Source of the DNA: a virus
IMG/VR virus record: IMGVR_UViG_3300029982_000012
Strand: one strand, 5' to 3'
DNA length: 64,000 nt
A model generated the notes under the pieces. That model saw only the letters and a program-made list of their open reading frames with translations, made no database searches and was not told the origin of the DNA. This document shows positions 1-64,000 of the stretch, piece by piece. The position numbers were made by a program, and so were the translations under genes. Within the stretch, counting starts at the first letter, position 1; every line of letters begins with the position of its first letter.

Positions 1-1395
1 ATTAATCGTATAGGTAGAAGATGGAGAAGTATTGCCAGCAGCGATGTCAGCAGTTGCATCTTGAGAAAATAAAGGAACAATAATGTTCACTTGAATTCCA
101 GCAAATTGGGCAATTGCATTCACGATATCAGCAGCGAGAGTCGGTCCGAGCAATCCACCTGAAAGATAAGCAAGAGCAGCAGGATCTGGAAGACCAGCAA
201 CTGCCGTTGAAGTAAAGTTAACCGCAGTAGAGGTTGAGAGAGCGGCTTCGAAAGCAGCAACAGAGTTTTTGATACGACCTGGCTGAACATCTGCGGTAGA
301 AGCGATCCCAAGAGCAGTTACTTGATCTAAAGCAGAAGTAGGATTTGAATTTACTGAAGAATTGTAACTAGCCGAATAACCTGGTTGAGAATTAATGTAG
401 GCCGCAAGTTGACCAATAGTGGTGAATTGATTTAATTCTATAGATAAATTTGCTCCAATTCCACCAGTTACAGTAGTAGTTAATGTAGTAGCATTAATGG
501 TAACAGTTGCAGTTGTTCCTTCATAGCCCATAGAAAGAGCGATTACTGGAGAAATATTAAGAGTCTCATTAAGACCAGTGCTAGAATTAACGATTTGAAC
601 TTCAACCGCTGGTTCATCCGAAGAAGTATAGAGACCTGAAGAAAATCCTAATGCAGCCAAATCACCTGGAGTCGAATCGATTAACTCAAACGATTTTCCG
701 AATCCTTCGCTATAAGCAGCAGCATCGGCTGGAAGACTGATAGAAACAGTATTTGGAGCAGTTCCAGGAGCAGCAACTAAAGTTGTAGCCATTGCTGTGA
801 AAGTAGCATTTAATGAAGTTACCAATGTCGCAACGTTAGTAATTGTTCCTGTAGGAGTAATTACTATGGAAGGACCACCATTTACCCGAACAGTAAAAGT
901 AGCACCAGAAAGACCACTGTATGAAGTGATAGTATTTCCGGTAATGGTTGGAGCAACTTCAGCTTGAAGTGCGGTAGTGGTGTAACTATATTGATTTCCA
1001 CCGGATCCATAGTTTGAAGCAACTAATGTCCCATAAGTAGAAGCAGAATGGGTCAACATGAAAGCAGATGCTTCACGACCTCTATTTGTTTTACAGATAT
1101 AAATTGAAGATGGAGCACCGGTAATATCTGGATCATTGCTTGAAGCACATAAAGCTGCGAAACCATCAACGATTGGACCTGAACCATAAATACTTCTAAC
1201 GGTATTTAAGGCAGAAGGACCAAAAAAGTTATTGGCTAATGTTGTAACGGTATAATCAGGACCCGCACTAGCTTCGCCCATGATGAGGACGACACCTGAG
1301 GTAGCCAAGCCAGATGCATTTGAAATCACCTGAGTGTTGGTATAGGCACCTGGGACATTTGTGTTTAACCACGGAGTAACAATTCTTTGTGACAT
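1..1395 (-). CDS. Contractile tail sheath protein (3' part runs off the window)
   Basis: Not in the ORF track. ATG at 1395 with GGAG upstream; reads MSQRIVTPWLNTNVPGAYTNTQVISNASGLATSGVVLIMGEASAGP..., the PGxY...G(E)A N-terminus typical of sheath proteins; located downstream of head/neck genes. Confidence 0.85.
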   Translation of the reverse strand, partial: MSQRIVTPWLNTNVPGAYTNTQVISNASGLATSGVVLIMGEASAGPDYTVTTLANNFFGPSALNTVRSIYGSGPIVDGFAALCASSNDPDITGAPSSIYICKTNRGREASAFMLTHSASTYGTLVASNYGSGGNQYSYTTTALQAEVAPTITGNTITSYSGLSGATFTVRVNGGPSIVITPTGTITNVATLVTSLNATFTAMATTLVAAPGTAPNTVSISLPADAAAYSEGFGKSFELIDSTPGDLAALGFSSGLYTSSDEPAVEVQIVNSSTGLNETLNISPVIALSMGYEGTTATVTINATTLTTTVTGGIGANLSIELNQFTTIGQLAAYINSQPGYSASYNSSVNSNPTSALDQVTALGIASTADVQPGRIKNSVAAFEAALSTSTAVNFTSTAVAGLPDPAALAYLSGGLLGPTLAADIVNAIAQFAGIQVNIIVPLFSQDATADIAAGNTSPSSTYTIN

Positions 1396-1410
1396 TTTTA
1401 ATATCTCCTA

Positions 1411-1692
1411 TTACTTAATCTTTTTAAGCCCGAAGTGAGCTAAGCCATTAGCAAAACTTTCTGGCGTATCCATATTGATTGCTTTTAAATGTAGCCAAAG
1501 CGCTTTTTCAATAGATTTGGCTTTTTGATATTTGGATTTATTTGCGGCCCAAAAAATACGAAAAGCTTCTCTCTTTTGATCTTCATTTAAAACTTTTGGA
1601 GTTGGCTTATAAAGCGAAGTTCTCCATTGACGGGCTTCTTCTAAGCTCATTTCGTCTGATTTAAATTCTTGTTGTTTCTTTTCCTTAGCCAT
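1411..1692 (-). CDS. Hypothetical protein (93 aa) upstream of sheath
   Basis: ORF tightly packed in the late operon. Confidence 0.7.
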   Translation of the reverse strand: MAKEKKQQEFKSDEMSLEEARQWRTSLYKPTPKVLNEDQKREAFRIFWAANKSKYQKAKSIEKALWLHLKAINMDTPESFANGLAHFGLKKIK

Positions 1693-1696
1693 CTTA

Positions 1697-2371
1697 TTAT
1701 CCTGGTAACTTTGGTTTTGACATTTGATGAATTTGATTCAAAGTAGCTTCATGAATACTTTTAGCGCCTTGTTTTGCTTCTGCCGCACCTTTAGGAGTAG
1801 AAAATTGTGCATTGCGAACCATATTTCCGGCTTCGCTCATTCCGCCACTACGACCGTTATTTCCGGTTTGATTAATACCAGTTTGATTTTGATTGCTTTC
1901 AGTTGTTGCGCGAACATTACCGGTTTTTCCACTCATTTTAGAAGCATCTTCACTGAGTACGCCTTTACGAGCTTCTTCACTTTTATCCATCTCTTTAGAC
2001 TTTTGACCTTTTTTGTGCTCCATGCGTCCCATAAACTTAGCCAGCTTAATGTGACCTCTCATTTGTGGCTCTGCATGTGCTGGATCTGAATTCTTCTCTT
2101 CATGTTCCTGAACATCTTGCTCTACTTTTTCACCAAGGTCCGCATCTGCTTTTGCATCAGGATTTTGCCCTTGTTCATCGGATTTATTCATTTTTGCTTT
2201 AATAGCGCCATCGATTTTGTCGGCACTCTCTTCAGAATAGCCTTCACGTTTCAATTTGGAATGAATTTTAGCCCAATCCCCTTTAGCTAGGCTAGAGGAT
2301 TTATAGAGTTCTTCGGCTTTTTTAAGAACTAAAACAGCCGCCTCTTGTGGAGTAAATTTTTTATCTGACAT
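1697..2371 (-). CDS. Putative internal head protein, hydrophilic, with repeated x-x-K-S motifs
   Basis: LYKSS, LAKGD, MNKSD, MDKSE motifs; N-terminus similar to 3130..3453; SD and CAATCTTA motif upstream. Confidence 0.6.
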   Translation of the reverse strand: MSDKKFTPQEAAVLVLKKAEELYKSSSLAKGDWAKIHSKLKREGYSEESADKIDGAIKAKMNKSDEQGQNPDAKADADLGEKVEQDVQEHEEKNSDPAHAEPQMRGHIKLAKFMGRMEHKKGQKSKEMDKSEEARKGVLSEDASKMSGKTGNVRATTESNQNQTGINQTGNNGRSGGMSEAGNMVRNAQFSTPKGAAEAKQGAKSIHEATLNQIHQMSKPKLPG

Positions 2372-2392
2372 AGTGGGTCTCCATATAATATG

Positions 2393-2400
2393 TAAGATTG
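2393..2400 (-). promoter_or_regulatory. Putative late promoter motif YAATCTTA (representative copy)
   Basis: Also on the minus strand at 3461, 9040, 13433, 14665, 21169, 29555 and on the plus strand at 17865, 18386, 21146; each copy is intergenic and oriented toward the downstream gene. Confidence 0.7.
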
Positions 2401-2406
2401 GTTAAA

Positions 2407-3124
2407 TCAATCTACAATAGTATTCATCTCTATTAACTTATTGTTTTTATTAATCTTTATTTTTTGCATATCCATAATTGTCTTTTTTCTATGATCTTCT
2501 TTCCAAAGAGGCTGCAAATTAGTGTAATGACATAAAGATTCCAGTTCTTCGATAGTTTTGGCCATAGCCAACGGTATTATATGGTCTATATCCCACAAAT
2601 CTCTATTTTCCCATGACATGTTACCCCTAAATAGCGACTGTATATAGCTAAATGCCTCTTCTATGGAACATCCAAGCATTTTAAGGGTTTTTTTGAGATT
2701 TATCTTTCCCCCTAAAAGCTGCTGAAGTTCGAGACCTTAAATTGGATTCAAAATTGAATAATTTATCATTCTTTCTACGATTTTTTATGTACTGACCCTG
2801 ATAGCTAACCCTTTCTTTTTTATGGTATAAGTAATAATCGTTCTGATAATCAATCCTTTGCTCCTTATGGGCTCCATAGTATTTATTGGCGTCTTCTTTT
2901 ATCTTTTGGGCATTTTCTAAACGCCAAGCTTTATGGTATTCTTTTTGTTTTTCTTTATGTAACTCTCTGTATTTCAATATCTTTTTTATATTTTTCTTGT
3001 AACTTTTCTTGCCGCTAATCTTTCTGCAAGGTTTACATCTATCCTGTAATCCGTTAGGACGAGTAGAATTATGGCCAAATTCTTGGTTTTCTTTAATTGA
3101 TTTACACTTATAGCATTTGGTCAT
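2407..3124 (-). pseudogene. HNH homing endonuclease split by a one-base frameshift
   Basis: ORF 2681..3124 (CxxC...CxxC N-terminus, basic helical region) joins ORF 2407..2679 (LGCS...MSWEN...WDIDHIIP...CHYTNLQPLW) if one A is removed from the A7 run at 2688-2694. Confidence 0.8.
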
Positions 3125-3129
3125 ATATA

Positions 3130-3453
3130 TTATTTTTTGTTTTTTGCGTTTTTCAAAAAAAGTTCCAGTTTATCAATTCCATTATTATGATTGGATTCTG
3201 ATTTCCCCATTTTTCCATAAAACACGCTAGGCTTGTCCATCGCACCACCCAATTTCTTGGGTTTGGCCGTCTTTACAACCGCTTGGGATCCAACCTTCAT
3301 TGGACTGGCAGTGTTGCTGTTCGTAGGGCTTACAACCCCAGGAACCGGCGTTAATTGGGTTTGCTTTAAGCCGCCGATAGCAGATTTCACCAATTCTTCT
3401 GCTTTTTGTAGAACGATTACAGCCACTTCTTCTGGAGTGTATTGCTTAGGCAT
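3130..3453 (-). CDS. Putative internal head protein, N-terminal paralog of 1697..2371
   Basis: YTPEEVAVIVLQKAEELVKSA versus FTPQEAAVLVLKKAEELYKSS. Confidence 0.6.
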   Translation of the reverse strand: MPKQYTPEEVAVIVLQKAEELVKSAIGGLKQTQLTPVPGVVSPTNSNTASPMKVGSQAVVKTAKPKKLGGAMDKPSVFYGKMGKSESNHNNGIDKLELFLKNAKNKK

Positions 3454-3469
3454 ATATCGATAAGATTAG

Positions 3470-4504
3470 TTATTCTTCATCCTTGTAAGCTATATCGGCT
3501 AATGTGCTCCAATTAACTGTATTCAAATCTTCAAATGTATCTGTTATATTGCTTATAATTTTAAGTCCACCAATATAACCTTCGCCTTCAGATACAGGAG
3601 TTCCATCTGGTTTGGTAGTAGAGGTGCCACCTTGACCCAAGACAGCAGTTTCAAGTAATCTATGTGGTTGATTGTACCATCTATTTTCCACTTGACCGGT
3701 AATCTCTATATCCCTAGACCATATTACTTGACCTGCGTCAGAATAATCTGGATTGGGATACATTTGACCACTTGAAATAAGACTTTCTGCGTAACCATCT
3801 TTTTCTAACAGTGCTTGGCGGTATCTAAGTAAAGAATAGGTTGTAATTGCATGAAGCCAAAGCAAAGTCTGTTGATCCATAGCATTGCAGGTAATTTTGT
3901 AGTTTTCCTTCATGAAGGTATGACTAATTCTAGTTTCATAGAATTGAAATTCTGAAAGGACGCCATATTTTGCTGCTGTTAGACTCAATCCTTTAAATAA
4001 ATTAATTGAATTATTCAAACCAATACTTTGAATCGAATAGCCAGTTCCTGTAGCAGGATCTACAAGAAGCATGCCAGGACTGATATTAGTAAAATCAATG
4101 GTAGAAGAGAAAGTAAATGCACCAGAAGTCGGATTATACGAGCCAGGAATCGGTTTGATTATATATGGGATTTGTTTATTGATATTATTTGGCATCAGTC
4201 TAACTTTTTCAACACTTAAGTCTCCCATGTGTTTCATGTCAGCTTTTTCATTGCTATTACCAATTTGAATTACTACACAAGGAAATTCCATTTTATCGTC
4301 CCTATTGGACATAAAAGTGTACACCCTATTATTGGCAAACCATTGCTTACATGATTCGATTTGGCTGCCGTAACGTTCACGCAGATATTGATTGGAAAGA
4401 GTGTCTCCTAATATATCGTCTAGAAGCCAAGGATTTTTTTGAATATCCTCAAGGCCTAGTTCGATTGCAGTGCGAATTCTTATATCGCCAAAAAATAAAG
4501 ACAT
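3470..4504 (-). CDS. Virion structural protein, probable tail completion/terminator
   Basis: Position between neck genes and sheath; FPCVVIQ motif resembles tail terminators. Function inferred from synteny. Confidence 0.5.
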   Translation of the reverse strand: MSLFFGDIRIRTAIELGLEDIQKNPWLLDDILGDTLSNQYLRERYGSQIESCKQWFANNRVYTFMSNRDDKMEFPCVVIQIGNSNEKADMKHMGDLSVEKVRLMPNNINKQIPYIIKPIPGSYNPTSGAFTFSSTIDFTNISPGMLLVDPATGTGYSIQSIGLNNSINLFKGLSLTAAKYGVLSEFQFYETRISHTFMKENYKITCNAMDQQTLLWLHAITTYSLLRYRQALLEKDGYAESLISSGQMYPNPDYSDAGQVIWSRDIEITGQVENRWYNQPHRLLETAVLGQGGTSTTKPDGTPVSEGEGYIGGLKIISNITDTFEDLNTVNWSTLADIAYKDEE

Positions 4505-4506
4505 AA

Positions 4507-5307
4507 TTATCTACTTCCGTATTTAGACATCAAAGATGGTAAAATATCTTTTTCCCATCTATCTTCAGCCCATTTCTTCGCTTCTTCGAAGAACTTTTTA
4601 CCTTCTAGCCCTGGATGAATCCATTTACCGTCTTGACCTTCTTTAACGGTTCTAAAGGTTGTTATGCTTCTTTTTACGCTACCATCATCTTTTTTGGTTT
4701 GATAAATGGATAGCCCATGCAACACTGGAGTATTTCCTCTTCCTGGGATCCCACTCTCTATATCAAATGAATGTAATTTACCTATCCTTGGACTTCCTGT
4801 CTTCGGATCTATTTCTAATTTTTTGTAAGGAATATCTCTTTTTCTTAATTCAGATTTTACTTTCTTTATAAGTTCTTGTTGATATTTTAGTTTATCATCA
4901 TTACTACTTAATTCAGATGCTACCTTTCCCTGATCAAAAGCTACGATTCTGTATTTTTTACCATCCTTGCCAGTTTTAATTTCCCCTTTACTCCCAGGTT
5001 TTTTGGTATTCAAAAGACCCTTCTTCATATCGAAATTGTCAGGCAATCCTTTTTCAATCCACTCAGCATCTGCTTTTAAAGTAATCTCCCATAAATAGTC
5101 ATCAATTTTTTCGGCTTGAGATAGATTTTCTAAATAAATTTTACGGCTGGACTTTAATTTATTTTGTGCTTCCTCTACAATATGGGTTTGGGTATCTACT
5201 GCAAGTCCCTTTACTGATTTCTTTAAATCAGACACTACTTCTTTCTTGAAGTTTTCAAGAAATTGGGTAAGTGCCGATATATCTAAGGTGACTTTAAAAT
5301 CAGGCAT
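4507..5307 (-). CDS. Probable neck/head-tail joining protein
   Basis: Basic protein ending FRTV...WIHPG...FFEEA, like HK97 gp10-type neck proteins; synteny. Confidence 0.55.
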   Translation of the reverse strand: MPDFKVTLDISALTQFLENFKKEVVSDLKKSVKGLAVDTQTHIVEEAQNKLKSSRKIYLENLSQAEKIDDYLWEITLKADAEWIEKGLPDNFDMKKGLLNTKKPGSKGEIKTGKDGKKYRIVAFDQGKVASELSSNDDKLKYQQELIKKVKSELRKRDIPYKKLEIDPKTGSPRIGKLHSFDIESGIPGRGNTPVLHGLSIYQTKKDDGSVKRSITTFRTVKEGQDGKWIHPGLEGKKFFEEAKKWAEDRWEKDILPSLMSKYGSR

Positions 5308-5308
5308 A

Positions 5309-5519
5309 TTAACCTTTTATAGGTACTCCATTTGGACCTAAGACTCTACCCTCTTTCATATCGATGAAACGGACTCGACCGTTTTCGTCCGTAATCTTCT
5401 TCTGGCCCTTTCCATTGACGCCACCCTCAGGAATAGGATTTGCGGCAAGATGAGTAGTGGTATGTTTTGCAGATAGTTTGCTAGCAGGAATGGGTCCGGC
5501 TAGCCCTGATTTTTTGGGT
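5309..5519 (-). other. Programmed -1 ribosomal frameshift site and ~67-codon C-terminal extension of 5500..7539
   Basis: GAC CCA AAA AAT CAG GGC TAG, followed by hairpin GCTAGCcGGA-CCCAT-TCCtGCTAGC; the -1 frame is open to TAA at 5311-5309. Confidence 0.75.
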
Positions 5520-7539
5520 CTGGGGCGGCACCCTCCATAGGAGCCGCTTTTTGTTGCATAGGTGCTGGTTTTGGAGGAGACTGTTGTTGAGCAGGCGCAG
5601 TAGGTGCAGGCGCTGAATTAGGAGATGTAGGCGATGGTTCAAGGCCTAGTAATTTACAAAGTTCAATCATTGATTTTAACATTTGAATACAAGAAGTGTA
5701 CAGGCCTTCATTTTGCTCTCTTGTGGCCTCCAACGATTGCTTATTGGCTTTAAATTGTTGAAGAGTTTGCGATACCATATTAACAACTTTTTCTCGTTGT
5801 ATCTGATCTTGATTGTCTTGTAATCCACCTTGCAGAACACCCATCATATCTGGTTGTTCATCACCACCTTGTGAATCGCCCATGACCTGTTCTTCTCCAG
5901 GCATAGGGCTATTAGGATCACTAACTGCTTGTGTATCTTGCTGAAAATCCTGATCTTGGTCTGAAATATTTTGTTTTTGTGCGTCTCCAAAATTCGACTT
6001 CACAGAAACATTGTCTTTCATTGCATCGCCTTGCGGCATCTCAGTATTATCTATTTGTCCGGCTTCCTGAGTAGGATCTGCATTTCCTTGACCAGGTTCT
6101 TGATCTAGTAAATTAAGTACTTCTTCAGCCGTTTCGTGTCCTTGCAAATTAGGGTCTTGTTGGCCATTTTGTGCTGGATCGCTTTCAACTGCATCTCCAT
6201 ACATTTCTTGACACTGAGGGCAATTTTCTGGGTGTTCTGCTCCCATGTCTTGAGCTTCTACATTTGATTGGTCCTGATCATACTCAGCACACCAAGGACA
6301 GTCACATGTGTCCTCGTGTTGTGGATTTGCTTGAGATCCAGTAATATTTTCTGTTTGACAATAAGGACAATCATCAATGTGACCGGTTTCTTGATTAGAC
6401 TGGTTGTATTCTTGACAAGCGGGGCAGTCATCGTGCATACCGGCAGTGCCGTCAGCATTTTCTTGTGCGTCAAGATCTTGACAAAAAGCGCAATCATCTG
6501 TACGGTCATCTTCATTATCGTGATTGTGTTCTTCAGCATCTTCATCGTTTTTATGGATATCGCAAAGCTTGCTTTTGTGTAAGTTACAATATTTTTCGGA
6601 TTTCTTATGATCCAGCATGTGGTTGTCCAAATGACGAGCAGTGGCGCTTATGGCCGATGCCTTTTCATGTAGCCCTTTTGCGTGGTCTTCATGTCTTTTT
6701 TGATTTCCTTGTCTCCACGCCTGTCTTTTTTCTGGATTTGCATTTATTTCTTTGTCCCTAGCCCAATCATCAGAACTTTCATGTCCAGTTTCAATAGGGG
6801 TTGTAGCAGTAGAGTAGGCTCTATGCATATCATGCATTGCCTGGTGCCCTTCTTGATGGGGGGTACCCCTACCTTCATTCCATGCAATTTTTTCATGTTG
6901 TCGTGCTAATCTAGAATGAGTAGGAGAATCCAGCCCCATCATTCCTTCATGGGTAAGTTTGGGCTTGCTATCCCCTAATTTAGGCCCTCTAGGTTTTTTG
7001 GTAGCAGTTTTCTTGTCCACCAATTGAGCATCCGCTTTATGTAAATTACATAGTCCCATAAGTTCACTCTTTTCCAGATAGGCCTCAGCAAGTTTATATT
7101 CCTCTTGTGTTGCCCTTTTTTCTCTGACTCTTCTTTTGGCTTTTTTAATATCTTCTTTGATATATTTATTGAAATAAACAATTCTATTTTTGCCACGAAG
7201 TTTCGCAACCAATAGGGCGGTGCCAGCCTCTGAAAGATTTTTCCCTACTCCAGCAGAAATAGTGTACCCAAATGATTTTTCGACACCGCTTCTTAATTCT
7301 TTTATTTTCTTTCTAGACTCTGGAGGAATAGCCATTGTAGCTTCATCTCCACCACCAGAAATTTTTGCTCCGTCATTTTGCTTGCACCAATGATCAATAT
7401 ATGCTTGGGCCGCATCAATACGGCCAGAAACTTTATGTAGTTCTTCAACATCGTTAGCAATTACGGCCCGACCTACTAGTTTTCCAATGCCATCACCATC
7501 GACAGCTATGTATAGCATCCCTGGCTTAATCTTTTCCAT
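5500..7539 (-). CDS. Multi-segment head-module protein: N-terminal mCpol/GGDEF-like nucleotide cyclase domain, His-rich segment, CxxC repeats, acidic Q/D-rich region
   Basis: aa 8-123: YIAVDGDGIG...ISGGGDE...TISAGVG...ALLVAKLRGKNRIV, the palm-domain pattern of mCpol/Cas10/GGDEF cyclases; followed by LEKSE. Confidence 0.75.
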   Translation of the reverse strand: MEKIKPGMLYIAVDGDGIGKLVGRAVIANDVEELHKVSGRIDAAQAYIDHWCKQNDGAKISGGGDEATMAIPPESRKKIKELRSGVEKSFGYTISAGVGKNLSEAGTALLVAKLRGKNRIVYFNKYIKEDIKKAKRRVREKRATQEEYKLAEAYLEKSELMGLCNLHKADAQLVDKKTATKKPRGPKLGDSKPKLTHEGMMGLDSPTHSRLARQHEKIAWNEGRGTPHQEGHQAMHDMHRAYSTATTPIETGHESSDDWARDKEINANPEKRQAWRQGNQKRHEDHAKGLHEKASAISATARHLDNHMLDHKKSEKYCNLHKSKLCDIHKNDEDAEEHNHDNEDDRTDDCAFCQDLDAQENADGTAGMHDDCPACQEYNQSNQETGHIDDCPYCQTENITGSQANPQHEDTCDCPWCAEYDQDQSNVEAQDMGAEHPENCPQCQEMYGDAVESDPAQNGQQDPNLQGHETAEEVLNLLDQEPGQGNADPTQEAGQIDNTEMPQGDAMKDNVSVKSNFGDAQKQNISDQDQDFQQDTQAVSDPNSPMPGEEQVMGDSQGGDEQPDMMGVLQGGLQDNQDQIQREKVVNMVSQTLQQFKANKQSLEATREQNEGLYTSCIQMLKSMIELCKLLGLEPSPTSPNSAPAPTAPAQQQSPPKPAPMQQKAAPMEGAAPDPKNQG

Positions 7540-8572
7540 TTGTTTTCCTCAAAGTGTCCAGGAGCATTTGAATATTTTCTTTATCCCAACCACGAGAAAA
7601 TCTTATCTGAATACTTTCTTCTGATTTCTTAATCCAAATTTTGCTATACTGATCTTGGCCATAGCACAAACAACAAGAAAAAGACCCTTGGCCAAAAATG
7701 GTTTGTCCGCAATCAGGGCAGTTGATAGTTTCGGATTTAGCAATTTCAATTCTATGTTCTTTTGGTTTTTTCTTTCGTTCCAAAAATGCTTTTAATGGAG
7801 AACCTTTTTCGGGAGACTCTTCTTTTTTGGCCATATCTTCTGCCTTAAAATCCAATTTTTTTTTAGGTGCTTCTGCAAAATTGGGCTCTTTATTATTTGC
7901 AATTGAATCGGCAACTTCCATGCCATTAGCCATTCCCTGGAAATACTCACCCGACTGCGCAGATTGATGGGCAATTTTTGTTACATCCGAAATCTGTTCA
8001 TTTTTCTTATGTTCTTTGGCTAAAGCTTCATTGAGCCTATCCATCATAAGTTTATTAAGAGCGTCTCTTTCAGAAATTTTATTCTCAACTACGCGACTAA
8101 CCAAAGAATGAAGTTCCATTCTTGCATCGATCAATTTTTGTATTTTGGCTTCAGCATGTTCCGTTGGCTCAATAGTCTCTTTTTCTAATTTTTCTAATTC
8201 GTAAAGTTCGAATGTAGATAGTAGGATGATACCAAGTCCAGGAATTGATCTATTTTGAAAACTGTAAACTAATTTATTGTTGTCATAGACAGATCCCGTA
8301 TAGTCATCGGCAGCATTCTTGTTTGCACTAACACGAGCGTTTTTGCCAAATGGAAGTTGAAGTTCTATACTGGTATTGAGTGGCATCGGTGTCAAAGCGC
8401 TAATGAGCAATGACATGACAAATCTTGGAACCACCTTCAACCCAATACGAATCTCTTCAGGGTCCAATACAGAATTGGATCCGATCTTGTATAGATCTGC
8501 AGATTTAGCTAAAGATTGTAGAAAATCTTCATCTAAAATCTTATTAAGAGATAGGTTGTGTATTGTTTGCAT
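7526..8572 (-). CDS. Hypothetical head-module protein with C-terminal Zn finger
   Basis: CPDC...CCLC; LAKSA, IAKSE, IKKSE motifs. Confidence 0.65.
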   Translation of the reverse strand: MQTIHNLSLNKILDEDFLQSLAKSADLYKIGSNSVLDPEEIRIGLKVVPRFVMSLLISALTPMPLNTSIELQLPFGKNARVSANKNAADDYTGSVYDNNKLVYSFQNRSIPGLGIILLSTFELYELEKLEKETIEPTEHAEAKIQKLIDARMELHSLVSRVVENKISERDALNKLMMDRLNEALAKEHKKNEQISDVTKIAHQSAQSGEYFQGMANGMEVADSIANNKEPNFAEAPKKKLDFKAEDMAKKEESPEKGSPLKAFLERKKKPKEHRIEIAKSETINCPDCGQTIFGQGSFSCCLCYGQDQYSKIWIKKSEESIQIRFSRGWDKENIQMLLDTLRKTNGKD

Positions 8573-9011
8573 TTTGTTGTGCGTATGGTCCTGTTTCTTG
8601 TGCGATCCTAGTAGGGTCTTCCATTATGTAAACTAAAAGGGTATTGGCGCTAGTATACACATACTGATTGTTCCCCGCAGATAAATAGGTCCATGCATTT
8701 GGAGGGCATGCTACTCCAACATTACCATTTGCATCTGTTGCACCGGCTGCTAAGGCGGTGATTGTAGAACTCCCAATAGTAACTGACCCCAAAGTACCGT
8801 TATTGTAAATTGCAAGATTTGCGCCAAGAAATGGAAGTGCCACTTTTGCAGAAGCATCAGTTGTATACCCACCAGCGATTTGGATTGGCAGAAGTCTAGG
8901 TCCAACCGTAAGCGATTTTTGTCCACCAGACGATGGATTGTATTCAACAACCTTAATTTGGTCTGGATCCTGTAAAGAATTGTTGTCTATTACCCGGTTA
9001 TTTTTTGCCAT
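8544..9011 (-). CDS. Putative virion structural protein
   Basis: Small-residue, beta-rich composition; GAGG SD and CAATCTTA upstream. Confidence 0.6.
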   Translation of the reverse strand: MAKNNRVIDNNSLQDPDQIKVVEYNPSSGGQKSLTVGPRLLPIQIAGGYTTDASAKVALPFLGANLAIYNNGTLGSVTIGSSTITALAAGATDANGNVGVACPPNAWTYLSAGNNQYVYTSANTLLVYIMEDPTRIAQETGPYAQQNANNTQPIS

Positions 9012-9053
9012 AAAAGTCCTCTATTGCTATATATCACTATAAGATTGCTAAGT

Positions 9054-10010
9054 TTAGTCCGTTCCAAGGTCATCTTCCGAAATGTTTACCATATCGACAC
9101 TAATGGACCCAGGGCCTGGTTTAATTGAATCCAGGGGCTCTTGGACTGCCCTATTTGGGGTTTTCGATTGGGATTGATTCTTGGGATCAGGTCTATTTTG
9201 AGAGTGGTAGACATACTCGCGTTGAATTATAGCGTAATAGGCCATTCTTTCGGGAACCCTAACGCCACCTTCAGTTACGTTACTCATTCTAACTTCTTTA
9301 GGGATTTCAACTACATAGTGGTATGCTTTATACAAATATCTTATTGAATAGACATTCCCTTTACCTGTTTTTGGATCAAAACCTGGATTCTTACCGCCAT
9401 CCATCCAATTAATACTACCATCACTACTTACGCAGTAATCAAGTCCTTGAGAATATTGATTATTTTTACTATCTATAATCGGAACTTCAAGTTGAATAAT
9501 TGGGAACATGGGGACATTTGGTCCAACTTCATATGTCATTTTTTGATAGTACGATACGCTTACATTGGCAACAGGATCAGAAACATAAAGCCTATCTCCA
9601 GGAGCTAAATATATCCTATTTCCATCATCGACTGGGGCTCCATTAACCTGCACTCCTACAGATTTCGCTTTATTGTAAAATCTTGGTAAAATTAATCTAC
9701 TAACGGATGGATCTACTATGCCGCCATCGGTTCTTGTTTTTTTAGTATCGTTTTCTACTTCACAAGCAGTAAATACCCCAGCACAAAAGTAAAGCATTCC
9801 ATTTGATGTCAATACATCAAGTCCATCACGTCTATAATCGCCACGATCCTTTAGGCCAATAGGAGAAGGCATAGCTTTCCAATGACTGTAGTCAATTCCT
9901 TGTCCTGTGACAAAGGCATCGTCGCTTATTAAACTGAATGAGGTTTCAACTAGAGGGCACCACGCATTGATGGCCTGAAGTTCTTCCCCTTTTGGGGTTC
10001 TATTGCTCAT
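9054..10010 (-). CDS. Probable neck/head closure protein
   Basis: Synteny downstream of capsid and adaptor; size and pattern resemble Twort-like neck proteins. Confidence 0.5.
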   Translation of the reverse strand: MSNRTPKGEELQAINAWCPLVETSFSLISDDAFVTGQGIDYSHWKAMPSPIGLKDRGDYRRDGLDVLTSNGMLYFCAGVFTACEVENDTKKTRTDGGIVDPSVSRLILPRFYNKAKSVGVQVNGAPVDDGNRIYLAPGDRLYVSDPVANVSVSYYQKMTYEVGPNVPMFPIIQLEVPIIDSKNNQYSQGLDYCVSSDGSINWMDGGKNPGFDPKTGKGNVYSIRYLYKAYHYVVEIPKEVRMSNVTEGGVRVPERMAYYAIIQREYVYHSQNRPDPKNQSQSKTPNRAVQEPLDSIKPGPGSISVDMVNISEDDLGTD

Positions 10011-10362
10011 TTACTTTCCTTAACAAGCCGTTACTTATTTCTTCTAATTTCTTATCTGTTTTGTCGTACATATTAACTAAATTTTTAACTATCTCATTTA
10101 CTTCGAAATTTTGTTTTATTTTTTCTAGATGTCTTTCCATCTTAAAACCTTCTAGATTATTATTTGCTTTAAACTTAAAGTCCAATTTGCAACTAGTTCC
10201 ACTACTGCAAAGCCTGTCCAATTCTTTTAAGAAAAATGGAATTTTAGAATCCATAGGGCTATAACTTACAAAAACCTCTTTAGCGCCAACGATCTGGCGT
10301 TCCAAAGGCTCATTTGGATCAAATTCATGTTCGTGATCACTACAAATAATTTTAACGCACAT
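10000..10362 (-). CDS. Hypothetical protein
   Basis: Tightly coupled ORF in the late operon. Confidence 0.65.
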   Translation of the reverse strand: MCVKIICSDHEHEFDPNEPLERQIVGAKEVFVSYSPMDSKIPFFLKELDRLCSSGTSCKLDFKFKANNNLEGFKMERHLEKIKQNFEVNEIVKNLVNMYDKTDKKLEEISNGLLRKVNEQ

Positions 10363-10363
10363 A

Positions 10364-10858
10364 TTATAAGACCTTTACACCTTTCAACCCAGAACCTAGG
10401 GCTTTTTCGCTAACTGCGCCACTGATACCAGAAACGAACTCTTTTGGCAGCTTGTAAGCATCAATTACAAGTTGGTTATTTTTAATAGAAGAATTTATAG
10501 TAGCGACCTTAATGTTTAGTTTGGTAACATAAAAATCTACGCTATTACCTTCTTGTACAGAATAAATATCGTGTCCAGATTTACGGAGATCTTCTGTTAA
10601 AAAATGAGAATGACTTTCAGCGCTGAATTTCAAGCCTTCACTTTTCATAATTGGTGGATGATAGTTTGGAAATTTTTGTTCGATTGAATAGCAGAGAATC
10701 GCACGGTGAGAAGCCGCCCCAAGCACAGTATCTTGACCTTTATGGTCGGTCACTGTAGCTAAATTTAAGCCACCTTTAGTACACACCAATTTTACTTGAT
10801 TGCCGTCGATTGTTCCAAATGGTTCTGTAGAGGAGATATCATTTTCTGAGATTTTCAT
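10364..10858 (-). CDS. Hypothetical protein with central IMKSE motif (start revised to ATG 10858)
   Basis: ATG lies just after the upstream gene's stop; two halves separated by IMKSE. Confidence 0.6.
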   Translation of the reverse strand: MKISENDISSTEPFGTIDGNQVKLVCTKGGLNLATVTDHKGQDTVLGAASHRAILCYSIEQKFPNYHPPIMKSEGLKFSAESHSHFLTEDLRKSGHDIYSVQEGNSVDFYVTKLNIKVATINSSIKNNQLVIDAYKLPKEFVSGISGAVSEKALGSGLKGVKVL

Positions 10859-10859
10859 A

Positions 10860-11984
10860 TTACTTTTCCTTACTGTACGCATCTCTAATCTTTTTGACAT
10901 AGGGATGATTTGAAATAGAATTTGCATTGTTCTTCTTGGTACCAGTTATACCTTGATTCCAAGCAAAAGCCGTTTGATCGGGGTTATTTTTAAAATTGTG
11001 CTCTATGTGGGCTAGATGACGATCTGCTATTATTTCTTCAAGACCTTTGTTATCCTGCATAAATCTGTGCAATTGAGGACCCTTTAATGTCAGGGCCTTC
11101 CCATATTTTGCTTGAAGGTCCTTGTGTCCCTTAATAGTATCTGTAATGGTGTTAGGCATTAAAGCCCATTTACCATAAGCCTGACCTTGAGAAGTAGGAG
11201 CGTGGTTTGTATTTTTCCCACCACTTGATTCTACTTGCATGATAGCATTTAGCATTTTTTTGTGATCGTAATTATTTTGATGGGCTTGCATGTCGGGAGA
11301 ATTTTTGATATTCGAAGTATGATTAGTGCCTCCAGCTAGCGCTGCTGCCATGCCCAATCCTATACCGACATTTTTTAGTGCGCCTTTTTCTAGGACTTGT
11401 TCGGACTTATTGACGGATAATTTTGCGGTATAGTCGCTCTGATCAGGAAATTGGGGTTCAGCACTATCTGATTGATGATGGTAGGTTTTTAGCCTCTTAG
11501 GACCCTTTTTCAATTCTGCATTACCAAATTCAATTCCTGCTTCCTTTGCGGTTTTAGCGCCAGAGGATTTAATTTTGTCATGCATATCTTTAGGAACACT
11601 GATATGGGGTGCCCATTCACGTTGTTCAGGAAGTCCCATATGTGCAAATTTACCATGATGCTCTTTCATTTTCTCTGCAGAATTACCTTTTAATGTAATG
11701 ACAAAAACATCCGATCCATTACGATCTTTAAATTGGTTTGGTTCTATCTGAGTATTTTTTGCATCAGGAGGATTCAATGGAAGGTGTTTGGCCATGTTAT
11801 GAATTTCGTGAGCGTGATCTTTATTTGCGTCGAATTCTTTGATGGTAGAATGGTATGGGATACCATTATCTGACCTACAATCTTGACCATTAATCTTTAC
11901 TGGATATAGTAAAATCAACCCTTTATTGGCTTGTTCAGCATATTGGGCAGGATTTTCAGATTTATTTATTAAATTACATTCCAT
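10860..11984 (-). CDS. Fusion protein: 2H phosphoesterase (Acb1-like) + hydrophobic segment + lytic transglycosylase/lysozyme-like domain
   Basis: Two H-x-T/S motifs (PYHSTI, APHISV) 82 aa apart; C-terminal AIMQVESSGG...AYGKWALMPNT...AFAWNQG SLT pattern; INKSE, VNKSE and LEKGA at the domain boundaries. Confidence 0.75.
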   Translation of the reverse strand: MECNLINKSENPAQYAEQANKGLILLYPVKINGQDCRSDNGIPYHSTIKEFDANKDHAHEIHNMAKHLPLNPPDAKNTQIEPNQFKDRNGSDVFVITLKGNSAEKMKEHHGKFAHMGLPEQREWAPHISVPKDMHDKIKSSGAKTAKEAGIEFGNAELKKGPKRLKTYHHQSDSAEPQFPDQSDYTAKLSVNKSEQVLEKGALKNVGIGLGMAAALAGGTNHTSNIKNSPDMQAHQNNYDHKKMLNAIMQVESSGGKNTNHAPTSQGQAYGKWALMPNTITDTIKGHKDLQAKYGKALTLKGPQLHRFMQDNKGLEEIIADRHLAHIEHNFKNNPDQTAFAWNQGITGTKKNNANSISNHPYVKKIRDAYSKEK

Positions 11985-11988
11985 AAAA

Positions 11989-12924
11989 TTAAATATTCGA
12001 TACCAAGAATTTAGTTGCAAAAGTAGCTTTTACTTTACCAACCAATTCCATTTTTTTCTTTTCTAATTGTTCGATGTAAGGAAGGTACATTCTAGGGCCA
12101 GGTCCAGAAGATGATTGGCTGATACCATCCCTACTCAATGACTGACTTGTAGTCAGAAACAGATTAGTGATCACAGAGAGCATATTAATGGCAGCAATGG
12201 TTCCCACTAAATCATTGATCACTGTAGGAAACTGACCTTCAATTTTTGAAACACCGGTCTGATAAACAATTTGCCAAAATCCAGGAACAAAAGTAAGTGA
12301 ACTAAAAACATTCAAATACGGAATACCACCGTAAGCACCAACTCCGCCGCCACTAGCAACAGAGTAGGCACCTAGAATTGGTACTACGTTAACAATACCT
12401 TTAGCAAAGTTACTAGGCTCAAGCCATTCAGGTGGAATTTTAAAAACCGCATACCCATCACTACTAACAATTTGAACGCTTTGTACAGCCAAGATAGGAT
12501 TTTGTTCTGTTTTTAAATAAATGAAACTTTTGTAGAGAGCGATATCGAATGGGACCTTATCAGTAAACTGTTCTCTGCTTAAAGTAATCTTACAAAGCAT
12601 TTCGACTTCATTAATAGCCAGACCAATTTGGTCTTTAACGTCTTCAGCACTGTAAGAATCACCATTTGGAAATGCCAAGGGAATCCCTTTGAGATAACGA
12701 GAAATCAATAATTGTGGAGTAAGAATAGGCTCACATCTACTCAATAGACCAGACGATTTACTCATGTGGACTGGATATGCAGCAGAATAGAATTGCTTAT
12801 CCTTATCGAAATTCGGAGGTTGAGGAGTGCCGTCTAATGGACCAGATGTAGGTTTAGGAACCGGCTCATAAGGAGCTTGTTGTTCTACATATGGTGGTCC
12901 TGGCTTAAATGGAGGATTACTCAT
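11989..12924 (-). CDS. Head-tail adaptor/neck protein
   Basis: SQSLSRDGISQSSS motif near the C-terminus, as in Twort-like adaptors; synteny. Confidence 0.65.
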   Translation of the reverse strand: MSNPPFKPGPPYVEQQAPYEPVPKPTSGPLDGTPQPPNFDKDKQFYSAAYPVHMSKSSGLLSRCEPILTPQLLISRYLKGIPLAFPNGDSYSAEDVKDQIGLAINEVEMLCKITLSREQFTDKVPFDIALYKSFIYLKTEQNPILAVQSVQIVSSDGYAVFKIPPEWLEPSNFAKGIVNVVPILGAYSVASGGGVGAYGGIPYLNVFSSLTFVPGFWQIVYQTGVSKIEGQFPTVINDLVGTIAAINMLSVITNLFLTTSQSLSRDGISQSSSGPGPRMYLPYIEQLEKKKMELVGKVKATFATKFLVSNI

Positions 12925-13397
12925 TAGCAACATCCCTGATTGGTTTGTTCAACCGCTAACATATTTGTAACGGTCCAAGTCCAAGTATTTATGCCTTGAG
13001 TTAAAGTAAAGATAACGTTTCCGCTAGAAGGTCCATACCCAACATTTGCATATCCTGGAATATTAAAAGACCAAACAGAAGCATCATTGGGATCGGGGGT
13101 GCCTGTATAAGTAAGTGTTTTTCCAATGCTTAAACTAGGAAAAGTAATAGTCATGCTGATTGGCTGATTGCTCGTACCCACTCCTGCAATATATCGTTGG
13201 GGATAGTTTTGAATAGCAGCATTGAAGAAACCGCCATTTAGAGCAGAAAATGGAGCTTGGGTACTAGTAATATTATCTAAGTCAAATAGTTGATAATAAA
13301 GGGTATTCGGATCCGATGCCCTTATTGTCCACTGACTTGTTTCTTGGAAGTCATTGATATTGCTAAAGTTTATAATTGGTACGGAGGTCAATCTCAT
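12924..13397 (-). CDS. Putative structural protein
   Basis: Late motif and GAGG SD upstream; beta-rich. Confidence 0.55.
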   Translation of the reverse strand: MRLTSVPIINFSNINDFQETSQWTIRASDPNTLYYQLFDLDNITSTQAPFSALNGGFFNAAIQNYPQRYIAGVGTSNQPISMTITFPSLSIGKTLTYTGTPDPNDASVWSFNIPGYANVGYGPSSGNVIFTLTQGINTWTWTVTNMLAVEQTNQGCC

Positions 13398-13507
13398 TTT
13401 AAATACCTCAAAAAAAGTAGTTCTCTAACTTATAAGATTGCATAAAAAGCTTGAAAAAGACATTTTTCGTGTTATTATCTATTCTACAATCATAGAAGGA
13501 GATTTAA

Positions 13508-14131
13508 ATGCTTAAAGTAGAATTCGAAGGTACAGATGGCGCAGGAAAGACAACCGGCCTTAAATATTTCATTGAACAGGCCAAGAAACGTGGTTTTTCA
13601 GTAACCGAAACCCGCGAAGTGGGCAATCCGCATATTCCAGCATGTGTGAAAATGCGGGAATTAGTTCTTGACCCAAATAGTAACCTAAGCGGCGAAGCAA
13701 TGGAGCTTGTTTTTTCCGCAATGCGATTCGAAAATGATCGATGGTTAAAAACGGTAAATTCACAGTTAGTCGTATCTGATCGTGGATGGTTGAGTCATCT
13801 TGCCTATACCGATCATAATGTGGACGAAGATTTTACTAAGAATCTTTATGAGCGTTTTGTAGGACTTGAAACCCAGTTACCCGGCGCAGTTATTTATTTT
13901 GATGTTAGTACAGATACAGCCCTTAAGCGTCGCAATAATCGTGGCACTTCCGATGTTATTGAGATGAAAGGTGTACCTTTTCAAGAGAAAGTTCGATCTT
14001 CTTTCGAAAAACATCTTAATCAATATGGACAGTTCATGAAAGTATTTCGAGTTAATGCGAATGGTACTATTGACGAAGTACGACAAGAACTAGACGGTAT
14101 TCTAGATAAGATCGCAACACTACCCCTATAA
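13508..14131 (+). CDS. tmk: Thymidylate kinase
   Basis: FEGTDGAGKTT P-loop, TRE, SDR motifs. Confidence 0.92.
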   Translation: MLKVEFEGTDGAGKTTGLKYFIEQAKKRGFSVTETREVGNPHIPACVKMRELVLDPNSNLSGEAMELVFSAMRFENDRWLKTVNSQLVVSDRGWLSHLAYTDHNVDEDFTKNLYERFVGLETQLPGAVIYFDVSTDTALKRRNNRGTSDVIEMKGVPFQEKVRSSFEKHLNQYGQFMKVFRVNANGTIDEVRQELDGILDKIATLPL

Positions 14132-14659
14132 GACTTTTCTACTTTTATGACGATTTTCGGATCTAGTAATAACTCTTAGATTCCAAGGTACATGAAGACC
14201 TTTTCTGTCTTTGCCCATAACAGGTTCTATATGATCGACTTCATGTGGTATTCCGGTACTTTGTGTTAACTTTGCAGCTTCTATATAAAAAATCTCTATT
14301 TGGGTCCAATGATCTTCTGTCAACCATTTAGGTGTAGCGGCTCTTTTTTGGGCACGTCTCCTAGCAGTCTTTGCGTTAGATTTTCCTGGATTATTTTTCC
14401 TGTATTCCTGATCGTATATTTTTAATTTTTCTTTCCTTCTTAATGTCTGAACTGCACGTTTTTGTGATGCTAACACAGGATCTTTTTCTTTTTTTGCTCT
14501 TCTTCTTAAACGGATCTTTTCTAGGTTTTCTTTTTGCCATTCCCTTGAATCGGAGTTATGACATTTTTTACAGATAGCTCTAAGTCCATCTTTACCAAAT
14601 TTGGCTTTTCCAAAATCTTTGAATTCTTTATTTTCTTTACAAGCAGTACAGGCCTTCAT
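14126..14659 (-). mobile_element. Free-standing HNH homing endonuclease
   Basis: CxxC...CxxC N-terminus; ATPKWLT...HEVDHIEP...GLHVPWNL...N. Confidence 0.88.
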
Positions 14660-14709
14660 ATATATAAGATTATCTCACCCATATACAAAAGTCAATAGAA
14701 AACGAACAC

Positions 14710-14743
14710 AAAAAAGCCCCCATAGAATTAACTATGGAGGCCC
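14710..14743 (-). terminator. Intrinsic terminator after the major capsid gene
   Basis: Minus strand GGGCCTCCATAG-TTAATT-CTATGGGGGC-TTTTTT. Confidence 0.85.
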
Positions 14744-14766
14744 TTTAAATCAATGATGTTTAAGTC

Positions 14767-16170
14767 TTAGGTGAAAAGTTGTCCTTGAAGATTTTCAACG
14801 ATAGCGTTCTTACGTGGAGCTTCTACTGCGAGAGTAGTCCAACGATAGAAAGCGTTATTGATTGACAATTGACTAATACCTAATTGGATTTTTTTGAATC
14901 CGCTTAGCTCACCTAAATGCATCGTGTCTTTTTGAATCAAGAAACCGGTTAAAGCACCTGGAGCCAAGTTACCAAGGTCGGTGAAAGTAGCACCGCTTGG
15001 AAGAGCAAGAATATTACCGATAAAGAGTGGTCCTGGAGCAACGTTTGCAGCCACACCAGCAGCAGTACGATAAACGCGGTAGTAAAGAGCACCGGCAACT
15101 GCACCGATAGCAACTGATACTTTATTTCCAGCGAGAGCAGGAGTAACAGTTGTTACAGCAGAAGTTGGGCCTTCGCCGAAAGCGTTAACTGCAGCAGCTT
15201 GGTAGCTATAAGCAGCAGCTTGGAGGAGTGATCCAGCAGCGCCACCGTCAGTAGCAGTTGCTGTTGGAGCAGCAGGAGCGCCTACGATAGATTGGTTGAT
15301 AGGGCTAATTTGCTTACGCAAGTACTGAGACATTTCCATGGTGATTGCACCGCTAGAAGTCCATTGAGTACGTAAGTGAGAACCAGTAGCTTCTTGTGGG
15401 CTACCAGCAAGAACGATACGTTCTTTAGCTTGGCTAATTTTGTTGTAAGCAGAGAGAGAAGAAGGATCAAGCATAAGTTTGTCAGCGCGACCCATGTTAA
15501 GGGCAGAACGAACTGAAATATCTTCAATCAATGATTGGGTGAGGGCTGCGCCACCTGCAGAGAACACTACAGTTGCACTTGAACCGTATGATGCGAACAT
15601 GAGATCTTGTCCATTGCGCTCATAGTCAGAAGCACGAACTTGAAGATCAACACCGCGCATATTTGGCAATGCAGGTACTAACGCTGGGTTACCATCGAAA
15701 ACACCTTGGTTAGAGAAATCTGAGTTACCTGCGAAAAGGTCGAACTCGATATCTTGAGCCAAGTTAAGAGCTGCGTCTTGTGCTTGGCGCTCTTCAGCAG
15801 AAACTTTATCGAAAGTTTCAACTGCGTTAGCTACCAGTGAATGCTCACGAGTATCAACGTAGTAAGCCATTGGAATTACGAGACGAGCTGCTTGACCAGT
15901 CTTTTTGGCTCCGAGCATACCTTCGTATGCAGCAGATCCACCGAAACGACCTACAGACAACTTGCGGTTGTACTGATAAAGGTTGCTTTTTGCAGGACGA
16001 CTGTCCAACATTTTTTGCAATTTGATGGTTTCTTCAGCAGCAGTCACGTTTACCATAACTGGCGCTAAATCTTCGATTTGGTAAGCTGCACCTTGTACTA
16101 AAGTACTAGGGGCTGCATTATAACTGCCTGCTTCCAATGCTTTCATGAGGCCCTGAAGTTGTTCTAACAT
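14767..16170 (-). CDS. Major capsid protein (Herelleviridae-like, with inserted Ig/FN3-like domain)
   Basis: N-terminal K|ALEAG...GAAYQIEDL; YSYQAAAVNAFGEG...YYRVYRT insert; strong SD, biased codons, terminator downstream. Confidence 0.92.
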   Translation of the reverse strand: MLEQLQGLMKALEAGSYNAAPSTLVQGAAYQIEDLAPVMVNVTAAEETIKLQKMLDSRPAKSNLYQYNRKLSVGRFGGSAAYEGMLGAKKTGQAARLVIPMAYYVDTREHSLVANAVETFDKVSAEERQAQDAALNLAQDIEFDLFAGNSDFSNQGVFDGNPALVPALPNMRGVDLQVRASDYERNGQDLMFASYGSSATVVFSAGGAALTQSLIEDISVRSALNMGRADKLMLDPSSLSAYNKISQAKERIVLAGSPQEATGSHLRTQWTSSGAITMEMSQYLRKQISPINQSIVGAPAAPTATATDGGAAGSLLQAAAYSYQAAAVNAFGEGPTSAVTTVTPALAGNKVSVAIGAVAGALYYRVYRTAAGVAANVAPGPLFIGNILALPSGATFTDLGNLAPGALTGFLIQKDTMHLGELSGFKKIQLGISQLSINNAFYRWTTLAVEAPRKNAIVENLQGQLFT

Positions 16171-16205
16171 TTTGTTTCTCCTTGTTTCCTAAATTTTACC
16201 CCTGC

Positions 16206-17204
16206 TTACTTAAGCAGATGGCTAACCTTTTCAATGTTTTTTGTAAAGTAGTAGCTGTTAATGGCATCTCTATCTGACTTAGAAAGAGACTGATCTTTCG
16301 CTTTAGCTAGAAGCTTGGAATCAATTTCACTCTTAGAAAGTGGCTTTTCCTTCGTCATGCTTTCGGTTTTAGCGATAACATCCAACGAAGTGATTGCTTT
16401 TCCTGCAGGAGCCGCTTTCTTTACAAATTCTTTTAAGAAAGTTTCTACTGCGTCTAAGTTCTTTTTAGTGGCTTCCGCTTCAGCTTTAGCAGCCTGAAGT
16501 TCTGATTTTAAAATCTGAACTTCTTTAACTGAAGTGGTGTCAACTTCTAGAAATTTTTCAGATTTCTCTAAAGCTTGAGTTCCGCTTGCAGGAGCCGTTT
16601 TTTTGCTAGTTGCTTCACCATCATGAGGACCACCATTAGGGCGATATTCGCCTTCTTTGCTGTCTTCCATTTCGGCTTTTGCCATTTCATTTTCGCTCAT
16701 CGACATAGCCATTCCGTCCATACATTTACGGATACAATCGTGGTGAGCCTTTAATTCAGATCTAGGCATTGAGCTATACATAGAATGCATATGCGCCATG
16801 TCTTCATCGTCGTAACCATGATCTTCACCTTGAGCAGGATTCGCACCAGCTTGTTGTTGATGTTGATCTTTAATGCCTTTATCTGCGTGGCTTTCGCCTT
16901 CCATCGGTTTTCCAGATTTATCCGCAGAAGCTTCTTTTTTGGCATCATTGCCTTCTTGCTTTTGATCTGCAGAAGCATTGCGGTTATCGTCTGATTTTCC
17001 GCCTTCTTTATTTTCACTAGCGCTAGTTTTTTCGTCTTTAGCGCTATTTTTCTTGTCATCGGCCATGCCGTTGATTTTCTTGTCTTTAGGCTGCTCGTCT
17101 TCGTTTTTGGATAAACCCAAAGACTGTTCAGCTTTAGCTAAATGAGATGTAAATTCTTTCGTTACATCCTCAATTAGGCTGCTAAGTTCTTTTTCAGTAT
17201 ACAT
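16206..17204 (-). CDS. Capsid scaffold protein
   Basis: Immediately upstream of the capsid gene; charged/coiled coil; about 8 L/M/I-x-K-S/A/T/N-E/D motifs. Confidence 0.8.
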   Translation of the reverse strand: MYTEKELSSLIEDVTKEFTSHLAKAEQSLGLSKNEDEQPKDKKINGMADDKKNSAKDEKTSASENKEGGKSDDNRNASADQKQEGNDAKKEASADKSGKPMEGESHADKGIKDQHQQQAGANPAQGEDHGYDDEDMAHMHSMYSSMPRSELKAHHDCIRKCMDGMAMSMSENEMAKAEMEDSKEGEYRPNGGPHDGEATSKKTAPASGTQALEKSEKFLEVDTTSVKEVQILKSELQAAKAEAEATKKNLDAVETFLKEFVKKAAPAGKAITSLDVIAKTESMTKEKPLSKSEIDSKLLAKAKDQSLSKSDRDAINSYYFTKNIEKVSHLLK

Positions 17205-17234
17205 AGTTGTAGTCTCCTCTTTCTATGTCTACTA

Positions 17235-17702
17235 TTAGGTGTTACCTTTGAAGCCCCAGTCAAGGTCCTTAATAGTTTGAACAGGAGAAGCTGCATTCAC
17301 AGCCGCTTCCGTAACAGCAGTTCCGTTAGCAATAGCATATTCAGAAACAACGCAACCAGTGCGAGCGATCTCGAATAAACAAGTTGAAAAATCTGCAGTA
17401 GAAGGAATTGGAGCACCAGCACCGTTTAATTCGTAAGCTACTTGAGCGAGGGTTGGAGTGAATGGGAGGGTTGAATTTCCGAAAATGTCTTTAGCACCAA
17501 CATCGATGTTCATCAAACGAATCCAAACTACTGGATTACTTTCAGTAGCAACTCCGTTATGGGAAGCGATGATGATAGGGTATCCGTTTTCATCTTGTGA
17601 TTGGGCGATAGTATTGATCGTTGAGCTATTGCTGAAACGAAGGGAAAGGCGGTCTGCTAAGTCTCTTGCGATGCCAACACTGTGATCGACTGAATAGAGC
17701 AT
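17235..17702 (-). CDS. Putative abundant head protein (decoration?)
   Basis: First gene of the scaffold-capsid operon; strong SD; codon bias like the capsid gene. Confidence 0.55.
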   Translation of the reverse strand: MLYSVDHSVGIARDLADRLSLRFSNSSTINTIAQSQDENGYPIIIASHNGVATESNPVVWIRLMNIDVGAKDIFGNSTLPFTPTLAQVAYELNGAGAPIPSTADFSTCLFEIARTGCVVSEYAIANGTAVTEAAVNAASPVQTIKDLDWGFKGNT

Positions 17703-17838
17703 GGTATGTTCTCCTTAAAAATTTTGTCCTTAGACATATAAGCCATTTAAATGGCCAACTAGTTGTTTACATAGATAAGTATTAGGTCATTTTAAAATAA
17801 TTCAATAAAATCAACGATATAACATGTAACACTACTAC

Positions 17839-17868
17839 TTGCATTTTGGGTATTGATCATGCTATAAT
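17839..17868 (+). promoter_or_regulatory. Sigma70-type promoter for the HNH gene
   Basis: TTGCAT-N18-TATAAT with TG extension; overlaps a TAATCTTA motif. Confidence 0.55.
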
Positions 17869-17878
17869 CTTATAGTAT

Positions 17879-18379
17879 ATGAAAAATTGCACCAATTCCC
17901 TATGTGAACAAGAAAATCCTCAATCTTTTGATAGTTTCTATAAAAAGAAAAACGGGAAATTTGGTCTTTTGGGAAGATGTAAAAAATGTGCCAATAAACA
18001 GACAGATGCTTGGGTTGCTAAAAACAAACAAAAGAAACGCGAATCCGCAAAAAGATGGATAGATGGAAATAAAGAAAAGCACTTAAAAAATAGCAGAAAT
18101 TGGTCCAAAAACAACCCAGGCAAAAGAAATGCGCAAACCATGAGACGAATTGCCGCCAAGAAACAAGCCACACCACCATGGCTAACACATGAACAACATA
18201 AGGAAATAGAAATTATTTACATTAAGTCCTCTACCCTAACACAAGAAACGGGAATACCCCATGAAGTCGATCATATACTTCCTTTACAGGGTAAAGAAGT
18301 ACGAGGTCTACACGTACCTTGGAATCTTCAAATAGTGACCAGATCTACAAACAGAAAGAAAAATAATGCCATAATATAA
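17879..18379 (+). mobile_element. Free-standing HNH homing endonuclease, paralog of 14126..14659
   Basis: ATPPWLT...TGIPHEVDHILP...GLHVPWNL. Confidence 0.88.
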
Positions 18380-18399
18380 ATGGCTCAATCTTAAGGTAT

Positions 18400-20037
18400 A
18401 TGTCAACTTTTCTCCATGGTGTCGGAACTGTTCAATTTATAGATAAATCGGGAGAACTCCTTGATCTTAAAGGATTAAGTATAGATTCTCTCGAAAAGAC
18501 TGGCGTTATCAACTATGAACACAAGAGCGATGTGCCAGCCCAATTAGTTGGCAAGATATTGAAAGCAAAGAAGATTTTCTCAAAAAAAGACTGCGCAAAC
18601 GAACACGAACTCTATTTTTGGAAGAAAACCAAAACCCCATATTTATACATCATGGCCGAGTTGTTAGATGACTATTGCGATAGCGCAAAACACGTTGCAG
18701 GTATGTTGAGATACGACAGAGACAGAAAAGACCAAAACGAATACAATATTGTGTGGTTTAGTATTGAAGGCAGTGAAATCCCAAATACTAGAGTGGGCAA
18801 GTCCATTATTACAAGAGGTATTGCACGTAAGGTTACTTTGACTTCTGCACCATGTAATGCGGCAGCTGCAGTTGAAATTCTTGAAAACCAAGCACCAAAA
18901 ATTAAAGACGACTTTGATGAAATATTTAAAAGCGAACAAGAAGCTATCACTTTATTCAAAACGGGTGAAGGTGAAAAGTTGTACGAAACCTATTTAGCAA
19001 AAAAAGAAGCCGAAGGCCCAAGCACTGGCGGTAAGCCCCCAAAGAATCCCTACAATGAATATCAAAATAGCGGCACTAGAATTGGTAAAACAAAATCCGG
19101 TAAGACTGTTTGGTCTCACGGACACATTGGCGATTACAGTTTTAATCCTGCCGAACACCAAGAAGCTGCCGAACATCATGAACGGGCTTCTGTAATTTCT
19201 GAGAATCCAAAACTTGCTGATAACCACGCGCAACGTGCAGTTGCTCACGCTAATGCTGCTAAATCCGGTGGTCGTCAAGAAAATCGTGCAGCACTTTCTC
19301 TTAACCAAAAAGATAAGGTGGCTCAGGAGCAAGGAAAACAAGTGTCTAAAGCCGAATATTGTGAAAAACACAAAAAATTACAAAAAGCTGATGGACCAAA
19401 ATGGTCGGGACCAAAAGTAACTGGTGACGCCATACATTTTTCTCATCCAGAACACAATATCGTTAGTGTCCATAAACAGCCTTCTGGAGAATTTCACGTA
19501 AAACACAATGGTAGAGTTGCTGGCGTGGGTGGACAAAAAGGCGTATTCAATAATGCAAAAGATGCAGGGGCACACGCACAAAAATTCATGAGTGGGTTAA
19601 GTAGTGGTAAGATAACCGCTCCAGCGATGCAAAACCATCCATCACCTTCAATTATTGGCAATACATCTATCAAAAAAGCAATTACTGCTGGTAGTACGAA
19701 TGCAGCACCTTCAACTTTGGTAAATGGAGCTGCCTACCAAACAGAAAGTCTTGCTAAAGAACAATCTCCTTCAGAAGAACATAATTTTAAAGGCTCAAAA
19801 AAGAAAGACTGGAATTTAAGAGCCAAGCAAGATTACGAAAAATGGCCTCATAGGGAAAAGTTTGAGAAGTTCATGAAGTCAAAAATGCCTCACCTTTCTA
19901 AGGGTGAAATAGCAGCTTTTGGCAGAGTAATTGCACTCAAGAAGAATATCGAATTTGAAAATTCTTTAAGCGATCTAGTTGACTTTAATAAATCTGAAGA
20001 TGCTAAAAAAGTAATTGTATCAAATACAAAAAAGTAG
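18400..20037 (+). CDS. Prohead protease with long C-terminal extension
   Basis: DKSGE...INYEHK...FSIEG...VTLTSAPCN protease pattern; many x-x-K-S/A motifs in the extension. Confidence 0.82.
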   Translation: MSTFLHGVGTVQFIDKSGELLDLKGLSIDSLEKTGVINYEHKSDVPAQLVGKILKAKKIFSKKDCANEHELYFWKKTKTPYLYIMAELLDDYCDSAKHVAGMLRYDRDRKDQNEYNIVWFSIEGSEIPNTRVGKSIITRGIARKVTLTSAPCNAAAAVEILENQAPKIKDDFDEIFKSEQEAITLFKTGEGEKLYETYLAKKEAEGPSTGGKPPKNPYNEYQNSGTRIGKTKSGKTVWSHGHIGDYSFNPAEHQEAAEHHERASVISENPKLADNHAQRAVAHANAAKSGGRQENRAALSLNQKDKVAQEQGKQVSKAEYCEKHKKLQKADGPKWSGPKVTGDAIHFSHPEHNIVSVHKQPSGEFHVKHNGRVAGVGGQKGVFNNAKDAGAHAQKFMSGLSSGKITAPAMQNHPSPSIIGNTSIKKAITAGSTNAAPSTLVNGAAYQTESLAKEQSPSEEHNFKGSKKKDWNLRAKQDYEKWPHREKFEKFMKSKMPHLSKGEIAAFGRVIALKKNIEFENSLSDLVDFNKSEDAKKVIVSNTKK

Positions 20038-20043
20038 TATACT
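20015..20043 (+). promoter_or_regulatory. Sigma70-type promoter for the tRNA
   Basis: TTGTAT-N17-TATACT ending 5 nt before the tRNA 5' end. Confidence 0.6.
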
Positions 20044-20048
20044 AATAT

Positions 20049-20125
20049 CGCAGGCATAAAGAAATAGTGTCTTGTCTGGCTCATAACCAGGATATCGTCC
20101 GTTGCGAGTACGGAGCCTGCAACCA
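20049..20125 (+). tRNA. tRNA with CAT anticodon (Met/fMet-like), non-canonical
   Basis: Acceptor CGCAGGC/GCCTGCA + ACCA; D stem AAGA/TCTT; anticodon arm TCTGG-CTCATAA-CCAGG; T arm TCCGT-TGCGAGT-ACGGA. Confidence 0.82.
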
Positions 20126-20127
20126 AT

Positions 20128-20346
20128 ATGACAAATGATGAATTGCTAACTCAATATAATGAAGCACATGAATTAGCCACAGAACTCTTCGATGGTATAT
20201 GGGAAGATTCTGTTATGTGGATGCAAACGCCAACAGAACTGTTTTTTGGCAAGGCCCCAGGTCAATTAATCGCTTCTGGAGACGGACACTTAGTCATCGA
20301 ATGGCTTATGGTAAGAACCGGTAAGAAGCCCGGAGCCGCATTTTGA
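20128..20346 (+). CDS. Xre/MbcA/ParS antitoxin C-terminal-domain-like protein
   Basis: A.ELF....SVMWMQTP..LFFGKAP.QLI.SGDG..V.EWL pattern. Confidence 0.65.
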   Translation: MTNDELLTQYNEAHELATELFDGIWEDSVMWMQTPTELFFGKAPGQLIASGDGHLVIEWLMVRTGKKPGAAF

Positions 20347-20567
20347 AACCTTATGGCAAAAAAATTGGTAGGGGTCTTAAAGGATCTAGATTTCTAGATA
20401 ATGGATGTCCATGTTGTGGCAGAGAGCATGACCACAAAGGAGCCACAAGACAGGCCCTTAATAAAGAGATTGTTGATATTCTTAAGGAACAAATAAAAGC
20501 CGAAGAAGAAGAAAGACTTAAGAGTAGATTGGAAGCAATGGAGTTTTCTAGGAGACTCCGATTTTAA
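20343..20567 (+). CDS. Hypothetical protein
   Basis: Coupled ORF with CPCC motif. Confidence 0.55.
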   Translation: MKPYGKKIGRGLKGSRFLDNGCPCCGREHDHKGATRQALNKEIVDILKEQIKAEEEERLKSRLEAMEFSRRLRF

Positions 20568-21133
20568 GCCGTAAAATATCTACCTGACGGCCCTGGTTCC
20601 TTAAGATCCAAGTGAATCCAGCTAGTTGTCCCCTTCTCCATCCTAATACCAAAATCTTCCAGTACTGGTTCCATTTTATCTTTAATTTCTTCTATAGTTA
20701 AGTTAGGGGAGCAATCGAAGTCAATTGCACATCCAAAACTATGCACATCATTAGGCAATGAATGTAAAACTTCTTCATTGTATTTTACCGATCTAAATAG
20801 ACAATGAGCATTCATTGGAAACCCTAAATGCGTCCTTACTTGCTCCATTTTTTGACATAAAGTAATAAGTTTTTCCTTAACATCATCATCAAGTCCATCG
20901 TCCTCTGTAGCAAGACGATTCCATGAATGTAACGTAATAGCGTCCCCGACAGTAAAATGAGGGGTAATGTGATGGGTTGCATCGGTCCAATCAATACCAT
21001 TTGAATCCATATTAGGGCTACTTTCTTTAGGGGTTCCGATTGGGATCTCAACCTGAATTTCCTTTTCTTTTCCATGACTTGTAAGTAAGGTTCCAAGTGA
21101 ATTTAGAATCATATCTATAAATGAATTTGCCAT
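20564..21133 (-). CDS. Peptidase M15 family cell-wall hydrolase (candidate endolysin)
   Basis: HF...FRS...N...HSFGCAIDF...WIHLD Zn-binding pattern; late motif upstream. Confidence 0.82.
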   Translation of the reverse strand: MANSFIDMILNSLGTLLTSHGKEKEIQVEIPIGTPKESSPNMDSNGIDWTDATHHITPHFTVGDAITLHSWNRLATEDDGLDDDVKEKLITLCQKMEQVRTHLGFPMNAHCLFRSVKYNEEVLHSLPNDVHSFGCAIDFDCSPNLTIEEIKDKMEPVLEDFGIRMEKGTTSWIHLDLKEPGPSGRYFTA

Positions 21134-21188
21134 AGTTGAGTTTTACAATCTTATATTGGTTACTCCAATAAGATTGTGGGTCTAAATA

Positions 21189-21506
21189 ATGAAACTTAAT
21201 ATCAAATTTGGCCTACTAGGAGATAAAGAGGTTGACTGGTGGAAGTCTCTCGATAGTTTCCCTAAAACTATAAAGTACCTAAACGTAATTTATGAATGGG
21301 TTTTTTATGATGACGATCAATCCAAGAAATACCATAAAATTTTATGGTTTTCTGAACTTAAACAATATGATCCTAGATACAACGAAAAGCATGAAAATTG
21401 GAACGATATTTTCGAAAGCAACAAACTTAGTTGTTGTTGTGGAGCCAGATATAGCAGTTTTCCTTGGGATCATTTAAGATATTGCCCAGAATGGAAGAAG
21501 TGGTAG
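21189..21506 (+). CDS. Hypothetical protein with C-terminal CxCG...H...C motif
   Basis: ORF track; late motif upstream. Confidence 0.6.
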   Translation: MKLNIKFGLLGDKEVDWWKSLDSFPKTIKYLNVIYEWVFYDDDQSKKYHKILWFSELKQYDPRYNEKHENWNDIFESNKLSCCCGARYSSFPWDHLRYCPEWKKW

Positions 21507-21508
21507 TT

Positions 21509-21685
21509 ATGAATGATAATTTTCCAAAATACGTGCTTGTATTTTTAGCGGTATTATATCTAATAGCCTGTGTTAGTGAAATTATAATGGTTAAGGATGG
21601 TGCAGCGGCTGTATTTGAGTCTGCTAAGACCTTAGTTCCTCATATTGGGATGTTTATCCTCGGTTTCTATTTTTCCAAAAAATAA
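21509..21685 (+). CDS. Small two-TM membrane protein (holin candidate)
   Basis: Two hydrophobic helices and basic C-terminus; near the M15 peptidase. Confidence 0.45.
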   Translation: MNDNFPKYVLVFLAVLYLIACVSEIIMVKDGAAAVFESAKTLVPHIGMFILGFYFSKK

Positions 21686-21688
21686 TAC

Positions 21689-21717
21689 TTGACAGAAAAT
21701 AAATATTATGATATTAT
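21689..21717 (+). promoter_or_regulatory. Strong sigma70-type early promoter
   Basis: TTGACA-N17-TATTAT with TG extension; AGGAG SD downstream. Confidence 0.75.
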
Positions 21718-21759
21718 CTCTTAATAGGGCATAAAATATGCTCATAACAAGGAGAGAAA

Positions 21760-22743
21760 ATGTTAATTTTAGATAATTTGGTATTAGCACGAGACGAACA
21801 GGGAATCAAAAAATTCTTAGAAAAAGCAAAGAACACAAAAGAAGGTTTTTATACTTTCATGACTTTTTTGGATTTGCTTAAAATGTATAAAACGGGAGCC
21901 CTATCTGACGATGAATTCAATCGATCCGGTAGATTCGATAAGAAAAGAGCGCGGGACATTGCGGAAAACTTCACTCATTTTGGCTTTGGTCAAGTTACTT
22001 GCGGTTTTAACGATGGAAAATTGGAATTGATTGATGCCCATCATAGGCTTGGAGCTTTGGTGGTCATGAATGATGAACTTTTTAATTTCAACGAAATCGC
22101 CCAAGAAGTTGTTGCTGTAAGAGTGATTCCATCTGCGTATAAACTTTCTACCTACAAAACACTTAATTCGGGAAAATCACATACCGGATACGAAAAGATT
22201 AATCATCCTAAAATGGCTGTTGGGTCTTATTCTAATGAGATTATTAATAAGGCACAGGATAAAGCTGGCCCAGATAGTAAGTTCAATAAACAACTTACTC
22301 AGAATCTTATGGACCTAACTCTTGCGTATGAAACACATGGTGACAGTTTTGATTTGGACCAATTATTCGCTAAACGAGGAGTCGTTACCAAACATCTAAA
22401 TCTTTCTGCTGATCGACGTAGTTTCAGTATCGATGATAGTGCCGTGAAAAAATCAGCAGATCTTACTACTAAGTACCTTTCCTTAATTTGTTACGCGGAA
22501 AGCCTTGATGTAAAAACAGAAATCGTTAGATTAATCAAGAGCCCTGGATTCTTCCTGTCCTTTGGACTAGACTATATGACTAATGGAAAAATTCTTACTG
22601 GTTTTTCAAGTCAATCCAATATTAAGATCGTAAATAAGGTAAATAGCAATAAATTCGCTAAGATCAAAGAAAATACGGAACGAGTTGCCCGTAGGAGCCG
22701 TAAAAAGATCAATCTTCCTGCCTTAATCGATTCCCTATCGTAA
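21760..22743 (+). CDS. ParB/Srx-like (DGQHR-type) N-terminal domain protein
   Basis: RARDIA...LELIDAHHRLGAL...LNSG pattern. Confidence 0.6.
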   Translation: MLILDNLVLARDEQGIKKFLEKAKNTKEGFYTFMTFLDLLKMYKTGALSDDEFNRSGRFDKKRARDIAENFTHFGFGQVTCGFNDGKLELIDAHHRLGALVVMNDELFNFNEIAQEVVAVRVIPSAYKLSTYKTLNSGKSHTGYEKINHPKMAVGSYSNEIINKAQDKAGPDSKFNKQLTQNLMDLTLAYETHGDSFDLDQLFAKRGVVTKHLNLSADRRSFSIDDSAVKKSADLTTKYLSLICYAESLDVKTEIVRLIKSPGFFLSFGLDYMTNGKILTGFSSQSNIKIVNKVNSNKFAKIKENTERVARRSRKKINLPALIDSLS

Positions 22744-22756
22744 ATTAAACAATAAG

Positions 22757-22790
22757 AAACGGTCACCTTTTTGGTGGCCGTTTTTGTTTT
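22757..22790 (+). terminator. Intrinsic terminator
   Basis: AAACGGTCACC-TTTTT-GGTGGCCGTTT-TTGTTTT. Confidence 0.8.
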
Positions 22791-22809
22791 ATGGTGGTAC
22801 AATCAAAGT

Positions 22810-23892
22810 ATGGTTAGATACGTAGACACATTTTCAGGCATCGGCGGCTTTAGTTTAGGTATCCACTCCGTTTTGGGAGACGAAGCTAAATGCGTACTGG
22901 CCATAGATTACGATAAGAATGTTTCTGAAACCTTCTTCAATAATTTTGGTATCAATTCTTACGGCAATATACGTGAACTAGAAGTACAGAATATCCCAGA
23001 TCACGACATCATCTTTGGTGGTTTTCCTTGTCAGCCATTCTCTAGGAATGGAAAATGGTTCAATAAAAACGACAAAACAATTGGAGAGCAAGAAGAACGG
23101 GATAACCTATTCCTAGAACTTGTCAGGATTTTAGTAGCAAAAAAACCTAAATATTTTGTATTCGAGAATGTTAAGGGGCTTCTATCCATGAAGAATATGG
23201 ATGGAAGTTCTTGTTTTGACACTATTGTACAAAACTTAAACGAAGCAGGATACGATGTTCATACTAAACTTTTGGATGCCGTAGATTTCGGAGTACCACA
23301 GCAACGAGAACGTATTTTCTTTGTTGGTATTAGATCTGATTTAAAGCAAGAGTTTAAATTCCCAACCCCTTCTCCTATTGGCCCTCAATCCATTGAGGAT
23401 ATATTGGAGAAAAAAGTTTCTGATAAATACCTTATTTCTAATCTTTGGAAAAAAAGAACTATTCTCGGCGGCGGACCCAATTCTGGTCCAGGTAAGAAAA
23501 ATCACGACTTTCCTAATGGACATTCTAGGTACGAAGTGATTAAATGGCTCTACGAAGATAATTCGAAGAAACCCACTCAACCAACGGGTAAGATCGAATC
23601 AGTAGCTATTTTGTATGGAGATACCCCTAGTGGTTTACCTAGACAGCAGGATAAAATCTATTCAGTTAATGGTATCTCGCCTACCATAGCTACATTTTCT
23701 ACTCCTGCAGTGGATTCCAAGCAAGGATTAAGACAATTAACGCCAAGAGAATGTGCTAGACTTCAAGGTTTTCCAGAAACCTATATCTTTCCACAAAAAG
23801 ATGCTGTAGCATATAAGCAGATTGGAAATGCAGTTGCGGTTCCTGTAATCGCGGCCATAGTAAAACAATTATTAGGAGATAAAAATGATTGA
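22810..23892 (+). CDS. DNA (cytosine-5) methyltransferase
   Basis: FSGIGG, GFPCQPFS, ENVKG, QQRERIF, LQGFP, YKQIGNAV. Confidence 0.95.
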   Translation: MVRYVDTFSGIGGFSLGIHSVLGDEAKCVLAIDYDKNVSETFFNNFGINSYGNIRELEVQNIPDHDIIFGGFPCQPFSRNGKWFNKNDKTIGEQEERDNLFLELVRILVAKKPKYFVFENVKGLLSMKNMDGSSCFDTIVQNLNEAGYDVHTKLLDAVDFGVPQQRERIFFVGIRSDLKQEFKFPTPSPIGPQSIEDILEKKVSDKYLISNLWKKRTILGGGPNSGPGKKNHDFPNGHSRYEVIKWLYEDNSKKPTQPTGKIESVAILYGDTPSGLPRQQDKIYSVNGISPTIATFSTPAVDSKQGLRQLTPRECARLQGFPETYIFPQKDAVAYKQIGNAVAVPVIAAIVKQLLGDKND

Positions 23893-24781
23893 AGCAAAAA
23901 TTGTCGCCGATTCAGTTGGTCCAAATGACGTTCGTATTACTACATTTGTCTTAACTTATCCCCGATTCATTCACTCAGAATTTATGACGCACAGGGTCTT
24001 CTCTAGGAACGCTTCGTCTTCTCGTGCCATTCCAGTGAAGAAGCAAATTCAAATGGTAATTGACAATCCAGCCATTCCTTTGGCTTTTACAAAGAATCAA
24101 AAAGGAATGCAAGGCGGCGATGCATTGGATGGGGAGGCACATGATCTTGCCAAACTTGCATGGCTAAATGCTAGAGATATGGCCGTCATCCAAGCCCGTA
24201 ATCTAGAGAATCTAGAAGTCCATAAGCAATATGCAAATCGAATTCTTGAACCATTTGCTCATATTACGGTAGTTTGTACTGCTACAGATTACGATAACTT
24301 CTTTGCTTTACGTTGCCATGAGATGGCACAACCTGAGATTCACGCTCTTGCTGACCTGATGTACGATCAATATATTACAAATAGACCAAAAAAACTATCA
24401 GAGGGCAGTTGGCATCTCCCCTTTATGGACAATGATGAAGATTTGACAGAGACGGCATATTATGTGTGTGAATCTGGCACTACAGGGCGTAGATTTTTCG
24501 ATATAGCCATAAAGAGATCTGTTGCTCGTTGTGCTAGGGTATCCTATTTAAATCATGAAGGGAAAAAATCTACTATAGAAGAAGATTTACAACTTTACAA
24601 TCGACTATTGGGAGGAGTACCAATTCACGCTTCTCCAGCAGAACATCAAGCTCAGGCTTTAGCAAGATGGGATGAAGGTATTAACAGACCTACAGCCTTT
24701 CAGCGATCTGGAAATCTTCAGGGATGGTATCAATACAGAAAAACTCTTGAAAATGAAAATGTCACGAGTTTCAAAAAATGA
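23885..24781 (+). CDS. thyX: Flavin-dependent thymidylate synthase
   Basis: EFMTHRVFSRNASSSRAIP; phage-type ThyX pattern. Confidence 0.85.
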   Translation: MIEAKIVADSVGPNDVRITTFVLTYPRFIHSEFMTHRVFSRNASSSRAIPVKKQIQMVIDNPAIPLAFTKNQKGMQGGDALDGEAHDLAKLAWLNARDMAVIQARNLENLEVHKQYANRILEPFAHITVVCTATDYDNFFALRCHEMAQPEIHALADLMYDQYITNRPKKLSEGSWHLPFMDNDEDLTETAYYVCESGTTGRRFFDIAIKRSVARCARVSYLNHEGKKSTIEEDLQLYNRLLGGVPIHASPAEHQAQALARWDEGINRPTAFQRSGNLQGWYQYRKTLENENVTSFKK

Positions 24782-25446
24782 AAATCGATCTAATCTCAGA
24801 TACTCATAATAAGCACAAGGAATTCACTTTAAAAGGTGGAGACCTTCTAATTCACTCTGGAGATGCTACAGGTCGGGGTCAAAGCGGTGAGATCCATGCC
24901 TTTTTGCAGTGGTTTCAAAAGCAGCCTTATAAGCACAAAATCTTTGTTCCCGGTAATCATGATTTTGGCCTTGAAAAAGAAACTGCAAGATATCGAGAAG
25001 AATGCAATAAAAGAAATATAACCCTTCTGATTGATGAGAGAATTGAGATCGAAGGAATTAAAATCTATGGATCTCCTATTACACCAACCTTTTTTGATTG
25101 GGCATTCATGCAAGATCGTGGGGAGAAGATTAAGCGCCATTGGGATGCAATTCCAGATGATACCCAAATACTCATAACCCACGGTCCAGCATACCAAATT
25201 AGGGACAGGGTCATGAATCGCTATAACCCAAAAGGTGAAAATGTTGGGTGTCTAGATCTCCGAGCAAGAATTGAGCAATTAAAAGAATTAAAATTACATG
25301 TTTTTGGACATATCCATGATGAAGCTGGTGCCAGCAAAATTGGTCAATATATTGCCGCAAATGCATCGTTACTAAATGATGACTACATGAAAGCATTTAA
25401 GCCGATTAGAATTTTAGTTGAAAATGGGGAATACAACGTCAAGTGA
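24778..25446 (+). CDS. Calcineurin-like metallophosphoesterase
   Basis: SDTH, GD, GNHD, THGP, GHIH. Confidence 0.92.
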   Translation: MKIDLISDTHNKHKEFTLKGGDLLIHSGDATGRGQSGEIHAFLQWFQKQPYKHKIFVPGNHDFGLEKETARYREECNKRNITLLIDERIEIEGIKIYGSPITPTFFDWAFMQDRGEKIKRHWDAIPDDTQILITHGPAYQIRDRVMNRYNPKGENVGCLDLRARIEQLKELKLHVFGHIHDEAGASKIGQYIAANASLLNDDYMKAFKPIRILVENGEYNVK

Positions 25447-25447
25447 T

Positions 25448-26212
25448 TTAGGCGACATTTCTTTGTTCGTTGTACTCATCGTATCCCAACGAAATAAAAT
25501 GTACGAATCCATCTTTAAAGCCCCATCCTGGAGGTAATTGCTGCAATGAACAGCGACAAAAGGGATGCTCACCACAAGAAGACGGTCTAGATTCGCCTCT
25601 TTTGTGATATCCCATAGATAACTCTGACATCTTCCAGACTCGTGGTGTAATCTCGTCATCCATCATATGAAGTCTAAGACATTCCTTACAGGTTTCGCCA
25701 TCTCTTACAATAACGAAAAATACATTAGGGTCTTCAATACCTTCTTGTTTGGATTTATCCACTATTTCCATAGTGTGACCAAGATTTCTGGTCTTAGTGG
25801 ATTCAGCTTCTGCGATTAATTTAATGTCACTTCTAGCTTTTTTCATCGCAGAAGAAATAATATCCGAAACTTGTTTGGCATCAACATGAGAATTGTTGGA
25901 TTTTGCTTCCCTAATCAAGGAATCCACGGCATGAATAACATTTGAACTGGTTTTACTTTTTAGCCCCTCTATGTATCCGTAAGAAGTGTTTAGTGTAGAT
26001 CTTAGAACATCTTTATCGTAATGATTTAGTTCTTTATTATTCATGGCTTGCAAAAATAAATTGGCAAGACTAAATTTAGGTGTAGAACTAAAAAAAGGAG
26101 ATTTATTTCTTACTTTAGGTATATTACCAAGAAATTTGTACGCCAAAGCATCAAACATTTTCTCTATTGCAATGGAAATAGATTCCTTGCCAGAACTGCT
26201 TATGCCCCACAT
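25448..26212 (-). CDS. Minor head protein, MuF/SPP1 gp7-like
   Basis: TCKECL...HPFCRCSL; downstream of portal. Confidence 0.72.
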   Translation of the reverse strand: MWGISSSGKESISIAIEKMFDALAYKFLGNIPKVRNKSPFFSSTPKFSLANLFLQAMNNKELNHYDKDVLRSTLNTSYGYIEGLKSKTSSNVIHAVDSLIREAKSNNSHVDAKQVSDIISSAMKKARSDIKLIAEAESTKTRNLGHTMEIVDKSKQEGIEDPNVFFVIVRDGETCKECLRLHMMDDEITPRVWKMSELSMGYHKRGESRPSSCGEHPFCRCSLQQLPPGWGFKDGFVHFISLGYDEYNEQRNVA

Positions 26213-26216
26213 AAAA

Positions 26217-26786
26217 TTAACCTTTTAACAAATTTTCAAAATTTAAAGTTTTTACGATTGCTTCCGAAGCTTTTTGCTCTTCAAGTGCGAAACTCTTCAT
26301 GAGCTCATCAACGATTTTTTCTTGATCATTTAATGCTTTTTTGCCATGCTCACTCAAATTTTTATTTGCGCCCTTACCGATAGTGAATTTGGGCTTCATT
26401 GCATTTGATATTGAATTAATCATTTTTTCTGATTTTTTCATTTCAACAAGAGTTTTCATCTCATTCAAGGCCTTCATCATATTGGCTGTTTCAGGAGAAC
26501 TAGGGTCCTGTTTATTTACCATAGATTCCAAGGTATTAATATGTTGGTCCATTTCAGATCCTGAACTATCTGGAGATCCCGGATTGTTGGGATCTTGACC
26601 TTGCATTTGCTGTCCCTGCATTTGCATTTGTTCTGCTTGTTGAGCATCAGCCTTATCTTGTTGAGCCTGCTGCATTTGAGCAGATTGGGCACCTTGTTCA
26701 AATCCAAGGCGAAAAGAGACATCGACAGCATCAATAAATTTCAGTTTTAGGTCTTCATATTTAAGTTTATAATCTTGATTTTTCAT
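26217..26786 (-). CDS. Hypothetical Q-rich head-module protein
   Basis: MKKSE and LMKSF motifs; lies between portal and MuF-like gene. Confidence 0.6.
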   Translation of the reverse strand: MKNQDYKLKYEDLKLKFIDAVDVSFRLGFEQGAQSAQMQQAQQDKADAQQAEQMQMQGQQMQGQDPNNPGSPDSSGSEMDQHINTLESMVNKQDPSSPETANMMKALNEMKTLVEMKKSEKMINSISNAMKPKFTIGKGANKNLSEHGKKALNDQEKIVDELMKSFALEEQKASEAIVKTLNFENLLKG

Positions 26787-26797
26787 GTATAATCCTC

Positions 26798-26911
26798 TTA
26801 ATTCTTAAAACTAGCAGCTATGTTATATAAAAGCCACCAAATTAGGCCAAGAAAAGTTACGAGACCTAAAGTACATCCAATAAAATACTCACAAAATTTA
26901 AAGAATCCCAT
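26798..26911 (-). CDS. 37-aa single-TM protein (below the ORF-track cutoff)
   Basis: MGFFKFCEYFIGCTLGLVTFLGLIWWLLYNIAASFKN*; starts just after the portal stop and fills the gap. Confidence 0.55.
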   Translation of the reverse strand: MGFFKFCEYFIGCTLGLVTFLGLIWWLLYNIAASFKN

Positions 26912-26912
26912 A

Positions 26913-28727
26913 TTAGTCTTCGTCCTCTTCTAACATATCAGAAATTAACCATTTTAACAAATCTAAAGAGTGTGGTTTTGGAGCATACATAGCAGCCACC
27001 GAATTTGGTGCTATTTGAGCCATTAATTGCAATGACTGCAACGAAAATGGATCTCGTTTGAATCTCATAAGTGGATCCACATACGCTGCAGGACTGCCCA
27101 TAAAGCGTCCTTTTATTTGACCAACATCTAAGTATTTATCCCAAACGAGTTGAATTCTTTCGTTAAATGGTACTTCTCCAGCCATTCCTACACCGATAGT
27201 TGGTTTATCGACATAGTTCAGCACCTCATCATAGGTCATGTGAGTGGGCTGATCTTGTTGTAAGCGAGTAGATTCTTGTTCCTTAGATTCAGCATCTAAT
27301 CCAGCAATTTTGAATACTACGATTTTTGCTAGAATAGGGTCAATGATCGGAATCAACCTTTGATTAAAAAATGTCTCAAGATGCTGGATAATTGGAACAA
27401 ATCCAGAGTCGCGAGCAGCTTCTAATTTGAATTCGTTATTTGATTCGCTTAAAGTCTGACTATTAGAACCCTTACTTAAATGGCCATATCCTGGAAGTTC
27501 ATCAGGAGACATTTGGAAGGTCGCGAGAATGTTCCTTGCAATTTGGTCGTAAATGAATTCAAATGAATCATCTGCTTTATCGTTTGCAAATGAAAGCCAA
27601 TCAATGCTCTCGGTTGGAGATATACCCATTAAAGGAGTACGGAATGAGTTTTGTACACCATTAATACTTGCTTGAAACTCTTGTCTGAATTTCTCTAATG
27701 TAGGAGAATCAACGTCATCCGATTTAATGACCAATGCTCCACGAGTAGCTCTACCATTTTGGAAATAAAGTCTTTTCCAGGTATCAATACTAATATGGGT
27801 AGTAATTGAAGAAATTGCAGTTTCAATTGGTGGTACAGGATATCCGTTCTTTTCAACATCTGTACATGGATAGAAGTCGTGCATCAACAATTCTTCATGA
27901 GTGAAATACTGTTTTGCAATACCTTCTACTTGTTGACACCACGCATACTTATCTTCTCTAAGTTTATCGTAATCAATTCCGATTTTATCGCCAGTAATTC
28001 TTTCAAGTTCTTTAATGGCAAGAATTCTGGTATTAACTCCAGCCTGCTCACCATTTCTTACTGTCTTAAAGATGGTGCCGGAATCGATTGGTCTAAAACG
28101 ATTAAATGGGAATCTACCTTCTGCATCTGGTTCTGATTCTCTATCATAGATGACCTCTGTACCCATCCAACCAAAAGTAAGAGCGTTCTCCACAGAAAGG
28201 GCCAAATACTGACTTAAAGTCATTTTTTGTTGGTTTTCAAGACCTTCTGTATGACCGCAATTTAAGAGAATTGTTTCAAGTCTTTTAATTCGTTCTGTAA
28301 CTTTTTCAAACTGTTCCGTATTTAAAAGTTTATAGAATTCAGGTTTGATTTTAATCTCAATACCTTTATCGAAACGATCGGCACGCTTCTTACCAAATTG
28401 GCTAATTTGACCTGCGCGAGTCCTTAAGATAGCAGCAACTAAGTGATCTTGAACCCTTACGAGTTTCAAAAGAGCATCTGGAATTTCATTTCTCTTAGCT
28501 TTAACTACACCGGCATAAGCATCGTTGTAATTTGGGCTTTCCATGAAGGTAAGCGCAGGAGCTCGTTCTGTGGCTTTTCCTATCGAATCATTTAATGCTT
28601 TTTGTAATGGACGTAAGGTGGTACTGTCAGCTTTTAACTGAGCAAGGGGATCCATGTTGATTTCAGCCGAAAGCGTCAGCGACATGTCTTTTTTTATTGC
28701 AGACTTTTCGTTATTTTCATCGCTCAT
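26913..28727 (-). CDS. Portal protein
   Basis: GYPVPPIE...YFQNGRATRGAL...ILATFQMSPDELPG; near terminase. Confidence 0.9.
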   Translation of the reverse strand: MSDENNEKSAIKKDMSLTLSAEINMDPLAQLKADSTTLRPLQKALNDSIGKATERAPALTFMESPNYNDAYAGVVKAKRNEIPDALLKLVRVQDHLVAAILRTRAGQISQFGKKRADRFDKGIEIKIKPEFYKLLNTEQFEKVTERIKRLETILLNCGHTEGLENQQKMTLSQYLALSVENALTFGWMGTEVIYDRESEPDAEGRFPFNRFRPIDSGTIFKTVRNGEQAGVNTRILAIKELERITGDKIGIDYDKLREDKYAWCQQVEGIAKQYFTHEELLMHDFYPCTDVEKNGYPVPPIETAISSITTHISIDTWKRLYFQNGRATRGALVIKSDDVDSPTLEKFRQEFQASINGVQNSFRTPLMGISPTESIDWLSFANDKADDSFEFIYDQIARNILATFQMSPDELPGYGHLSKGSNSQTLSESNNEFKLEAARDSGFVPIIQHLETFFNQRLIPIIDPILAKIVVFKIAGLDAESKEQESTRLQQDQPTHMTYDEVLNYVDKPTIGVGMAGEVPFNERIQLVWDKYLDVGQIKGRFMGSPAAYVDPLMRFKRDPFSLQSLQLMAQIAPNSVAAMYAPKPHSLDLLKWLISDMLEEDED

Positions 28728-28730
28728 ATA

Positions 28731-29534
28731 TTAACCCATCGACGCGAAAAACAGATTTGCAGTAGTAGCGCTCATGTTTGTAACCGAAAGAGAGTAACAT
28801 GGGCCAGCCATAAAAAATACTGCTGGTTGGGTTACCCCATTGACCTGAAATGGATTTAAAGCCATAGCCGTTCCATTATTATATATCACGGAGACCTGTT
28901 GATCGCTCTCAAAATAGATAAAGGCAGCTGGTTGATAGAAAAGTATTTCTTCATTGGTAGTATTAGTTGCAGCCTGCGACATAGTCACGTTAGTAACGTT
29001 CGTAAAACCAGAAAATGCAATAGTTGCATCCCCAGTACCGCTCACCAAAGTTAGAGTTCCAGGAGCAGATGGAGGTGTCGCTCCCCCTGTAGAGACTAAT
29101 AAGGACCCGCTCACTATGGTTCCAGAAACAGTGAAGTTCAGTCCATTACTACTATAAACGGCCCCAGCAGTCGCATTTGAGCCCGATACGGTGAAGTTGT
29201 ATTGAATGGGGGCAATACTTAGAACGGTAGTTCCAACCGGGATTGAAGGTCCTACGATCAATTGATCTATAGCTATTCCTACAGGACTCCCGAATACAAC
29301 CAAAAGAGGCGTACCGTTGATAGAATAGCTTCCAGAGTTCGTTATAGCGGAAAATGGATAAGGAACGATATTTGGGGTTGTTACCGAAGGAAGTACTTGA
29401 ATTTGTTGATCATTTTCTATATTAAATGGAATTCCATTTATTTCTCTTAACCATTTAAAGTTATTTTGAGAAGGTACAGTAGTTGGGACTAAATCCGCGT
29501 AACTATTCAGAAAAAATTGTAGATTGGTTTTCAT
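28731..29534 (-). CDS. Putative virion surface/structural protein
   Basis: Ser/Thr/Gly-rich beta composition; late motif upstream. Confidence 0.55.
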   Translation of the reverse strand: MKTNLQFFLNSYADLVPTTVPSQNNFKWLREINGIPFNIENDQQIQVLPSVTTPNIVPYPFSAITNSGSYSINGTPLLVVFGSPVGIAIDQLIVGPSIPVGTTVLSIAPIQYNFTVSGSNATAGAVYSSNGLNFTVSGTIVSGSLLVSTGGATPPSAPGTLTLVSGTGDATIAFSGFTNVTNVTMSQAATNTTNEEILFYQPAAFIYFESDQQVSVIYNNGTAMALNPFQVNGVTQPAVFFMAGPCYSLSVTNMSATTANLFFASMG

Positions 29535-29568
29535 TAGGTATACCTCTTAGTAGTTAAGATTGGAAAAT

Positions 29569-31437
29569 TTACTCAAAGCTCCAATGGAAGCCCCCACGCT
29601 TGCCCGTACCACCCTTCACTGTGGCCTTACCGAGAGCCCTATCTAGTTCTCTTTGCATCATTTCATGTTGTTCAGGGGTATGTTTTTGTGCTTCTGGGAT
29701 ATTGGGTGCAGAAGGATCCATAGCCGTAATATTGGGTCTTTGAGGCCCACTTAAAGGAAACATGTTCTGTGCCAAATATCTTAGGGAATCGCATATATCT
29801 GCAATACCAGCATCATCATCTGGAGTAGAAGTAACTTGTCCTTGACCATCCAGTAAGAATCTATGTTTCATGATGGCGGTTCTGACTTTTTTAGTACCTT
29901 CTGTTTCTAATACTTTTAAAAGTCTTATACCGGTAGCAGTCATTATTTTACTTCTAACACTTCCGATACCACCCATTACATCCTTGGTAAATTTTGGACA
30001 CGGCATTCCATTCCTAACAAATGCTTTAATATAGGCCGGAGCAGACGTATCACAATACCATTTTCTTACATTGTATCTATCTTTAAAGTTTAATGCCACT
30101 GGAACCAAATCTTGTATTTCAAGTTTTGGACTAGCGAAACAATCTATGACCCATACTTCACCATTTGGGGCAGTGACCATAGCCAAAATAACCGCATCAT
30201 GGGTATGTCCCCAATCCACACCACAAGAAACGGGCAGATCTAACTGTCTTATAATAGCGTAAATATTTTCTACGGTAATATTGGAAGGGGCCTTAGTACC
30301 AATTAAAGTTTCATACGCTTTCTTTATAGAAATCACGTTTCCTACATCAATTTTATCAGAGTATCTTGGGTAAACCAATCCTTCAGAACCCGGCTTCCAA
30401 CACATTAATTCTGCAGAGGCTACATCAGAATCATTCTCCGCAAATTTCTGTATAACGCTCGTGATTGGTTTATAAAATCCACCAGTAGCAGTTTGTGGTT
30501 TCTCAGAAAGCCTAGTTCTACATACGGGAAGTAATTTACAGCCTACGCAGCCAGCATGAACATTTGGTAGCAAATCATACTTAACTTTCTCGATATCTGG
30601 AAGGCCATTAAATTCTTCTCCAGAAATTTGTATCAAGGGCAGTCCCTTCGCAACAAACATGTCTTTTTTTGGCAATTCTGGTTTATGTCTTGAAGTTGGG
30701 CATGCCTCTGTAACATCAAGGATATTCCAATTTAAAACTTTATAATTGGTTTCTGGCGCTGCATCTAAAGCATCTTGCATGTTACCAAAACTATATTTTC
30801 TAGTACTAAGATAGACCTTTATGCCATGAAATCCACGACTATATCCTGTTATATTTACCGCTTGCTTAATTGCCTTTTTATCGGCCAAGTCTAACTCATC
30901 TAGAAATAAAAAATTGGCATGCAAACTGTTCATACCCTTAGCGGTACAAATAACGATTTTAATGAAAGGGGTTTCTCCATTGGGAGTCCTGTATTGAATA
31001 GTACGCTTGTTTTGCGTCATATTCTCCCAGCCGCTGATTTCTAATAGGGCCGAGATCTTCATTACGAAATCGTTAATGTAACCAATTGCTACTGCCGATT
31101 GCGTTTCTGTAGCTGCACCATGAGCAACAGTTCTGGAAAAGTGCAACATCAATAAAAGTTCTAGAATAGCAACCGAAACGGTTTTCATTCCTTCTCGGCA
31201 AGACATTAGAATGAACCCAGGATTTATATCTCCAGAATTATTTTTTGCTGTATGGTATACCTGCCATATAGCATCTAGGGGTGAAGTGTTAGAATCGGGA
31301 TCGGTTATTTCGAGAGGTAGTTCGAGATCGAGGAACATCCTAGCCCAATCCTTAACATCATCTGCACAGGTAAGAGGCGAGAACATGAGTTCCGCCATTT
31401 CCTTTTTTTGATCTTCATTTAGAGATTTAAAATTCAT
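29569..31437 (-). CDS. terL: Terminase large subunit
   Basis: Variant Walker A CREGMKT, Walker B FLFLDE, LST, nuclease CGVDWG...DICDSLRY. Confidence 0.9.
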   Translation of the reverse strand: MNFKSLNEDQKKEMAELMFSPLTCADDVKDWARMFLDLELPLEITDPDSNTSPLDAIWQVYHTAKNNSGDINPGFILMSCREGMKTVSVAILELLLMLHFSRTVAHGAATETQSAVAIGYINDFVMKISALLEISGWENMTQNKRTIQYRTPNGETPFIKIVICTAKGMNSLHANFLFLDELDLADKKAIKQAVNITGYSRGFHGIKVYLSTRKYSFGNMQDALDAAPETNYKVLNWNILDVTEACPTSRHKPELPKKDMFVAKGLPLIQISGEEFNGLPDIEKVKYDLLPNVHAGCVGCKLLPVCRTRLSEKPQTATGGFYKPITSVIQKFAENDSDVASAELMCWKPGSEGLVYPRYSDKIDVGNVISIKKAYETLIGTKAPSNITVENIYAIIRQLDLPVSCGVDWGHTHDAVILAMVTAPNGEVWVIDCFASPKLEIQDLVPVALNFKDRYNVRKWYCDTSAPAYIKAFVRNGMPCPKFTKDVMGGIGSVRSKIMTATGIRLLKVLETEGTKKVRTAIMKHRFLLDGQGQVTSTPDDDAGIADICDSLRYLAQNMFPLSGPQRPNITAMDPSAPNIPEAQKHTPEQHEMMQRELDRALGKATVKGGTGKRGGFHWSFE

Positions 31438-31445
31438 TTTTATTA

Positions 31446-33233
31446 TTACAGCCCACGAGCCCTATTTAGGGCGGGATTCTGATAAGCATCTGGATTCTGA
31501 CTTACCTTACGCCACTCCTCGTCTAGACTCGCTTCTTTGCGCTCGAAATCACCATCCCTTGGGTGAACAACAATTCCTCCTAGAGTTCCAAGCACGCCTG
31601 CAATTTCAACTGAATTTCTTAAAGCTTCGCTTACAGCCTTACAAGCATCAAAAAGTCCCAACTCTTCGGGTTTTCCGAATACTTGGTTTTCGATATCATA
31701 AACGTCTTCTGGGTTATTAACTAGGTGTGCAAGTACTTCAGAGGCTTGCTCTTCGTTATATCCAGCATTTTCCAATAATCGATTTACAACACTGACCAAA
31801 GAAGGCATAAGAATTTCTCGTGCAGGATCCCCTTCTGCCAATTCTTCTGAAATTTTTAGTGCCATATTAAGAATTACCCGTCCTCCTCCTGGAAGGATTC
31901 CATTGGTAAGACTGCTTCTAATAGAACACACCGCATCTTCAGCCCGATCACATCGTTCCTTAATATCGCCTGGAGAAGAGCCTACAACTGTAAGTTTTGC
32001 AATCCCAGACGTAATTTTTCCAATACGCTCTTCTAACCAAGAAGATTCTGCTTTTGATTCTGCTCTCTTAAGTTGTTTTTCGAGTTCTTCGGCACGATAT
32101 TCAATATTGAATTCATCTGGTGTGCCATCTAAGGTACTTCTAAAGCGAGTAGACTCAAAACTTTCCATTCCACTTCCTAAATCTTCAAGCGTAGCCTCAT
32201 GAATCTGATTTTTAAGACCAAACACTTTTGCTCCAGTAAAAGCTGCCAAATCGACCAACCAATGACTTTGGGCGTTCATGAATTGTGCCATAGGAGCCTT
32301 AATTGGGAGTACCCGTAGAGTTCCTTTTTGTTCGAAGTTAAAAGAAAGAGTTGAGATTACAGATTCTGAAAATCCATTAGCAACCAATACGATGCTTTTC
32401 AAGTCTTTTCCTGCCGCAGGATCTTCTTGGATTCTAGCCTCAATCGCATTAAAAAGAGGGCTCAACGATAATAGGTCTTGTATAGCGCCATCAAAAATTA
32501 TAAATTTTGGGTTTTCCAAATAACAGCGTTGATTTCCCTGATCGTTGATAAAACTAGTAAAGTATTTACCATTACTTTCCTCAAGACCAATTGGAATTGG
32601 GTATCCCTTAATTCGTTCAACCTTATAACCACTTGGACCAGGAAGTTCTCGGATTGTAACGTGACTATTTTCGCCAAATCCAACTTCTTCAAAACATTTA
32701 AGTACAGCCTCCGCAAGAACCTTTTCTCCATTAACACTGACCGTAGCCACCTTTAATAATAATTCTTTGGATTCCTGAGTTACTGGAATGCTCTGTTCTT
32801 TAATGTAGGGTAGCAGTATTTCTTCCATAACTTTTTTAATACGTCTTACGGTTTTCTGTGGACTTTCTTTGGGATTTCTTTCACAAAAACCAAAGATGTT
32901 TTTGATTAGTTCATTCGCTAAAACTGCGGTTGTAGTCGTACCATCCCCAGCTTCATTTGCGGTTCTAAGTGAACAAGATCTAGCGACCTCAATAATACTA
33001 TGCTTAAATGAATTTTGATGAGCCATCGATTGGAATACAGAAATTCCGTCTTTGCTAATACGATCCGAAATGTCCTGGTGGTCCGACTCCAAAAGGCAAA
33101 GTTTGCCTCCGGGTCCTAAAGTGGCACCAACTAACAGACTGATATCGTTCATAGTTTCCAATACGATTGATTTAATTTTTTCTTTGTCTGCCAGATAAAG
33201 TTTAGGTGCCGTTTTTGCCTTACGATAAGCCAT
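31446..33233 (-). CDS. groEL: Phage-encoded GroEL-like chaperonin
   Basis: ATLGPGG, SKDG, AGDGTTT, ERCDRAEDAV, GILPGGG. Confidence 0.93.
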   Translation of the reverse strand: MAYRKAKTAPKLYLADKEKIKSIVLETMNDISLLVGATLGPGGKLCLLESDHQDISDRISKDGISVFQSMAHQNSFKHSIIEVARSCSLRTANEAGDGTTTTAVLANELIKNIFGFCERNPKESPQKTVRRIKKVMEEILLPYIKEQSIPVTQESKELLLKVATVSVNGEKVLAEAVLKCFEEVGFGENSHVTIRELPGPSGYKVERIKGYPIPIGLEESNGKYFTSFINDQGNQRCYLENPKFIIFDGAIQDLLSLSPLFNAIEARIQEDPAAGKDLKSIVLVANGFSESVISTLSFNFEQKGTLRVLPIKAPMAQFMNAQSHWLVDLAAFTGAKVFGLKNQIHEATLEDLGSGMESFESTRFRSTLDGTPDEFNIEYRAEELEKQLKRAESKAESSWLEERIGKITSGIAKLTVVGSSPGDIKERCDRAEDAVCSIRSSLTNGILPGGGRVILNMALKISEELAEGDPAREILMPSLVSVVNRLLENAGYNEEQASEVLAHLVNNPEDVYDIENQVFGKPEELGLFDACKAVSEALRNSVEIAGVLGTLGGIVVHPRDGDFERKEASLDEEWRKVSQNPDAYQNPALNRARGL

Positions 33234-33477
33234 TTGTTTTCTCCAAAACTTCTTTTAGTGTAATAAAATCAATATCATGATCCGTAGGAAGACCAATAAT
33301 TGGGACTCGCCTATTGACATTCCCAAGAACTTCTTTGAAAGCTTGCGATAATTCATTAAGAATTCCGCTGTCGAGATCGTCGCCTCTCACAATAATGGCC
33401 AATGGTTCTCCATTTTCCGGTTTGATAATTTTTGTTTCACAAGTTTTTAGGTATTCAAGAATAGAATCGTTAGCCAT
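33220..33477 (-). CDS. Hypothetical protein
   Basis: AGGAG SD; overlaps the groEL start. Confidence 0.65.
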   Translation of the reverse strand: MANDSILEYLKTCETKIIKPENGEPLAIIVRGDDLDSGILNELSQAFKEVLGNVNRRVPIIGLPTDHDIDFITLKEVLEKTNGLS

Positions 33478-33557
33478 TATAATCTCCTTGGTCTTTAAAT
33501 ATGTATATCACGAGAATTTATTTGTATTTTAACATTTTTAGAGTTATATTCCTATAA

Positions 33558-35066
33558 GTGGACGTAACTATAGTATCTCCCATTAAAGCCTATATATCGA
33601 ATTATACAGAAGATGAACTTTATTCCCTAAGGAAAGAGCTCACTTATACCAATACCGCTATTCAGCATCTAATTAAGAGACATTCCGACAACTGGCGATG
33701 GAAAAATCAGAATATAAATTCTTGGGAAGCCCATCTAGAAGGTCTTAAAAAGGATCTAAAGAAATGTTTGGTATTCGAGGACGAACAAGGCTTCTATATT
33801 AGGCCAGGATCCATACCTCATTTATCAACTTTCAATTTACAAGTCGTAAACAACGTCCAGTACAAAAACTTCACCAAAATTCCTTGGAAGAACCCATTCA
33901 AATTTGAATTACATCCCTACCAAAAAGATTCTGTAAAGAATTTGATCGCGGAAAGACATGGAAATGTCAGTATTACTACAGGAGGAGGGAAAAGTGCTAT
34001 AATATTAAACCTTTGTAAGGAAATGGGCTTAAGAGCCTGCATCGTAGTTCCTGGTAAAGGAATATTCCATGAATCTATTGAAAATTTTGAACATCATTTA
34101 GGTAAGAAAAATGTAGGCTATTTAGGAGACGGAAAAAAGAAGTACGATAAAAGATTTACGATTGCTATTGGAGACTCTCTTGCGAATATTAAGGAGGGAA
34201 CTCCAGAATACGAATTCTTCTCGAATTTGGATGTATTGATTGTAGACGAATCCCATACTTTTGCGGCAGAATCCTTAGAGACAATCTGCCATGGAATTCT
34301 TGGTAAAATTCCCTACCGTATGTTTTTATCGGCAACCCAAAGCCGTGGAGATGGAAGTCTCCCACTATTACAGTCAATTATTGGCAAAACAGTATACGAA
34401 TTAACGACTCAGGAAGGAGTTGAAAAAGGGTACATCTGTGCACACGAGTTTAGGGTAGTGTCTTTAGAATCTTCTAATCCAAGTTTCAGCGCTAATGACG
34501 GTCTTGCCCAAAAAAGGGCTCATTTTTTAAATAATAAAAATATAGCTTCTTTTATTGCAAAATTAGCCAATGCAACTGCTATTTCTCAAGGAAAACAAAC
34601 TCTTGTTTTATGTGAAGAACTTAGCCAGATAGCCATGCTAATTCCTCTTCTGGAAATTCCTTATGCTATTGCACATAGCGAAAAGAATACCAAAAGACTC
34701 GCAGAATTGGGCCTACAAAAAGTAAAGGTCTCAGACAGTATTGAAAAATTCAATAAAAATGAAGTTAAGGTTCTAATTGGTACAAGTTGCCTACATGTGG
34801 GAGTAAATATATTTCCATGTCATTCTGTAGTAAATTGGTTTGGTGGAGCAAGCGATATCAAGGTAAAGCAGGCCGCCGTAGGCCGCAGCGTTAGGTTCGG
34901 AAAATCGAATCCTTGGGCGTCTAAGTGCATACCCAAAGATAAAGCAATTATCTACGATTTCCAGATTTTAAATAATCGTACTATGGAAAGACACTTGCAA
35001 TCACGAATAGAATGCTACTTGGATAGCGGACAAAACCTCATTAAATACATTAAATTAAAGACTTAA
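33558..35066 (+). CDS. SF2 DNA helicase (UvsW-like)
   Basis: HPYQ, TGGGKS, DESH, SAT, QAAVGRSVR. Confidence 0.9.
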   Translation: MDVTIVSPIKAYISNYTEDELYSLRKELTYTNTAIQHLIKRHSDNWRWKNQNINSWEAHLEGLKKDLKKCLVFEDEQGFYIRPGSIPHLSTFNLQVVNNVQYKNFTKIPWKNPFKFELHPYQKDSVKNLIAERHGNVSITTGGGKSAIILNLCKEMGLRACIVVPGKGIFHESIENFEHHLGKKNVGYLGDGKKKYDKRFTIAIGDSLANIKEGTPEYEFFSNLDVLIVDESHTFAAESLETICHGILGKIPYRMFLSATQSRGDGSLPLLQSIIGKTVYELTTQEGVEKGYICAHEFRVVSLESSNPSFSANDGLAQKRAHFLNNKNIASFIAKLANATAISQGKQTLVLCEELSQIAMLIPLLEIPYAIAHSEKNTKRLAELGLQKVKVSDSIEKFNKNEVKVLIGTSCLHVGVNIFPCHSVVNWFGGASDIKVKQAAVGRSVRFGKSNPWASKCIPKDKAIIYDFQILNNRTMERHLQSRIECYLDSGQNLIKYIKLKT

Positions 35067-35117
35067 TTAAAATCCATGATATATATCTTTTAAGACAGCA
35101 ACTTAAAGGAACATATT

Positions 35118-36155
35118 ATGGCAAGACAACCTAGCAAAAAGTGGAAAGACTCTCATGATCCGTCTTTTGCCCAGTTAGCACTCGAAATTCAAAAAGCAAT
35201 TGAACGCAATAAAGACGGTACTACCCAAAAAGAACAAGTAGAGGAATTGGTATCGGCAGAGCAGGATTTTCACGCATTGGTACTGAGTTACCGAATAAGT
35301 ACTGAAATCTACAAAAGGTTTATTCAACTAATTCGAATTACAAACAACAATATCTTATCTGCTAGACCTTATTTTAGGGAATCCTCCATAACTTTTTCTG
35401 AAAAAATTACTCCTGCCTTAAAAACAAAGGATCCAGAGGCACTAAAGAAATTTAATGTAAACTACCATTTTGTTAAATTCTGCAAAGATCATTGGATTGG
35501 ACTCTGGCCAAAGAAGATTGAAATGCTATATCAAAGGGTTAAGAAGGCAAGAACCATCCTTATTGAAAACAACATGCCATTAGCTGTGAACCGGGCTAAA
35601 ATTTTCTATAGAAGCACGCCTAAAGGCCATCTAAGTTTTATGGATTTAGTTGAGGTAAGTTCCATGGGACTTGCTGCTGGTATTGATAAGTACACCGGCT
35701 CATACAAAAAGAATTACATGGGGGTAGCCATTGGTCGCATCGTTGGTAACCTAATCGACGCATACAGTGAGACCGTAATGCACTTTTATCCCTCAGATCG
35801 AAGAATCCTATACAGGGCCAACAGTATCCGTGGCAGGCAAGGAATTACGGATATAGAGGAGTTGACTAAAGCAGTCAATGAAAGTTTCGTAAAAGATCTT
35901 GAAGAAGGAAGAACCGCACCAAAACCAGTTACGGCCTCAGATCTATGGTATTTGATGTCTGCAGCTAGTCTTATTTCATCTGATTCAAATGATGGGGAAG
36001 AAGGGTTTGGGGTCTACAGTTATACTCCCGATAAAGCCGAAAATGCGGAAGAGACACTTAGCAAGAAACAACAAACTGAGCAAATTTCTGAAATTTCAAG
36101 AAGTATGCCGCTTATAAACCAAAAGGTGTTGAGACTTAAGGGTATTGAAATTTAA
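35118..36155 (+). CDS. Phage RNA polymerase sigma factor (region 2 clear, region 4.2 apparently absent)
   Basis: LIENNMPLAVNRAK.F...LSFMDLVEVSSMGLAAGIDKY matches sigma70 regions 2.1-2.3. Confidence 0.8.
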   Translation: MARQPSKKWKDSHDPSFAQLALEIQKAIERNKDGTTQKEQVEELVSAEQDFHALVLSYRISTEIYKRFIQLIRITNNNILSARPYFRESSITFSEKITPALKTKDPEALKKFNVNYHFVKFCKDHWIGLWPKKIEMLYQRVKKARTILIENNMPLAVNRAKIFYRSTPKGHLSFMDLVEVSSMGLAAGIDKYTGSYKKNYMGVAIGRIVGNLIDAYSETVMHFYPSDRRILYRANSIRGRQGITDIEELTKAVNESFVKDLEEGRTAPKPVTASDLWYLMSAASLISSDSNDGEEGFGVYSYTPDKAENAEETLSKKQQTEQISEISRSMPLINQKVLRLKGIEI

Positions 36156-36202
36156 TGTTGTTTTTTCTTTTAATTTAATATATGCTAATTTAAGGAGAAT
36201 AT

Positions 36203-36403
36203 ATGGAATCAGAATTACAAATTGATTTAGATTGTCTGAAAGAAGATATTAATTTGGGTAATGTTAGGTCCGTACCTGCCAAAACAGTTATGGCCCTAGT
36301 AGACCGAATTGAAAGGTTAGAATATTATCTTGAACAAGAAAAAGTGATCAATAAATCTTTTTCTGAAATGGTAAAACTTTTGAAGCATGGAGCAGAATTG
36401 TGA
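36203..36403 (+). CDS. Hypothetical protein
   Basis: AAGGAG SD. Confidence 0.65.
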   Translation: MESELQIDLDCLKEDINLGNVRSVPAKTVMALVDRIERLEYYLEQEKVINKSFSEMVKLLKHGAEL

Positions 36404-36732
36404 TTTTTTCGTTGAATAACCGATTATTGCTAGAAGAGTATGTCAAAAAAGGTCTCGAATCAAAAGTCGTAGGCGGCATTGCGACTCCAGGCCAAAGAGA
36501 TGGTATCAAAAAATTAAAAATTCTAGCTGGAACTAGGCTTGCCGATGGAAGAGATATTCCTGCAGGATCGTATGCGTATTTAAGAGAAGAGGCCCTTCAT
36601 ACTCAAGCATGGTCATCTAAACTATTTACTTGCGAGGGCATTACTGGTAAATTCATCCTCGTTGATTTGCAATGGGTAGAATTTATTGAAACCAATTCCA
36701 CAATATCAAAAACTCCGAATCCAGGAGAATAG
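36400..36732 (+). CDS. Divergent GroES/gp31-like co-chaperonin
   Basis: SLNNRLLLE...ESKVVGGIATPG...KILAG.RL.DG...AGSYAYL...FILVD..WVEFIE parallels GroES PLHDRVIV...ETKSAGGIVL. Confidence 0.55.
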   Translation: MIFSLNNRLLLEEYVKKGLESKVVGGIATPGQRDGIKKLKILAGTRLADGRDIPAGSYAYLREEALHTQAWSSKLFTCEGITGKFILVDLQWVEFIETNSTISKTPNPGE

Positions 36733-36745
36733 TTTTACCCATAAT

Positions 36746-36970
36746 ATGAGAATCGGACGACTCTACATCAATTTAATAGACGGATCTCTAGAATTTGGAT
36801 TGGAGACCTTTCCCTGTAAATGTAAGTGCATGAACTTAGGTTTCATTTACTTTATTTGGTCTGATGTAGACTGTAAATGTGCTGCCTGTAAACAGTTTGA
36901 GTGTATTTGTTCTTGCGAATGGTGTGATCAAAAATTTTATAAATGTGAATGTGGCGATGAATCTGCATGA
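36746..36970 (+). CDS. Small Cys-rich protein
   Basis: CKCKC, CKCAAC, CICSCEWC, CEC. Confidence 0.5.
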   Translation: MRIGRLYINLIDGSLEFGLETFPCKCKCMNLGFIYFIWSDVDCKCAACKQFECICSCEWCDQKFYKCECGDESA

Positions 36971-37950
36971 AAAAAATATTGAGATGCGGAGATCCGCACG
37001 TAAAACCCAATAATTTAGAAGAATCCACTAGACTTCTTCAATTCGTATTAGACCAAGCTTTAGAACATAAAGTTGATGTGGTAGAAATTCTTGGAGATCT
37101 TTTCGACACTCATGATATCGTAAGACTTCGAGTTTTAAAATTTTGGCAATATTGGTTTACAGAATTATCAAATCAATCTTTCGAAACACGCATACTGGTC
37201 GGAAACCATGATGTCACCGGAGAATATTCTGATCCATACAGCGCCCTTCACCCATTCCTATCATTGGAAAACGATAATTTTAAAATTATTCATGTACCTT
37301 ATTTAGATGGAATTTATGGCTATCTTCCCTATATCCACTCGAATGATAGGTTTATTGAAGAGGCAAATCTTCTTGCTGCTAATGGAGCAAGAGTTCTAGT
37401 AAGTCACCCTAATTATGAGGGTGCGGTTTACGACAACGGCACCCCTATTACTAGCGGTGTTGCCGATAGCGCATTAGATAGTCGGTATCTTCATCTAATT
37501 GGCGGCCATATTCATACAGAATTGGAAATTGGGCGTGTCTGGTATACAGGTAATCCGAGGTGGCTAACAAAGTCGTGCTCGAATAAGAAAAAAGGGATCT
37601 GGATATGCACTCATGATGACAGCGGCAAAATGACCGAAAAGCAGTTCATCTCAACAGAATCTGTCTGTACCCCGATCGTATCTGTGGTATGGAAAGAAGG
37701 CGAAGACAAACCTCAAATTCCAGAAAATGCCAAAGTTGATATCGAACTCATCGGCTCATCTGATTGGGTTACCAAAGAAAAACTTGCTCTAAAAGGTGTT
37801 AGTGTTTCTAGTAAAATTACCGATAGCAAAAGAAACAAAGAACGAAAAAGCGGTAGTAATTTACGAGATTTCATATTGAACCACTACAAGGCAGATGTTG
37901 AAAAAAGAACTAGAATCCTTAAATATTTAGGAGACTTAAACCTTGTCTGA
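36967..37950 (+). CDS. SbcD/Mre11/gp47-like nuclease
   Basis: GDPH, GDLFD, GNHD, SH, GHIH; SbcC-like gene nearby. Confidence 0.88.
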   Translation: MKKILRCGDPHVKPNNLEESTRLLQFVLDQALEHKVDVVEILGDLFDTHDIVRLRVLKFWQYWFTELSNQSFETRILVGNHDVTGEYSDPYSALHPFLSLENDNFKIIHVPYLDGIYGYLPYIHSNDRFIEEANLLAANGARVLVSHPNYEGAVYDNGTPITSGVADSALDSRYLHLIGGHIHTELEIGRVWYTGNPRWLTKSCSNKKKGIWICTHDDSGKMTEKQFISTESVCTPIVSVVWKEGEDKPQIPENAKVDIELIGSSDWVTKEKLALKGVSVSSKITDSKRNKERKSGSNLRDFILNHYKADVEKRTRILKYLGDLNLV

Positions 37951-38263
37951 ATCCGAACCTACTAGCCTAAAAGACTTACGGAACCTCATGATGTTTTTTG
38001 GTCGTGTACCAGAAACGCACGTCAAGAATTTGCAATCACAACCTTTCATTTATTTCGATGGAGTCAAAGAAGCAAATGTTGATTACGATTTAGACACAAA
38101 AGCCAAAAGTTGGTTTGTTAAGTACGATCTTACTTTAGATAAAGAACCTGATTTCTTAACAGAAAGAAGTAAAGGGCTAGAAAAGGCCATTAGACTACTT
38201 TTTTGGAAAGAAGTCGTATTGCATATTGCAATAAACAATAAAGAGGTATATAAAAGTGAGTGA
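37943..38263 (+). CDS. Hypothetical protein
   Basis: Coupled ORF. Confidence 0.6.
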   Translation: MSESEPTSLKDLRNLMMFFGRVPETHVKNLQSQPFIYFDGVKEANVDYDLDTKAKSWFVKYDLTLDKEPDFLTERSKGLEKAIRLLFWKEVVLHIAINNKEVYKSE

Positions 38264-38960
38264 TCCGAAAGATTTATCCGTAATTCCACATAGCGATTTT
38301 ACCATGAGGGATCTTGAGTTGGTTGAGCAATTCAAAGAAGGGGGTATGCTCGGACTCCATACCTTAACAGACGTAGACGTAGAGAGAATGATGTCTCTTT
38401 ATATGGACGGTAAAAGTTACAGGCAAATTGCTGCTTTACTTAAGAAAAACAAGACGATAGTTCTTTTTTTAGCTCATAAATTCAAATGGTTTGAACTTCG
38501 CGCAGAATATTTAGACGAATTGCATGCGACCCTAAAGGGTAAAATTGTAGAGGCCAAATTACAGGATCAAGAATTTTTATTGCATTTAAGTCTTGCATAT
38601 AAGAAAAAAATAGGTAAAAATATAGATCAGTACTTAAGAACTGACAATTCTGAGTTTTACGACCAGATCAATAGTAGAGATCTAGGGACACTGATGAAAG
38701 TTATGGAAATGCTTCACAAATTAAATAGCGAGAATTTAGGCGAAAGACAGCCCCTTGTTGGTCTCAGTGGTATGAGTGAAGGTGTTAATATTACCAAAAC
38801 AGGCCCTAATTCTGTCGAAATTACTCCAAAACAGACACCATTTGCATCAAAACTTAAACAATTTGCAGAATTAAAGCGCGAACAAGAAAAACAAGAAGCT
38901 GCAGAAAAAAGTGATGATATAAACAAAGAGTCCGATAAAATAAAAAAAAGCAGAAAGTGA
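38256..38960 (+). CDS. HTH protein, candidate terminase small subunit
   Basis: LYMDGKSYRQIAALL...KFKW..LR HTH followed by helical region; no small terminase is evident next to terL. Confidence 0.45.
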   Translation: MSDPKDLSVIPHSDFTMRDLELVEQFKEGGMLGLHTLTDVDVERMMSLYMDGKSYRQIAALLKKNKTIVLFLAHKFKWFELRAEYLDELHATLKGKIVEAKLQDQEFLLHLSLAYKKKIGKNIDQYLRTDNSEFYDQINSRDLGTLMKVMEMLHKLNSENLGERQPLVGLSGMSEGVNITKTGPNSVEITPKQTPFASKLKQFAELKREQEKQEAAEKSDDINKESDKIKKSRK

Positions 38961-39844
38961 ATAGTAAAATGAATAAAATTGTGATTACCATCCTATTAGG
39001 ACTAGGAGTTGTCCTTATCCCCCACAACTCTATTTCCCAGGGAAAGAGTTCTCCAGATTTAACCCCCACTGTTACCCTAACAAGTAAAAATTTGCTTGTA
39101 TTGAGTGGTGAAGTAGATGGAGAAACAACTTCTGCTGTAATTTCAAGGGCTAAAGAACTTTGTGAAGTTAGTCAGGTTCAAAAATTGTTCGGAAAAAGAC
39201 CAAAACTTAAACTTTTTATCAATTCCCCAGGCGGAGGCATTCAACCTGGATTAGAAATGATTGAAGCTCTTAGGGGTACCGGTTGTCAAATCGATACAAT
39301 CACTACCTTTGCCGCAAGTATGGCTTTTCAAATTGTACAAAATCTGGATGACCGTTTAGTTCTTAAAAATGGCGTTATGATGAGTCACCACGCAGCCGGA
39401 GGCTTTGAAGGCTCTTTTGGTGGAGCTAAACCTTCACAACTAGATAGCCGGTATCAATTTTGGTTGGATCGTATTCGTGAACTTGATGAACAAACAGTAT
39501 CTCGTACCAAAGGAAAACAAACCTATGAAAGTTACCTTAAAGAATATGACCACGAGATGTGGTTAACTGGTACTAAATCGGTACAAGAAGGCTATAGTGA
39601 TGAAGTAGTACTGGTTAAATGCGATTCCAGTATTCAAGGTACTTCTAAGCATAGTTTGGATTTTATGGGAATTGCAATTTCTTATGAATTAGATAATTGC
39701 CCTCTAAATACTGCACCTATGAATATTAGTATGCTTCTTCCTCAAGGCAAGGAATTACCAACAGAAATTAAGAATGAGATTAAATCTAAGTTCTTAAATC
39801 AATTCTATAATTCTCAAAAACAAGAAATCCCAATGTACTGGTAA
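38957..39844 (+). CDS. ClpP-family serine protease with N-terminal signal/TM segment
   Basis: LFINSPGG, AASMA, MMSHH; N-terminus KIVITILLGLGVVLIP. Confidence 0.8.
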   Translation: MNSKMNKIVITILLGLGVVLIPHNSISQGKSSPDLTPTVTLTSKNLLVLSGEVDGETTSAVISRAKELCEVSQVQKLFGKRPKLKLFINSPGGGIQPGLEMIEALRGTGCQIDTITTFAASMAFQIVQNLDDRLVLKNGVMMSHHAAGGFEGSFGGAKPSQLDSRYQFWLDRIRELDEQTVSRTKGKQTYESYLKEYDHEMWLTGTKSVQEGYSDEVVLVKCDSSIQGTSKHSLDFMGIAISYELDNCPLNTAPMNISMLLPQGKELPTEIKNEIKSKFLNQFYNSQKQEIPMYW

Positions 39845-39847
39845 TCA

Positions 39848-40096
39848 ATGCCACTCATTAGCTATTCATGTACTTGCGGAATTAATTTCAAGAAGTACAA
39901 AAAAAATGCAACGGATGCACCACTTTCTCTCCCCTGCGAGTGTGGCCTAGAAGCTAAGAAGGCTTTTGGGCTCACTTCTTCTTCCCATAAAATTGTTATT
40001 GATAATGGCCTTATGTCTCGTAGACTTGAAATTGATCCAGAAATTATGGAGGTCAATGATGAACGATCAAAAAGAGATTACTCTGAAGAGGATTAA
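39848..40096 (+). CDS. FmdB-like zinc-ribbon protein
   Basis: MPLISYSCTCG..F...PCECG. Confidence 0.7.
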   Translation: MPLISYSCTCGINFKKYKKNATDAPLSLPCECGLEAKKAFGLTSSSHKIVIDNGLMSRRLEIDPEIMEVNDERSKRDYSEED

Positions 40097-40097
40097 T

Positions 40098-40256
40098 ATG
40101 AGCAACCTAACCGAAGAAGAAATCGAAGAATTGGCCATTAAATCTTTTCAGAATATGGGTACCCCAGAAAAATTCCTGTGCGGTGAATGTGGTTGTTGGT
40201 ATAACAATCCAGAATTTTTTGAGCATCCTTGCGTAAAAGAACTTGAAAATAAATAA
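40098..40256 (+). CDS. Small Zn-finger-like protein
   Basis: GAGG SD; FLCGECG...F.EHPC. Confidence 0.55.
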   Translation: MSNLTEEEIEELAIKSFQNMGTPEKFLCGECGCWYNNPEFFEHPCVKELENK

Positions 40257-40277
40257 ATAGTATTATATTATTACAAA

Positions 40278-42617
40278 GTGCTTATACCAAAAAAACTAAA
40301 ATTTAAAGCTGTAGGTAGATTCGTAGAAGAACAAGTTCTGGACTTTACCGCTCTCGGTTCCTTCATTCAAGTTGACGCCAAGAACAATAACACTGGTGGA
40401 TCTTCTGGAAGTGGCAAGACTACTCTATTTAGAGTATTAGAGTATAACCTGGGCCTGAATGACCTGTCCACATCTCTCCTACAATCTAGGCTAACAAAAG
40501 ACTCCATTTCTACTACTGGCGAATACGATTGGGATGGCACTCCAGTCATAATTGAACGGAACAAATCGAAGTTATCGATTACAGTAGGCGATCAGGTAAC
40601 TACCGGTAGCTCTAAAATTACTGAAGAAAAGTTAGATGAAATTCTAGGTATGCCTAGAGATCTATTTAGAAAGATTCTCCATAAAAGACAGGGCGAGGGA
40701 GGATTTTTCTTGGACATGGGACCATCCGATGTCCACAAGTTTCTAACGAGTTGCTTGAAATTAGAAGATGAGCAAAAGAAAATCCTGAAACTGGACGATA
40801 TCCTCAAAAACCTATCTAGTAAAGAGATTTCTCTTAAATCAGAAGTCGAATCTAATAGAATGGGGCTTGAGGCATCAAGAAATGCCCTAAATAGCCTTGG
40901 AGAGACCCCTAAACCGTCTTTTAATGCAGATTACATCGAGTTGCTAAAGATTGAACACCTCAACGCTACTGACCGATATGATATCGCGGCGAGTGCTTAT
41001 CACAACGAAAAAATGGAACTGGAACGGTCTAGACCCATAACATCAGTGTCTCCTTTTGACAGAAGTTCAATAGAAAAGGCCGAAGTCGAGATCAAGGAAA
41101 TTCAAAAAAAGACGAGTGCCTTAGAATCTGCCGAACTTTCAAGACAATCTGAAGTCAAAAGTCAGATCGAACAGATTTCAAAGAAAATAGGTGATCTAGA
41201 GTTTTCGGAATCTTCAAGACAGTCTGAAGTTAGGAACAAAATAACTTCTTCACAATTGGAAATCTCCAATTTACAGAAAATTGAGCAAAATAGACAAGCG
41301 GAAATCAATGCTAAGATTTCTACCAATAGACTCGAATACAATAAAGCCTCAAATTTGGTTCAAAAAGGCGACCAGGCTAAAGAAGAGGCCAAGAAGTTGG
41401 CTGTGGAATTAAATAAGATTAGGGCCTCAATTTGCCCCACCTGTGAACAGGGATGGATTACAGAGTCCGTTAAGACCAAAGAAGCAGAGATCCTTAATAA
41501 ATTAGGAGAGCACAGGGCAACAGTCCTTGCTGGCGCTGAAGCCCAAAAGACCAAAGCAAGTCTGAATGAACAACACGCAGTTCTTCTTTTGGAAGTTGGT
41601 CCGCGTACAGTACCAGAAATCAATGATCTGACAAATAAGATCGCTCAATTAAGATTAGACTCAACTCCTAAAGAAATCCCAGAAGTTTCTGGTCTCAAAG
41701 CACAAATCGTTCAATTGAGATTGGACGGTACCCCTAAAGTTATTCCAGAAGTATTGGAACTTAAAGGACAATCTGAACTTAAAGAAAAAGAACTTCAAGC
41801 GTTTCGCCAACAAGAGCGAGATCATCAATCTAAAGAAAACACTAAAAATCAAGAAATACTTGCTGAATTTGCAAGAAAACAAACTCAACTGGTGGAAAAA
41901 CATGAACCAAACATCAAGGCGTTTTTAGAACAAAAGAATAAGGCTCTTTCAGACCGTGAGATGGCCGAACTTAAAATTAGATCGTTTGAAGCAGAACTTA
42001 AAAGATATTTAGATTCTTCAGTCAAACTCAATACCCAATTCGTCGATTACGCGCATATCGTGACTCAAAAATCAACTGATTTAGTTTCTATCCAAGAAGA
42101 AATCGAGATCGTAGAAGAATCCAAGAAAGCTATAAAAAGCCACTTATCCTGTTCATTCGATGATGCCCTAGAGTCTATTGGCGATAAGGCCACAAGGCTT
42201 ATTAGGCTAATCCCTAATATGTCCAATGCCACTATACAGTTTGAGGGCACCAAGGAGACCAAGGAAGGCAAGGTTAAGGAAGAAGTCGTCTGTATGGTTA
42301 GTATGGACGGTGAAATTGGAGTGCCTCTTAAATCGCTTTCTGGGGGCGAAAGATCTAGTTGTGACATGTGCGTAGATTTAAGTATCATTAAATTCATTGA
42401 AGAGACTACCGGTAAGGGTATTGGGATGTATATTATCGATGAGGGTTTCAATGGGCTAGATACCACCTGCATCCAGGATGCATTAGAGATGCTTAGAGAA
42501 TATAGTGTTGACAAAAAACTATTTTTAGTAGAACATAATCCTATAGTGTCTGAATCCATTGAAAATAGAATTTTAGTGGTGAGAGATGGTTTGACTAGTA
42601 AGATTATTCAGCAATAA
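40278..42617 (+). CDS. SbcC/Rad50/gp46-like SMC ATPase
   Basis: GSGKTT, CPTC zinc hook, LSGGE, IIDE, VEH. Confidence 0.93.
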   Translation: MLIPKKLKFKAVGRFVEEQVLDFTALGSFIQVDAKNNNTGGSSGSGKTTLFRVLEYNLGLNDLSTSLLQSRLTKDSISTTGEYDWDGTPVIIERNKSKLSITVGDQVTTGSSKITEEKLDEILGMPRDLFRKILHKRQGEGGFFLDMGPSDVHKFLTSCLKLEDEQKKILKLDDILKNLSSKEISLKSEVESNRMGLEASRNALNSLGETPKPSFNADYIELLKIEHLNATDRYDIAASAYHNEKMELERSRPITSVSPFDRSSIEKAEVEIKEIQKKTSALESAELSRQSEVKSQIEQISKKIGDLEFSESSRQSEVRNKITSSQLEISNLQKIEQNRQAEINAKISTNRLEYNKASNLVQKGDQAKEEAKKLAVELNKIRASICPTCEQGWITESVKTKEAEILNKLGEHRATVLAGAEAQKTKASLNEQHAVLLLEVGPRTVPEINDLTNKIAQLRLDSTPKEIPEVSGLKAQIVQLRLDGTPKVIPEVLELKGQSELKEKELQAFRQQERDHQSKENTKNQEILAEFARKQTQLVEKHEPNIKAFLEQKNKALSDREMAELKIRSFEAELKRYLDSSVKLNTQFVDYAHIVTQKSTDLVSIQEEIEIVEESKKAIKSHLSCSFDDALESIGDKATRLIRLIPNMSNATIQFEGTKETKEGKVKEEVVCMVSMDGEIGVPLKSLSGGERSSCDMCVDLSIIKFIEETTGKGIGMYIIDEGFNGLDTTCIQDALEMLREYSVDKKLFLVEHNPIVSESIENRILVVRDGLTSKIIQQ

Positions 42618-42629
42618 TATGGGGTTACG

Positions 42630-43010
42630 GTGATACTACTTGAATTGACAGAAGAAGAACTAAATATTATTAAGAAAGCGATTATTACAGAGCATAAATT
42701 AGATGAACAGTTACTGTTTAACGAAAAACAGAAAAAAGAGCGTCTCTGCCTATCTACATTAACTAAAATCGAACTTACAACGCTCGCGCAAAAAGACACA
42801 CTGATTAAATACGATGACTTTGAAAATATGGTTAGCATAGCAAAACAAAACTACGTAAGGTTAGGGACAGAGGTCTTTCTTTCGAATAAGAAAGTGGAAG
42901 AGAATTATTTTGTCTATCTGTGTTTTTTAGAAGCTTTTACTTCTTGGTTAAACGAAAAGAATTTGCTTAAACGATTAGCCCGTTTTGATTTTACTGATAA
43001 AAGATGGTGA
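42630..43010 (+). CDS. Hypothetical protein
   Basis: ORF in the plus-strand run. Confidence 0.6.
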   Translation: MILLELTEEELNIIKKAIITEHKLDEQLLFNEKQKKERLCLSTLTKIELTTLAQKDTLIKYDDFENMVSIAKQNYVRLGTEVFLSNKKVEENYFVYLCFLEAFTSWLNEKNLLKRLARFDFTDKRW

Positions 43011-43013
43011 TTT

Positions 43014-43358
43014 ATGAAATGTAAATGTGGAGAACAGGGAGAACTTAAAGTCTTTAATACTTTTCAGTATTATTTTTGCAATAAATGCAAAAAGGAGATA
43101 GAAGAGTGTAAAATTGAAGAAAATCCCAACAATGCTAGCGTTGATGATTTCTATCTTGATTTGGCAGAACAAAATATTAAAAGCGCCTTAAAGAACATAA
43201 ATGATTATTTTCAGCGTGATCAGGGCCAAAAAATAACCATTACTATTCCAACAAGTACCAAACTTCATTATAAAATTTATAGAAATACACAGGGTATTTA
43301 TAGAGAGTTACATGTCAAAAGTGACAGTAAAAACTGGGAAATAATCGAAAGGAAATAA
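43014..43358 (+). CDS. Hypothetical protein with N-terminal Zn ribbon
   Basis: CKCG...YYFCNKCK. Confidence 0.6.
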   Translation: MKCKCGEQGELKVFNTFQYYFCNKCKKEIEECKIEENPNNASVDDFYLDLAEQNIKSALKNINDYFQRDQGQKITITIPTSTKLHYKIYRNTQGIYRELHVKSDSKNWEIIERK

Positions 43359-43359
43359 T

Positions 43360-43662
43360 ATGGGTCGTCCAAAAAAACAACCGTTATCAGAAATGCAGAA
43401 AATGGCTAAGAAAATTGGTACAGATGGAGAGGATGTTCTCCGAGAACTAGAAGGTATGTCTGTACCTGAAATCAATAAACGTATTGCGCAAGCAAATCAG
43501 GCTATCTCAGAAACCAAAGAGGAGTTGGAAGCTAACGATAAATATACGGCAGCAAAGAATGATGTTAAACTCCTCAGTTCTGGATTCCGTGAAGTAAAGG
43601 CTCGCCAGAACGCAATTATCGGTGTTGCAGTGAAACTTCGCCAAGAAAAAGGCGAGTCTTAA
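43360..43662 (+). CDS. Hypothetical coiled-coil protein
   Basis: AAGGA SD; MGRPKK start. Confidence 0.7.
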   Translation: MGRPKKQPLSEMQKMAKKIGTDGEDVLRELEGMSVPEINKRIAQANQAISETKEELEANDKYTAAKNDVKLLSSGFREVKARQNAIIGVAVKLRQEKGES

Positions 43663-43671
43663 TTGGCTAAG

Positions 43672-43803
43672 ATGAAAGAATGGACTAAGATCAGGCTCAT
43701 GTATGTTCTTAGTCCAGTAATTTTTGTTGGAATTATAGCCTATGGAGCTATTCTCGACATTAGCGACCAAATTTCGACTAAATTGCGTAGGTTTAAGAAA
43801 TAG
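43672..43803 (+). CDS. 43-aa single-TM protein (below cutoff)
   Basis: MKEWTKIRLMYVLSPVIFVGIIAYGAILDISDQISTKLRRFKK* fills the intergenic gap. Confidence 0.5.
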   Translation: MKEWTKIRLMYVLSPVIFVGIIAYGAILDISDQISTKLRRFKK

Positions 43804-43806
43804 GAT

Positions 43807-44472
43807 ATGGATACCAAACGAATACTTAGTATTGATCTCAGCACAAAAACAGGTTGGGCTTCAGTAATAAGTTCGGATGTGGGTATTGAATTGGAAGGTT
43901 ACGGTATGATTCCCCAAATTCCACAACCGAATGGTCCTTATCCATCATGTTTTATTGATTGGGCCTATTTGGTATTTAATGGTATAGAAGGACTTATAGA
44001 GAAATTTAGACCTGATATGCTTGCCATAGAAGAAACTGTGGCGGGATCAAAAGCAGTATATAGCCAAAAGATTTTAGAATATTCTCATTTTTTACTTGCT
44101 AAATACATAAAAGAGAATAATATAGAATCTATATACTTACTAACGGGCGCTTGGAGAAGTGAAGTTGGCTGCAAAATGACCAAAGAAGAATCTAAACATA
44201 ATAAGGAAGTTAGGGCCTATAAGACTAAACATGGCACCAAGTTAGCTCGTGATATAAACGGTAAGATTGTTGGTAAGTTAACCAAGAAGCATATCAATAT
44301 TAGGAGAGCAAATGAAGTGTTCGGTTCTTTTTTGAGAGAGCCTCTTAGAAAAAAGAATGAAGATGAAGCCGACGCACTTTTACTAGCGTTCGCACTACAT
44401 CTTAGAAGACTTAATAAAAATAAGTCTGAAGAAGTGACCATAGAAGAACTTTTAGAGAAAGATAAGTTATGA
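43807..44472 (+). CDS. RuvC-like Holliday junction resolvase
   Basis: ILSIDLSTKTGWA, LAIEE, W(R), DEADALLLA. Confidence 0.82.
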   Translation: MDTKRILSIDLSTKTGWASVISSDVGIELEGYGMIPQIPQPNGPYPSCFIDWAYLVFNGIEGLIEKFRPDMLAIEETVAGSKAVYSQKILEYSHFLLAKYIKENNIESIYLLTGAWRSEVGCKMTKEESKHNKEVRAYKTKHGTKLARDINGKIVGKLTKKHINIRRANEVFGSFLREPLRKKNEDEADALLLAFALHLRRLNKNKSEEVTIEELLEKDKL

Positions 44473-45341
44473 GTGGATTTTGGGAAAAAACGATTAATAC
44501 GGAATCAAATATAAGAGCCTACGAATCTATCGCGCCAGAACCTTTGGTGTTAGACGAAGAAGCTGTATCTGAAATTCAAGAAGAACACTTTGACGTATAT
44601 GAGGAAGAGGAAGATGACATTTCTGTAGTCATGGCAGATGCAAATCTTCGCCTTGAGATGGGTCGTCTATATCAAATGATTCTTGAAAATGATATTTTTG
44701 CCCAAACGAACGCTGATCCTCGTGCGATTAAAAACGTACAAAGAGAGATTCGTCGTCTGGTTAGAGAGAAACTGGAAATCATGCTAGGTATTCGCCAAGA
44801 TCAACCTACGCAACAACAAACCATTGTTTCGTCGCCATTTAACGATATGGAAGTTAGCGCCTTAAAAATGCTTGCTTCTAAGATCACAAAGGGAGCCACT
44901 GAAGAAGTTGAATATAGTCGAAATACCCCAGTACCAGTTCCACAACCTAAAAAGAACGGTATTACCGCAATTAGCGGTGAACTTAGACCACAGACTACTC
45001 CTGTACTAAAAGCACCTGAGCGACGCCCAGTAACCAAAAGTTCTTCGCAAACTCCTGCTAAAAGACCAGAGCCTAAAAAAGGTGAACCAATTATTAAGTC
45101 CGCAATATCAAATCCAGAAGGAGATTCGCTATTAAAAAAACCAATTAACGAAATGACCCCGGAAGAATTAGTGGAATATGATAAACAAGCGCTTGAGAGA
45201 CGGTCAAAAAACAAAGCCGCCTTACCTTCAAATCTTGTTCCTCATCCTTCACCCCAAGAATTAGAACTTAGATATATGGCCCATGCTGACCAATTTAGTG
45301 CGGTAGCAAACACCATAAATTTAATTTCTGGTAATAAATAA
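44469..45341 (+). CDS. Hypothetical protein
   Basis: Long coupled ORF with acidic N-terminus and Pro/Lys-rich linker. Confidence 0.7.
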   Translation: MSGFWEKTINTESNIRAYESIAPEPLVLDEEAVSEIQEEHFDVYEEEEDDISVVMADANLRLEMGRLYQMILENDIFAQTNADPRAIKNVQREIRRLVREKLEIMLGIRQDQPTQQQTIVSSPFNDMEVSALKMLASKITKGATEEVEYSRNTPVPVPQPKKNGITAISGELRPQTTPVLKAPERRPVTKSSSQTPAKRPEPKKGEPIIKSAISNPEGDSLLKKPINEMTPEELVEYDKQALERRSKNKAALPSNLVPHPSPQELELRYMAHADQFSAVANTINLISGNK

Positions 45342-45372
45342 GTAGATAAATAAAAACAAGGAGAAAAATAAA

Positions 45373-46152
45373 ATGTCAGATAACAAAGATACACGAACTG
45401 CTGGTCAAAAAATTGAAGATCTTGAACGAGTGGTGTCAATGCTATATCAATCCGTAGGATCTCTAGATGGGGCCGTTAAATCCCTATTAGGAACCCAAAG
45501 GGATATGGTTTTGGTACGGGATGCTTTACGCCTACTAAACAAAAAAACCGAAGCAATTATTCAGACAGCAAAAGAAGAGTCTGGAATTTCTGCCTCTAAT
45601 GTATCGGCCCTAGTAATTCAAATGAATGTTGAGGATTTAAAAACTCAAGTCCAAGAATATATCAGCCGAGGAAATTTAACTCCAGCAGATGAAGTGTCTG
45701 CCACAAGTTACTTGGTTTGCGAAGAGCAAAATCTAGATGGAACAATTGCGAATCCACGAATTCAATTCCGTTTAGATTCTCAAGATGCGGATACCCAAGC
45801 TACCTTGACTGGTAAGAAAGTTGGAGATACAGTTTCTTTTGGTGAAGGAAAGTATAGCGCTAAGATTCTTGAAATCTACACTTTGGTAGACAATCCAGGT
45901 GCTGCTCAAAATGCTCCCGCTCCCGCTGCAGAGACTCAGGCCCCTACAGATCAAGCAAGTAGCGATACTTCTGCCCAATCAGCAGCGCCAGCCGATGAGA
46001 CTCCTGCTCCAACCCAAACTCCTCAAGCAGCAACACCTGCAGCCCCAGCACAAAACAGTCTTCCACAAGAAACTCCGGTAGCTTTTGGATTAAGTTTTCA
46101 TGGACAACCCGAAGCCGAACTATCTGCTCCGAGCACTCCAGGTCAGAATTAA
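45373..46152 (+). CDS. Coiled-coil protein with GreA/GreB C-terminal-like motif and Ala/Pro-rich tail
   Basis: ATLTGKKVGDTVSF.EG.YSAKILEIY. Confidence 0.5.
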   Translation: MSDNKDTRTAGQKIEDLERVVSMLYQSVGSLDGAVKSLLGTQRDMVLVRDALRLLNKKTEAIIQTAKEESGISASNVSALVIQMNVEDLKTQVQEYISRGNLTPADEVSATSYLVCEEQNLDGTIANPRIQFRLDSQDADTQATLTGKKVGDTVSFGEGKYSAKILEIYTLVDNPGAAQNAPAPAAETQAPTDQASSDTSAQSAAPADETPAPTQTPQAATPAAPAQNSLPQETPVAFGLSFHGQPEAELSAPSTPGQN

Positions 46153-46173
46153 TCTGACTCCTACAACACAAAT

Positions 46174-46208
46174 AATAAGGGTAAAACATGGACGGTTTTA
46201 CCCTTATT
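46174..46208. terminator. 14-bp perfect hairpin, probable terminator or processing site
   Basis: AATAAGGGTAAAAC-ATGGACG-GTTTTACCCTTATT. Confidence 0.6.
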
Positions 46209-46223
46209 TAAGAAGGCTAAATC

Positions 46224-47048
46224 ATGAAAAAAGACGGACCAAAAATTTTAATATTTGATATTGAGACCGCGCCAATGTTGGCCTATGTTTGGAGTATTTG
46301 GGATCAAAATGTTGGTCTGAATCAAATTAAACAGGATTGGCATCTTCTTAGTTGGTCAGCAAAATGGCTGCAGTCCGAAGACCGAAAACGACTTTATGGT
46401 CCCCATTCCAAAATAATGTACATGGACCAATCTAAAGAAAAAGTTCTAACTAACGATAAGAAAATATTAGAGGGCATTTGGAAACTTCTTGATGAAGCAG
46501 ATATTGTCATTACCCAAAATGGGGTTAAATTTGACAGTAAAAAATTAAATGCACGGTTCGTTCTTAATGGAATGCAACCTCCAAGTTCTTATAAACATAT
46601 AGACACTTTTCAAATAGCTAAGAGATATTTTGGTTTTACTAGTAACAAACTAGAATATATGTCGGATAAACTTTGCGTTAAATACAAAAAACAAACAAAA
46701 CGTAAATATTCAGGCTTTGAACTATGGAAAGAATGCTTATCTGGGAACAAAGATGCCTGGAGAGAAATGCAAAAATACAATAAATACGATGTCTTATCCT
46801 TGGAAGAACTGTATCATAAGTTAATTCCATGGGATAATTCAATTAATTTCGATATTTACAGAGAAGACCATGAAATTACCTGTAAGTGTGGTAGCAAAGA
46901 ATTCCAAAGAAATGGGTACTTTTATACTGCAACTGCCAAATACCAACGATTTAAGTGCTCTAAGTGCGGGTCTGAAACCAGAAGTCGTAAGAATTTGCTT
47001 TCAAAAGAAAAAAACGAAACTATTAGAGCTAAAACTATTAGAACTTAA
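46224..47048 (+). CDS. RNase H-fold 3'-5' exonuclease with C-terminal Zn ribbon
   Basis: IFDIET, QNGVKFD, HIDT, YNKYDV; CKCG...CSKC. Confidence 0.85.
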   Translation: MKKDGPKILIFDIETAPMLAYVWSIWDQNVGLNQIKQDWHLLSWSAKWLQSEDRKRLYGPHSKIMYMDQSKEKVLTNDKKILEGIWKLLDEADIVITQNGVKFDSKKLNARFVLNGMQPPSSYKHIDTFQIAKRYFGFTSNKLEYMSDKLCVKYKKQTKRKYSGFELWKECLSGNKDAWREMQKYNKYDVLSLEELYHKLIPWDNSINFDIYREDHEITCKCGSKEFQRNGYFYTATAKYQRFKCSKCGSETRSRKNLLSKEKNETIRAKTIRT

Positions 47049-47087
47049 CTTTTCATGATATAATCTGTCTAAGGATAGGACGATTTC

Positions 47088-47477
47088 GTGAATAAAGCCG
47101 AAGAACTTGACAAATTAGATAAAGAAATAAAAACTGCTGAAACAAGCCAGAAGTCTATTCAGACCAATATTGATCAGTTATCCAAAGAAATCAATATATT
47201 AAATAAACAAAAAATAGAATTAGAACAAAATCTAGAATTCCATAAAAGAGTTGGTGTAATTCCGCTTGCTCATGAGTACGGGAAATCTAAGAGAGAATTA
47301 ACCAAAGTCACAAATCGTCTTAACCTTATTACGAGTGACCATAGTAAATCCGTCCAAGGTCTTGATCGTGTTAAGGAAATCATAGTAAAATTTAGAAGGG
47401 ACTACATGAGACTATTAAACTCAAATGAGGATAATGTCGTGCGAGCCATTTTTGGAGTTAAACGTGGAAAGAAGTGA
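47088..47477 (+). CDS. Hypothetical coiled-coil protein
   Basis: Heptad-rich ORF; TGATATAAT extended -10 upstream at 47056. Confidence 0.65.
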   Translation: MNKAEELDKLDKEIKTAETSQKSIQTNIDQLSKEINILNKQKIELEQNLEFHKRVGVIPLAHEYGKSKRELTKVTNRLNLITSDHSKSVQGLDRVKEIIVKFRRDYMRLLNSNEDNVVRAIFGVKRGKK

Positions 47478-47679
47478 AATGGAAAAAAAAGTAAGAGAAG
47501 AAGATGATTTCATCCATTCTCCAAAGTTCGGGAATAGCATCAAAAGATTTTTAGCAAAAATGGAAAATCCACCAGAAAATACAACCATTGGGCGACTCCT
47601 TTTACTTTCAGAAGAAGAAGTCGAAAAACTATACCAGGAATCAGTTGTAATCCTTCGAGAAAAAATGCTTAATAAATAG
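47464..47679 (+). CDS. Small protein resembling sigma70 region 4.2 HTH
   Basis: TTIGRLLLLSEEEVEKLYQESVVILREKM; GGAG SD before GTG 47464. Confidence 0.5.
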   Translation: MERSEMEKKVREEDDFIHSPKFGNSIKRFLAKMENPPENTTIGRLLLLSEEEVEKLYQESVVILREKMLNK

Positions 47680-47718
47680 ATATTGACTTTAAGCCAAAAT
47701 ACCATATACTATTATGGT

Positions 47719-48354
47719 ATGTCAAATTACCTCTGTTGCATGGATAGTGAAACTGGCGGCCTAAATCCCAAAGAAGCAGATATCCTAACTCTGTTCATGG
47801 CCTTAACTGATGAAAATCTTAAGGTCATAGCTGAATTAGATCTAAAACTTAAACCCAATGATAGAAATCCCACAGCAGATGAGGGCGCTTTAAAGGTCAA
47901 TAAAATTGATATTAAGGCCCATCTAAACGATCCCAATACGATAACATATAAAGAAGCAAAAACTAAAATTATTGATTTTGTCACGCCATTCCTTAAAAAA
48001 ACTGGTCGTCATAGTAATTTGATTGTGCTCGGCCAGAATGTGGCTTTTGATTTGGATTTTATTTGGGAACATATCATTCCAAAAAATGAATGGAACGGCC
48101 TTTTTAGTTACAATGTAGAAGACACAAAGACAGCATCGTTATTCTTGAAAAGATGTGGATGGTTGCCCTCGGATATCGGTACTCTTAAGAGTTTGGTAGA
48201 ATTCTTTGGAATCGCAAAGCGTGAAGCCCATGAAGCTAAGGGCGACGTACATATGACAATCGATGTTTACAAGGCAATGATTTCTCTTATGGAAAGCAAA
48301 AAAGATAGCGGTGGCCAAACGCAAGATCTAATCAGTCTTCTGGAGGCAGAATGA
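47719..48354 (+). CDS. DEDDh exonuclease (DnaQ/epsilon-like)
   Basis: DSETGGL, GQNVAFD, EDT, AHEAKGDV. Confidence 0.88.
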   Translation: MSNYLCCMDSETGGLNPKEADILTLFMALTDENLKVIAELDLKLKPNDRNPTADEGALKVNKIDIKAHLNDPNTITYKEAKTKIIDFVTPFLKKTGRHSNLIVLGQNVAFDLDFIWEHIIPKNEWNGLFSYNVEDTKTASLFLKRCGWLPSDIGTLKSLVEFFGIAKREAHEAKGDVHMTIDVYKAMISLMESKKDSGGQTQDLISLLEAE

Positions 48355-48914
48355 ACATCAAAGTAACGCGCTCACAAACTGAAACCTACAAGGTCTATAT
48401 TGACAATCGTTGGCAGGCAACCATCATGATCGAAGATTCTTCTGGACTTCTTTCGATTCAATCGGAATATGGGCATTTTAGTCACTACTGGGGAACCGGT
48501 GGAAGATCAGCCGGAAACACTTTTAAACAGGAACTATTACGCTTTGGACTAGATTACGTACAAAATAAACTCAGTTACAATGACGATTTAGGTCATTGGT
48601 TTAATTTCGACGAAACAGTAAAAAGAATTAGACAAGACATTCTTGAGAAACGTAGAGAACGTAGAATTGAATCTCCAGATGCTAGAGTCTTGTGGTATGA
48701 AGCAGACAATCTTGAGGAATGCAAGACTTCATCGGAATTTGCCCATCAATTGTTTGCTAAATATAGCCTTATGACAGAGCTGTATGATGGAGACTATCTT
48801 GCTATCCCTATTATTACAGAAACACACCCAAGACTTAGGAAATTCATGGAAGTGGTTTACCCAATTTTTAAAGCAGAACTTGCTAAAGAAGAAGCGTGTT
48901 TGGAGACAGTATGA
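48351..48914 (+). CDS. Hypothetical protein
   Basis: Coupled ORF with GGAGG SD. Confidence 0.7.
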   Translation: MNIKVTRSQTETYKVYIDNRWQATIMIEDSSGLLSIQSEYGHFSHYWGTGGRSAGNTFKQELLRFGLDYVQNKLSYNDDLGHWFNFDETVKRIRQDILEKRRERRIESPDARVLWYEADNLEECKTSSEFAHQLFAKYSLMTELYDGDYLAIPIITETHPRLRKFMEVVYPIFKAELAKEEACLETV

Positions 48915-49126
48915 AAATATGGTTTGATTATTGTAGCATGGAACATTTCCATGATGATTTTTACAACATAAAACTTGGTATTGGTTGGTATCGTCACGCC
49001 AAAACACACAAATGGTGGGGTTTTACGGTAGAATTTTATTTCTTTAAGTGGGTTGTATTCGTAAACTACGTAAGTAATTGGAATGAATATGACAAGAAAG
49101 TCAATTATAGAAAATACAAAAAATGA
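48911..49126 (+). CDS. Hypothetical aromatic-rich protein
   Basis: Coupled ORF with GGAG SD. Confidence 0.55.
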   Translation: MKIWFDYCSMEHFHDDFYNIKLGIGWYRHAKTHKWWGFTVEFYFFKWVVFVNYVSNWNEYDKKVNYRKYKK

Positions 49127-52100
49127 CATTACTGATATCGCCTCACACGCATTGCGAGTCTAAACTTACTGGATCACCGCTACCCTCAATGATTAAAAGG
49201 GCAGTAGATCTTGGTCGAACCCATTTTTCCTATACAGATTTGGGTCATCTATCAAGTTGTCTCAAAGCTTATGGGCAGGCCAAGGCCGCAAATTTAAAAT
49301 TTGCTGCAGGTATAGAATTCTTTTTTAAGGATTCTTCTTGTCCGATTGTTGTGGGTACTAAAGCCGATCGATGTAAGTATTTTAATGCATCTATTTTTGC
49401 AAAGAATCAAGATGCCTATCAAGAAATCGTAAGAGTTGTTTCCTCAAATGATATGCCCAAAATCAAGATCAGAGATGAATTGGAATCTCTTTGGTCTTGG
49501 AAGGATCTTGAGCGCCTAAGTAAATCTGATACCCTCCTTGTCCTAGGCGGCCCTCATTGTATGGTTGGTAAAGCGATGCTTGCCGATACTCCTGAATTGG
49601 CAGAAAAGATCCTATTAAAGATCCATAGTCTTTTCCAAGATCGACTATCTATGTCCCTAACCTGCGAACCATGGGAAAAGAAGTATGCGACAGTCATAAA
49701 AATCAAATACAAAGATGGAACTTCTGACTCACTTCTTTCCTCGGATCTGGTTACCACCAATAAGGCCAGAAAAATTAAGGCTAGCGATTTAACTAATAGA
49801 AGTGGGCACTTTTTGGTTAAGTCGAAAGTGGTTGGAAATACATTTCATCAAGTAGATAAAGAAATTGCGGAAGTGACGGAACATAGAGGATTCCTTCCCC
49901 TTCCAGTAGATGTTACTTCAACTATCAATAAGTTTTTCGTGGAAATGCACAAGAAGCACGGCATTAAATTGCTTGCTTCGGACTACGCTTTTTATTCAGA
50001 AAAAGAAGACCACATTGTTCAGACCATGGTTCTTGAGGGCGAAAATAAACTAAAAGCTAATCTGCACATGAAATCTGCGCAGGAAATCCAAGAATATTTA
50101 ACCCATAAACTTGGCCTAACAGAAGAAGAGTCTACTAAAATTATCGGAAATAATAACGAATGGGCAAAAAATTTTGATAATTTCGAACTAAAATACAAAT
50201 GGCGGCTTGCTGATGCAGGGGAAAACCCACTACAACAATGCTTAGAAATTATTAAGAAAAAAGGATTAATGAGATGGAAAGACACTATTTGGGTTGGCAG
50301 GCTAAAAGAAGAGATTGAAGTTCTGGCCAAGAACGGTATCTTCGATTTATCCCCCTATTTCCTTCCTATTCACGATGTAATCAACCATTATGAAGAGAAT
50401 GGTAGGTTGCCAGGTCCAGGACGAGGAAGCGCTGCTGGGAGCCTTGTAGCCTATCTAATGGGCGTCACCAAAGTAAATCCTTTTACCTACGACCTTAGCT
50501 TTAACAGGTTTTATTCAATGGATCGGATTAAAGCTCTTAAACTCGCCGATATTGACTCAGATTTGGAATCCAGAGATCTTTTGGTGGGAGAAGATGGAAA
50601 AAGCGGATACCTTTACAAGAGATGGGGAAATAAGGCTGCCCAGATCAGTACCAGAACTAAGATTAGACTTAAATCTGCTATTAAAGACACTAACAGATAC
50701 ATTAATGGGTCTGTCGAGAAATCCATTGAAGTATTTGCAAAATCTCTTCCAGATGCAGACCAAGGTATCACAGATGAGCAGTTCATTTTTGGTATGGAAG
50801 ATGACGATGGAAATCATATTGATGGGTTAATCGAAACTTCAGAGCCACTTCAGAAATATGCAAATGATAGACCTAAAGAGTGGGCGATCGTTAGGCAAGC
50901 ACTTGGTATTACAAGAGCATTCTCACGTCATGCCTGCGCCTTTGTTATTGCTGATAAGCCTATCTCAGAGATCGTACCCATTAAAGATGGTAATGTGGTT
51001 CAATACGAGGCAACTGCAGCAGAAACGGCTGGACTAATTAAGTACGACTTCTTGGTCATTAGTCAGTTGAAGGATATTAGGGTTTGCTTAGATCTGATCA
51101 ATAAAAAGAATAAAGAAAAGCATAAGACCGGTTACTTCACGAATAATGGGGTTTTGACCTATATCTGGGATTTACCTACTGACCAAAAGACATATGAAAG
51201 CGTGTGGGGAGGCAGTACAGAATCATGCTGGCAAATTAACACGAACTCAATGATCCCTTTTGTTAAGGGCATAAAACCTACAAGTATTGAAGATTTATCG
51301 ATTATTCTATCCCTAGTTCGTCCAGGCCCTCTCGATTATATTGACAAAGAAACAGGGCGTAGTATGGCCGAAGAATATGTTCATAGACGCGATGGTGGTG
51401 AATATAAAGACGTTGAGATTCTAAAAGAATTGATTCCTGAAACCCATTCGGTTCTAGTCTACCAAGAACAGGTTACTAAAATCGCAAAGCAACTTGCCGG
51501 ATTTTCTGGATCGGCTGCCGAAAACTTACGAGAAGCCATTGGTAAGAAAAAACGCGCAACTATCTTAAAAATTAAGCCCGATTTTATTGCTGGATGCTTA
51601 AAGTCCAATAAAATTACGGAAGAAGAAGCTCAAATATTATGGGATCGTATCGTAACCTTTGGTCGGTATGCATTCAATAAATCTCATGGTGTTTCATACG
51701 CATTCGTTACATACGCCTGTATCTTTCTGAAACACAATTACTCATTAGAATGGTGGGCCGCAGTTCTTACTAATGCAAAAGAAAAAGAGATTTCCGGTAA
51801 GTTGTGGCCATATGTTAAGCACTTGGTTGCGGCTCCAGACATCAATCTTTCAACAGATGAAATGGAAATCGATTATGCTAATGGGAAAATTAGAGCTAAA
51901 CTTGGCGTCATTAAAGGTATGGCCGCCGCTACGATTGATCCAATTGTTGCTGGGAGACCGTATAAAGACATAGAAGATTTTGTAAACAAAGAAGTCGCCG
52001 GAGATGCGGTAACAAGAAAACTCATCCATGTAGGAGTATTAGACTCATTGTTCCCTCCAAAACTTGAACTATTGCAAAAAATGCAACTGTTCGAGGATCT

Positions 52101-52737
52101 ACTTGAAACCAATAAATTTAACAATAAAATTGCTAGATCTAAAGAAGAAGGCAAAAAGACTAGATTAGAGGCTCCCAATAAGGGCGTAATCAAAGAAGAA
52201 TATTTGGAAATTGAAAAGTATCCTTTGAAAAATGCCGCAGTTCAAAAATCAATTTTGCCAAGTCTTTTGGTTGGTCTAACAAATTTGGGCATAAATCACT
52301 CAAGTCTAATGGACCGAAAGACAATGTTTAAACAGGCAGTAATGACAAAAAAGGCCAGAAAAAAACGCCAAGACAACCCCAACGCTAAATTAAACCGAGA
52401 TGATGGCGACCATTTGCCCCTATTAAACGGAGAAGAATTTGAATTCGTTGATCAAAAATCAGCAGAAGCATCAGTTAAAGACATTGAATTTGCGGTATTT
52501 GGATATGTTGTGGGTACGAGCTTCTTTGACTATAGTGCAAACACAAAACAGGCCTTGAAAGTAATTATTGATGTAGATGGGTATGTAAAAGAACATGTTA
52601 TGTGGCCTAATTACTATTCCGAAAAACTTGAGCATCCTAAAGAATTAAAAAAGGGCAATATATGTATGTTTTTAATGAAGAAACGCCAGGGTAGCGGTGA
52701 TCCTGCCGCAATTGAAGAAATCGTAATTGAGGCTTGA
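49123..52737 (+). CDS. dnaE: DNA polymerase III alpha subunit (family C)
   Basis: PHP domain HTH...TD, GPGRGSAAGSLVAY, DIDSD, SRHACA, KYDFL, YQEQ, YAFNKSH. Confidence 0.95.
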   Translation: MTLLISPHTHCESKLTGSPLPSMIKRAVDLGRTHFSYTDLGHLSSCLKAYGQAKAANLKFAAGIEFFFKDSSCPIVVGTKADRCKYFNASIFAKNQDAYQEIVRVVSSNDMPKIKIRDELESLWSWKDLERLSKSDTLLVLGGPHCMVGKAMLADTPELAEKILLKIHSLFQDRLSMSLTCEPWEKKYATVIKIKYKDGTSDSLLSSDLVTTNKARKIKASDLTNRSGHFLVKSKVVGNTFHQVDKEIAEVTEHRGFLPLPVDVTSTINKFFVEMHKKHGIKLLASDYAFYSEKEDHIVQTMVLEGENKLKANLHMKSAQEIQEYLTHKLGLTEEESTKIIGNNNEWAKNFDNFELKYKWRLADAGENPLQQCLEIIKKKGLMRWKDTIWVGRLKEEIEVLAKNGIFDLSPYFLPIHDVINHYEENGRLPGPGRGSAAGSLVAYLMGVTKVNPFTYDLSFNRFYSMDRIKALKLADIDSDLESRDLLVGEDGKSGYLYKRWGNKAAQISTRTKIRLKSAIKDTNRYINGSVEKSIEVFAKSLPDADQGITDEQFIFGMEDDDGNHIDGLIETSEPLQKYANDRPKEWAIVRQALGITRAFSRHACAFVIADKPISEIVPIKDGNVVQYEATAAETAGLIKYDFLVISQLKDIRVCLDLINKKNKEKHKTGYFTNNGVLTYIWDLPTDQKTYESVWGGSTESCWQINTNSMIPFVKGIKPTSIEDLSIILSLVRPGPLDYIDKETGRSMAEEYVHRRDGGEYKDVEILKELIPETHSVLVYQEQVTKIAKQLAGFSGSAAENLREAIGKKKRATILKIKPDFIAGCLKSNKITEEEAQILWDRIVTFGRYAFNKSHGVSYAFVTYACIFLKHNYSLEWWAAVLTNAKEKEISGKLWPYVKHLVAAPDINLSTDEMEIDYANGKIRAKLGVIKGMAAATIDPIVAGRPYKDIEDFVNKEVAGDAVTRKLIHVGVLDSLFPPKLELLQKMQLFEDLLETNKFNNKIARSKEEGKKTRLEAPNKGVIKEEYLEIEKYPLKNAAVQKSILPSLLVGLTNLGINHSSLMDRKTMFKQAVMTKKARKKRQDNPNAKLNRDDGDHLPLLNGEEFEFVDQKSAEASVKDIEFAVFGYVVGTSFFDYSANTKQALKVIIDVDGYVKEHVMWPNYYSEKLEHPKELKKGNICMFLMKKRQGSGDPAAIEEIVIEA

Positions 52738-52762
52738 TTTTAAACAAAATAGATGGTACTAT
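52734..52762 (+). promoter_or_regulatory. Sigma70-type promoter, leaderless start
   Basis: TTGATT-N17-TACTAT with TG extension; ATG follows after 6 nt. Confidence 0.6.
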
Positions 52763-52768
52763 CTTAAT

Positions 52769-53542
52769 ATGAGACTTACTCCTCTCCTTTTAACCCTACT
52801 GTTTGGTCTAACGCAAAACGCGCATTCGGTAGGGTTATCTGGAAAATGTGTCAAGCGCCAAATACGGATAGCCGTAATCGATACGGGATTTGGCTATAGT
52901 GGAATCAAAAAAGACACAAAGCTTTGTGGTATAGGCCATACAGATTTCTCAAAGGATCATAATTTTATATATATGAGACCACTTAGTAATTTGATCCCCA
53001 AAGACACAGTTGGACATGGTACCAATATTGTTGGGATCATAGAGAATTACGCCAAAAAATCCAATGTAGATTATTGTATCGTGATCCTTAAATTCTATTC
53101 GAAAGATCAAACCGATAAGCAAAATTTGAAAGCTAGCATCGCTGCAATACAATTCGCTACCGAACTTAAAGCGGATTTTATCAATTATTCAGGTGGAGGC
53201 CCATCAGAAAACGCAGAAGAAGGACGGGCAGTAAGGAAGTTTCTAGATCAGGGCGGAAAGTTCATTGCTGCGGCTGGTAATGATGGAGAAGAGATTGGAA
53301 CGGGAGATACAGACTTTTATCCAGCAATGTATGACAAACGAATAGTTGTTGTGGGTAATTTGGACAAGTATGGCGTAAGATCTAAAACATCTAATTACGG
53401 CAGATTTGTAAATAGATGGGAAATGGGCGAAGACGTTACGGGTTACGGGATCAAACTTTCTGGAACTTCGCAAGCAACGGCTGTAGCAACGGGCAAAATA
53501 CTTGCCGCTAGTGAAAATAAATGCACCTTAAAGAAGAAATAA
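52769..53542 (+). CDS. Secreted subtilisin-like (S8) serine protease
   Basis: Signal peptide MRLTPLLLTLLFGLTQNAHS; VIDTG, HGTNI, AAAGN, SGTSQA. Confidence 0.9.
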   Translation: MRLTPLLLTLLFGLTQNAHSVGLSGKCVKRQIRIAVIDTGFGYSGIKKDTKLCGIGHTDFSKDHNFIYMRPLSNLIPKDTVGHGTNIVGIIENYAKKSNVDYCIVILKFYSKDQTDKQNLKASIAAIQFATELKADFINYSGGGPSENAEEGRAVRKFLDQGGKFIAAAGNDGEEIGTGDTDFYPAMYDKRIVVVGNLDKYGVRSKTSNYGRFVNRWEMGEDVTGYGIKLSGTSQATAVATGKILAASENKCTLKKK

Positions 53543-53579
53543 GTTGCATAAAAACAAAATAAGAGTAGGATAGATAAAG

Positions 53580-53828
53580 ATGGATTTCAAAGAAGACTTT
53601 AAGTTAATAAAAAGTAAAGAGATCGATACCGATACCTTTCTTAAAATTAGTAAAAATTTGATGAGTGGAAGAATTTTCGTAGAATTTTCTTGTAAAAATC
53701 CAAATCTCATGATACAAAAGAACTTTGAGGATTCATTATACGGGAAGAAATTGGCCGATACTTTCTCAAGAAGTATCAAGAACGCAGATCAAATCAGAAA
53801 ACATTTTGGAATAAAAACGGAGAAATAA
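53580..53828 (+). CDS. Hypothetical protein
   Basis: ORF downstream of a promoter-like sequence. Confidence 0.6.
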   Translation: MDFKEDFKLIKSKEIDTDTFLKISKNLMSGRIFVEFSCKNPNLMIQKNFEDSLYGKKLADTFSRSIKNADQIRKHFGIKTEK

Positions 53829-53830
53829 AT

Positions 53831-54604
53831 ATGTCACTAAGCACAATCCTTCAAGAAATTGAAAAAACATTACCGGTCGCAACACAAGATCTTACTTTGG
53901 GAAATGAAAGTACTTTCCGTGGTAGACAAGGAATGAAACGAGCTGCCGTTGATCGTATTGAACAACTAAAGACAGATTACAAAAAGGCTCTTATCGAATC
54001 TACATTTTTTATTATTCTAACAGGTGCCAATCGCACTCTATTTAATGAAGTGGCTTCTAATCCCGATTTTGAATGCTTTTCGGTAGATCCAGACAGTTTT
54101 TACGATGACTTATCGTCTCGTGTGGACGCCAAACTGTTTGGTCGTGAGTCTACCAAATACCTATTCAATATTGCAAATAATGCTCTCTACGATAAGGCCT
54201 TAGAAATTGGTGTAAGCAGGAATTCTATCATGGAAATCAAATTCGATGAAAGATACAATAGAGCAGTGAAAAACCATCAAGAATTAGCTAACCTATTAAA
54301 ACTCGCAGTAAATGACCAAATTGGTTCGGAAATCGTTGGGTTAGATGCTCTCAGTTCAATTGTTGATAGGGCTCTAGCAAAAAAACATGCCGGGTCTATC
54401 ACCCCAGTATTACTTAATACAGGAGATGAAAATTTCGCCCTAGATCTACAAAAAAATCTTACGCGATTAAAGACCAAAACCTTTATTGTGGTTGCTGGAA
54501 AGGCATCTAAAACTCTTCAAAATCTTCCTGGAGCGTTTGTTGTTAAAAATGTTACGGAAGAAAGTGTTGGCGAAACGCTTAAGTCTATTCGCAGTAAAAT
54601 CTAA
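53831..54604 (+). CDS. Hypothetical protein
   Basis: GGAG SD; 257 aa. Confidence 0.7.
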   Translation: MSLSTILQEIEKTLPVATQDLTLGNESTFRGRQGMKRAAVDRIEQLKTDYKKALIESTFFIILTGANRTLFNEVASNPDFECFSVDPDSFYDDLSSRVDAKLFGRESTKYLFNIANNALYDKALEIGVSRNSIMEIKFDERYNRAVKNHQELANLLKLAVNDQIGSEIVGLDALSSIVDRALAKKHAGSITPVLLNTGDENFALDLQKNLTRLKTKTFIVVAGKASKTLQNLPGAFVVKNVTEESVGETLKSIRSKI

Positions 54605-54611
54605 GGGAAAT

Positions 54612-54788
54612 ATGGAAAACAATAATAGAGTTGATCTAGAGACACCGGTAATTACCGCACTAGCAGTGGCATCTAAAACACCATTCTTAACGGCCTTTAA
54701 AGCTACTTTAGGTATTGGTTTAGCAAGATTCCTGATGTTTTTTGGTGTAGTAACAACAATCGTTTTGGCAGTTAAAGTTTTAAAATAA
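54612..54788 (+). CDS. Small membrane protein
   Basis: MENNNR...hydrophobic C-terminal half. Confidence 0.6.
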   Translation: MENNNRVDLETPVITALAVASKTPFLTAFKATLGIGLARFLMFFGVVTTIVLAVKVLK

Positions 54789-54797
54789 GGAGAAAAT

Positions 54798-55850
54798 ATG
54801 GAAGCGACATTTGGAAAAAGAGATTATGCAAAGAAGAATTATTTTAGTCAAAAAGACGGAAATGTAATTTTTCGAATTATTAAGCCTTTAGAACAATACA
54901 CGAAAGATACGCATGGATGGGCAAAATTTCACGCAGTAATATTTGGCTACAAGAACAGTGAAGGAAAACTACGTCCTTTTCAAAGCGCTCAAGTTAAACG
55001 TGATGGGGTAGTATTGGTCGAATGTCCTGCAATGAAACGAATTGAGGAACTTACTGCAAAATTAAATAAGGCCAAAGAAGAAGGAAATGATGATTTGGTT
55101 GCTAAACTCAGTAAGATAGTGGGTTACGGTGGAAACTACAGTGTTGACAAAAATTTTCATATGAATGTTATTGATTTGCAAGGAAATATTGGAGTTTTAA
55201 AGCTCAGATCAAAAGCAAAACAGGCATTGGAGGATGAACTTATTAGGCTTGAACAAGAAGAAGGCGTCAATGCGCTTTCCGATGAAAACGGACGCTTTTT
55301 CGTATTCAATCGTTCTGGATCTGGGAATACTACTTCTTTTAAAGTAAGTGTTTATAAAGAAAAAATTGATGTACCTAATGTAGGTCGCGTTGAACGAGAT
55401 GTTATTCATAAAATTACTCCAGAACTAAGAGCAAAAATCGACCGTGAAGCTCAAGATTTAAACAAAATTGCAGCAAAACTTACCGTTGAAGAAATTGCAA
55501 GAATTGTTGCTTCAGCAGATATTGCTACGGGCAAGACCCCTGTTTGTGATGAACTGTTCGACAATCGCTGGAAAGCAGAACGGGAAGCTCGTGGAGGTTC
55601 AAACAATCGTCGCCAAGAAAGTGCTCCGGCAGCTAGTGCTCAAACACAAGCTCCTGCTGCAGCAGCCTCTACACCGGCCCCTGCAACTCAAACTGCGGCT
55701 CCCACTTTTACTGCACCTTCATATGCAGCCCCAGCTACACCTGCAGCGCAAGCCCCAGTTACGGCTACGACTCCAGCAGCCCCTACATTTGCTGCAGAAC
55801 AAAGCCACGAAGACTGGTTAAAAGAAATCGGAATTGATCCAAATAGCTAA
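54798..55850 (+). CDS. Single-stranded DNA-binding protein (gp32-like)
   Basis: FRII.P N-terminus, G.GNTTSF.V, A/P/T linker, short acidic tail; precedes UvsY-like and RecA genes. Confidence 0.65.
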   Translation: MEATFGKRDYAKKNYFSQKDGNVIFRIIKPLEQYTKDTHGWAKFHAVIFGYKNSEGKLRPFQSAQVKRDGVVLVECPAMKRIEELTAKLNKAKEEGNDDLVAKLSKIVGYGGNYSVDKNFHMNVIDLQGNIGVLKLRSKAKQALEDELIRLEQEEGVNALSDENGRFFVFNRSGSGNTTSFKVSVYKEKIDVPNVGRVERDVIHKITPELRAKIDREAQDLNKIAAKLTVEEIARIVASADIATGKTPVCDELFDNRWKAEREARGGSNNRRQESAPAASAQTQAPAAAASTPAPATQTAAPTFTAPSYAAPATPAAQAPVTATTPAAPTFAAEQSHEDWLKEIGIDPNS

Positions 55851-55858
55851 GGAGACTT

Positions 55859-56245
55859 ATGGAATTAAATCCAGAAGTAGATCTGTCCGTAGATATTCAT
55901 AATCTAACTACAGAGTTTAGAAATTTGCCAGGGCTATTGTTTCGTTACTACCAATATAAAGCAAAAATTGAGGCGGTACGAGACAATGCCAAGGCTAGAT
56001 TAAAAGAAACTAGAGCTGTAGTTTATAAGACCATAAAAAGCGATGTTTCCGTAAAACATAGCGAAAATAGTATGGAAGCCCAAATTGATTCTCATCCAGA
56101 TGTTCTAAAGGCCCTAATGAACCTGGTTAAAGCCGAACATGATGCGACTACCTGGGCAGGTGCAGTAGATTCAATGAAAGCCAAAAAGGATTGTCTAATC
56201 CAGCTGGGCTCGGATCGTCGAAAAGAAATCATAGGTTCAAACTAG
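55859..56245 (+). CDS. UvsY-like recombination mediator
   Basis: 128-aa helical protein (DL.VD..NL..E...P....Y; SE..MEA.I) between SSB and RecA. Confidence 0.65.
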   Translation: MELNPEVDLSVDIHNLTTEFRNLPGLLFRYYQYKAKIEAVRDNAKARLKETRAVVYKTIKSDVSVKHSENSMEAQIDSHPDVLKALMNLVKAEHDATTWAGAVDSMKAKKDCLIQLGSDRRKEIIGSN

Positions 56246-56253
56246 GAGAATAA

Positions 56254-57156
56254 ATGGCAAAGCAAGAAGTGTCTTTAGTAGACCGCATTCGTAATCGATT
56301 AAACGAAGAGGCCGGTAAAGAATTAGTAAAGACTTATGGAGAAGATGATGAATTGCTCCAAGTCAAATCATGGATTACATTAAAGCCCTTCTTTAAAGAA
56401 GGTACCGGTGGAGAAGGGTTTCCATGCGGGCACATTACTCAGATTATTGGAAAGACCGATAGCGGTAAAACCACTCTGGTAATGGAAGGAATGGTACAGT
56501 GCCAAAAAGATGGCGGTGTATGTTTCTTAATCGATTCAGAGCATAAATTCTCCATGAAACGTCTAGCTTTGATGGGCGGCAAACCCAAAGAAGTTCTGGT
56601 TACTCCTTGCGAAAACCTAGAAGAGGCGTGGACCGCGATCGAGAAGATTTTGACTGAAGCTAAAACCCTTAGAGAAGAAGGTTTTACTGGACCTCTCATG
56701 ATGGTATGGGACTCGGTTGCTGCTTCGGTACCGGAATCAATTATGGATTCGGAAGCTGGTGATCATCACGTTGCGGTTGAGGCCAAACTGAACAATAAGA
56801 ACGTTCGTCGTCTACGTCAAGCTATTGGAGAAACTGGACTTGCTTGCGTATTTATTAATCACTACTATATGACCCAACCTAAAAATAAGTATGAACAGTC
56901 AGAACTCATTATTAAAGGTGGAGAAGAATTAAGTTTCTTTTCTACACTTATCTTAATCACCAAAAAAGGTGCCAAAATTACTCGTACAATTAAGAACGAG
57001 GAACAACAAATTGGTCGTACCACACGATATACAGTACACAAAGGCCATTTCCATGGTCGTACAATAGTAAAAGATGTATCGGTAGTCGATATCGGTATCT
57101 TGGATACCCCAGAAGCTCTGGAAGCGTACAAGAAGTCTCTTCGTGGAGAATACTAA
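56254..57156 (+). CDS. recA: RecA/UvsX recombinase
   Basis: GFPCGHITQIIGKTDSGKTT, IDSEH, WDSVAA, FINH, KGGEEL.F. Confidence 0.9.
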   Translation: MAKQEVSLVDRIRNRLNEEAGKELVKTYGEDDELLQVKSWITLKPFFKEGTGGEGFPCGHITQIIGKTDSGKTTLVMEGMVQCQKDGGVCFLIDSEHKFSMKRLALMGGKPKEVLVTPCENLEEAWTAIEKILTEAKTLREEGFTGPLMMVWDSVAASVPESIMDSEAGDHHVAVEAKLNNKNVRRLRQAIGETGLACVFINHYYMTQPKNKYEQSELIIKGGEELSFFSTLILITKKGAKITRTIKNEEQQIGRTTRYTVHKGHFHGRTIVKDVSVVDIGILDTPEALEAYKKSLRGEY

Positions 57157-57444
57157 ATGAAATATTTGGCGCTATTTGCTTTAATGTCAGGATGCTCTCT
57201 AATTAAAATTCAAGAGGCTCCTCAGCCAGAAAAGCATCGTTCTCAGATTATTACGGTAATGGAATATACCTGTGGTGGCGATTCAAAAGAATGTCAGGCA
57301 GATTCTACAGTACGAATTTCAAGGGATAAAATTATTTTTTATACTGAGTTTTCAAAAACTTGCTATGTGCAACTAGCAGGTTACCAAACACTTCATGTAT
57401 TAAAAATGACTTGTTCCGAATTTGATCAATTATTAAATCAATAA
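57157..57444 (+). CDS. Putative lipoprotein
   Basis: MKYLALFALMSG-C lipobox. Confidence 0.65.
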   Translation: MKYLALFALMSGCSLIKIQEAPQPEKHRSQIITVMEYTCGGDSKECQADSTVRISRDKIIFYTEFSKTCYVQLAGYQTLHVLKMTCSEFDQLLNQ

Positions 57445-57459
57445 ATTCTCGAAAGAGAA

Positions 57460-57674
57460 CGTAAGCGGAGTGGAAAGCTGTGGGGACCGGACTTGGTTGA
57501 AATGACTACCAAGCCTAGCCTACTAGAGACACTCTCAGACAGCCAGACCTTTTACGGCGACGAGCAGAGCCATGATTGAAGAATCAGCGAAGTGACACTC
57601 GACGTGCTGAAGCCATACTTAACTTGAGTATGCTAGAAAATAAGGTTGCCAGAGTCGCGTCTGGCCTTACGCTA
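57460..57674 (+). ncRNA. ~215-nt structured RNA with tRNA-like acceptor/T-arm closure
   Basis: GC-richer ORF-free gap; terminal CGTAAG/CTTACG helix stacked on GCCAGA-GTCGCG-TCTGGC; several internal helices. Confidence 0.65.
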
Positions 57675-57690
57675 AAATTAGGAGTCCGCC

Positions 57691-58596
57691 ATGATACAGG
57701 TTGATAGACCAGCACCAGAGAAACGCAAAATCAGTAGTAAAGACGATTTCGAATTATGTTACTTAAGACATCAGTATCTTCGTAAAGCTAAGGGCAATCC
57801 TAGTATTGAAGAGATGGCTCCTTACATGAAAATTGTTGAGAATCTCTCAAGAAAAACTTTCTTTACCTATTACAATCTGTTTAAAACCGTTGGGATGTAT
57901 CTAGATGACGTAACAAGCATTGGCCAAGTTCATTTGGTTTCTTTTTTAAATCTATTTACATTAGAAAAAATGGAAGAGAAAAACGATGAATGGATTGAAA
58001 AATGGCTGTTAAGACATGAAGGCAATCCTCCTGAACCTAAAGATTTCTTACAACAAAACAGGGCAAATTTTTCTATTTTTTATAAACAAAGAATGGAAGA
58101 TCTAGTAAGGATTTGTAAGAAAAAATTAAGAAATATTAAGGGTCAGTCATCAGAGGAATATTTGGCTTTTACAGGCAATTCTGAACTTCCACGATATCCA
58201 ACAAAATTAATTAAGAATTATGCGGATTATGGATTCAAAAAAATCGATTTTCCAACATTCAAATCAATTAGAAAAAAAGCGAATGTAAAAAACAGTGTAA
58301 CAGCCTTTCAATTCGATGAGTCCTGGTACATATGTTTTCCAATACAACAAAGGGATCTACAAATTGAAGATTTAATCGTTTCTGATGTCAATCCTTATTG
58401 TAATCTCTACAATAAACGCCCAGATCAGGTTTATAATGCCGATGAACTTCAAAAGTTCATGAATAGATTTGACAATAAGCCTAATGATAAAAAGGCGCTT
58501 ATTTTGAAGAAATTCATTGCAAAAAATAGAAATAAGAGCGAATATAGAAAAGAAGTGTCTACAGCCAAAAAACTTCTAAAATCAATCGGGGCGTAA
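57691..58596 (+). CDS. Hypothetical basic protein
   Basis: AGGAG SD; 301 aa. Confidence 0.7.
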   Translation: MIQVDRPAPEKRKISSKDDFELCYLRHQYLRKAKGNPSIEEMAPYMKIVENLSRKTFFTYYNLFKTVGMYLDDVTSIGQVHLVSFLNLFTLEKMEEKNDEWIEKWLLRHEGNPPEPKDFLQQNRANFSIFYKQRMEDLVRICKKKLRNIKGQSSEEYLAFTGNSELPRYPTKLIKNYADYGFKKIDFPTFKSIRKKANVKNSVTAFQFDESWYICFPIQQRDLQIEDLIVSDVNPYCNLYNKRPDQVYNADELQKFMNRFDNKPNDKKALILKKFIAKNRNKSEYRKEVSTAKKLLKSIGA

Positions 58597-58597
58597 C

Positions 58598-59152
58598 GTG
58601 GAAGACGAAAAATTCTCAATAGAAGATATAATGCTAGCATGGAAGGAAAAGTATGGAGTTAACCGTACTTCTGAACGTGGCAAGCAATATACAGAAGTTT
58701 CAAGAACTGATCGAGAAGAACATTTCCACTATCTCTATTCTACTCTAATAGCATACGGATATACCCCTAAAGAAATTATTAAACCCCATGTATGCTTTTT
58801 CCTTGCCGAACTGTGTTGGTCAGAGGAAATTCAAAAACTTTCAAAAACTATAGTCGAAAGAAAACGAAAAGAAGAAATTAAGACCTGGAAAGGCATTGTT
58901 TTAGAAAAACAGATTAATTTCAGTGAAAATGCTCCTCCCAAGAAAATAGAGAAGCTATCTCCATCACTTACGGGAGGGTACAGGAATCCAGAAGAAGATA
59001 TCCCAGATTTGGAAGTAGCTCTTAAGCCAGTAAAATATATTGATGACGATCCAAAATACGATACATCTGATTTAGAGCCAATGCAAGTTAACGAAGATTT
59101 ATTGGCAGAATTAAATGCTATCAAGACAACTTTTAGGAACAGCAATGAGTAA
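58598..59152 (+). CDS. Hypothetical protein upstream of helicase
   Basis: Coupled ORF. Confidence 0.65.
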   Translation: MEDEKFSIEDIMLAWKEKYGVNRTSERGKQYTEVSRTDREEHFHYLYSTLIAYGYTPKEIIKPHVCFFLAELCWSEEIQKLSKTIVERKRKEEIKTWKGIVLEKQINFSENAPPKKIEKLSPSLTGGYRNPEEDIPDLEVALKPVKYIDDDPKYDTSDLEPMQVNEDLLAELNAIKTTFRNSNE

Positions 59153-60287
59153 AGAGTTAGACGATTTTGATAAAAAACTAGTAATGGATAAGGAAAACGA
59201 TGAACGCAAAAAGAACGTTCAGGCGAAAGCCCTTATTTTACAAGAACATAGAGTTGAACGAGATCTCAATATTTTACAGCAAAATAAAGAAGAACTCGAA
59301 AAAGGTAAGAATGTAGATTTTTCGCACCTATCCAAAGAATATGTTGAGGGATTGATAAGTTCTAGTAATGAGTATATTGAGGCTGCAAAAAAATCTATGT
59401 CATTTATGAATGATAGTTTTAGAAAGATAGTCCCTTTTTTTAGAAAAAATCTTATTTTGATTGGAGCAGATACAGGAGACGGTAAATCAACAGCGGTAGC
59501 AAATATTATTTACTCTACTGTTACCAATATCAATCCAGCTACAGGAAAGCCAGGAAGAGTCCTTGTTCTATCTAACGAGGAAGCCCCAGAAGACTTCTAC
59601 AATCGTATTACGGCAGTACATTTAGGGTTAAAGTACACCAATCACAATGAAATTACAGGCGAAGAAAAAGATCAGTACGCTAAATTCATTCCACTTTGGT
59701 GTAAGAATGACACCCTATCCATTATCGGAGATACTTATCAGGGAATCTCTGGATGGACAACAACTCTTGAAGGTATCGAGAGAATCTTTACGAGTTTACT
59801 CGAAAGCGGTAACCCTCCAGATGTAGTTATTCTTGATTATTACCAAAACGTAAAGGTATCTAGGAATAATACCGATTTAGATCAGTACAAAGTTCAGGCA
59901 ATGTTTGCCGCATTTCTAGATAAAATGAAGTTAGTTTATCCAGGCCCGATTGTCGTAATGGCTCAAATGAAACGATTAGTTAACGAAGAAGATACTACCC
60001 CATTCAACGTGCGATTAAAGGGAAGCAAAGAAATATGCGATAAGGCCACTTTCATTGCTGAAATTTCTCCAGAGCGTGCTTATTTGAGAAGTAAATGGAA
60101 AGTGTGGAAGAGCCGATTTAATGATTCTGTAGGCGAAACTATTTATGTAGGATATGAACGTGGTAAGTTCGTTAAATACGACGAAAAATTTCAATTAAGA
60201 GTGGCCAAAATAGTACAAGAAAATTTAGAGAAGAAATACAAAAGTGACATAGGCTTGCCTAAAAAAGACGAAAAGAGTGAAGAATAA
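59145..60287 (+). CDS. DnaB-like (SF4) replicative helicase
   Basis: LILIGADTGDGKST, LSNEE, VILDYYQ, VMAQ, KGS..I...A, KSRF. Confidence 0.85.
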   Translation: MSKELDDFDKKLVMDKENDERKKNVQAKALILQEHRVERDLNILQQNKEELEKGKNVDFSHLSKEYVEGLISSSNEYIEAAKKSMSFMNDSFRKIVPFFRKNLILIGADTGDGKSTAVANIIYSTVTNINPATGKPGRVLVLSNEEAPEDFYNRITAVHLGLKYTNHNEITGEEKDQYAKFIPLWCKNDTLSIIGDTYQGISGWTTTLEGIERIFTSLLESGNPPDVVILDYYQNVKVSRNNTDLDQYKVQAMFAAFLDKMKLVYPGPIVVMAQMKRLVNEEDTTPFNVRLKGSKEICDKATFIAEISPERAYLRSKWKVWKSRFNDSVGETIYVGYERGKFVKYDEKFQLRVAKIVQENLEKKYKSDIGLPKKDEKSEE

Positions 60288-60454
60288 TGTGTGTTGTGTG
60301 CGTGTTATGGGAAAAAGAGAAATTAACGAATAAAGAGGCATTGTCCGCTTTATTTGAAATGGTTGAAAACAAAGATGTAAGCGATCAACATATTGAAGAA
60401 GTTTACATTAAAATAAGTGAAAAAGAGGAGAAAGAAAATGGAATACAAGACTAG
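60287..60454 (+). CDS. 55-aa hypothetical protein (below cutoff)
   Basis: TAATG coupling; MCVVCVLWEKEKLTNKEA... Confidence 0.55.
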   Translation: MCVVCVLWEKEKLTNKEALSALFEMVENKDVSDQHIEEVYIKISEKEEKENGIQD

Positions 60455-60836
60455 ACAGGAATTAAATGAATTGTCACTAAAAGCTTTTGGGGCATCTTCG
60501 CGTTGGCAGAAGTTTGTCAATAGGGGGGTACCACAACTTTACGAACGCGATCGTGAAGTGGTCTTGGCCGACCAAATGGGTAAATTAGGAAAGAAAGTAT
60601 TTACAGATCAAAAAGTTGTAATTCATCGTTTTACCGTTGAAGAAGTTAAAAAGCATATGATGCAAATATTGGAAGATAGACATACACGAGAAAAACTTCA
60701 GAAAGAAATTGCAGAACAACAAGCCTTAGAAGCAACACAGAAAGATTTAGAGGCAGCATCAAAAGATAGCGCTGGGCAGAAGTTAATAGTGGATCCAACT
60801 ACATTTACTGCTTTACAAGAATTAGCTAAAAAATAA
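60438..60836 (+). CDS. Hypothetical protein
   Basis: GAGGAG SD before ATG 60438. Confidence 0.7.
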   Translation: MEYKTRQELNELSLKAFGASSRWQKFVNRGVPQLYERDREVVLADQMGKLGKKVFTDQKVVIHRFTVEEVKKHMMQILEDRHTREKLQKEIAEQQALEATQKDLEAASKDSAGQKLIVDPTTFTALQELAKK

Positions 60837-60838
60837 GT

Positions 60839-61699
60839 ATGAATGAAAAGACACAAGATTTTTTTAAATTGCTATTTAATGCAAATGAAAAAGTTTGTGT
60901 CCAGAATTCTCTTTATGCGACCGAGCCAGTTCCATTAGAAGAAGTGTTGGGGGGTAAGGTTACACTTATCCCCAAGGATCCTAAATACACCAAAATCGTA
61001 AATAGCGATAAGTTAATAATGGTAGCTCTAAATCCAATGAAAGGATTTAGGTGCGATGAAGGTGTGGATAAATTTAGATCCTTTTTGGTTGAATTAGATG
61101 TTGGCACCCTAAAAGAGCAGATCAACACGATCAATCACCTAAAAATGCCTTTTACGGCCCAAGTATTTAGTGGAAATAAGTCTATCCATACCGTAATTAC
61201 CCTAGACGAGGATCTAAAGGATAGGACTCAATATGGTTTGATTGCGCAATGGATCTTTGCTATAATAACTACTGCTGATAAGGCTTGTGCCAATCCATCT
61301 AGGTGTGTTAGGATCCCAGAAGTATTCCGAGAACCGGGTAAAAGGCAAAGACTGGTTCGATTAAAGAAAAGGGTAAGTCACAAAGAACTCTTCGCTTGGC
61401 TTCATAAATGGCCTCACTTATCCCCTAAGTTAAAAACTAAGAGGGCTATTCCTGAAGGCGAGGGTGACTACGACAAACTTTCTACATGGGCTAAATACCA
61501 ACTCAAGAACGGTATAGTTTTTAAGAACGGGCGTAATCAGACTTGGTTCGCTTTGGCCTACGATTTTGCTTTAGCTGGGTACTCAGAAGACGACGCTACT
61601 GCCGAATTAAGCAAATATTATCAAGAAGAAAGAGATTTTAAGGAAAAAGAATGGTTAAGCGCTATAGCAAGCGCATTTAAAAGCATTGATAAAAAATAA
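60839..61699 (+). CDS. AEP-type primase with PriCT-like C-terminus
   Basis: LVELD, FSGNKSIH, D.A..NPSR..RIP, GRNQ..F.LA. Confidence 0.8.
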   Translation: MNEKTQDFFKLLFNANEKVCVQNSLYATEPVPLEEVLGGKVTLIPKDPKYTKIVNSDKLIMVALNPMKGFRCDEGVDKFRSFLVELDVGTLKEQINTINHLKMPFTAQVFSGNKSIHTVITLDEDLKDRTQYGLIAQWIFAIITTADKACANPSRCVRIPEVFREPGKRQRLVRLKKRVSHKELFAWLHKWPHLSPKLKTKRAIPEGEGDYDKLSTWAKYQLKNGIVFKNGRNQTWFALAYDFALAGYSEDDATAELSKYYQEERDFKEKEWLSAIASAFKSIDKK

Positions 61700-61701
61700 A
61701 C

Positions 61702-61730
61702 TTGCTTAAATTTTTCAAAAATGGTATATT
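61702..61730 (+). promoter_or_regulatory. Sigma70-type promoter
   Basis: TTGCTT-N17-TATATT with TG extension. Confidence 0.6.
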
Positions 61731-61752
61731 GGTACTAACTAGAGGGAAACCG

Positions 61753-62874
61753 ATGCAAGAATTGTTCACTTTCGATGATGTCCTAATTGTTCCAAAATTC
61801 TCAACGATTTCAAGTAGAAAAGACGTAGATCTACGTGTATCTACTAATCATAAGGTATTCCGTGATATCGGATGTAATTTCCCAGTAATTTCGGCTAATA
61901 TGGACACTATTACCGATGTAAAAATGGCTCATGCTATGTTAAATTACGGTGCCCAAGCATGCCTTCATAGATTTTGTACAATTGAAGAAAACGCCAAAAT
62001 GTTCGACGAAGCTATGATCATCGAGGATATGGAATGTATTTACAGGCCTATGGTTTCTGTTGGTATTGGCGACCATGAATTCGAAAGAGCTGAAGCGTTG
62101 TATTGCATGGGTGCCATTGTATTTATAGTCGATGTTGCTCACGGTGCTCAAGAAGCAGTTCTGAATCAAGTAAAAAGGTTGAGAGAACGTTTCCGAGATA
62201 ACGCTGCCATAATCGTTGGTAATTTCGCAACAGGCGAAAGCCTTAAGCCATTTTTAGGCCAAGTATCAATTGACGGATTTAAGGTAGGTATTGGTCCAGG
62301 TAGTGCGTGTACTACTCGTATTAAGACCGGTGTAGGTTATCCTCAACTATCAGCCGTGACTAGCGTAGTAAATGCTTTAGAAGGCACAGGAATCCCAACC
62401 ATTGCAGATGGGGGAATGAAGACTCCGGGAGACATCGCTAAAGCTTTGGGTGCTGGGGCTAGTCTGGTAATGCTTGGCGGAATGCTTGCTGGAACTGATG
62501 AAACGCCAGGAGATGTAGTGTATATTCATGAAGGGACTTCTGAGATGCTTACCAAAGAACAATTTGAAAATGGTATTGCTGGTGGCTATCTTAGGCCTAA
62601 CTGGAAAGCTCTAAAGAAATACCGTGGATCAGCCTCCAAAGAAGCTTACGATTCTCAAGGCAAGACCGGCACACACAGGACTACTGAAGGTGAATCCTTC
62701 CTTGTGCCATACAAAGGATCAGTAAAAGATGTTTTGGACGATATTCAGGGGGGCTTACGAAGCGCATTTTCCTATGTGGGCGCTAAAAACCTAGAAGAAT
62801 TTCACGCAAGAGTTGAATTCGTTAGAATTAGTCGTGCCACAAGAACAGAAAATGGATCGCACTGGCGCACTTAA
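61753..62874 (+). CDS. IMP dehydrogenase/GMP reductase family protein without CBS domains
   Basis: [42 protein letters not shown]. Confidence 0.92.
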
Positions 62875-62882
62875 GGGATGTT

Positions 62883-63416
62883 ATGATTAGAGATGAAGAA
62901 TTAAGCCGTTTAACGAAATACGCACAAGGAATGGGCGTTAAAGTATCGTTTAGTGGTCAAAAATCGGGAGATGCCGGTGGATGGCTCTTAGACGGTTCTG
63001 AAATTCTTATTTATAAAAAACATCAAAGTTCTAAAACTGAAACCGTTATATCTCTAATACATGAGATAGCCCACCACCTATGGTTTATCCATGAAAAGAA
63101 TAGGCAACCAGATTTAAAATTCGAAGATGCCATCCATAGGCAGAATTTATTTGAAGATGAAATCTATGAAACTCCAGCCCCAAAGACTTTAAGGAAAAAG
63201 ATTTACGATGTTGAGGTAGCTGGAACCCAATATTGGGAAACCATATACAAAGAAACGAATTTAAAGTTTCCAAAATGGAAATTGTATGCGTCCATGGAAT
63301 TTGATACCTGGATGTATGAAGTTTATTATGAAACAGGAGAATTTCCGAATAGGAAAGAGAAAATAGAAAAAAATAAGGAAATCAACAATAAGCATAAAAA
63401 TGTTAAATATGAATGA
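62883..63416 (+). CDS. HExxH zincin-like metallopeptidase (ImmA/IrrE-like)
   Basis: SLIHEIAHH...EV. Confidence 0.65.
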   Translation: MIRDEELSRLTKYAQGMGVKVSFSGQKSGDAGGWLLDGSEILIYKKHQSSKTETVISLIHEIAHHLWFIHEKNRQPDLKFEDAIHRQNLFEDEIYETPAPKTLRKKIYDVEVAGTQYWETIYKETNLKFPKWKLYASMEFDTWMYEVYYETGEFPNRKEKIEKNKEINNKHKNVKYE

Positions 63417-63458
63417 AAAAGACTTGTATTTAACACAATAGCGTGCTAGTATACTATT

Positions 63459-64000
63459 ATGGCCGAAGAACATAAATTTCTTGAAATAGAATGCAAGTAT
63501 AATGGAGATGACATCAACCGCATCGCCTTTAAGGATTTGGCCAAAAGTTTAAACCCTAAAAGTTTTATCTATGTAGAATCCAAAGATGTCTACTATGTCA
63601 GACAAGAAAACGAATTTCTAAGGTATAGAATGGCCGCCGAAAATAAAATGGGTGGTGAAGACGAACATCGTTCAGAACTTACTTTTAAAAAGAAACATAT
63701 TGATCAAAACAATTGGGTTCGCACTGAAGTGAATTTGAGAATTGACAAGAATGATCCAGCATTAATCGTAGCGTTTTGCGAAGGACTTGGTTACATTAAA
63801 AATTTTAGTATCGATAAGGCCTGCGATATCTACTTCTTTGATGATGCAGACATTGTTTATTATACCGTAAAGAATGAAGATGGCAAATACGCTACATTCG
63901 TTGAGATTGAAGCCGGTGAAAATATCGGAATGACCACAGAACAAGCTTGGGAAGTCATTTTAAAGTACGAAAAACTACTTGCCCCACTCGGTATTACGGC
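63459..64000 (+). CDS. CYTH / class IV adenylate cyclase-like protein (runs off the window)
   Basis: Not in the ORF track. MAEEHKFLEIECKY...DVYY....EFLRYR...ELTFKKK...RTEVNL...LGY...FVEIE, the ExExK CYTH pattern. Confidence 0.85.
   Translation, partial: MAEEHKFLEIECKYNGDDINRIAFKDLAKSLNPKSFIYVESKDVYYVRQENEFLRYRMAAENKMGGEDEHRSELTFKKKHIDQNNWVRTEVNLRIDKNDPALIVAFCEGLGYIKNFSIDKACDIYFFDDADIVYYTVKNEDGKYATFVEIEAGENIGMTTEQAWEVILKYEKLLAPLGIT

Follow-up and report, generated by a model that had tools for sequence, protein, structure and literature searches.

A gene in the structural module of a large uncultured phage encodes an mCpol-type palm domain whose active site is conserved among its relatives, and a -1 frameshift signal in the same gene leads into a conserved trans-frame product. 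The phage is an Mx1-like myovirus, related to Myxococcus phage Mx1, and is represented here by a stretch of 64,000 nucleotides (IMG/VR record IMGVR_UViG_3300029982_000012; hereafter, the window). The mCpol family was reportedly defined by Burroughs et al. in 2015. It provides the small signal-nucleotide synthase of the bacterial anti-phage guard Panoptes (PMC12657218, PMC12657230; type II, PMC13577387). The guard turns the anti-signal proteins of phages against the phage.

An mCpol palm with conserved catalytic residues

The open reading frame that carries the domain spans 5500-7539 on the minus strand and encodes 679 residues, of which 7060-7539 correspond to residues 1-160.

5500..7539, minus strand: zero-frame open reading frame P0001, 679 aa, composed of the mCpol domain, a basic helix, a private insert, CPxC repeats, a tether, a helical segment and an end
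7165..7539, minus strand: mCpol palm, residues 1-125, with D14, D16 and D65-E66, seen in Pfam, NCBIfam, PDB, Foldseek and column conservation

The mCpol domain, at about residues 9-125, was called by Pfam, by NCBIfam and by structure, with Panoptes OptS as the closest known protein. The Pfam model PF18182 matched with an E-value of 7.3e-17 and 62.2 bits (cut-off 26.4) over profile positions 1-113 of 114, the NCBIfam model NF033576 gave 55.9 bits (cut-off 40), and the solved Panoptes OptS/mCpol chains in the PDB were matched by the family profile at an E-value of 5e-19. The AlphaFold model of the domain (pLDDT 94) superposed in Foldseek on OptS (9mnr, 9pd0 and 9nwn) with TM-scores of 0.85-0.88 and rmsd values of 1.5-1.9 A, the best superposition reaching 0.88 and 1.5 A at 31-32% identity. 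Considering the Pfam, NCBIfam, OptS profile and structure scores, the mCpol call is far beyond chance, and the domain, a minimal palm of ~115-125 residues superposable on solved mCpol, is well supported as a member of this family.

An earlier reading of this DNA, made from the sequence alone (the sequence-only reading), had proposed a minimal palm of the mCpol type whose acidic residues are intact, and the Pfam, NCBIfam and OptS results agree with it. Its motifs lie where it placed them on the minus strand: YIAVDGDGIG at residues 10-19 (D14, D16), SGGGDE at 61-66 (D65), TISAGVG at 93-99 and AKLRGKNRIV at 112-121. The range that it noted, 7060-7539, takes in the domain and the conserved basic helix behind it; the gene as a whole runs over 5500-7539, or as far as 5309 if the frameshift extension is counted. 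In the alignment, D14 and D65 correspond to Asp6 and Asp57, the active-site residues of KpOptS (PMC12657218). Other conserved positions of the domain are G97-x-G99, K113 and G116-K117. The equivalent of KpOptS S30 is S38, a serine in 199/213 sequences, and the equivalent of N34 is mostly aspartate in the phage family (D in 108 and N in 45, n=213). The phage domain thus resembles OptS in its minimal palm fold, its length and its catalytic aspartates, and like OptS it is without a sensor and is probably constitutive. It differs from OptS in having a full GGDE motif, of which OptS is nearly devoid (PMC12657218).

The domain shares with GGDEF and Cas10/Cmr2 proteins a homologous palm, the GG[DE][DE] hairpin and the metal-binding aspartate of strand 1, and GGDEF and Cas10 structures formed the second tier of Foldseek matches. 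In the HMM comparison that the sequence-only reading had called for, mCpol scored above its cut-off, GGDEF (PF00990) gave no Pfam match at E <= 0.01, and the Cas10 palm2 model PF22335 reached 17.8 bits, below its cut-off of 27, with no cas neighbours. The PADLOC models for Cas10 and CARF_HEPN_mCpol matched the domain weakly. The GGDEF motif itself is incomplete, reading GGDE-A here, and phenylalanine occupies the last position in 39/213 sequences. Compared with GGDEF and Cas10 proteins, the phage domain is shorter than GGDEF and has no I-site, no HD domain and no cas genes nearby.

The palm fold is also common to Thg1, Y-family polymerases and REV1, which were matched weakly. Together with the location of the gene among head-completion and neck genes, and with a basic extension and Cys-rich knuckles that could bind DNA, this would fit a nucleic-acid-directed, Thg1-like nucleotidyl transferase that modifies or caps the packaged genome ends, in a role comparable to that of T4 gp2. 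We consider this highly improbable, as the domain is minimal, with neither fingers nor thumb, and its closest relatives by far, in sequence and in structure, are cyclases (OptS, then GGDEF).

Conservation in a phage clade and loss of the active site in Mx1

The catalytic columns are retained in 202-212 of 213 relatives (D14 in 208, D16 in 211, G63 in 208, G64 in 209, D65 in 212 and E66 in 202; further along, K113 in 210, G116 in 209 and K117 in 199), and no other part of the protein is as well conserved as the mCpol domain. Two observations had been named in advance as speaking against an active cyclase, a non-catalytic best structural match and loss of the aspartates in homologues; the best match is the catalytic OptS, and the homologues keep the aspartates.

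The homologues comprise 71 close sequences and 791 representative clusters, nearly all of 300-1200 aa, on contigs of 150-234 kb. A scan of 185,579 prokaryote species genomes with clade-specific peptide patterns, which detects near relatives only, gave one match, on a MAG contig. The setting of Panoptes systems, encoded in bacterial or archaeal genomes and often beside CBASS, is not that of this gene, since the window is phage DNA. Among 50,697 phage records, tblastn with the whole protein found no match at 1e-5, and the domain by itself, at E <= 1, found only Mx1 and one faecal contig. Short homologues (74-237 aa) were considered as stand-alone bacterial mCpols and rejected; they are fragments at contig ends or are cut short by a break of frame within the CPxC repeats. 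In a phage-specific clade of Mx1-like myoviruses, the gene is a core-like, conserved member of the head-to-tail module. The sequence-only reading was right about the mCpol domain and incomplete about its status: this is a core-like gene of a large phage clade and not a one-off acquisition.

In Mx1, the cultured relative, the orthologue P0213 retains the domain and the gene position and has lost D14, D65, E66, K113 and K117, and by these substitutions it is judged to be catalytically dead. As the domain and its position are kept all the same, the carrier protein has a role that does not depend on catalysis. In its head module, Mx1 also encodes a further cyclase, of the GGDEF type, whose GGDEF motif is intact. 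The dead active site at the matching gene position in Mx1, and the behaviour of the gene as a core virion-module gene, would suit a structural protein, in which the mCpol fold would have a structural or nucleotide-binding part to play in the neck or head interior, its catalysis being vestigial. This we hold to be very unlikely: catalytic residues kept in 202-212/213 sequences, down to ~31-35% identity, are unexpected for vestigial sites, and the separate cyclase of Mx1 appears to stand in for the lost activity.

A predicted programmed -1 frameshift

The apparent gap downstream of the gene, 5309-5512, is coding, in the -1 frame. The sequence-only reading, accurate on the domain, had missed this recoding.

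5512..5518, minus strand: slippery heptamer C CCA AAA in X XXY YYZ phase; an overlapping A AAA AAT is in phase too
5480..5504, minus strand: predicted stimulatory hairpin, 7 nt past the heptamer, 6 + 3 base pairs
5309..5512, minus strand: -1 extension P0214, 67 aa and a stop, lacking its own start codon; conserved and basic

The trans-frame product would have a length of about 743 aa. An HMM of the C-terminal segment matched the extension with an E-value of 1e-28, the sole such segment in the 64-kb window, and matched other -1-frame loci with values down to 1e-33. Counting the window, 18 loci have the segment in the -1 frame, and 7 have it fused in-frame. The heptamers ahead of the -1-frame segments are CCCAAAA, AAAAAAG, AAAAAAA, GGGAAAA and GGGAAAG; among the 14 -1-frame loci examined, 13 have a heptamer of one of these five types in phase, and L025 is non-canonical. 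A hairpin is predicted 4-8 nt past the heptamer in every locus examined. That of the window has a z-score of -1.9, and 13 other loci have a hairpin of different sequence at the equal place; covariation is modest, with a compensatory change in 3 of 10 pairs. An independent small gene was rejected for the extension, which has no start codon, and a sequencing error was rejected as the cause of the frame change, which recurs in 18 loci (window included) from different samples and with different heptamers. The frameshift signal is well supported, and the predicted shift adds a conserved end of 67 aa.

Programmed -1 frameshifts are known in E. coli dnaX (tau/gamma), in the phage G/GT genes and in T7 10A/10B. 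The phage gene has in common with these an in-phase X XXY YYZ heptamer, a spacer of 4-8 nt, a predicted downstream hairpin and two predicted products that share their N-terminus and would be made in a fixed ratio. It differs from them in that a conserved end of ~65 aa is gained through the predicted shift, that this end is fused in-frame in some relatives, and that the mCpol gene is not the tail chaperone gene and lies upstream of the sheath gene.

The carrier part and a putative head-protease site

Behind the palm, the following parts were recognised.

7063..7164, minus strand: basic helix-turn-helix extension, residues 126-159, conserved, ending in AYLEKSE
6595..7062, minus strand: His-rich insert, residues 160-315, missing from about 90-98% of the close family
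6205..6492, minus strand: five acidic CxxC repeats, mostly DDCPxCQ, family-conserved
5635..5817, minus strand: helical segment, residues 575-635, with 60-63% column identity in 64 relatives

The model places helices at 127-139 and 145-162, and the motif AYLxK[SAG][ED] was found, with at most one departure, in 64/64 close relatives. K157-S158-E159 is a putative head-protease site. The His-rich insert is flanked by a duplicated KSE..CNLHK motif, and a second K-S-E stands at residues 313-315. The CxxC repeats are possibly zinc knuckles that would bind metal; the tether is acidic and rich in Q, D and E, and the C-terminal end of P0001 is Pro-rich. Neither the carrier nor the extension gave any match in Pfam, PDB or the ESM Atlas, and no MuF/SPP1 gp7 or other known capsid or portal anchor was found in residues 126-679 or in the extension.

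K[SA]E is 3.7-fold in excess in the proteins of the virion block (19 copies against 5.1 expected, P 2e-6) and close to expectation outside it (16 against 13.2). It lies at a domain boundary in both the mCpol family and the family of a 2H-like protein (below), and a scaffold-like ORF holds six copies. The excess, the boundary position and the copies in the scaffold-like ORF favour the idea that the enzyme is cargo of the particle. Against this reading stand the restriction of K-[SA]-E after the mCpol domain to the closer family (distant members use other linkers), the absence of a K[SA]E site from the MCP and the lack of a known capsid anchor. The head protease itself escaped secure identification in the 64-kb window, which also weighs against the idea.

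A packaged and injected enzyme is known in T4 Alt. GGDEF domains have been described in phage polyvalent proteins, with predicted delivery at invasion (Iyer et al. 2017, PMC5512222). The protein resembles such polyvalent proteins (GGDEF, RelA/SpoT) in placing an enzyme domain on a protein encoded with virion genes, and in the theme of a 2H phosphoesterase. It differs from them in lacking a MuF/SPP1 gp7 anchor and in having a single enzyme domain, which is mCpol and not GGDEF.

Gene neighbourhood

The mCpol gene is surrounded by MCP, sheath and terminator-like genes, which bears out its earlier placement in a structural module. The order mCpol gene, ~260-aa gene, ~330-aa gene, sheath, tube is found in the loci L002-L005, and also in the window (sheath at 1-1395) and in Mx1.

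7526..8572, minus strand: upstream gene of 348 aa, of no known family, its end sharing 14 nt with the beginning of the mCpol gene
4507..5307, minus strand: downstream gene of 266 aa, phrog_16819, which always adjoins the mCpol gene
9040..9047, minus strand: nearest upstream copy of CAATCTTA, candidate late promoter of a 155-aa / 348-aa / mCpol transcript

From the 14-nt overlap, the 348-aa and mCpol genes are probably co-transcribed and translationally coupled. Language-model comparison places the 266-aa protein near tail-completion or HK97 gp10-like proteins; we take this as no more than a lead. Seven of the eight copies of CAATCTTA are intergenic, just before a start codon, and the sequence lies 6-35 nt ahead of the start codons of virion and other genes. 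Its eight copies do not significantly exceed the 4.7 expected, as 11 of 100 shuffles contain at least that many; it is the placement, not the count, that is suggestive of a possible late promoter. A sigma-70 and terminator scan around the gene was uninformative, with 40 promoter-like sites against 39.7 expected.

The absence of an effector or cas gene, stated in the sequence-only reading, holds within about 10 kb. No CARF, SAVED, 2TM, HEPN or cas gene was recognised by PADLOC in the ten neighbours (3470-12933) or by Pfam in all ORFs of 1697-17702, no nucleotide-binding effector partner (S-2TM-beta, CARF-TM, HEPN) was found in the ORFs scanned with PHROGs, PADLOC and NCBIfam, and no neighbour of the mCpol gene is a multi-TM protein. 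The locus differs from Panoptes in having no optE, CARF-TM or other effector partner nearby, and also in being phage-encoded, part of a virion module, fused to a carrier of ~550 aa and subject to -1 recoding. Every characterised mCpol is the synthase of a defence system (PMC12657218, PMC12657230, PMC13577387), and the gene might by this precedent be a phage-borne, Panoptes-like defence against competing phages, with its effector encoded elsewhere. With no effector nearby, a lytic-type clade absent from bacterial genomes (the single match in 185,579) and a carrier-fused gene amid late structural genes, unlike any Panoptes operon, we regard this as improbable in the extreme.

The co-transcription with late genes that the 14-nt overlap indicates would equally suit an unpackaged late intracellular enzyme, whose product is a phage-internal signal for a phage-encoded sensor elsewhere in the genome; the 64 kb cover part of a ~167-kb genome and leave room for a distant sensor. 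Such a signal might act in lysis timing, superinfection exclusion or assembly control, and the carrier would then do no more than localise or dose the enzyme. This alternative is in our estimate unlikely, since the position between neck-type and tail genes is fixed across very divergent phages, the frameshift would set a fixed isoform ratio, which is typical of structural proteins, and the K[SA]E pattern is common to the scaffold-like protein.

A 2H phosphodiesterase-like domain travels with the mCpol gene

A second domain, 4 kb upstream of the mCpol gene, had escaped the sequence-only reading, whose account of the neighbourhood is incomplete in this respect.

11469..11984, minus strand: 2H phosphoesterase-like domain at the N-terminus of a protein of 374/386 aa, the C-terminus of which is an SLT lytic transglycosylase (Pfam)

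The domain has no match in Pfam. H45 and H127, in HxT/S motifs, are invariant, and the top 40 Foldseek matches of its model (pLDDT 83) are all 2H enzymes, at modest TM-scores of 0.36-0.54, among them phage and poxvirus cyclic-nucleotide phosphodiesterases and Acb1. It is syntenic with the mCpol gene in 15 loci and, like the mCpol domain, is followed by K-[SA]-E. Its model matches only the fold class of the viral 2H phosphodiesterases Acb1 (7t26/7t27), that of Burkholderia phage BCSR5 (9q2g), the penguinpox cGAMP phosphodiesterase (9ciw) and rotavirus VP3, and the domain differs from them in being fused to an SLT muramidase, with TM-scores of only 0.36-0.54.

Discussion

The reading that we favour, to which we give an even chance of being right, is a late nucleotide synthase, probably packaged and released by a protease, that acts against nucleotide-based host immunity; we infer its catalysis, packaging, cleavage, product and target as follows. 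The first ~125 residues would be catalytically competent, as a nucleotidyl cyclase or oligomerase of the mCpol type, and tethered by the acidic, Cys-knuckle linker to the conserved carrier end. Ribosomes would yield two forms, one of 679 aa, ending at the stop just past C CCA AAA, and one of about 743 aa after a -1 slip. Made alongside the virion proteins, the protein would be loaded into the particle by its carrier end, and a head protease would cleave after K-[SA]-E and release the enzyme domain, which may then be delivered with the DNA or be active in the cell late in infection. The enzyme would convert NTPs, probably ATP, to a cyclic di- or oligonucleotide that interferes with the nucleotide-based immunity of the host, for example by holding a Panoptes-type guard in its silent state as the 2H phosphodiesterase encoded alongside clears CBASS or type III signals. 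A role in counter-defence or in the manipulation of host signalling, as the sequence-only reading had it, would be in line with this.

A more specific form of the proposal, which seems to us distinctly unlikely, is a virion-delivered kit of writer and eraser, in which the 2H phosphodiesterase, injected or made late, erases CBASS or type III signals and the mCpol supplies the decoy nucleotide through which Panoptes-type guards detect that erasure. If the phage 2H enzyme cut the mCpol product, this logic would be futile, which counts against the favoured reading as well, as does the catalytically dead orthologue of Mx1. The analysis yielded neither a nucleotide sponge nor a sign of Panoptes in the host, and this too counts against the favoured reading. 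If the kit were real, it would be the first counter-measure against a guard system, with a wide distribution in a large clade of myoviruses from the environment, and its enzyme would be dosed by a programmed frameshift and released by a head protease.

So far, work on mCpol has dealt with it only in Panoptes, the bacterial guard for which it is the synthase, and no mention of a phage-encoded mCpol was found in the Panoptes and related literature searched. An intact mCpol in a virion module, beside a 2H-like domain, suggests that phages also write immune-type nucleotides, which would be a new move in the nucleotide-signalling arms race. How enzyme cargo may be loaded and dosed in large phages can be approached through the conserved -1 frameshift signal and through the protease-site pattern.

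Identity of the mCpol domain and its active site

5500-7539, minus strand: open reading frame of the 679-aa mCpol-carrier protein (P0001), of which 7060-7539 is the 5' part.

The four motifs from which the sequence-only reading had proposed an mCpol-type cyclase were confirmed in P0001, at residues 10-19, 61-66, 93-99 and 112-121, and this identity was borne out by Pfam, NCBIfam, solved-structure and model comparisons, which agree. P0001 matched the whole PF18182 profile of Pfam (E 7.3e-17, 62.2 bits for a cut-off of 26.4 bits) and NF033576 of NCBIfam (55.9 bits for a cut-off of 40 bits). The only solved structures with a significant sequence match were OptS, the mCpol synthase of the bacterial Panoptes guard (9mnr), and the mCpol entry 9nwn, with E 2e-9 from the single sequence and 5e-19 from the family profile. 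Residues 1-165, modelled with AlphaFold from 90 relatives, gave a pLDDT of 94; the top structural matches of this model were OptS/mCpol chains (TM 0.85-0.88, rmsd 1.5-1.9 Å, identity 31-32%), followed by GGDEF domains, GTP cyclohydrolase III and Cmr2. D14 and D65 align with Asp6 and Asp57, the active-site residues of the characterised KpOptS (PMC12657218).

The mCpol domain is the most conserved region of the protein, and its catalytic and nucleotide-binding columns are near-invariant across 213 aligned domains: D14 (208), D16 (211), G63 (208), G64 (209), D65 (212), E66 (202), G97 (212), K113 (210), G116 (209) and K117 (199). Both the structural comparison, in which the best match was to OptS/mCpol chains and not to a non-catalytic fold, and the alignment, in which the aspartates are conserved in the homologues, therefore favour the mCpol observation. 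P0001 falls within the mCpol domain family and outside the Panoptes systems, GGDEF cyclases and Cas10 proteins. Ser30 of KpOptS, which tunes product choice (PMC12657218), has its equivalent in S38, kept in 199 of the 213 domains, and the position of the adenine-facing N34 is D, N, E or Q in the phage family. That the substrate is ATP is a reasonable guess, but only a guess.

Architecture of the carrier protein

The palm domain is followed by a conserved basic helix pair, ending AYLxK[SAG][ED] in 64 close relatives. P0001 then has a His-rich insert of ~156 aa (residues 160-315; 6595-7062, minus strand), which is flanked by a duplicated KSE..CNLHK motif and which about 90-98% of close family members lack. 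Different inserts occupy its position in the relatives P0005, P0054 and P0056, as if modules had been swapped between cleavage sites. C-terminal of the insert, five acidic CxxC repeats precede a stretch rich in D, E and Q; residues 575-635 then make up a conserved helical segment, and the C-terminus is Pro-rich. In the ESM Atlas the full-length protein is modelled poorly (pLDDT 0.50), and the carrier part (residues 126-679) matched no family. In the relatives P0304 (166-kb contig) and P0306 (47-kb contig), frame breaks inside the CPxC repeats truncate the protein; slippage or misassembly may occur easily in these repeats.

A conserved C-terminal segment in the -1 frame

5309-5512, minus strand: -1 frame extension of P0001 (P0214).

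The 192-nt "gap" between the zero-frame ORF and the next gene is coding in the -1 frame. In many relatives, a conserved basic segment of ~65 aa is found in-frame at the C-terminus, and about half of the relatives, P0001 included, stop at ...DPKxQG. Locating this segment by HMM and comparing the reading frame locus by locus, we found it in the -1 frame just past the stop in the window (E 1e-28) and in L002, L006/13/15, L007, L012/20, L014, L016-L019, L025/26, L028, L037 and L039, and in-frame in L003, L008-L011, L023 and L031. Once only, in L024 (QGNH01001864.1), it lies in the +1 frame, which either misassembly or another kind of recoding might explain.

The -1 frame loci present a canonical X XXY YYZ heptamer in phase, within the final 7-22 nt of the zero frame: CCCAAAA in the window and eight other loci, AAAAAAG in L002, AAAAAAA in L039, GGGAAAA in L028 and GGGAAAG in L037, that of L025 being non-canonical. 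A hairpin is predicted 4-8 nt downstream of each heptamer, with a sequence that differs between loci; that of the window (5480-5504) has a z of -1.9, and 3 of 10 hairpin pairs show compensatory change in an alignment of nine loci. Neither a start codon nor known relatives were found for the P0214 extension. The comparative evidence is strong for two predicted isoforms, of 679 aa and about 743 aa, which a programmed -1 frameshift would generate.

Distribution of the phage mCpol family

A word-indexed search gave 71 homologues of 402-1023 aa, all with an N-terminal mCpol domain and located on contigs reaching 234 kb. The exhaustive HMMER search gave 791 representative clusters at E < 1e-3, 513 of them below 1e-10, and nearly all of the best 150 of the 791 are 300-1200 aa long. 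Six loci were found in the IMG/VR scan and 37 in the metagenome scan. The prokaryote scan, with clade-specific patterns and one genome per species, returned a single locus among 185,579 species genomes, on a 69-kb MAG contig. Very divergent members conserve the order mCpol gene, ~250-280-aa gene, ~330-aa gene, small genes, sheath-sized gene (~700 aa) and Phi812-like tube gene. The family is an old, phage-specific mCpol branch and does not represent a host gene captured recently.

Gene neighbourhood

7526-8572, minus strand: upstream 348-aa gene of no recognised family, its stop overlapping the mCpol start.
10860-12020, minus strand: 2H-SLT protein, with an N-terminal 2H-like domain, K-S-E and LEKGA motifs, a hydrophobic stretch and a C-terminal SLT lytic transglycosylase domain.
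2393-2400, 9040-9047, 13433-13440, 18386-18393, 21146-21176 and 29555-29562: copies of CAATCTTA.

The window belongs to a large tailed phage: its major capsid protein shares 46.5% identity with the counterpart in Myxococcus phage Mx1, a contractile-tailed phage of 169.6 kb, and it also encodes a portal, large terminase, tail sheath, GroEL-like chaperonin, Pol III alpha and C5 methyltransferase. The mCpol gene lies inside a single minus-strand block bounded by the capsid gene (14767-16170) and the sheath (1-1395), and its start overlaps the upstream gene stop by 14 nt. The upstream 348-aa protein has three K[SA]E sites and, at its C-terminus, a cluster of Cys residues (CPDC ... CCLC). Downstream are a 266-aa protein (phrog_16819), tail-completion-like by its language-model neighbours, which is a lead only, and a terminator-like 344-aa protein. 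Among the ORFs between 1697 and 17702 no CARF, SAVED, HEPN, S-2TM-beta, multi-TM or cas protein was recognisable, so that the reported absence of an adjacent effector or cas gene stands.

Of the eight copies of CAATCTTA, seven are intergenic, 6-35 nt upstream of start codons and on the coding strand of the following gene. The motif may be a phage promoter or leader element. A strong intrinsic terminator (14711-14746, minus strand; 15-bp stem and T run) directly 3' of the capsid gene is the sole convincing one in the virion block. Two very basic small ORFs of the structural block (2681-3124 and 14126-14659, minus strand) resemble endonuclease VII/HNH-type nucleases (PHROG E 2e-5; Pfam HNH E 0.02) and are probably homing endonucleases.

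A 2H phosphoesterase-like partner

The N-terminal 205 residues of the 2H-SLT protein, which in the window's phage sits on a 167-kb contig, contain two invariant histidines within HxT/S motifs. This domain has no Pfam match; its model has a pLDDT above 90 over the core, and all top structural matches are 2H phosphoesterases, with modest TM (0.36-0.54), among them phage BCSR5 PDE, penguinpox cGAMP PDE, rotavirus VP3, Acb1, LigT and YjcG. In 15 loci with enough flank its coding sequence precedes the mCpol gene by ~4 kb; it is not at this position in L003-L005 or Mx1. Homologues of 217-667 aa join the same N-terminal domain to varied C-terminal parts.

Putative head-protease sites

In the virion-block proteins (1-17702, minus strand), K-[SA]-E occurs 19 times versus 5.1 expected from residue shuffles (3.7-fold over composition, P about 2e-6), and elsewhere in the window 16 times versus 13.2. 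Six copies are in an acidic scaffold-like ORF (16206-17204) upstream of the capsid gene, two are at domain borders of P0001 (residues 157-159 and 313-315), and another marks the end of the N-terminal domain in the 10860-11984 protein. Head proteases of the T4 and phiKZ types cut after Glu. The motif is likely a head-protease site, which suggests that the enzyme domains are loaded into the capsid and released there by cleavage. We keep packaging and cleavage as an inference, because distant family members lack the site after the mCpol domain, the capsid protein has none and a head protease was not securely found in the window.

The Mx1 orthologue

33963-35369 of Mx1 (L001): positional orthologue of P0001 (P0213).

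P0213 still matches the mCpol domain HMM (4e-13) and lacks D14, D65, E66, K113 and K117, from which it is predicted to be catalytically dead. As it persists after losing these residues, the carrier has a function that does not depend on catalysis. Mx1 also encodes, between its prohead protease and capsid genes, a separate 243-aa GGDEF-type "nucleotide cyclase" (17173-17904; Pfam GGDEF E 1.3e-9) with an intact GGDEF motif; the cyclase activity of the Mx1 head module may have been taken over by another enzyme instead of being given up.

Proposed role

The reading with the most support is that P0001 is a constitutive synthase of the mCpol type, which would be made late in infection, probably loaded into the phage particle, then freed by the head protease to produce a cyclic di- or oligonucleotide within the host. 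In Panoptes, the effector is held off by the mCpol product and fires once phage sponges or phosphodiesterases remove it (PMC12657230). The most attractive, still hypothetical reading is that a phage with a 2H phosphodiesterase would gain from making the Panoptes-silencing product itself. A comparable use has been predicted by Iyer et al. for the GGDEF domains of phage polyvalent proteins (PMC5512222). Phage GGDEF proteins have database entries; no mention of a phage-encoded mCpol was found in the Panoptes papers examined or by literature search with the terms used. The phage protein combines a familiar enzyme fold with an established recoding mechanism, in a setting that is new, phage-specific and linked to the virion.
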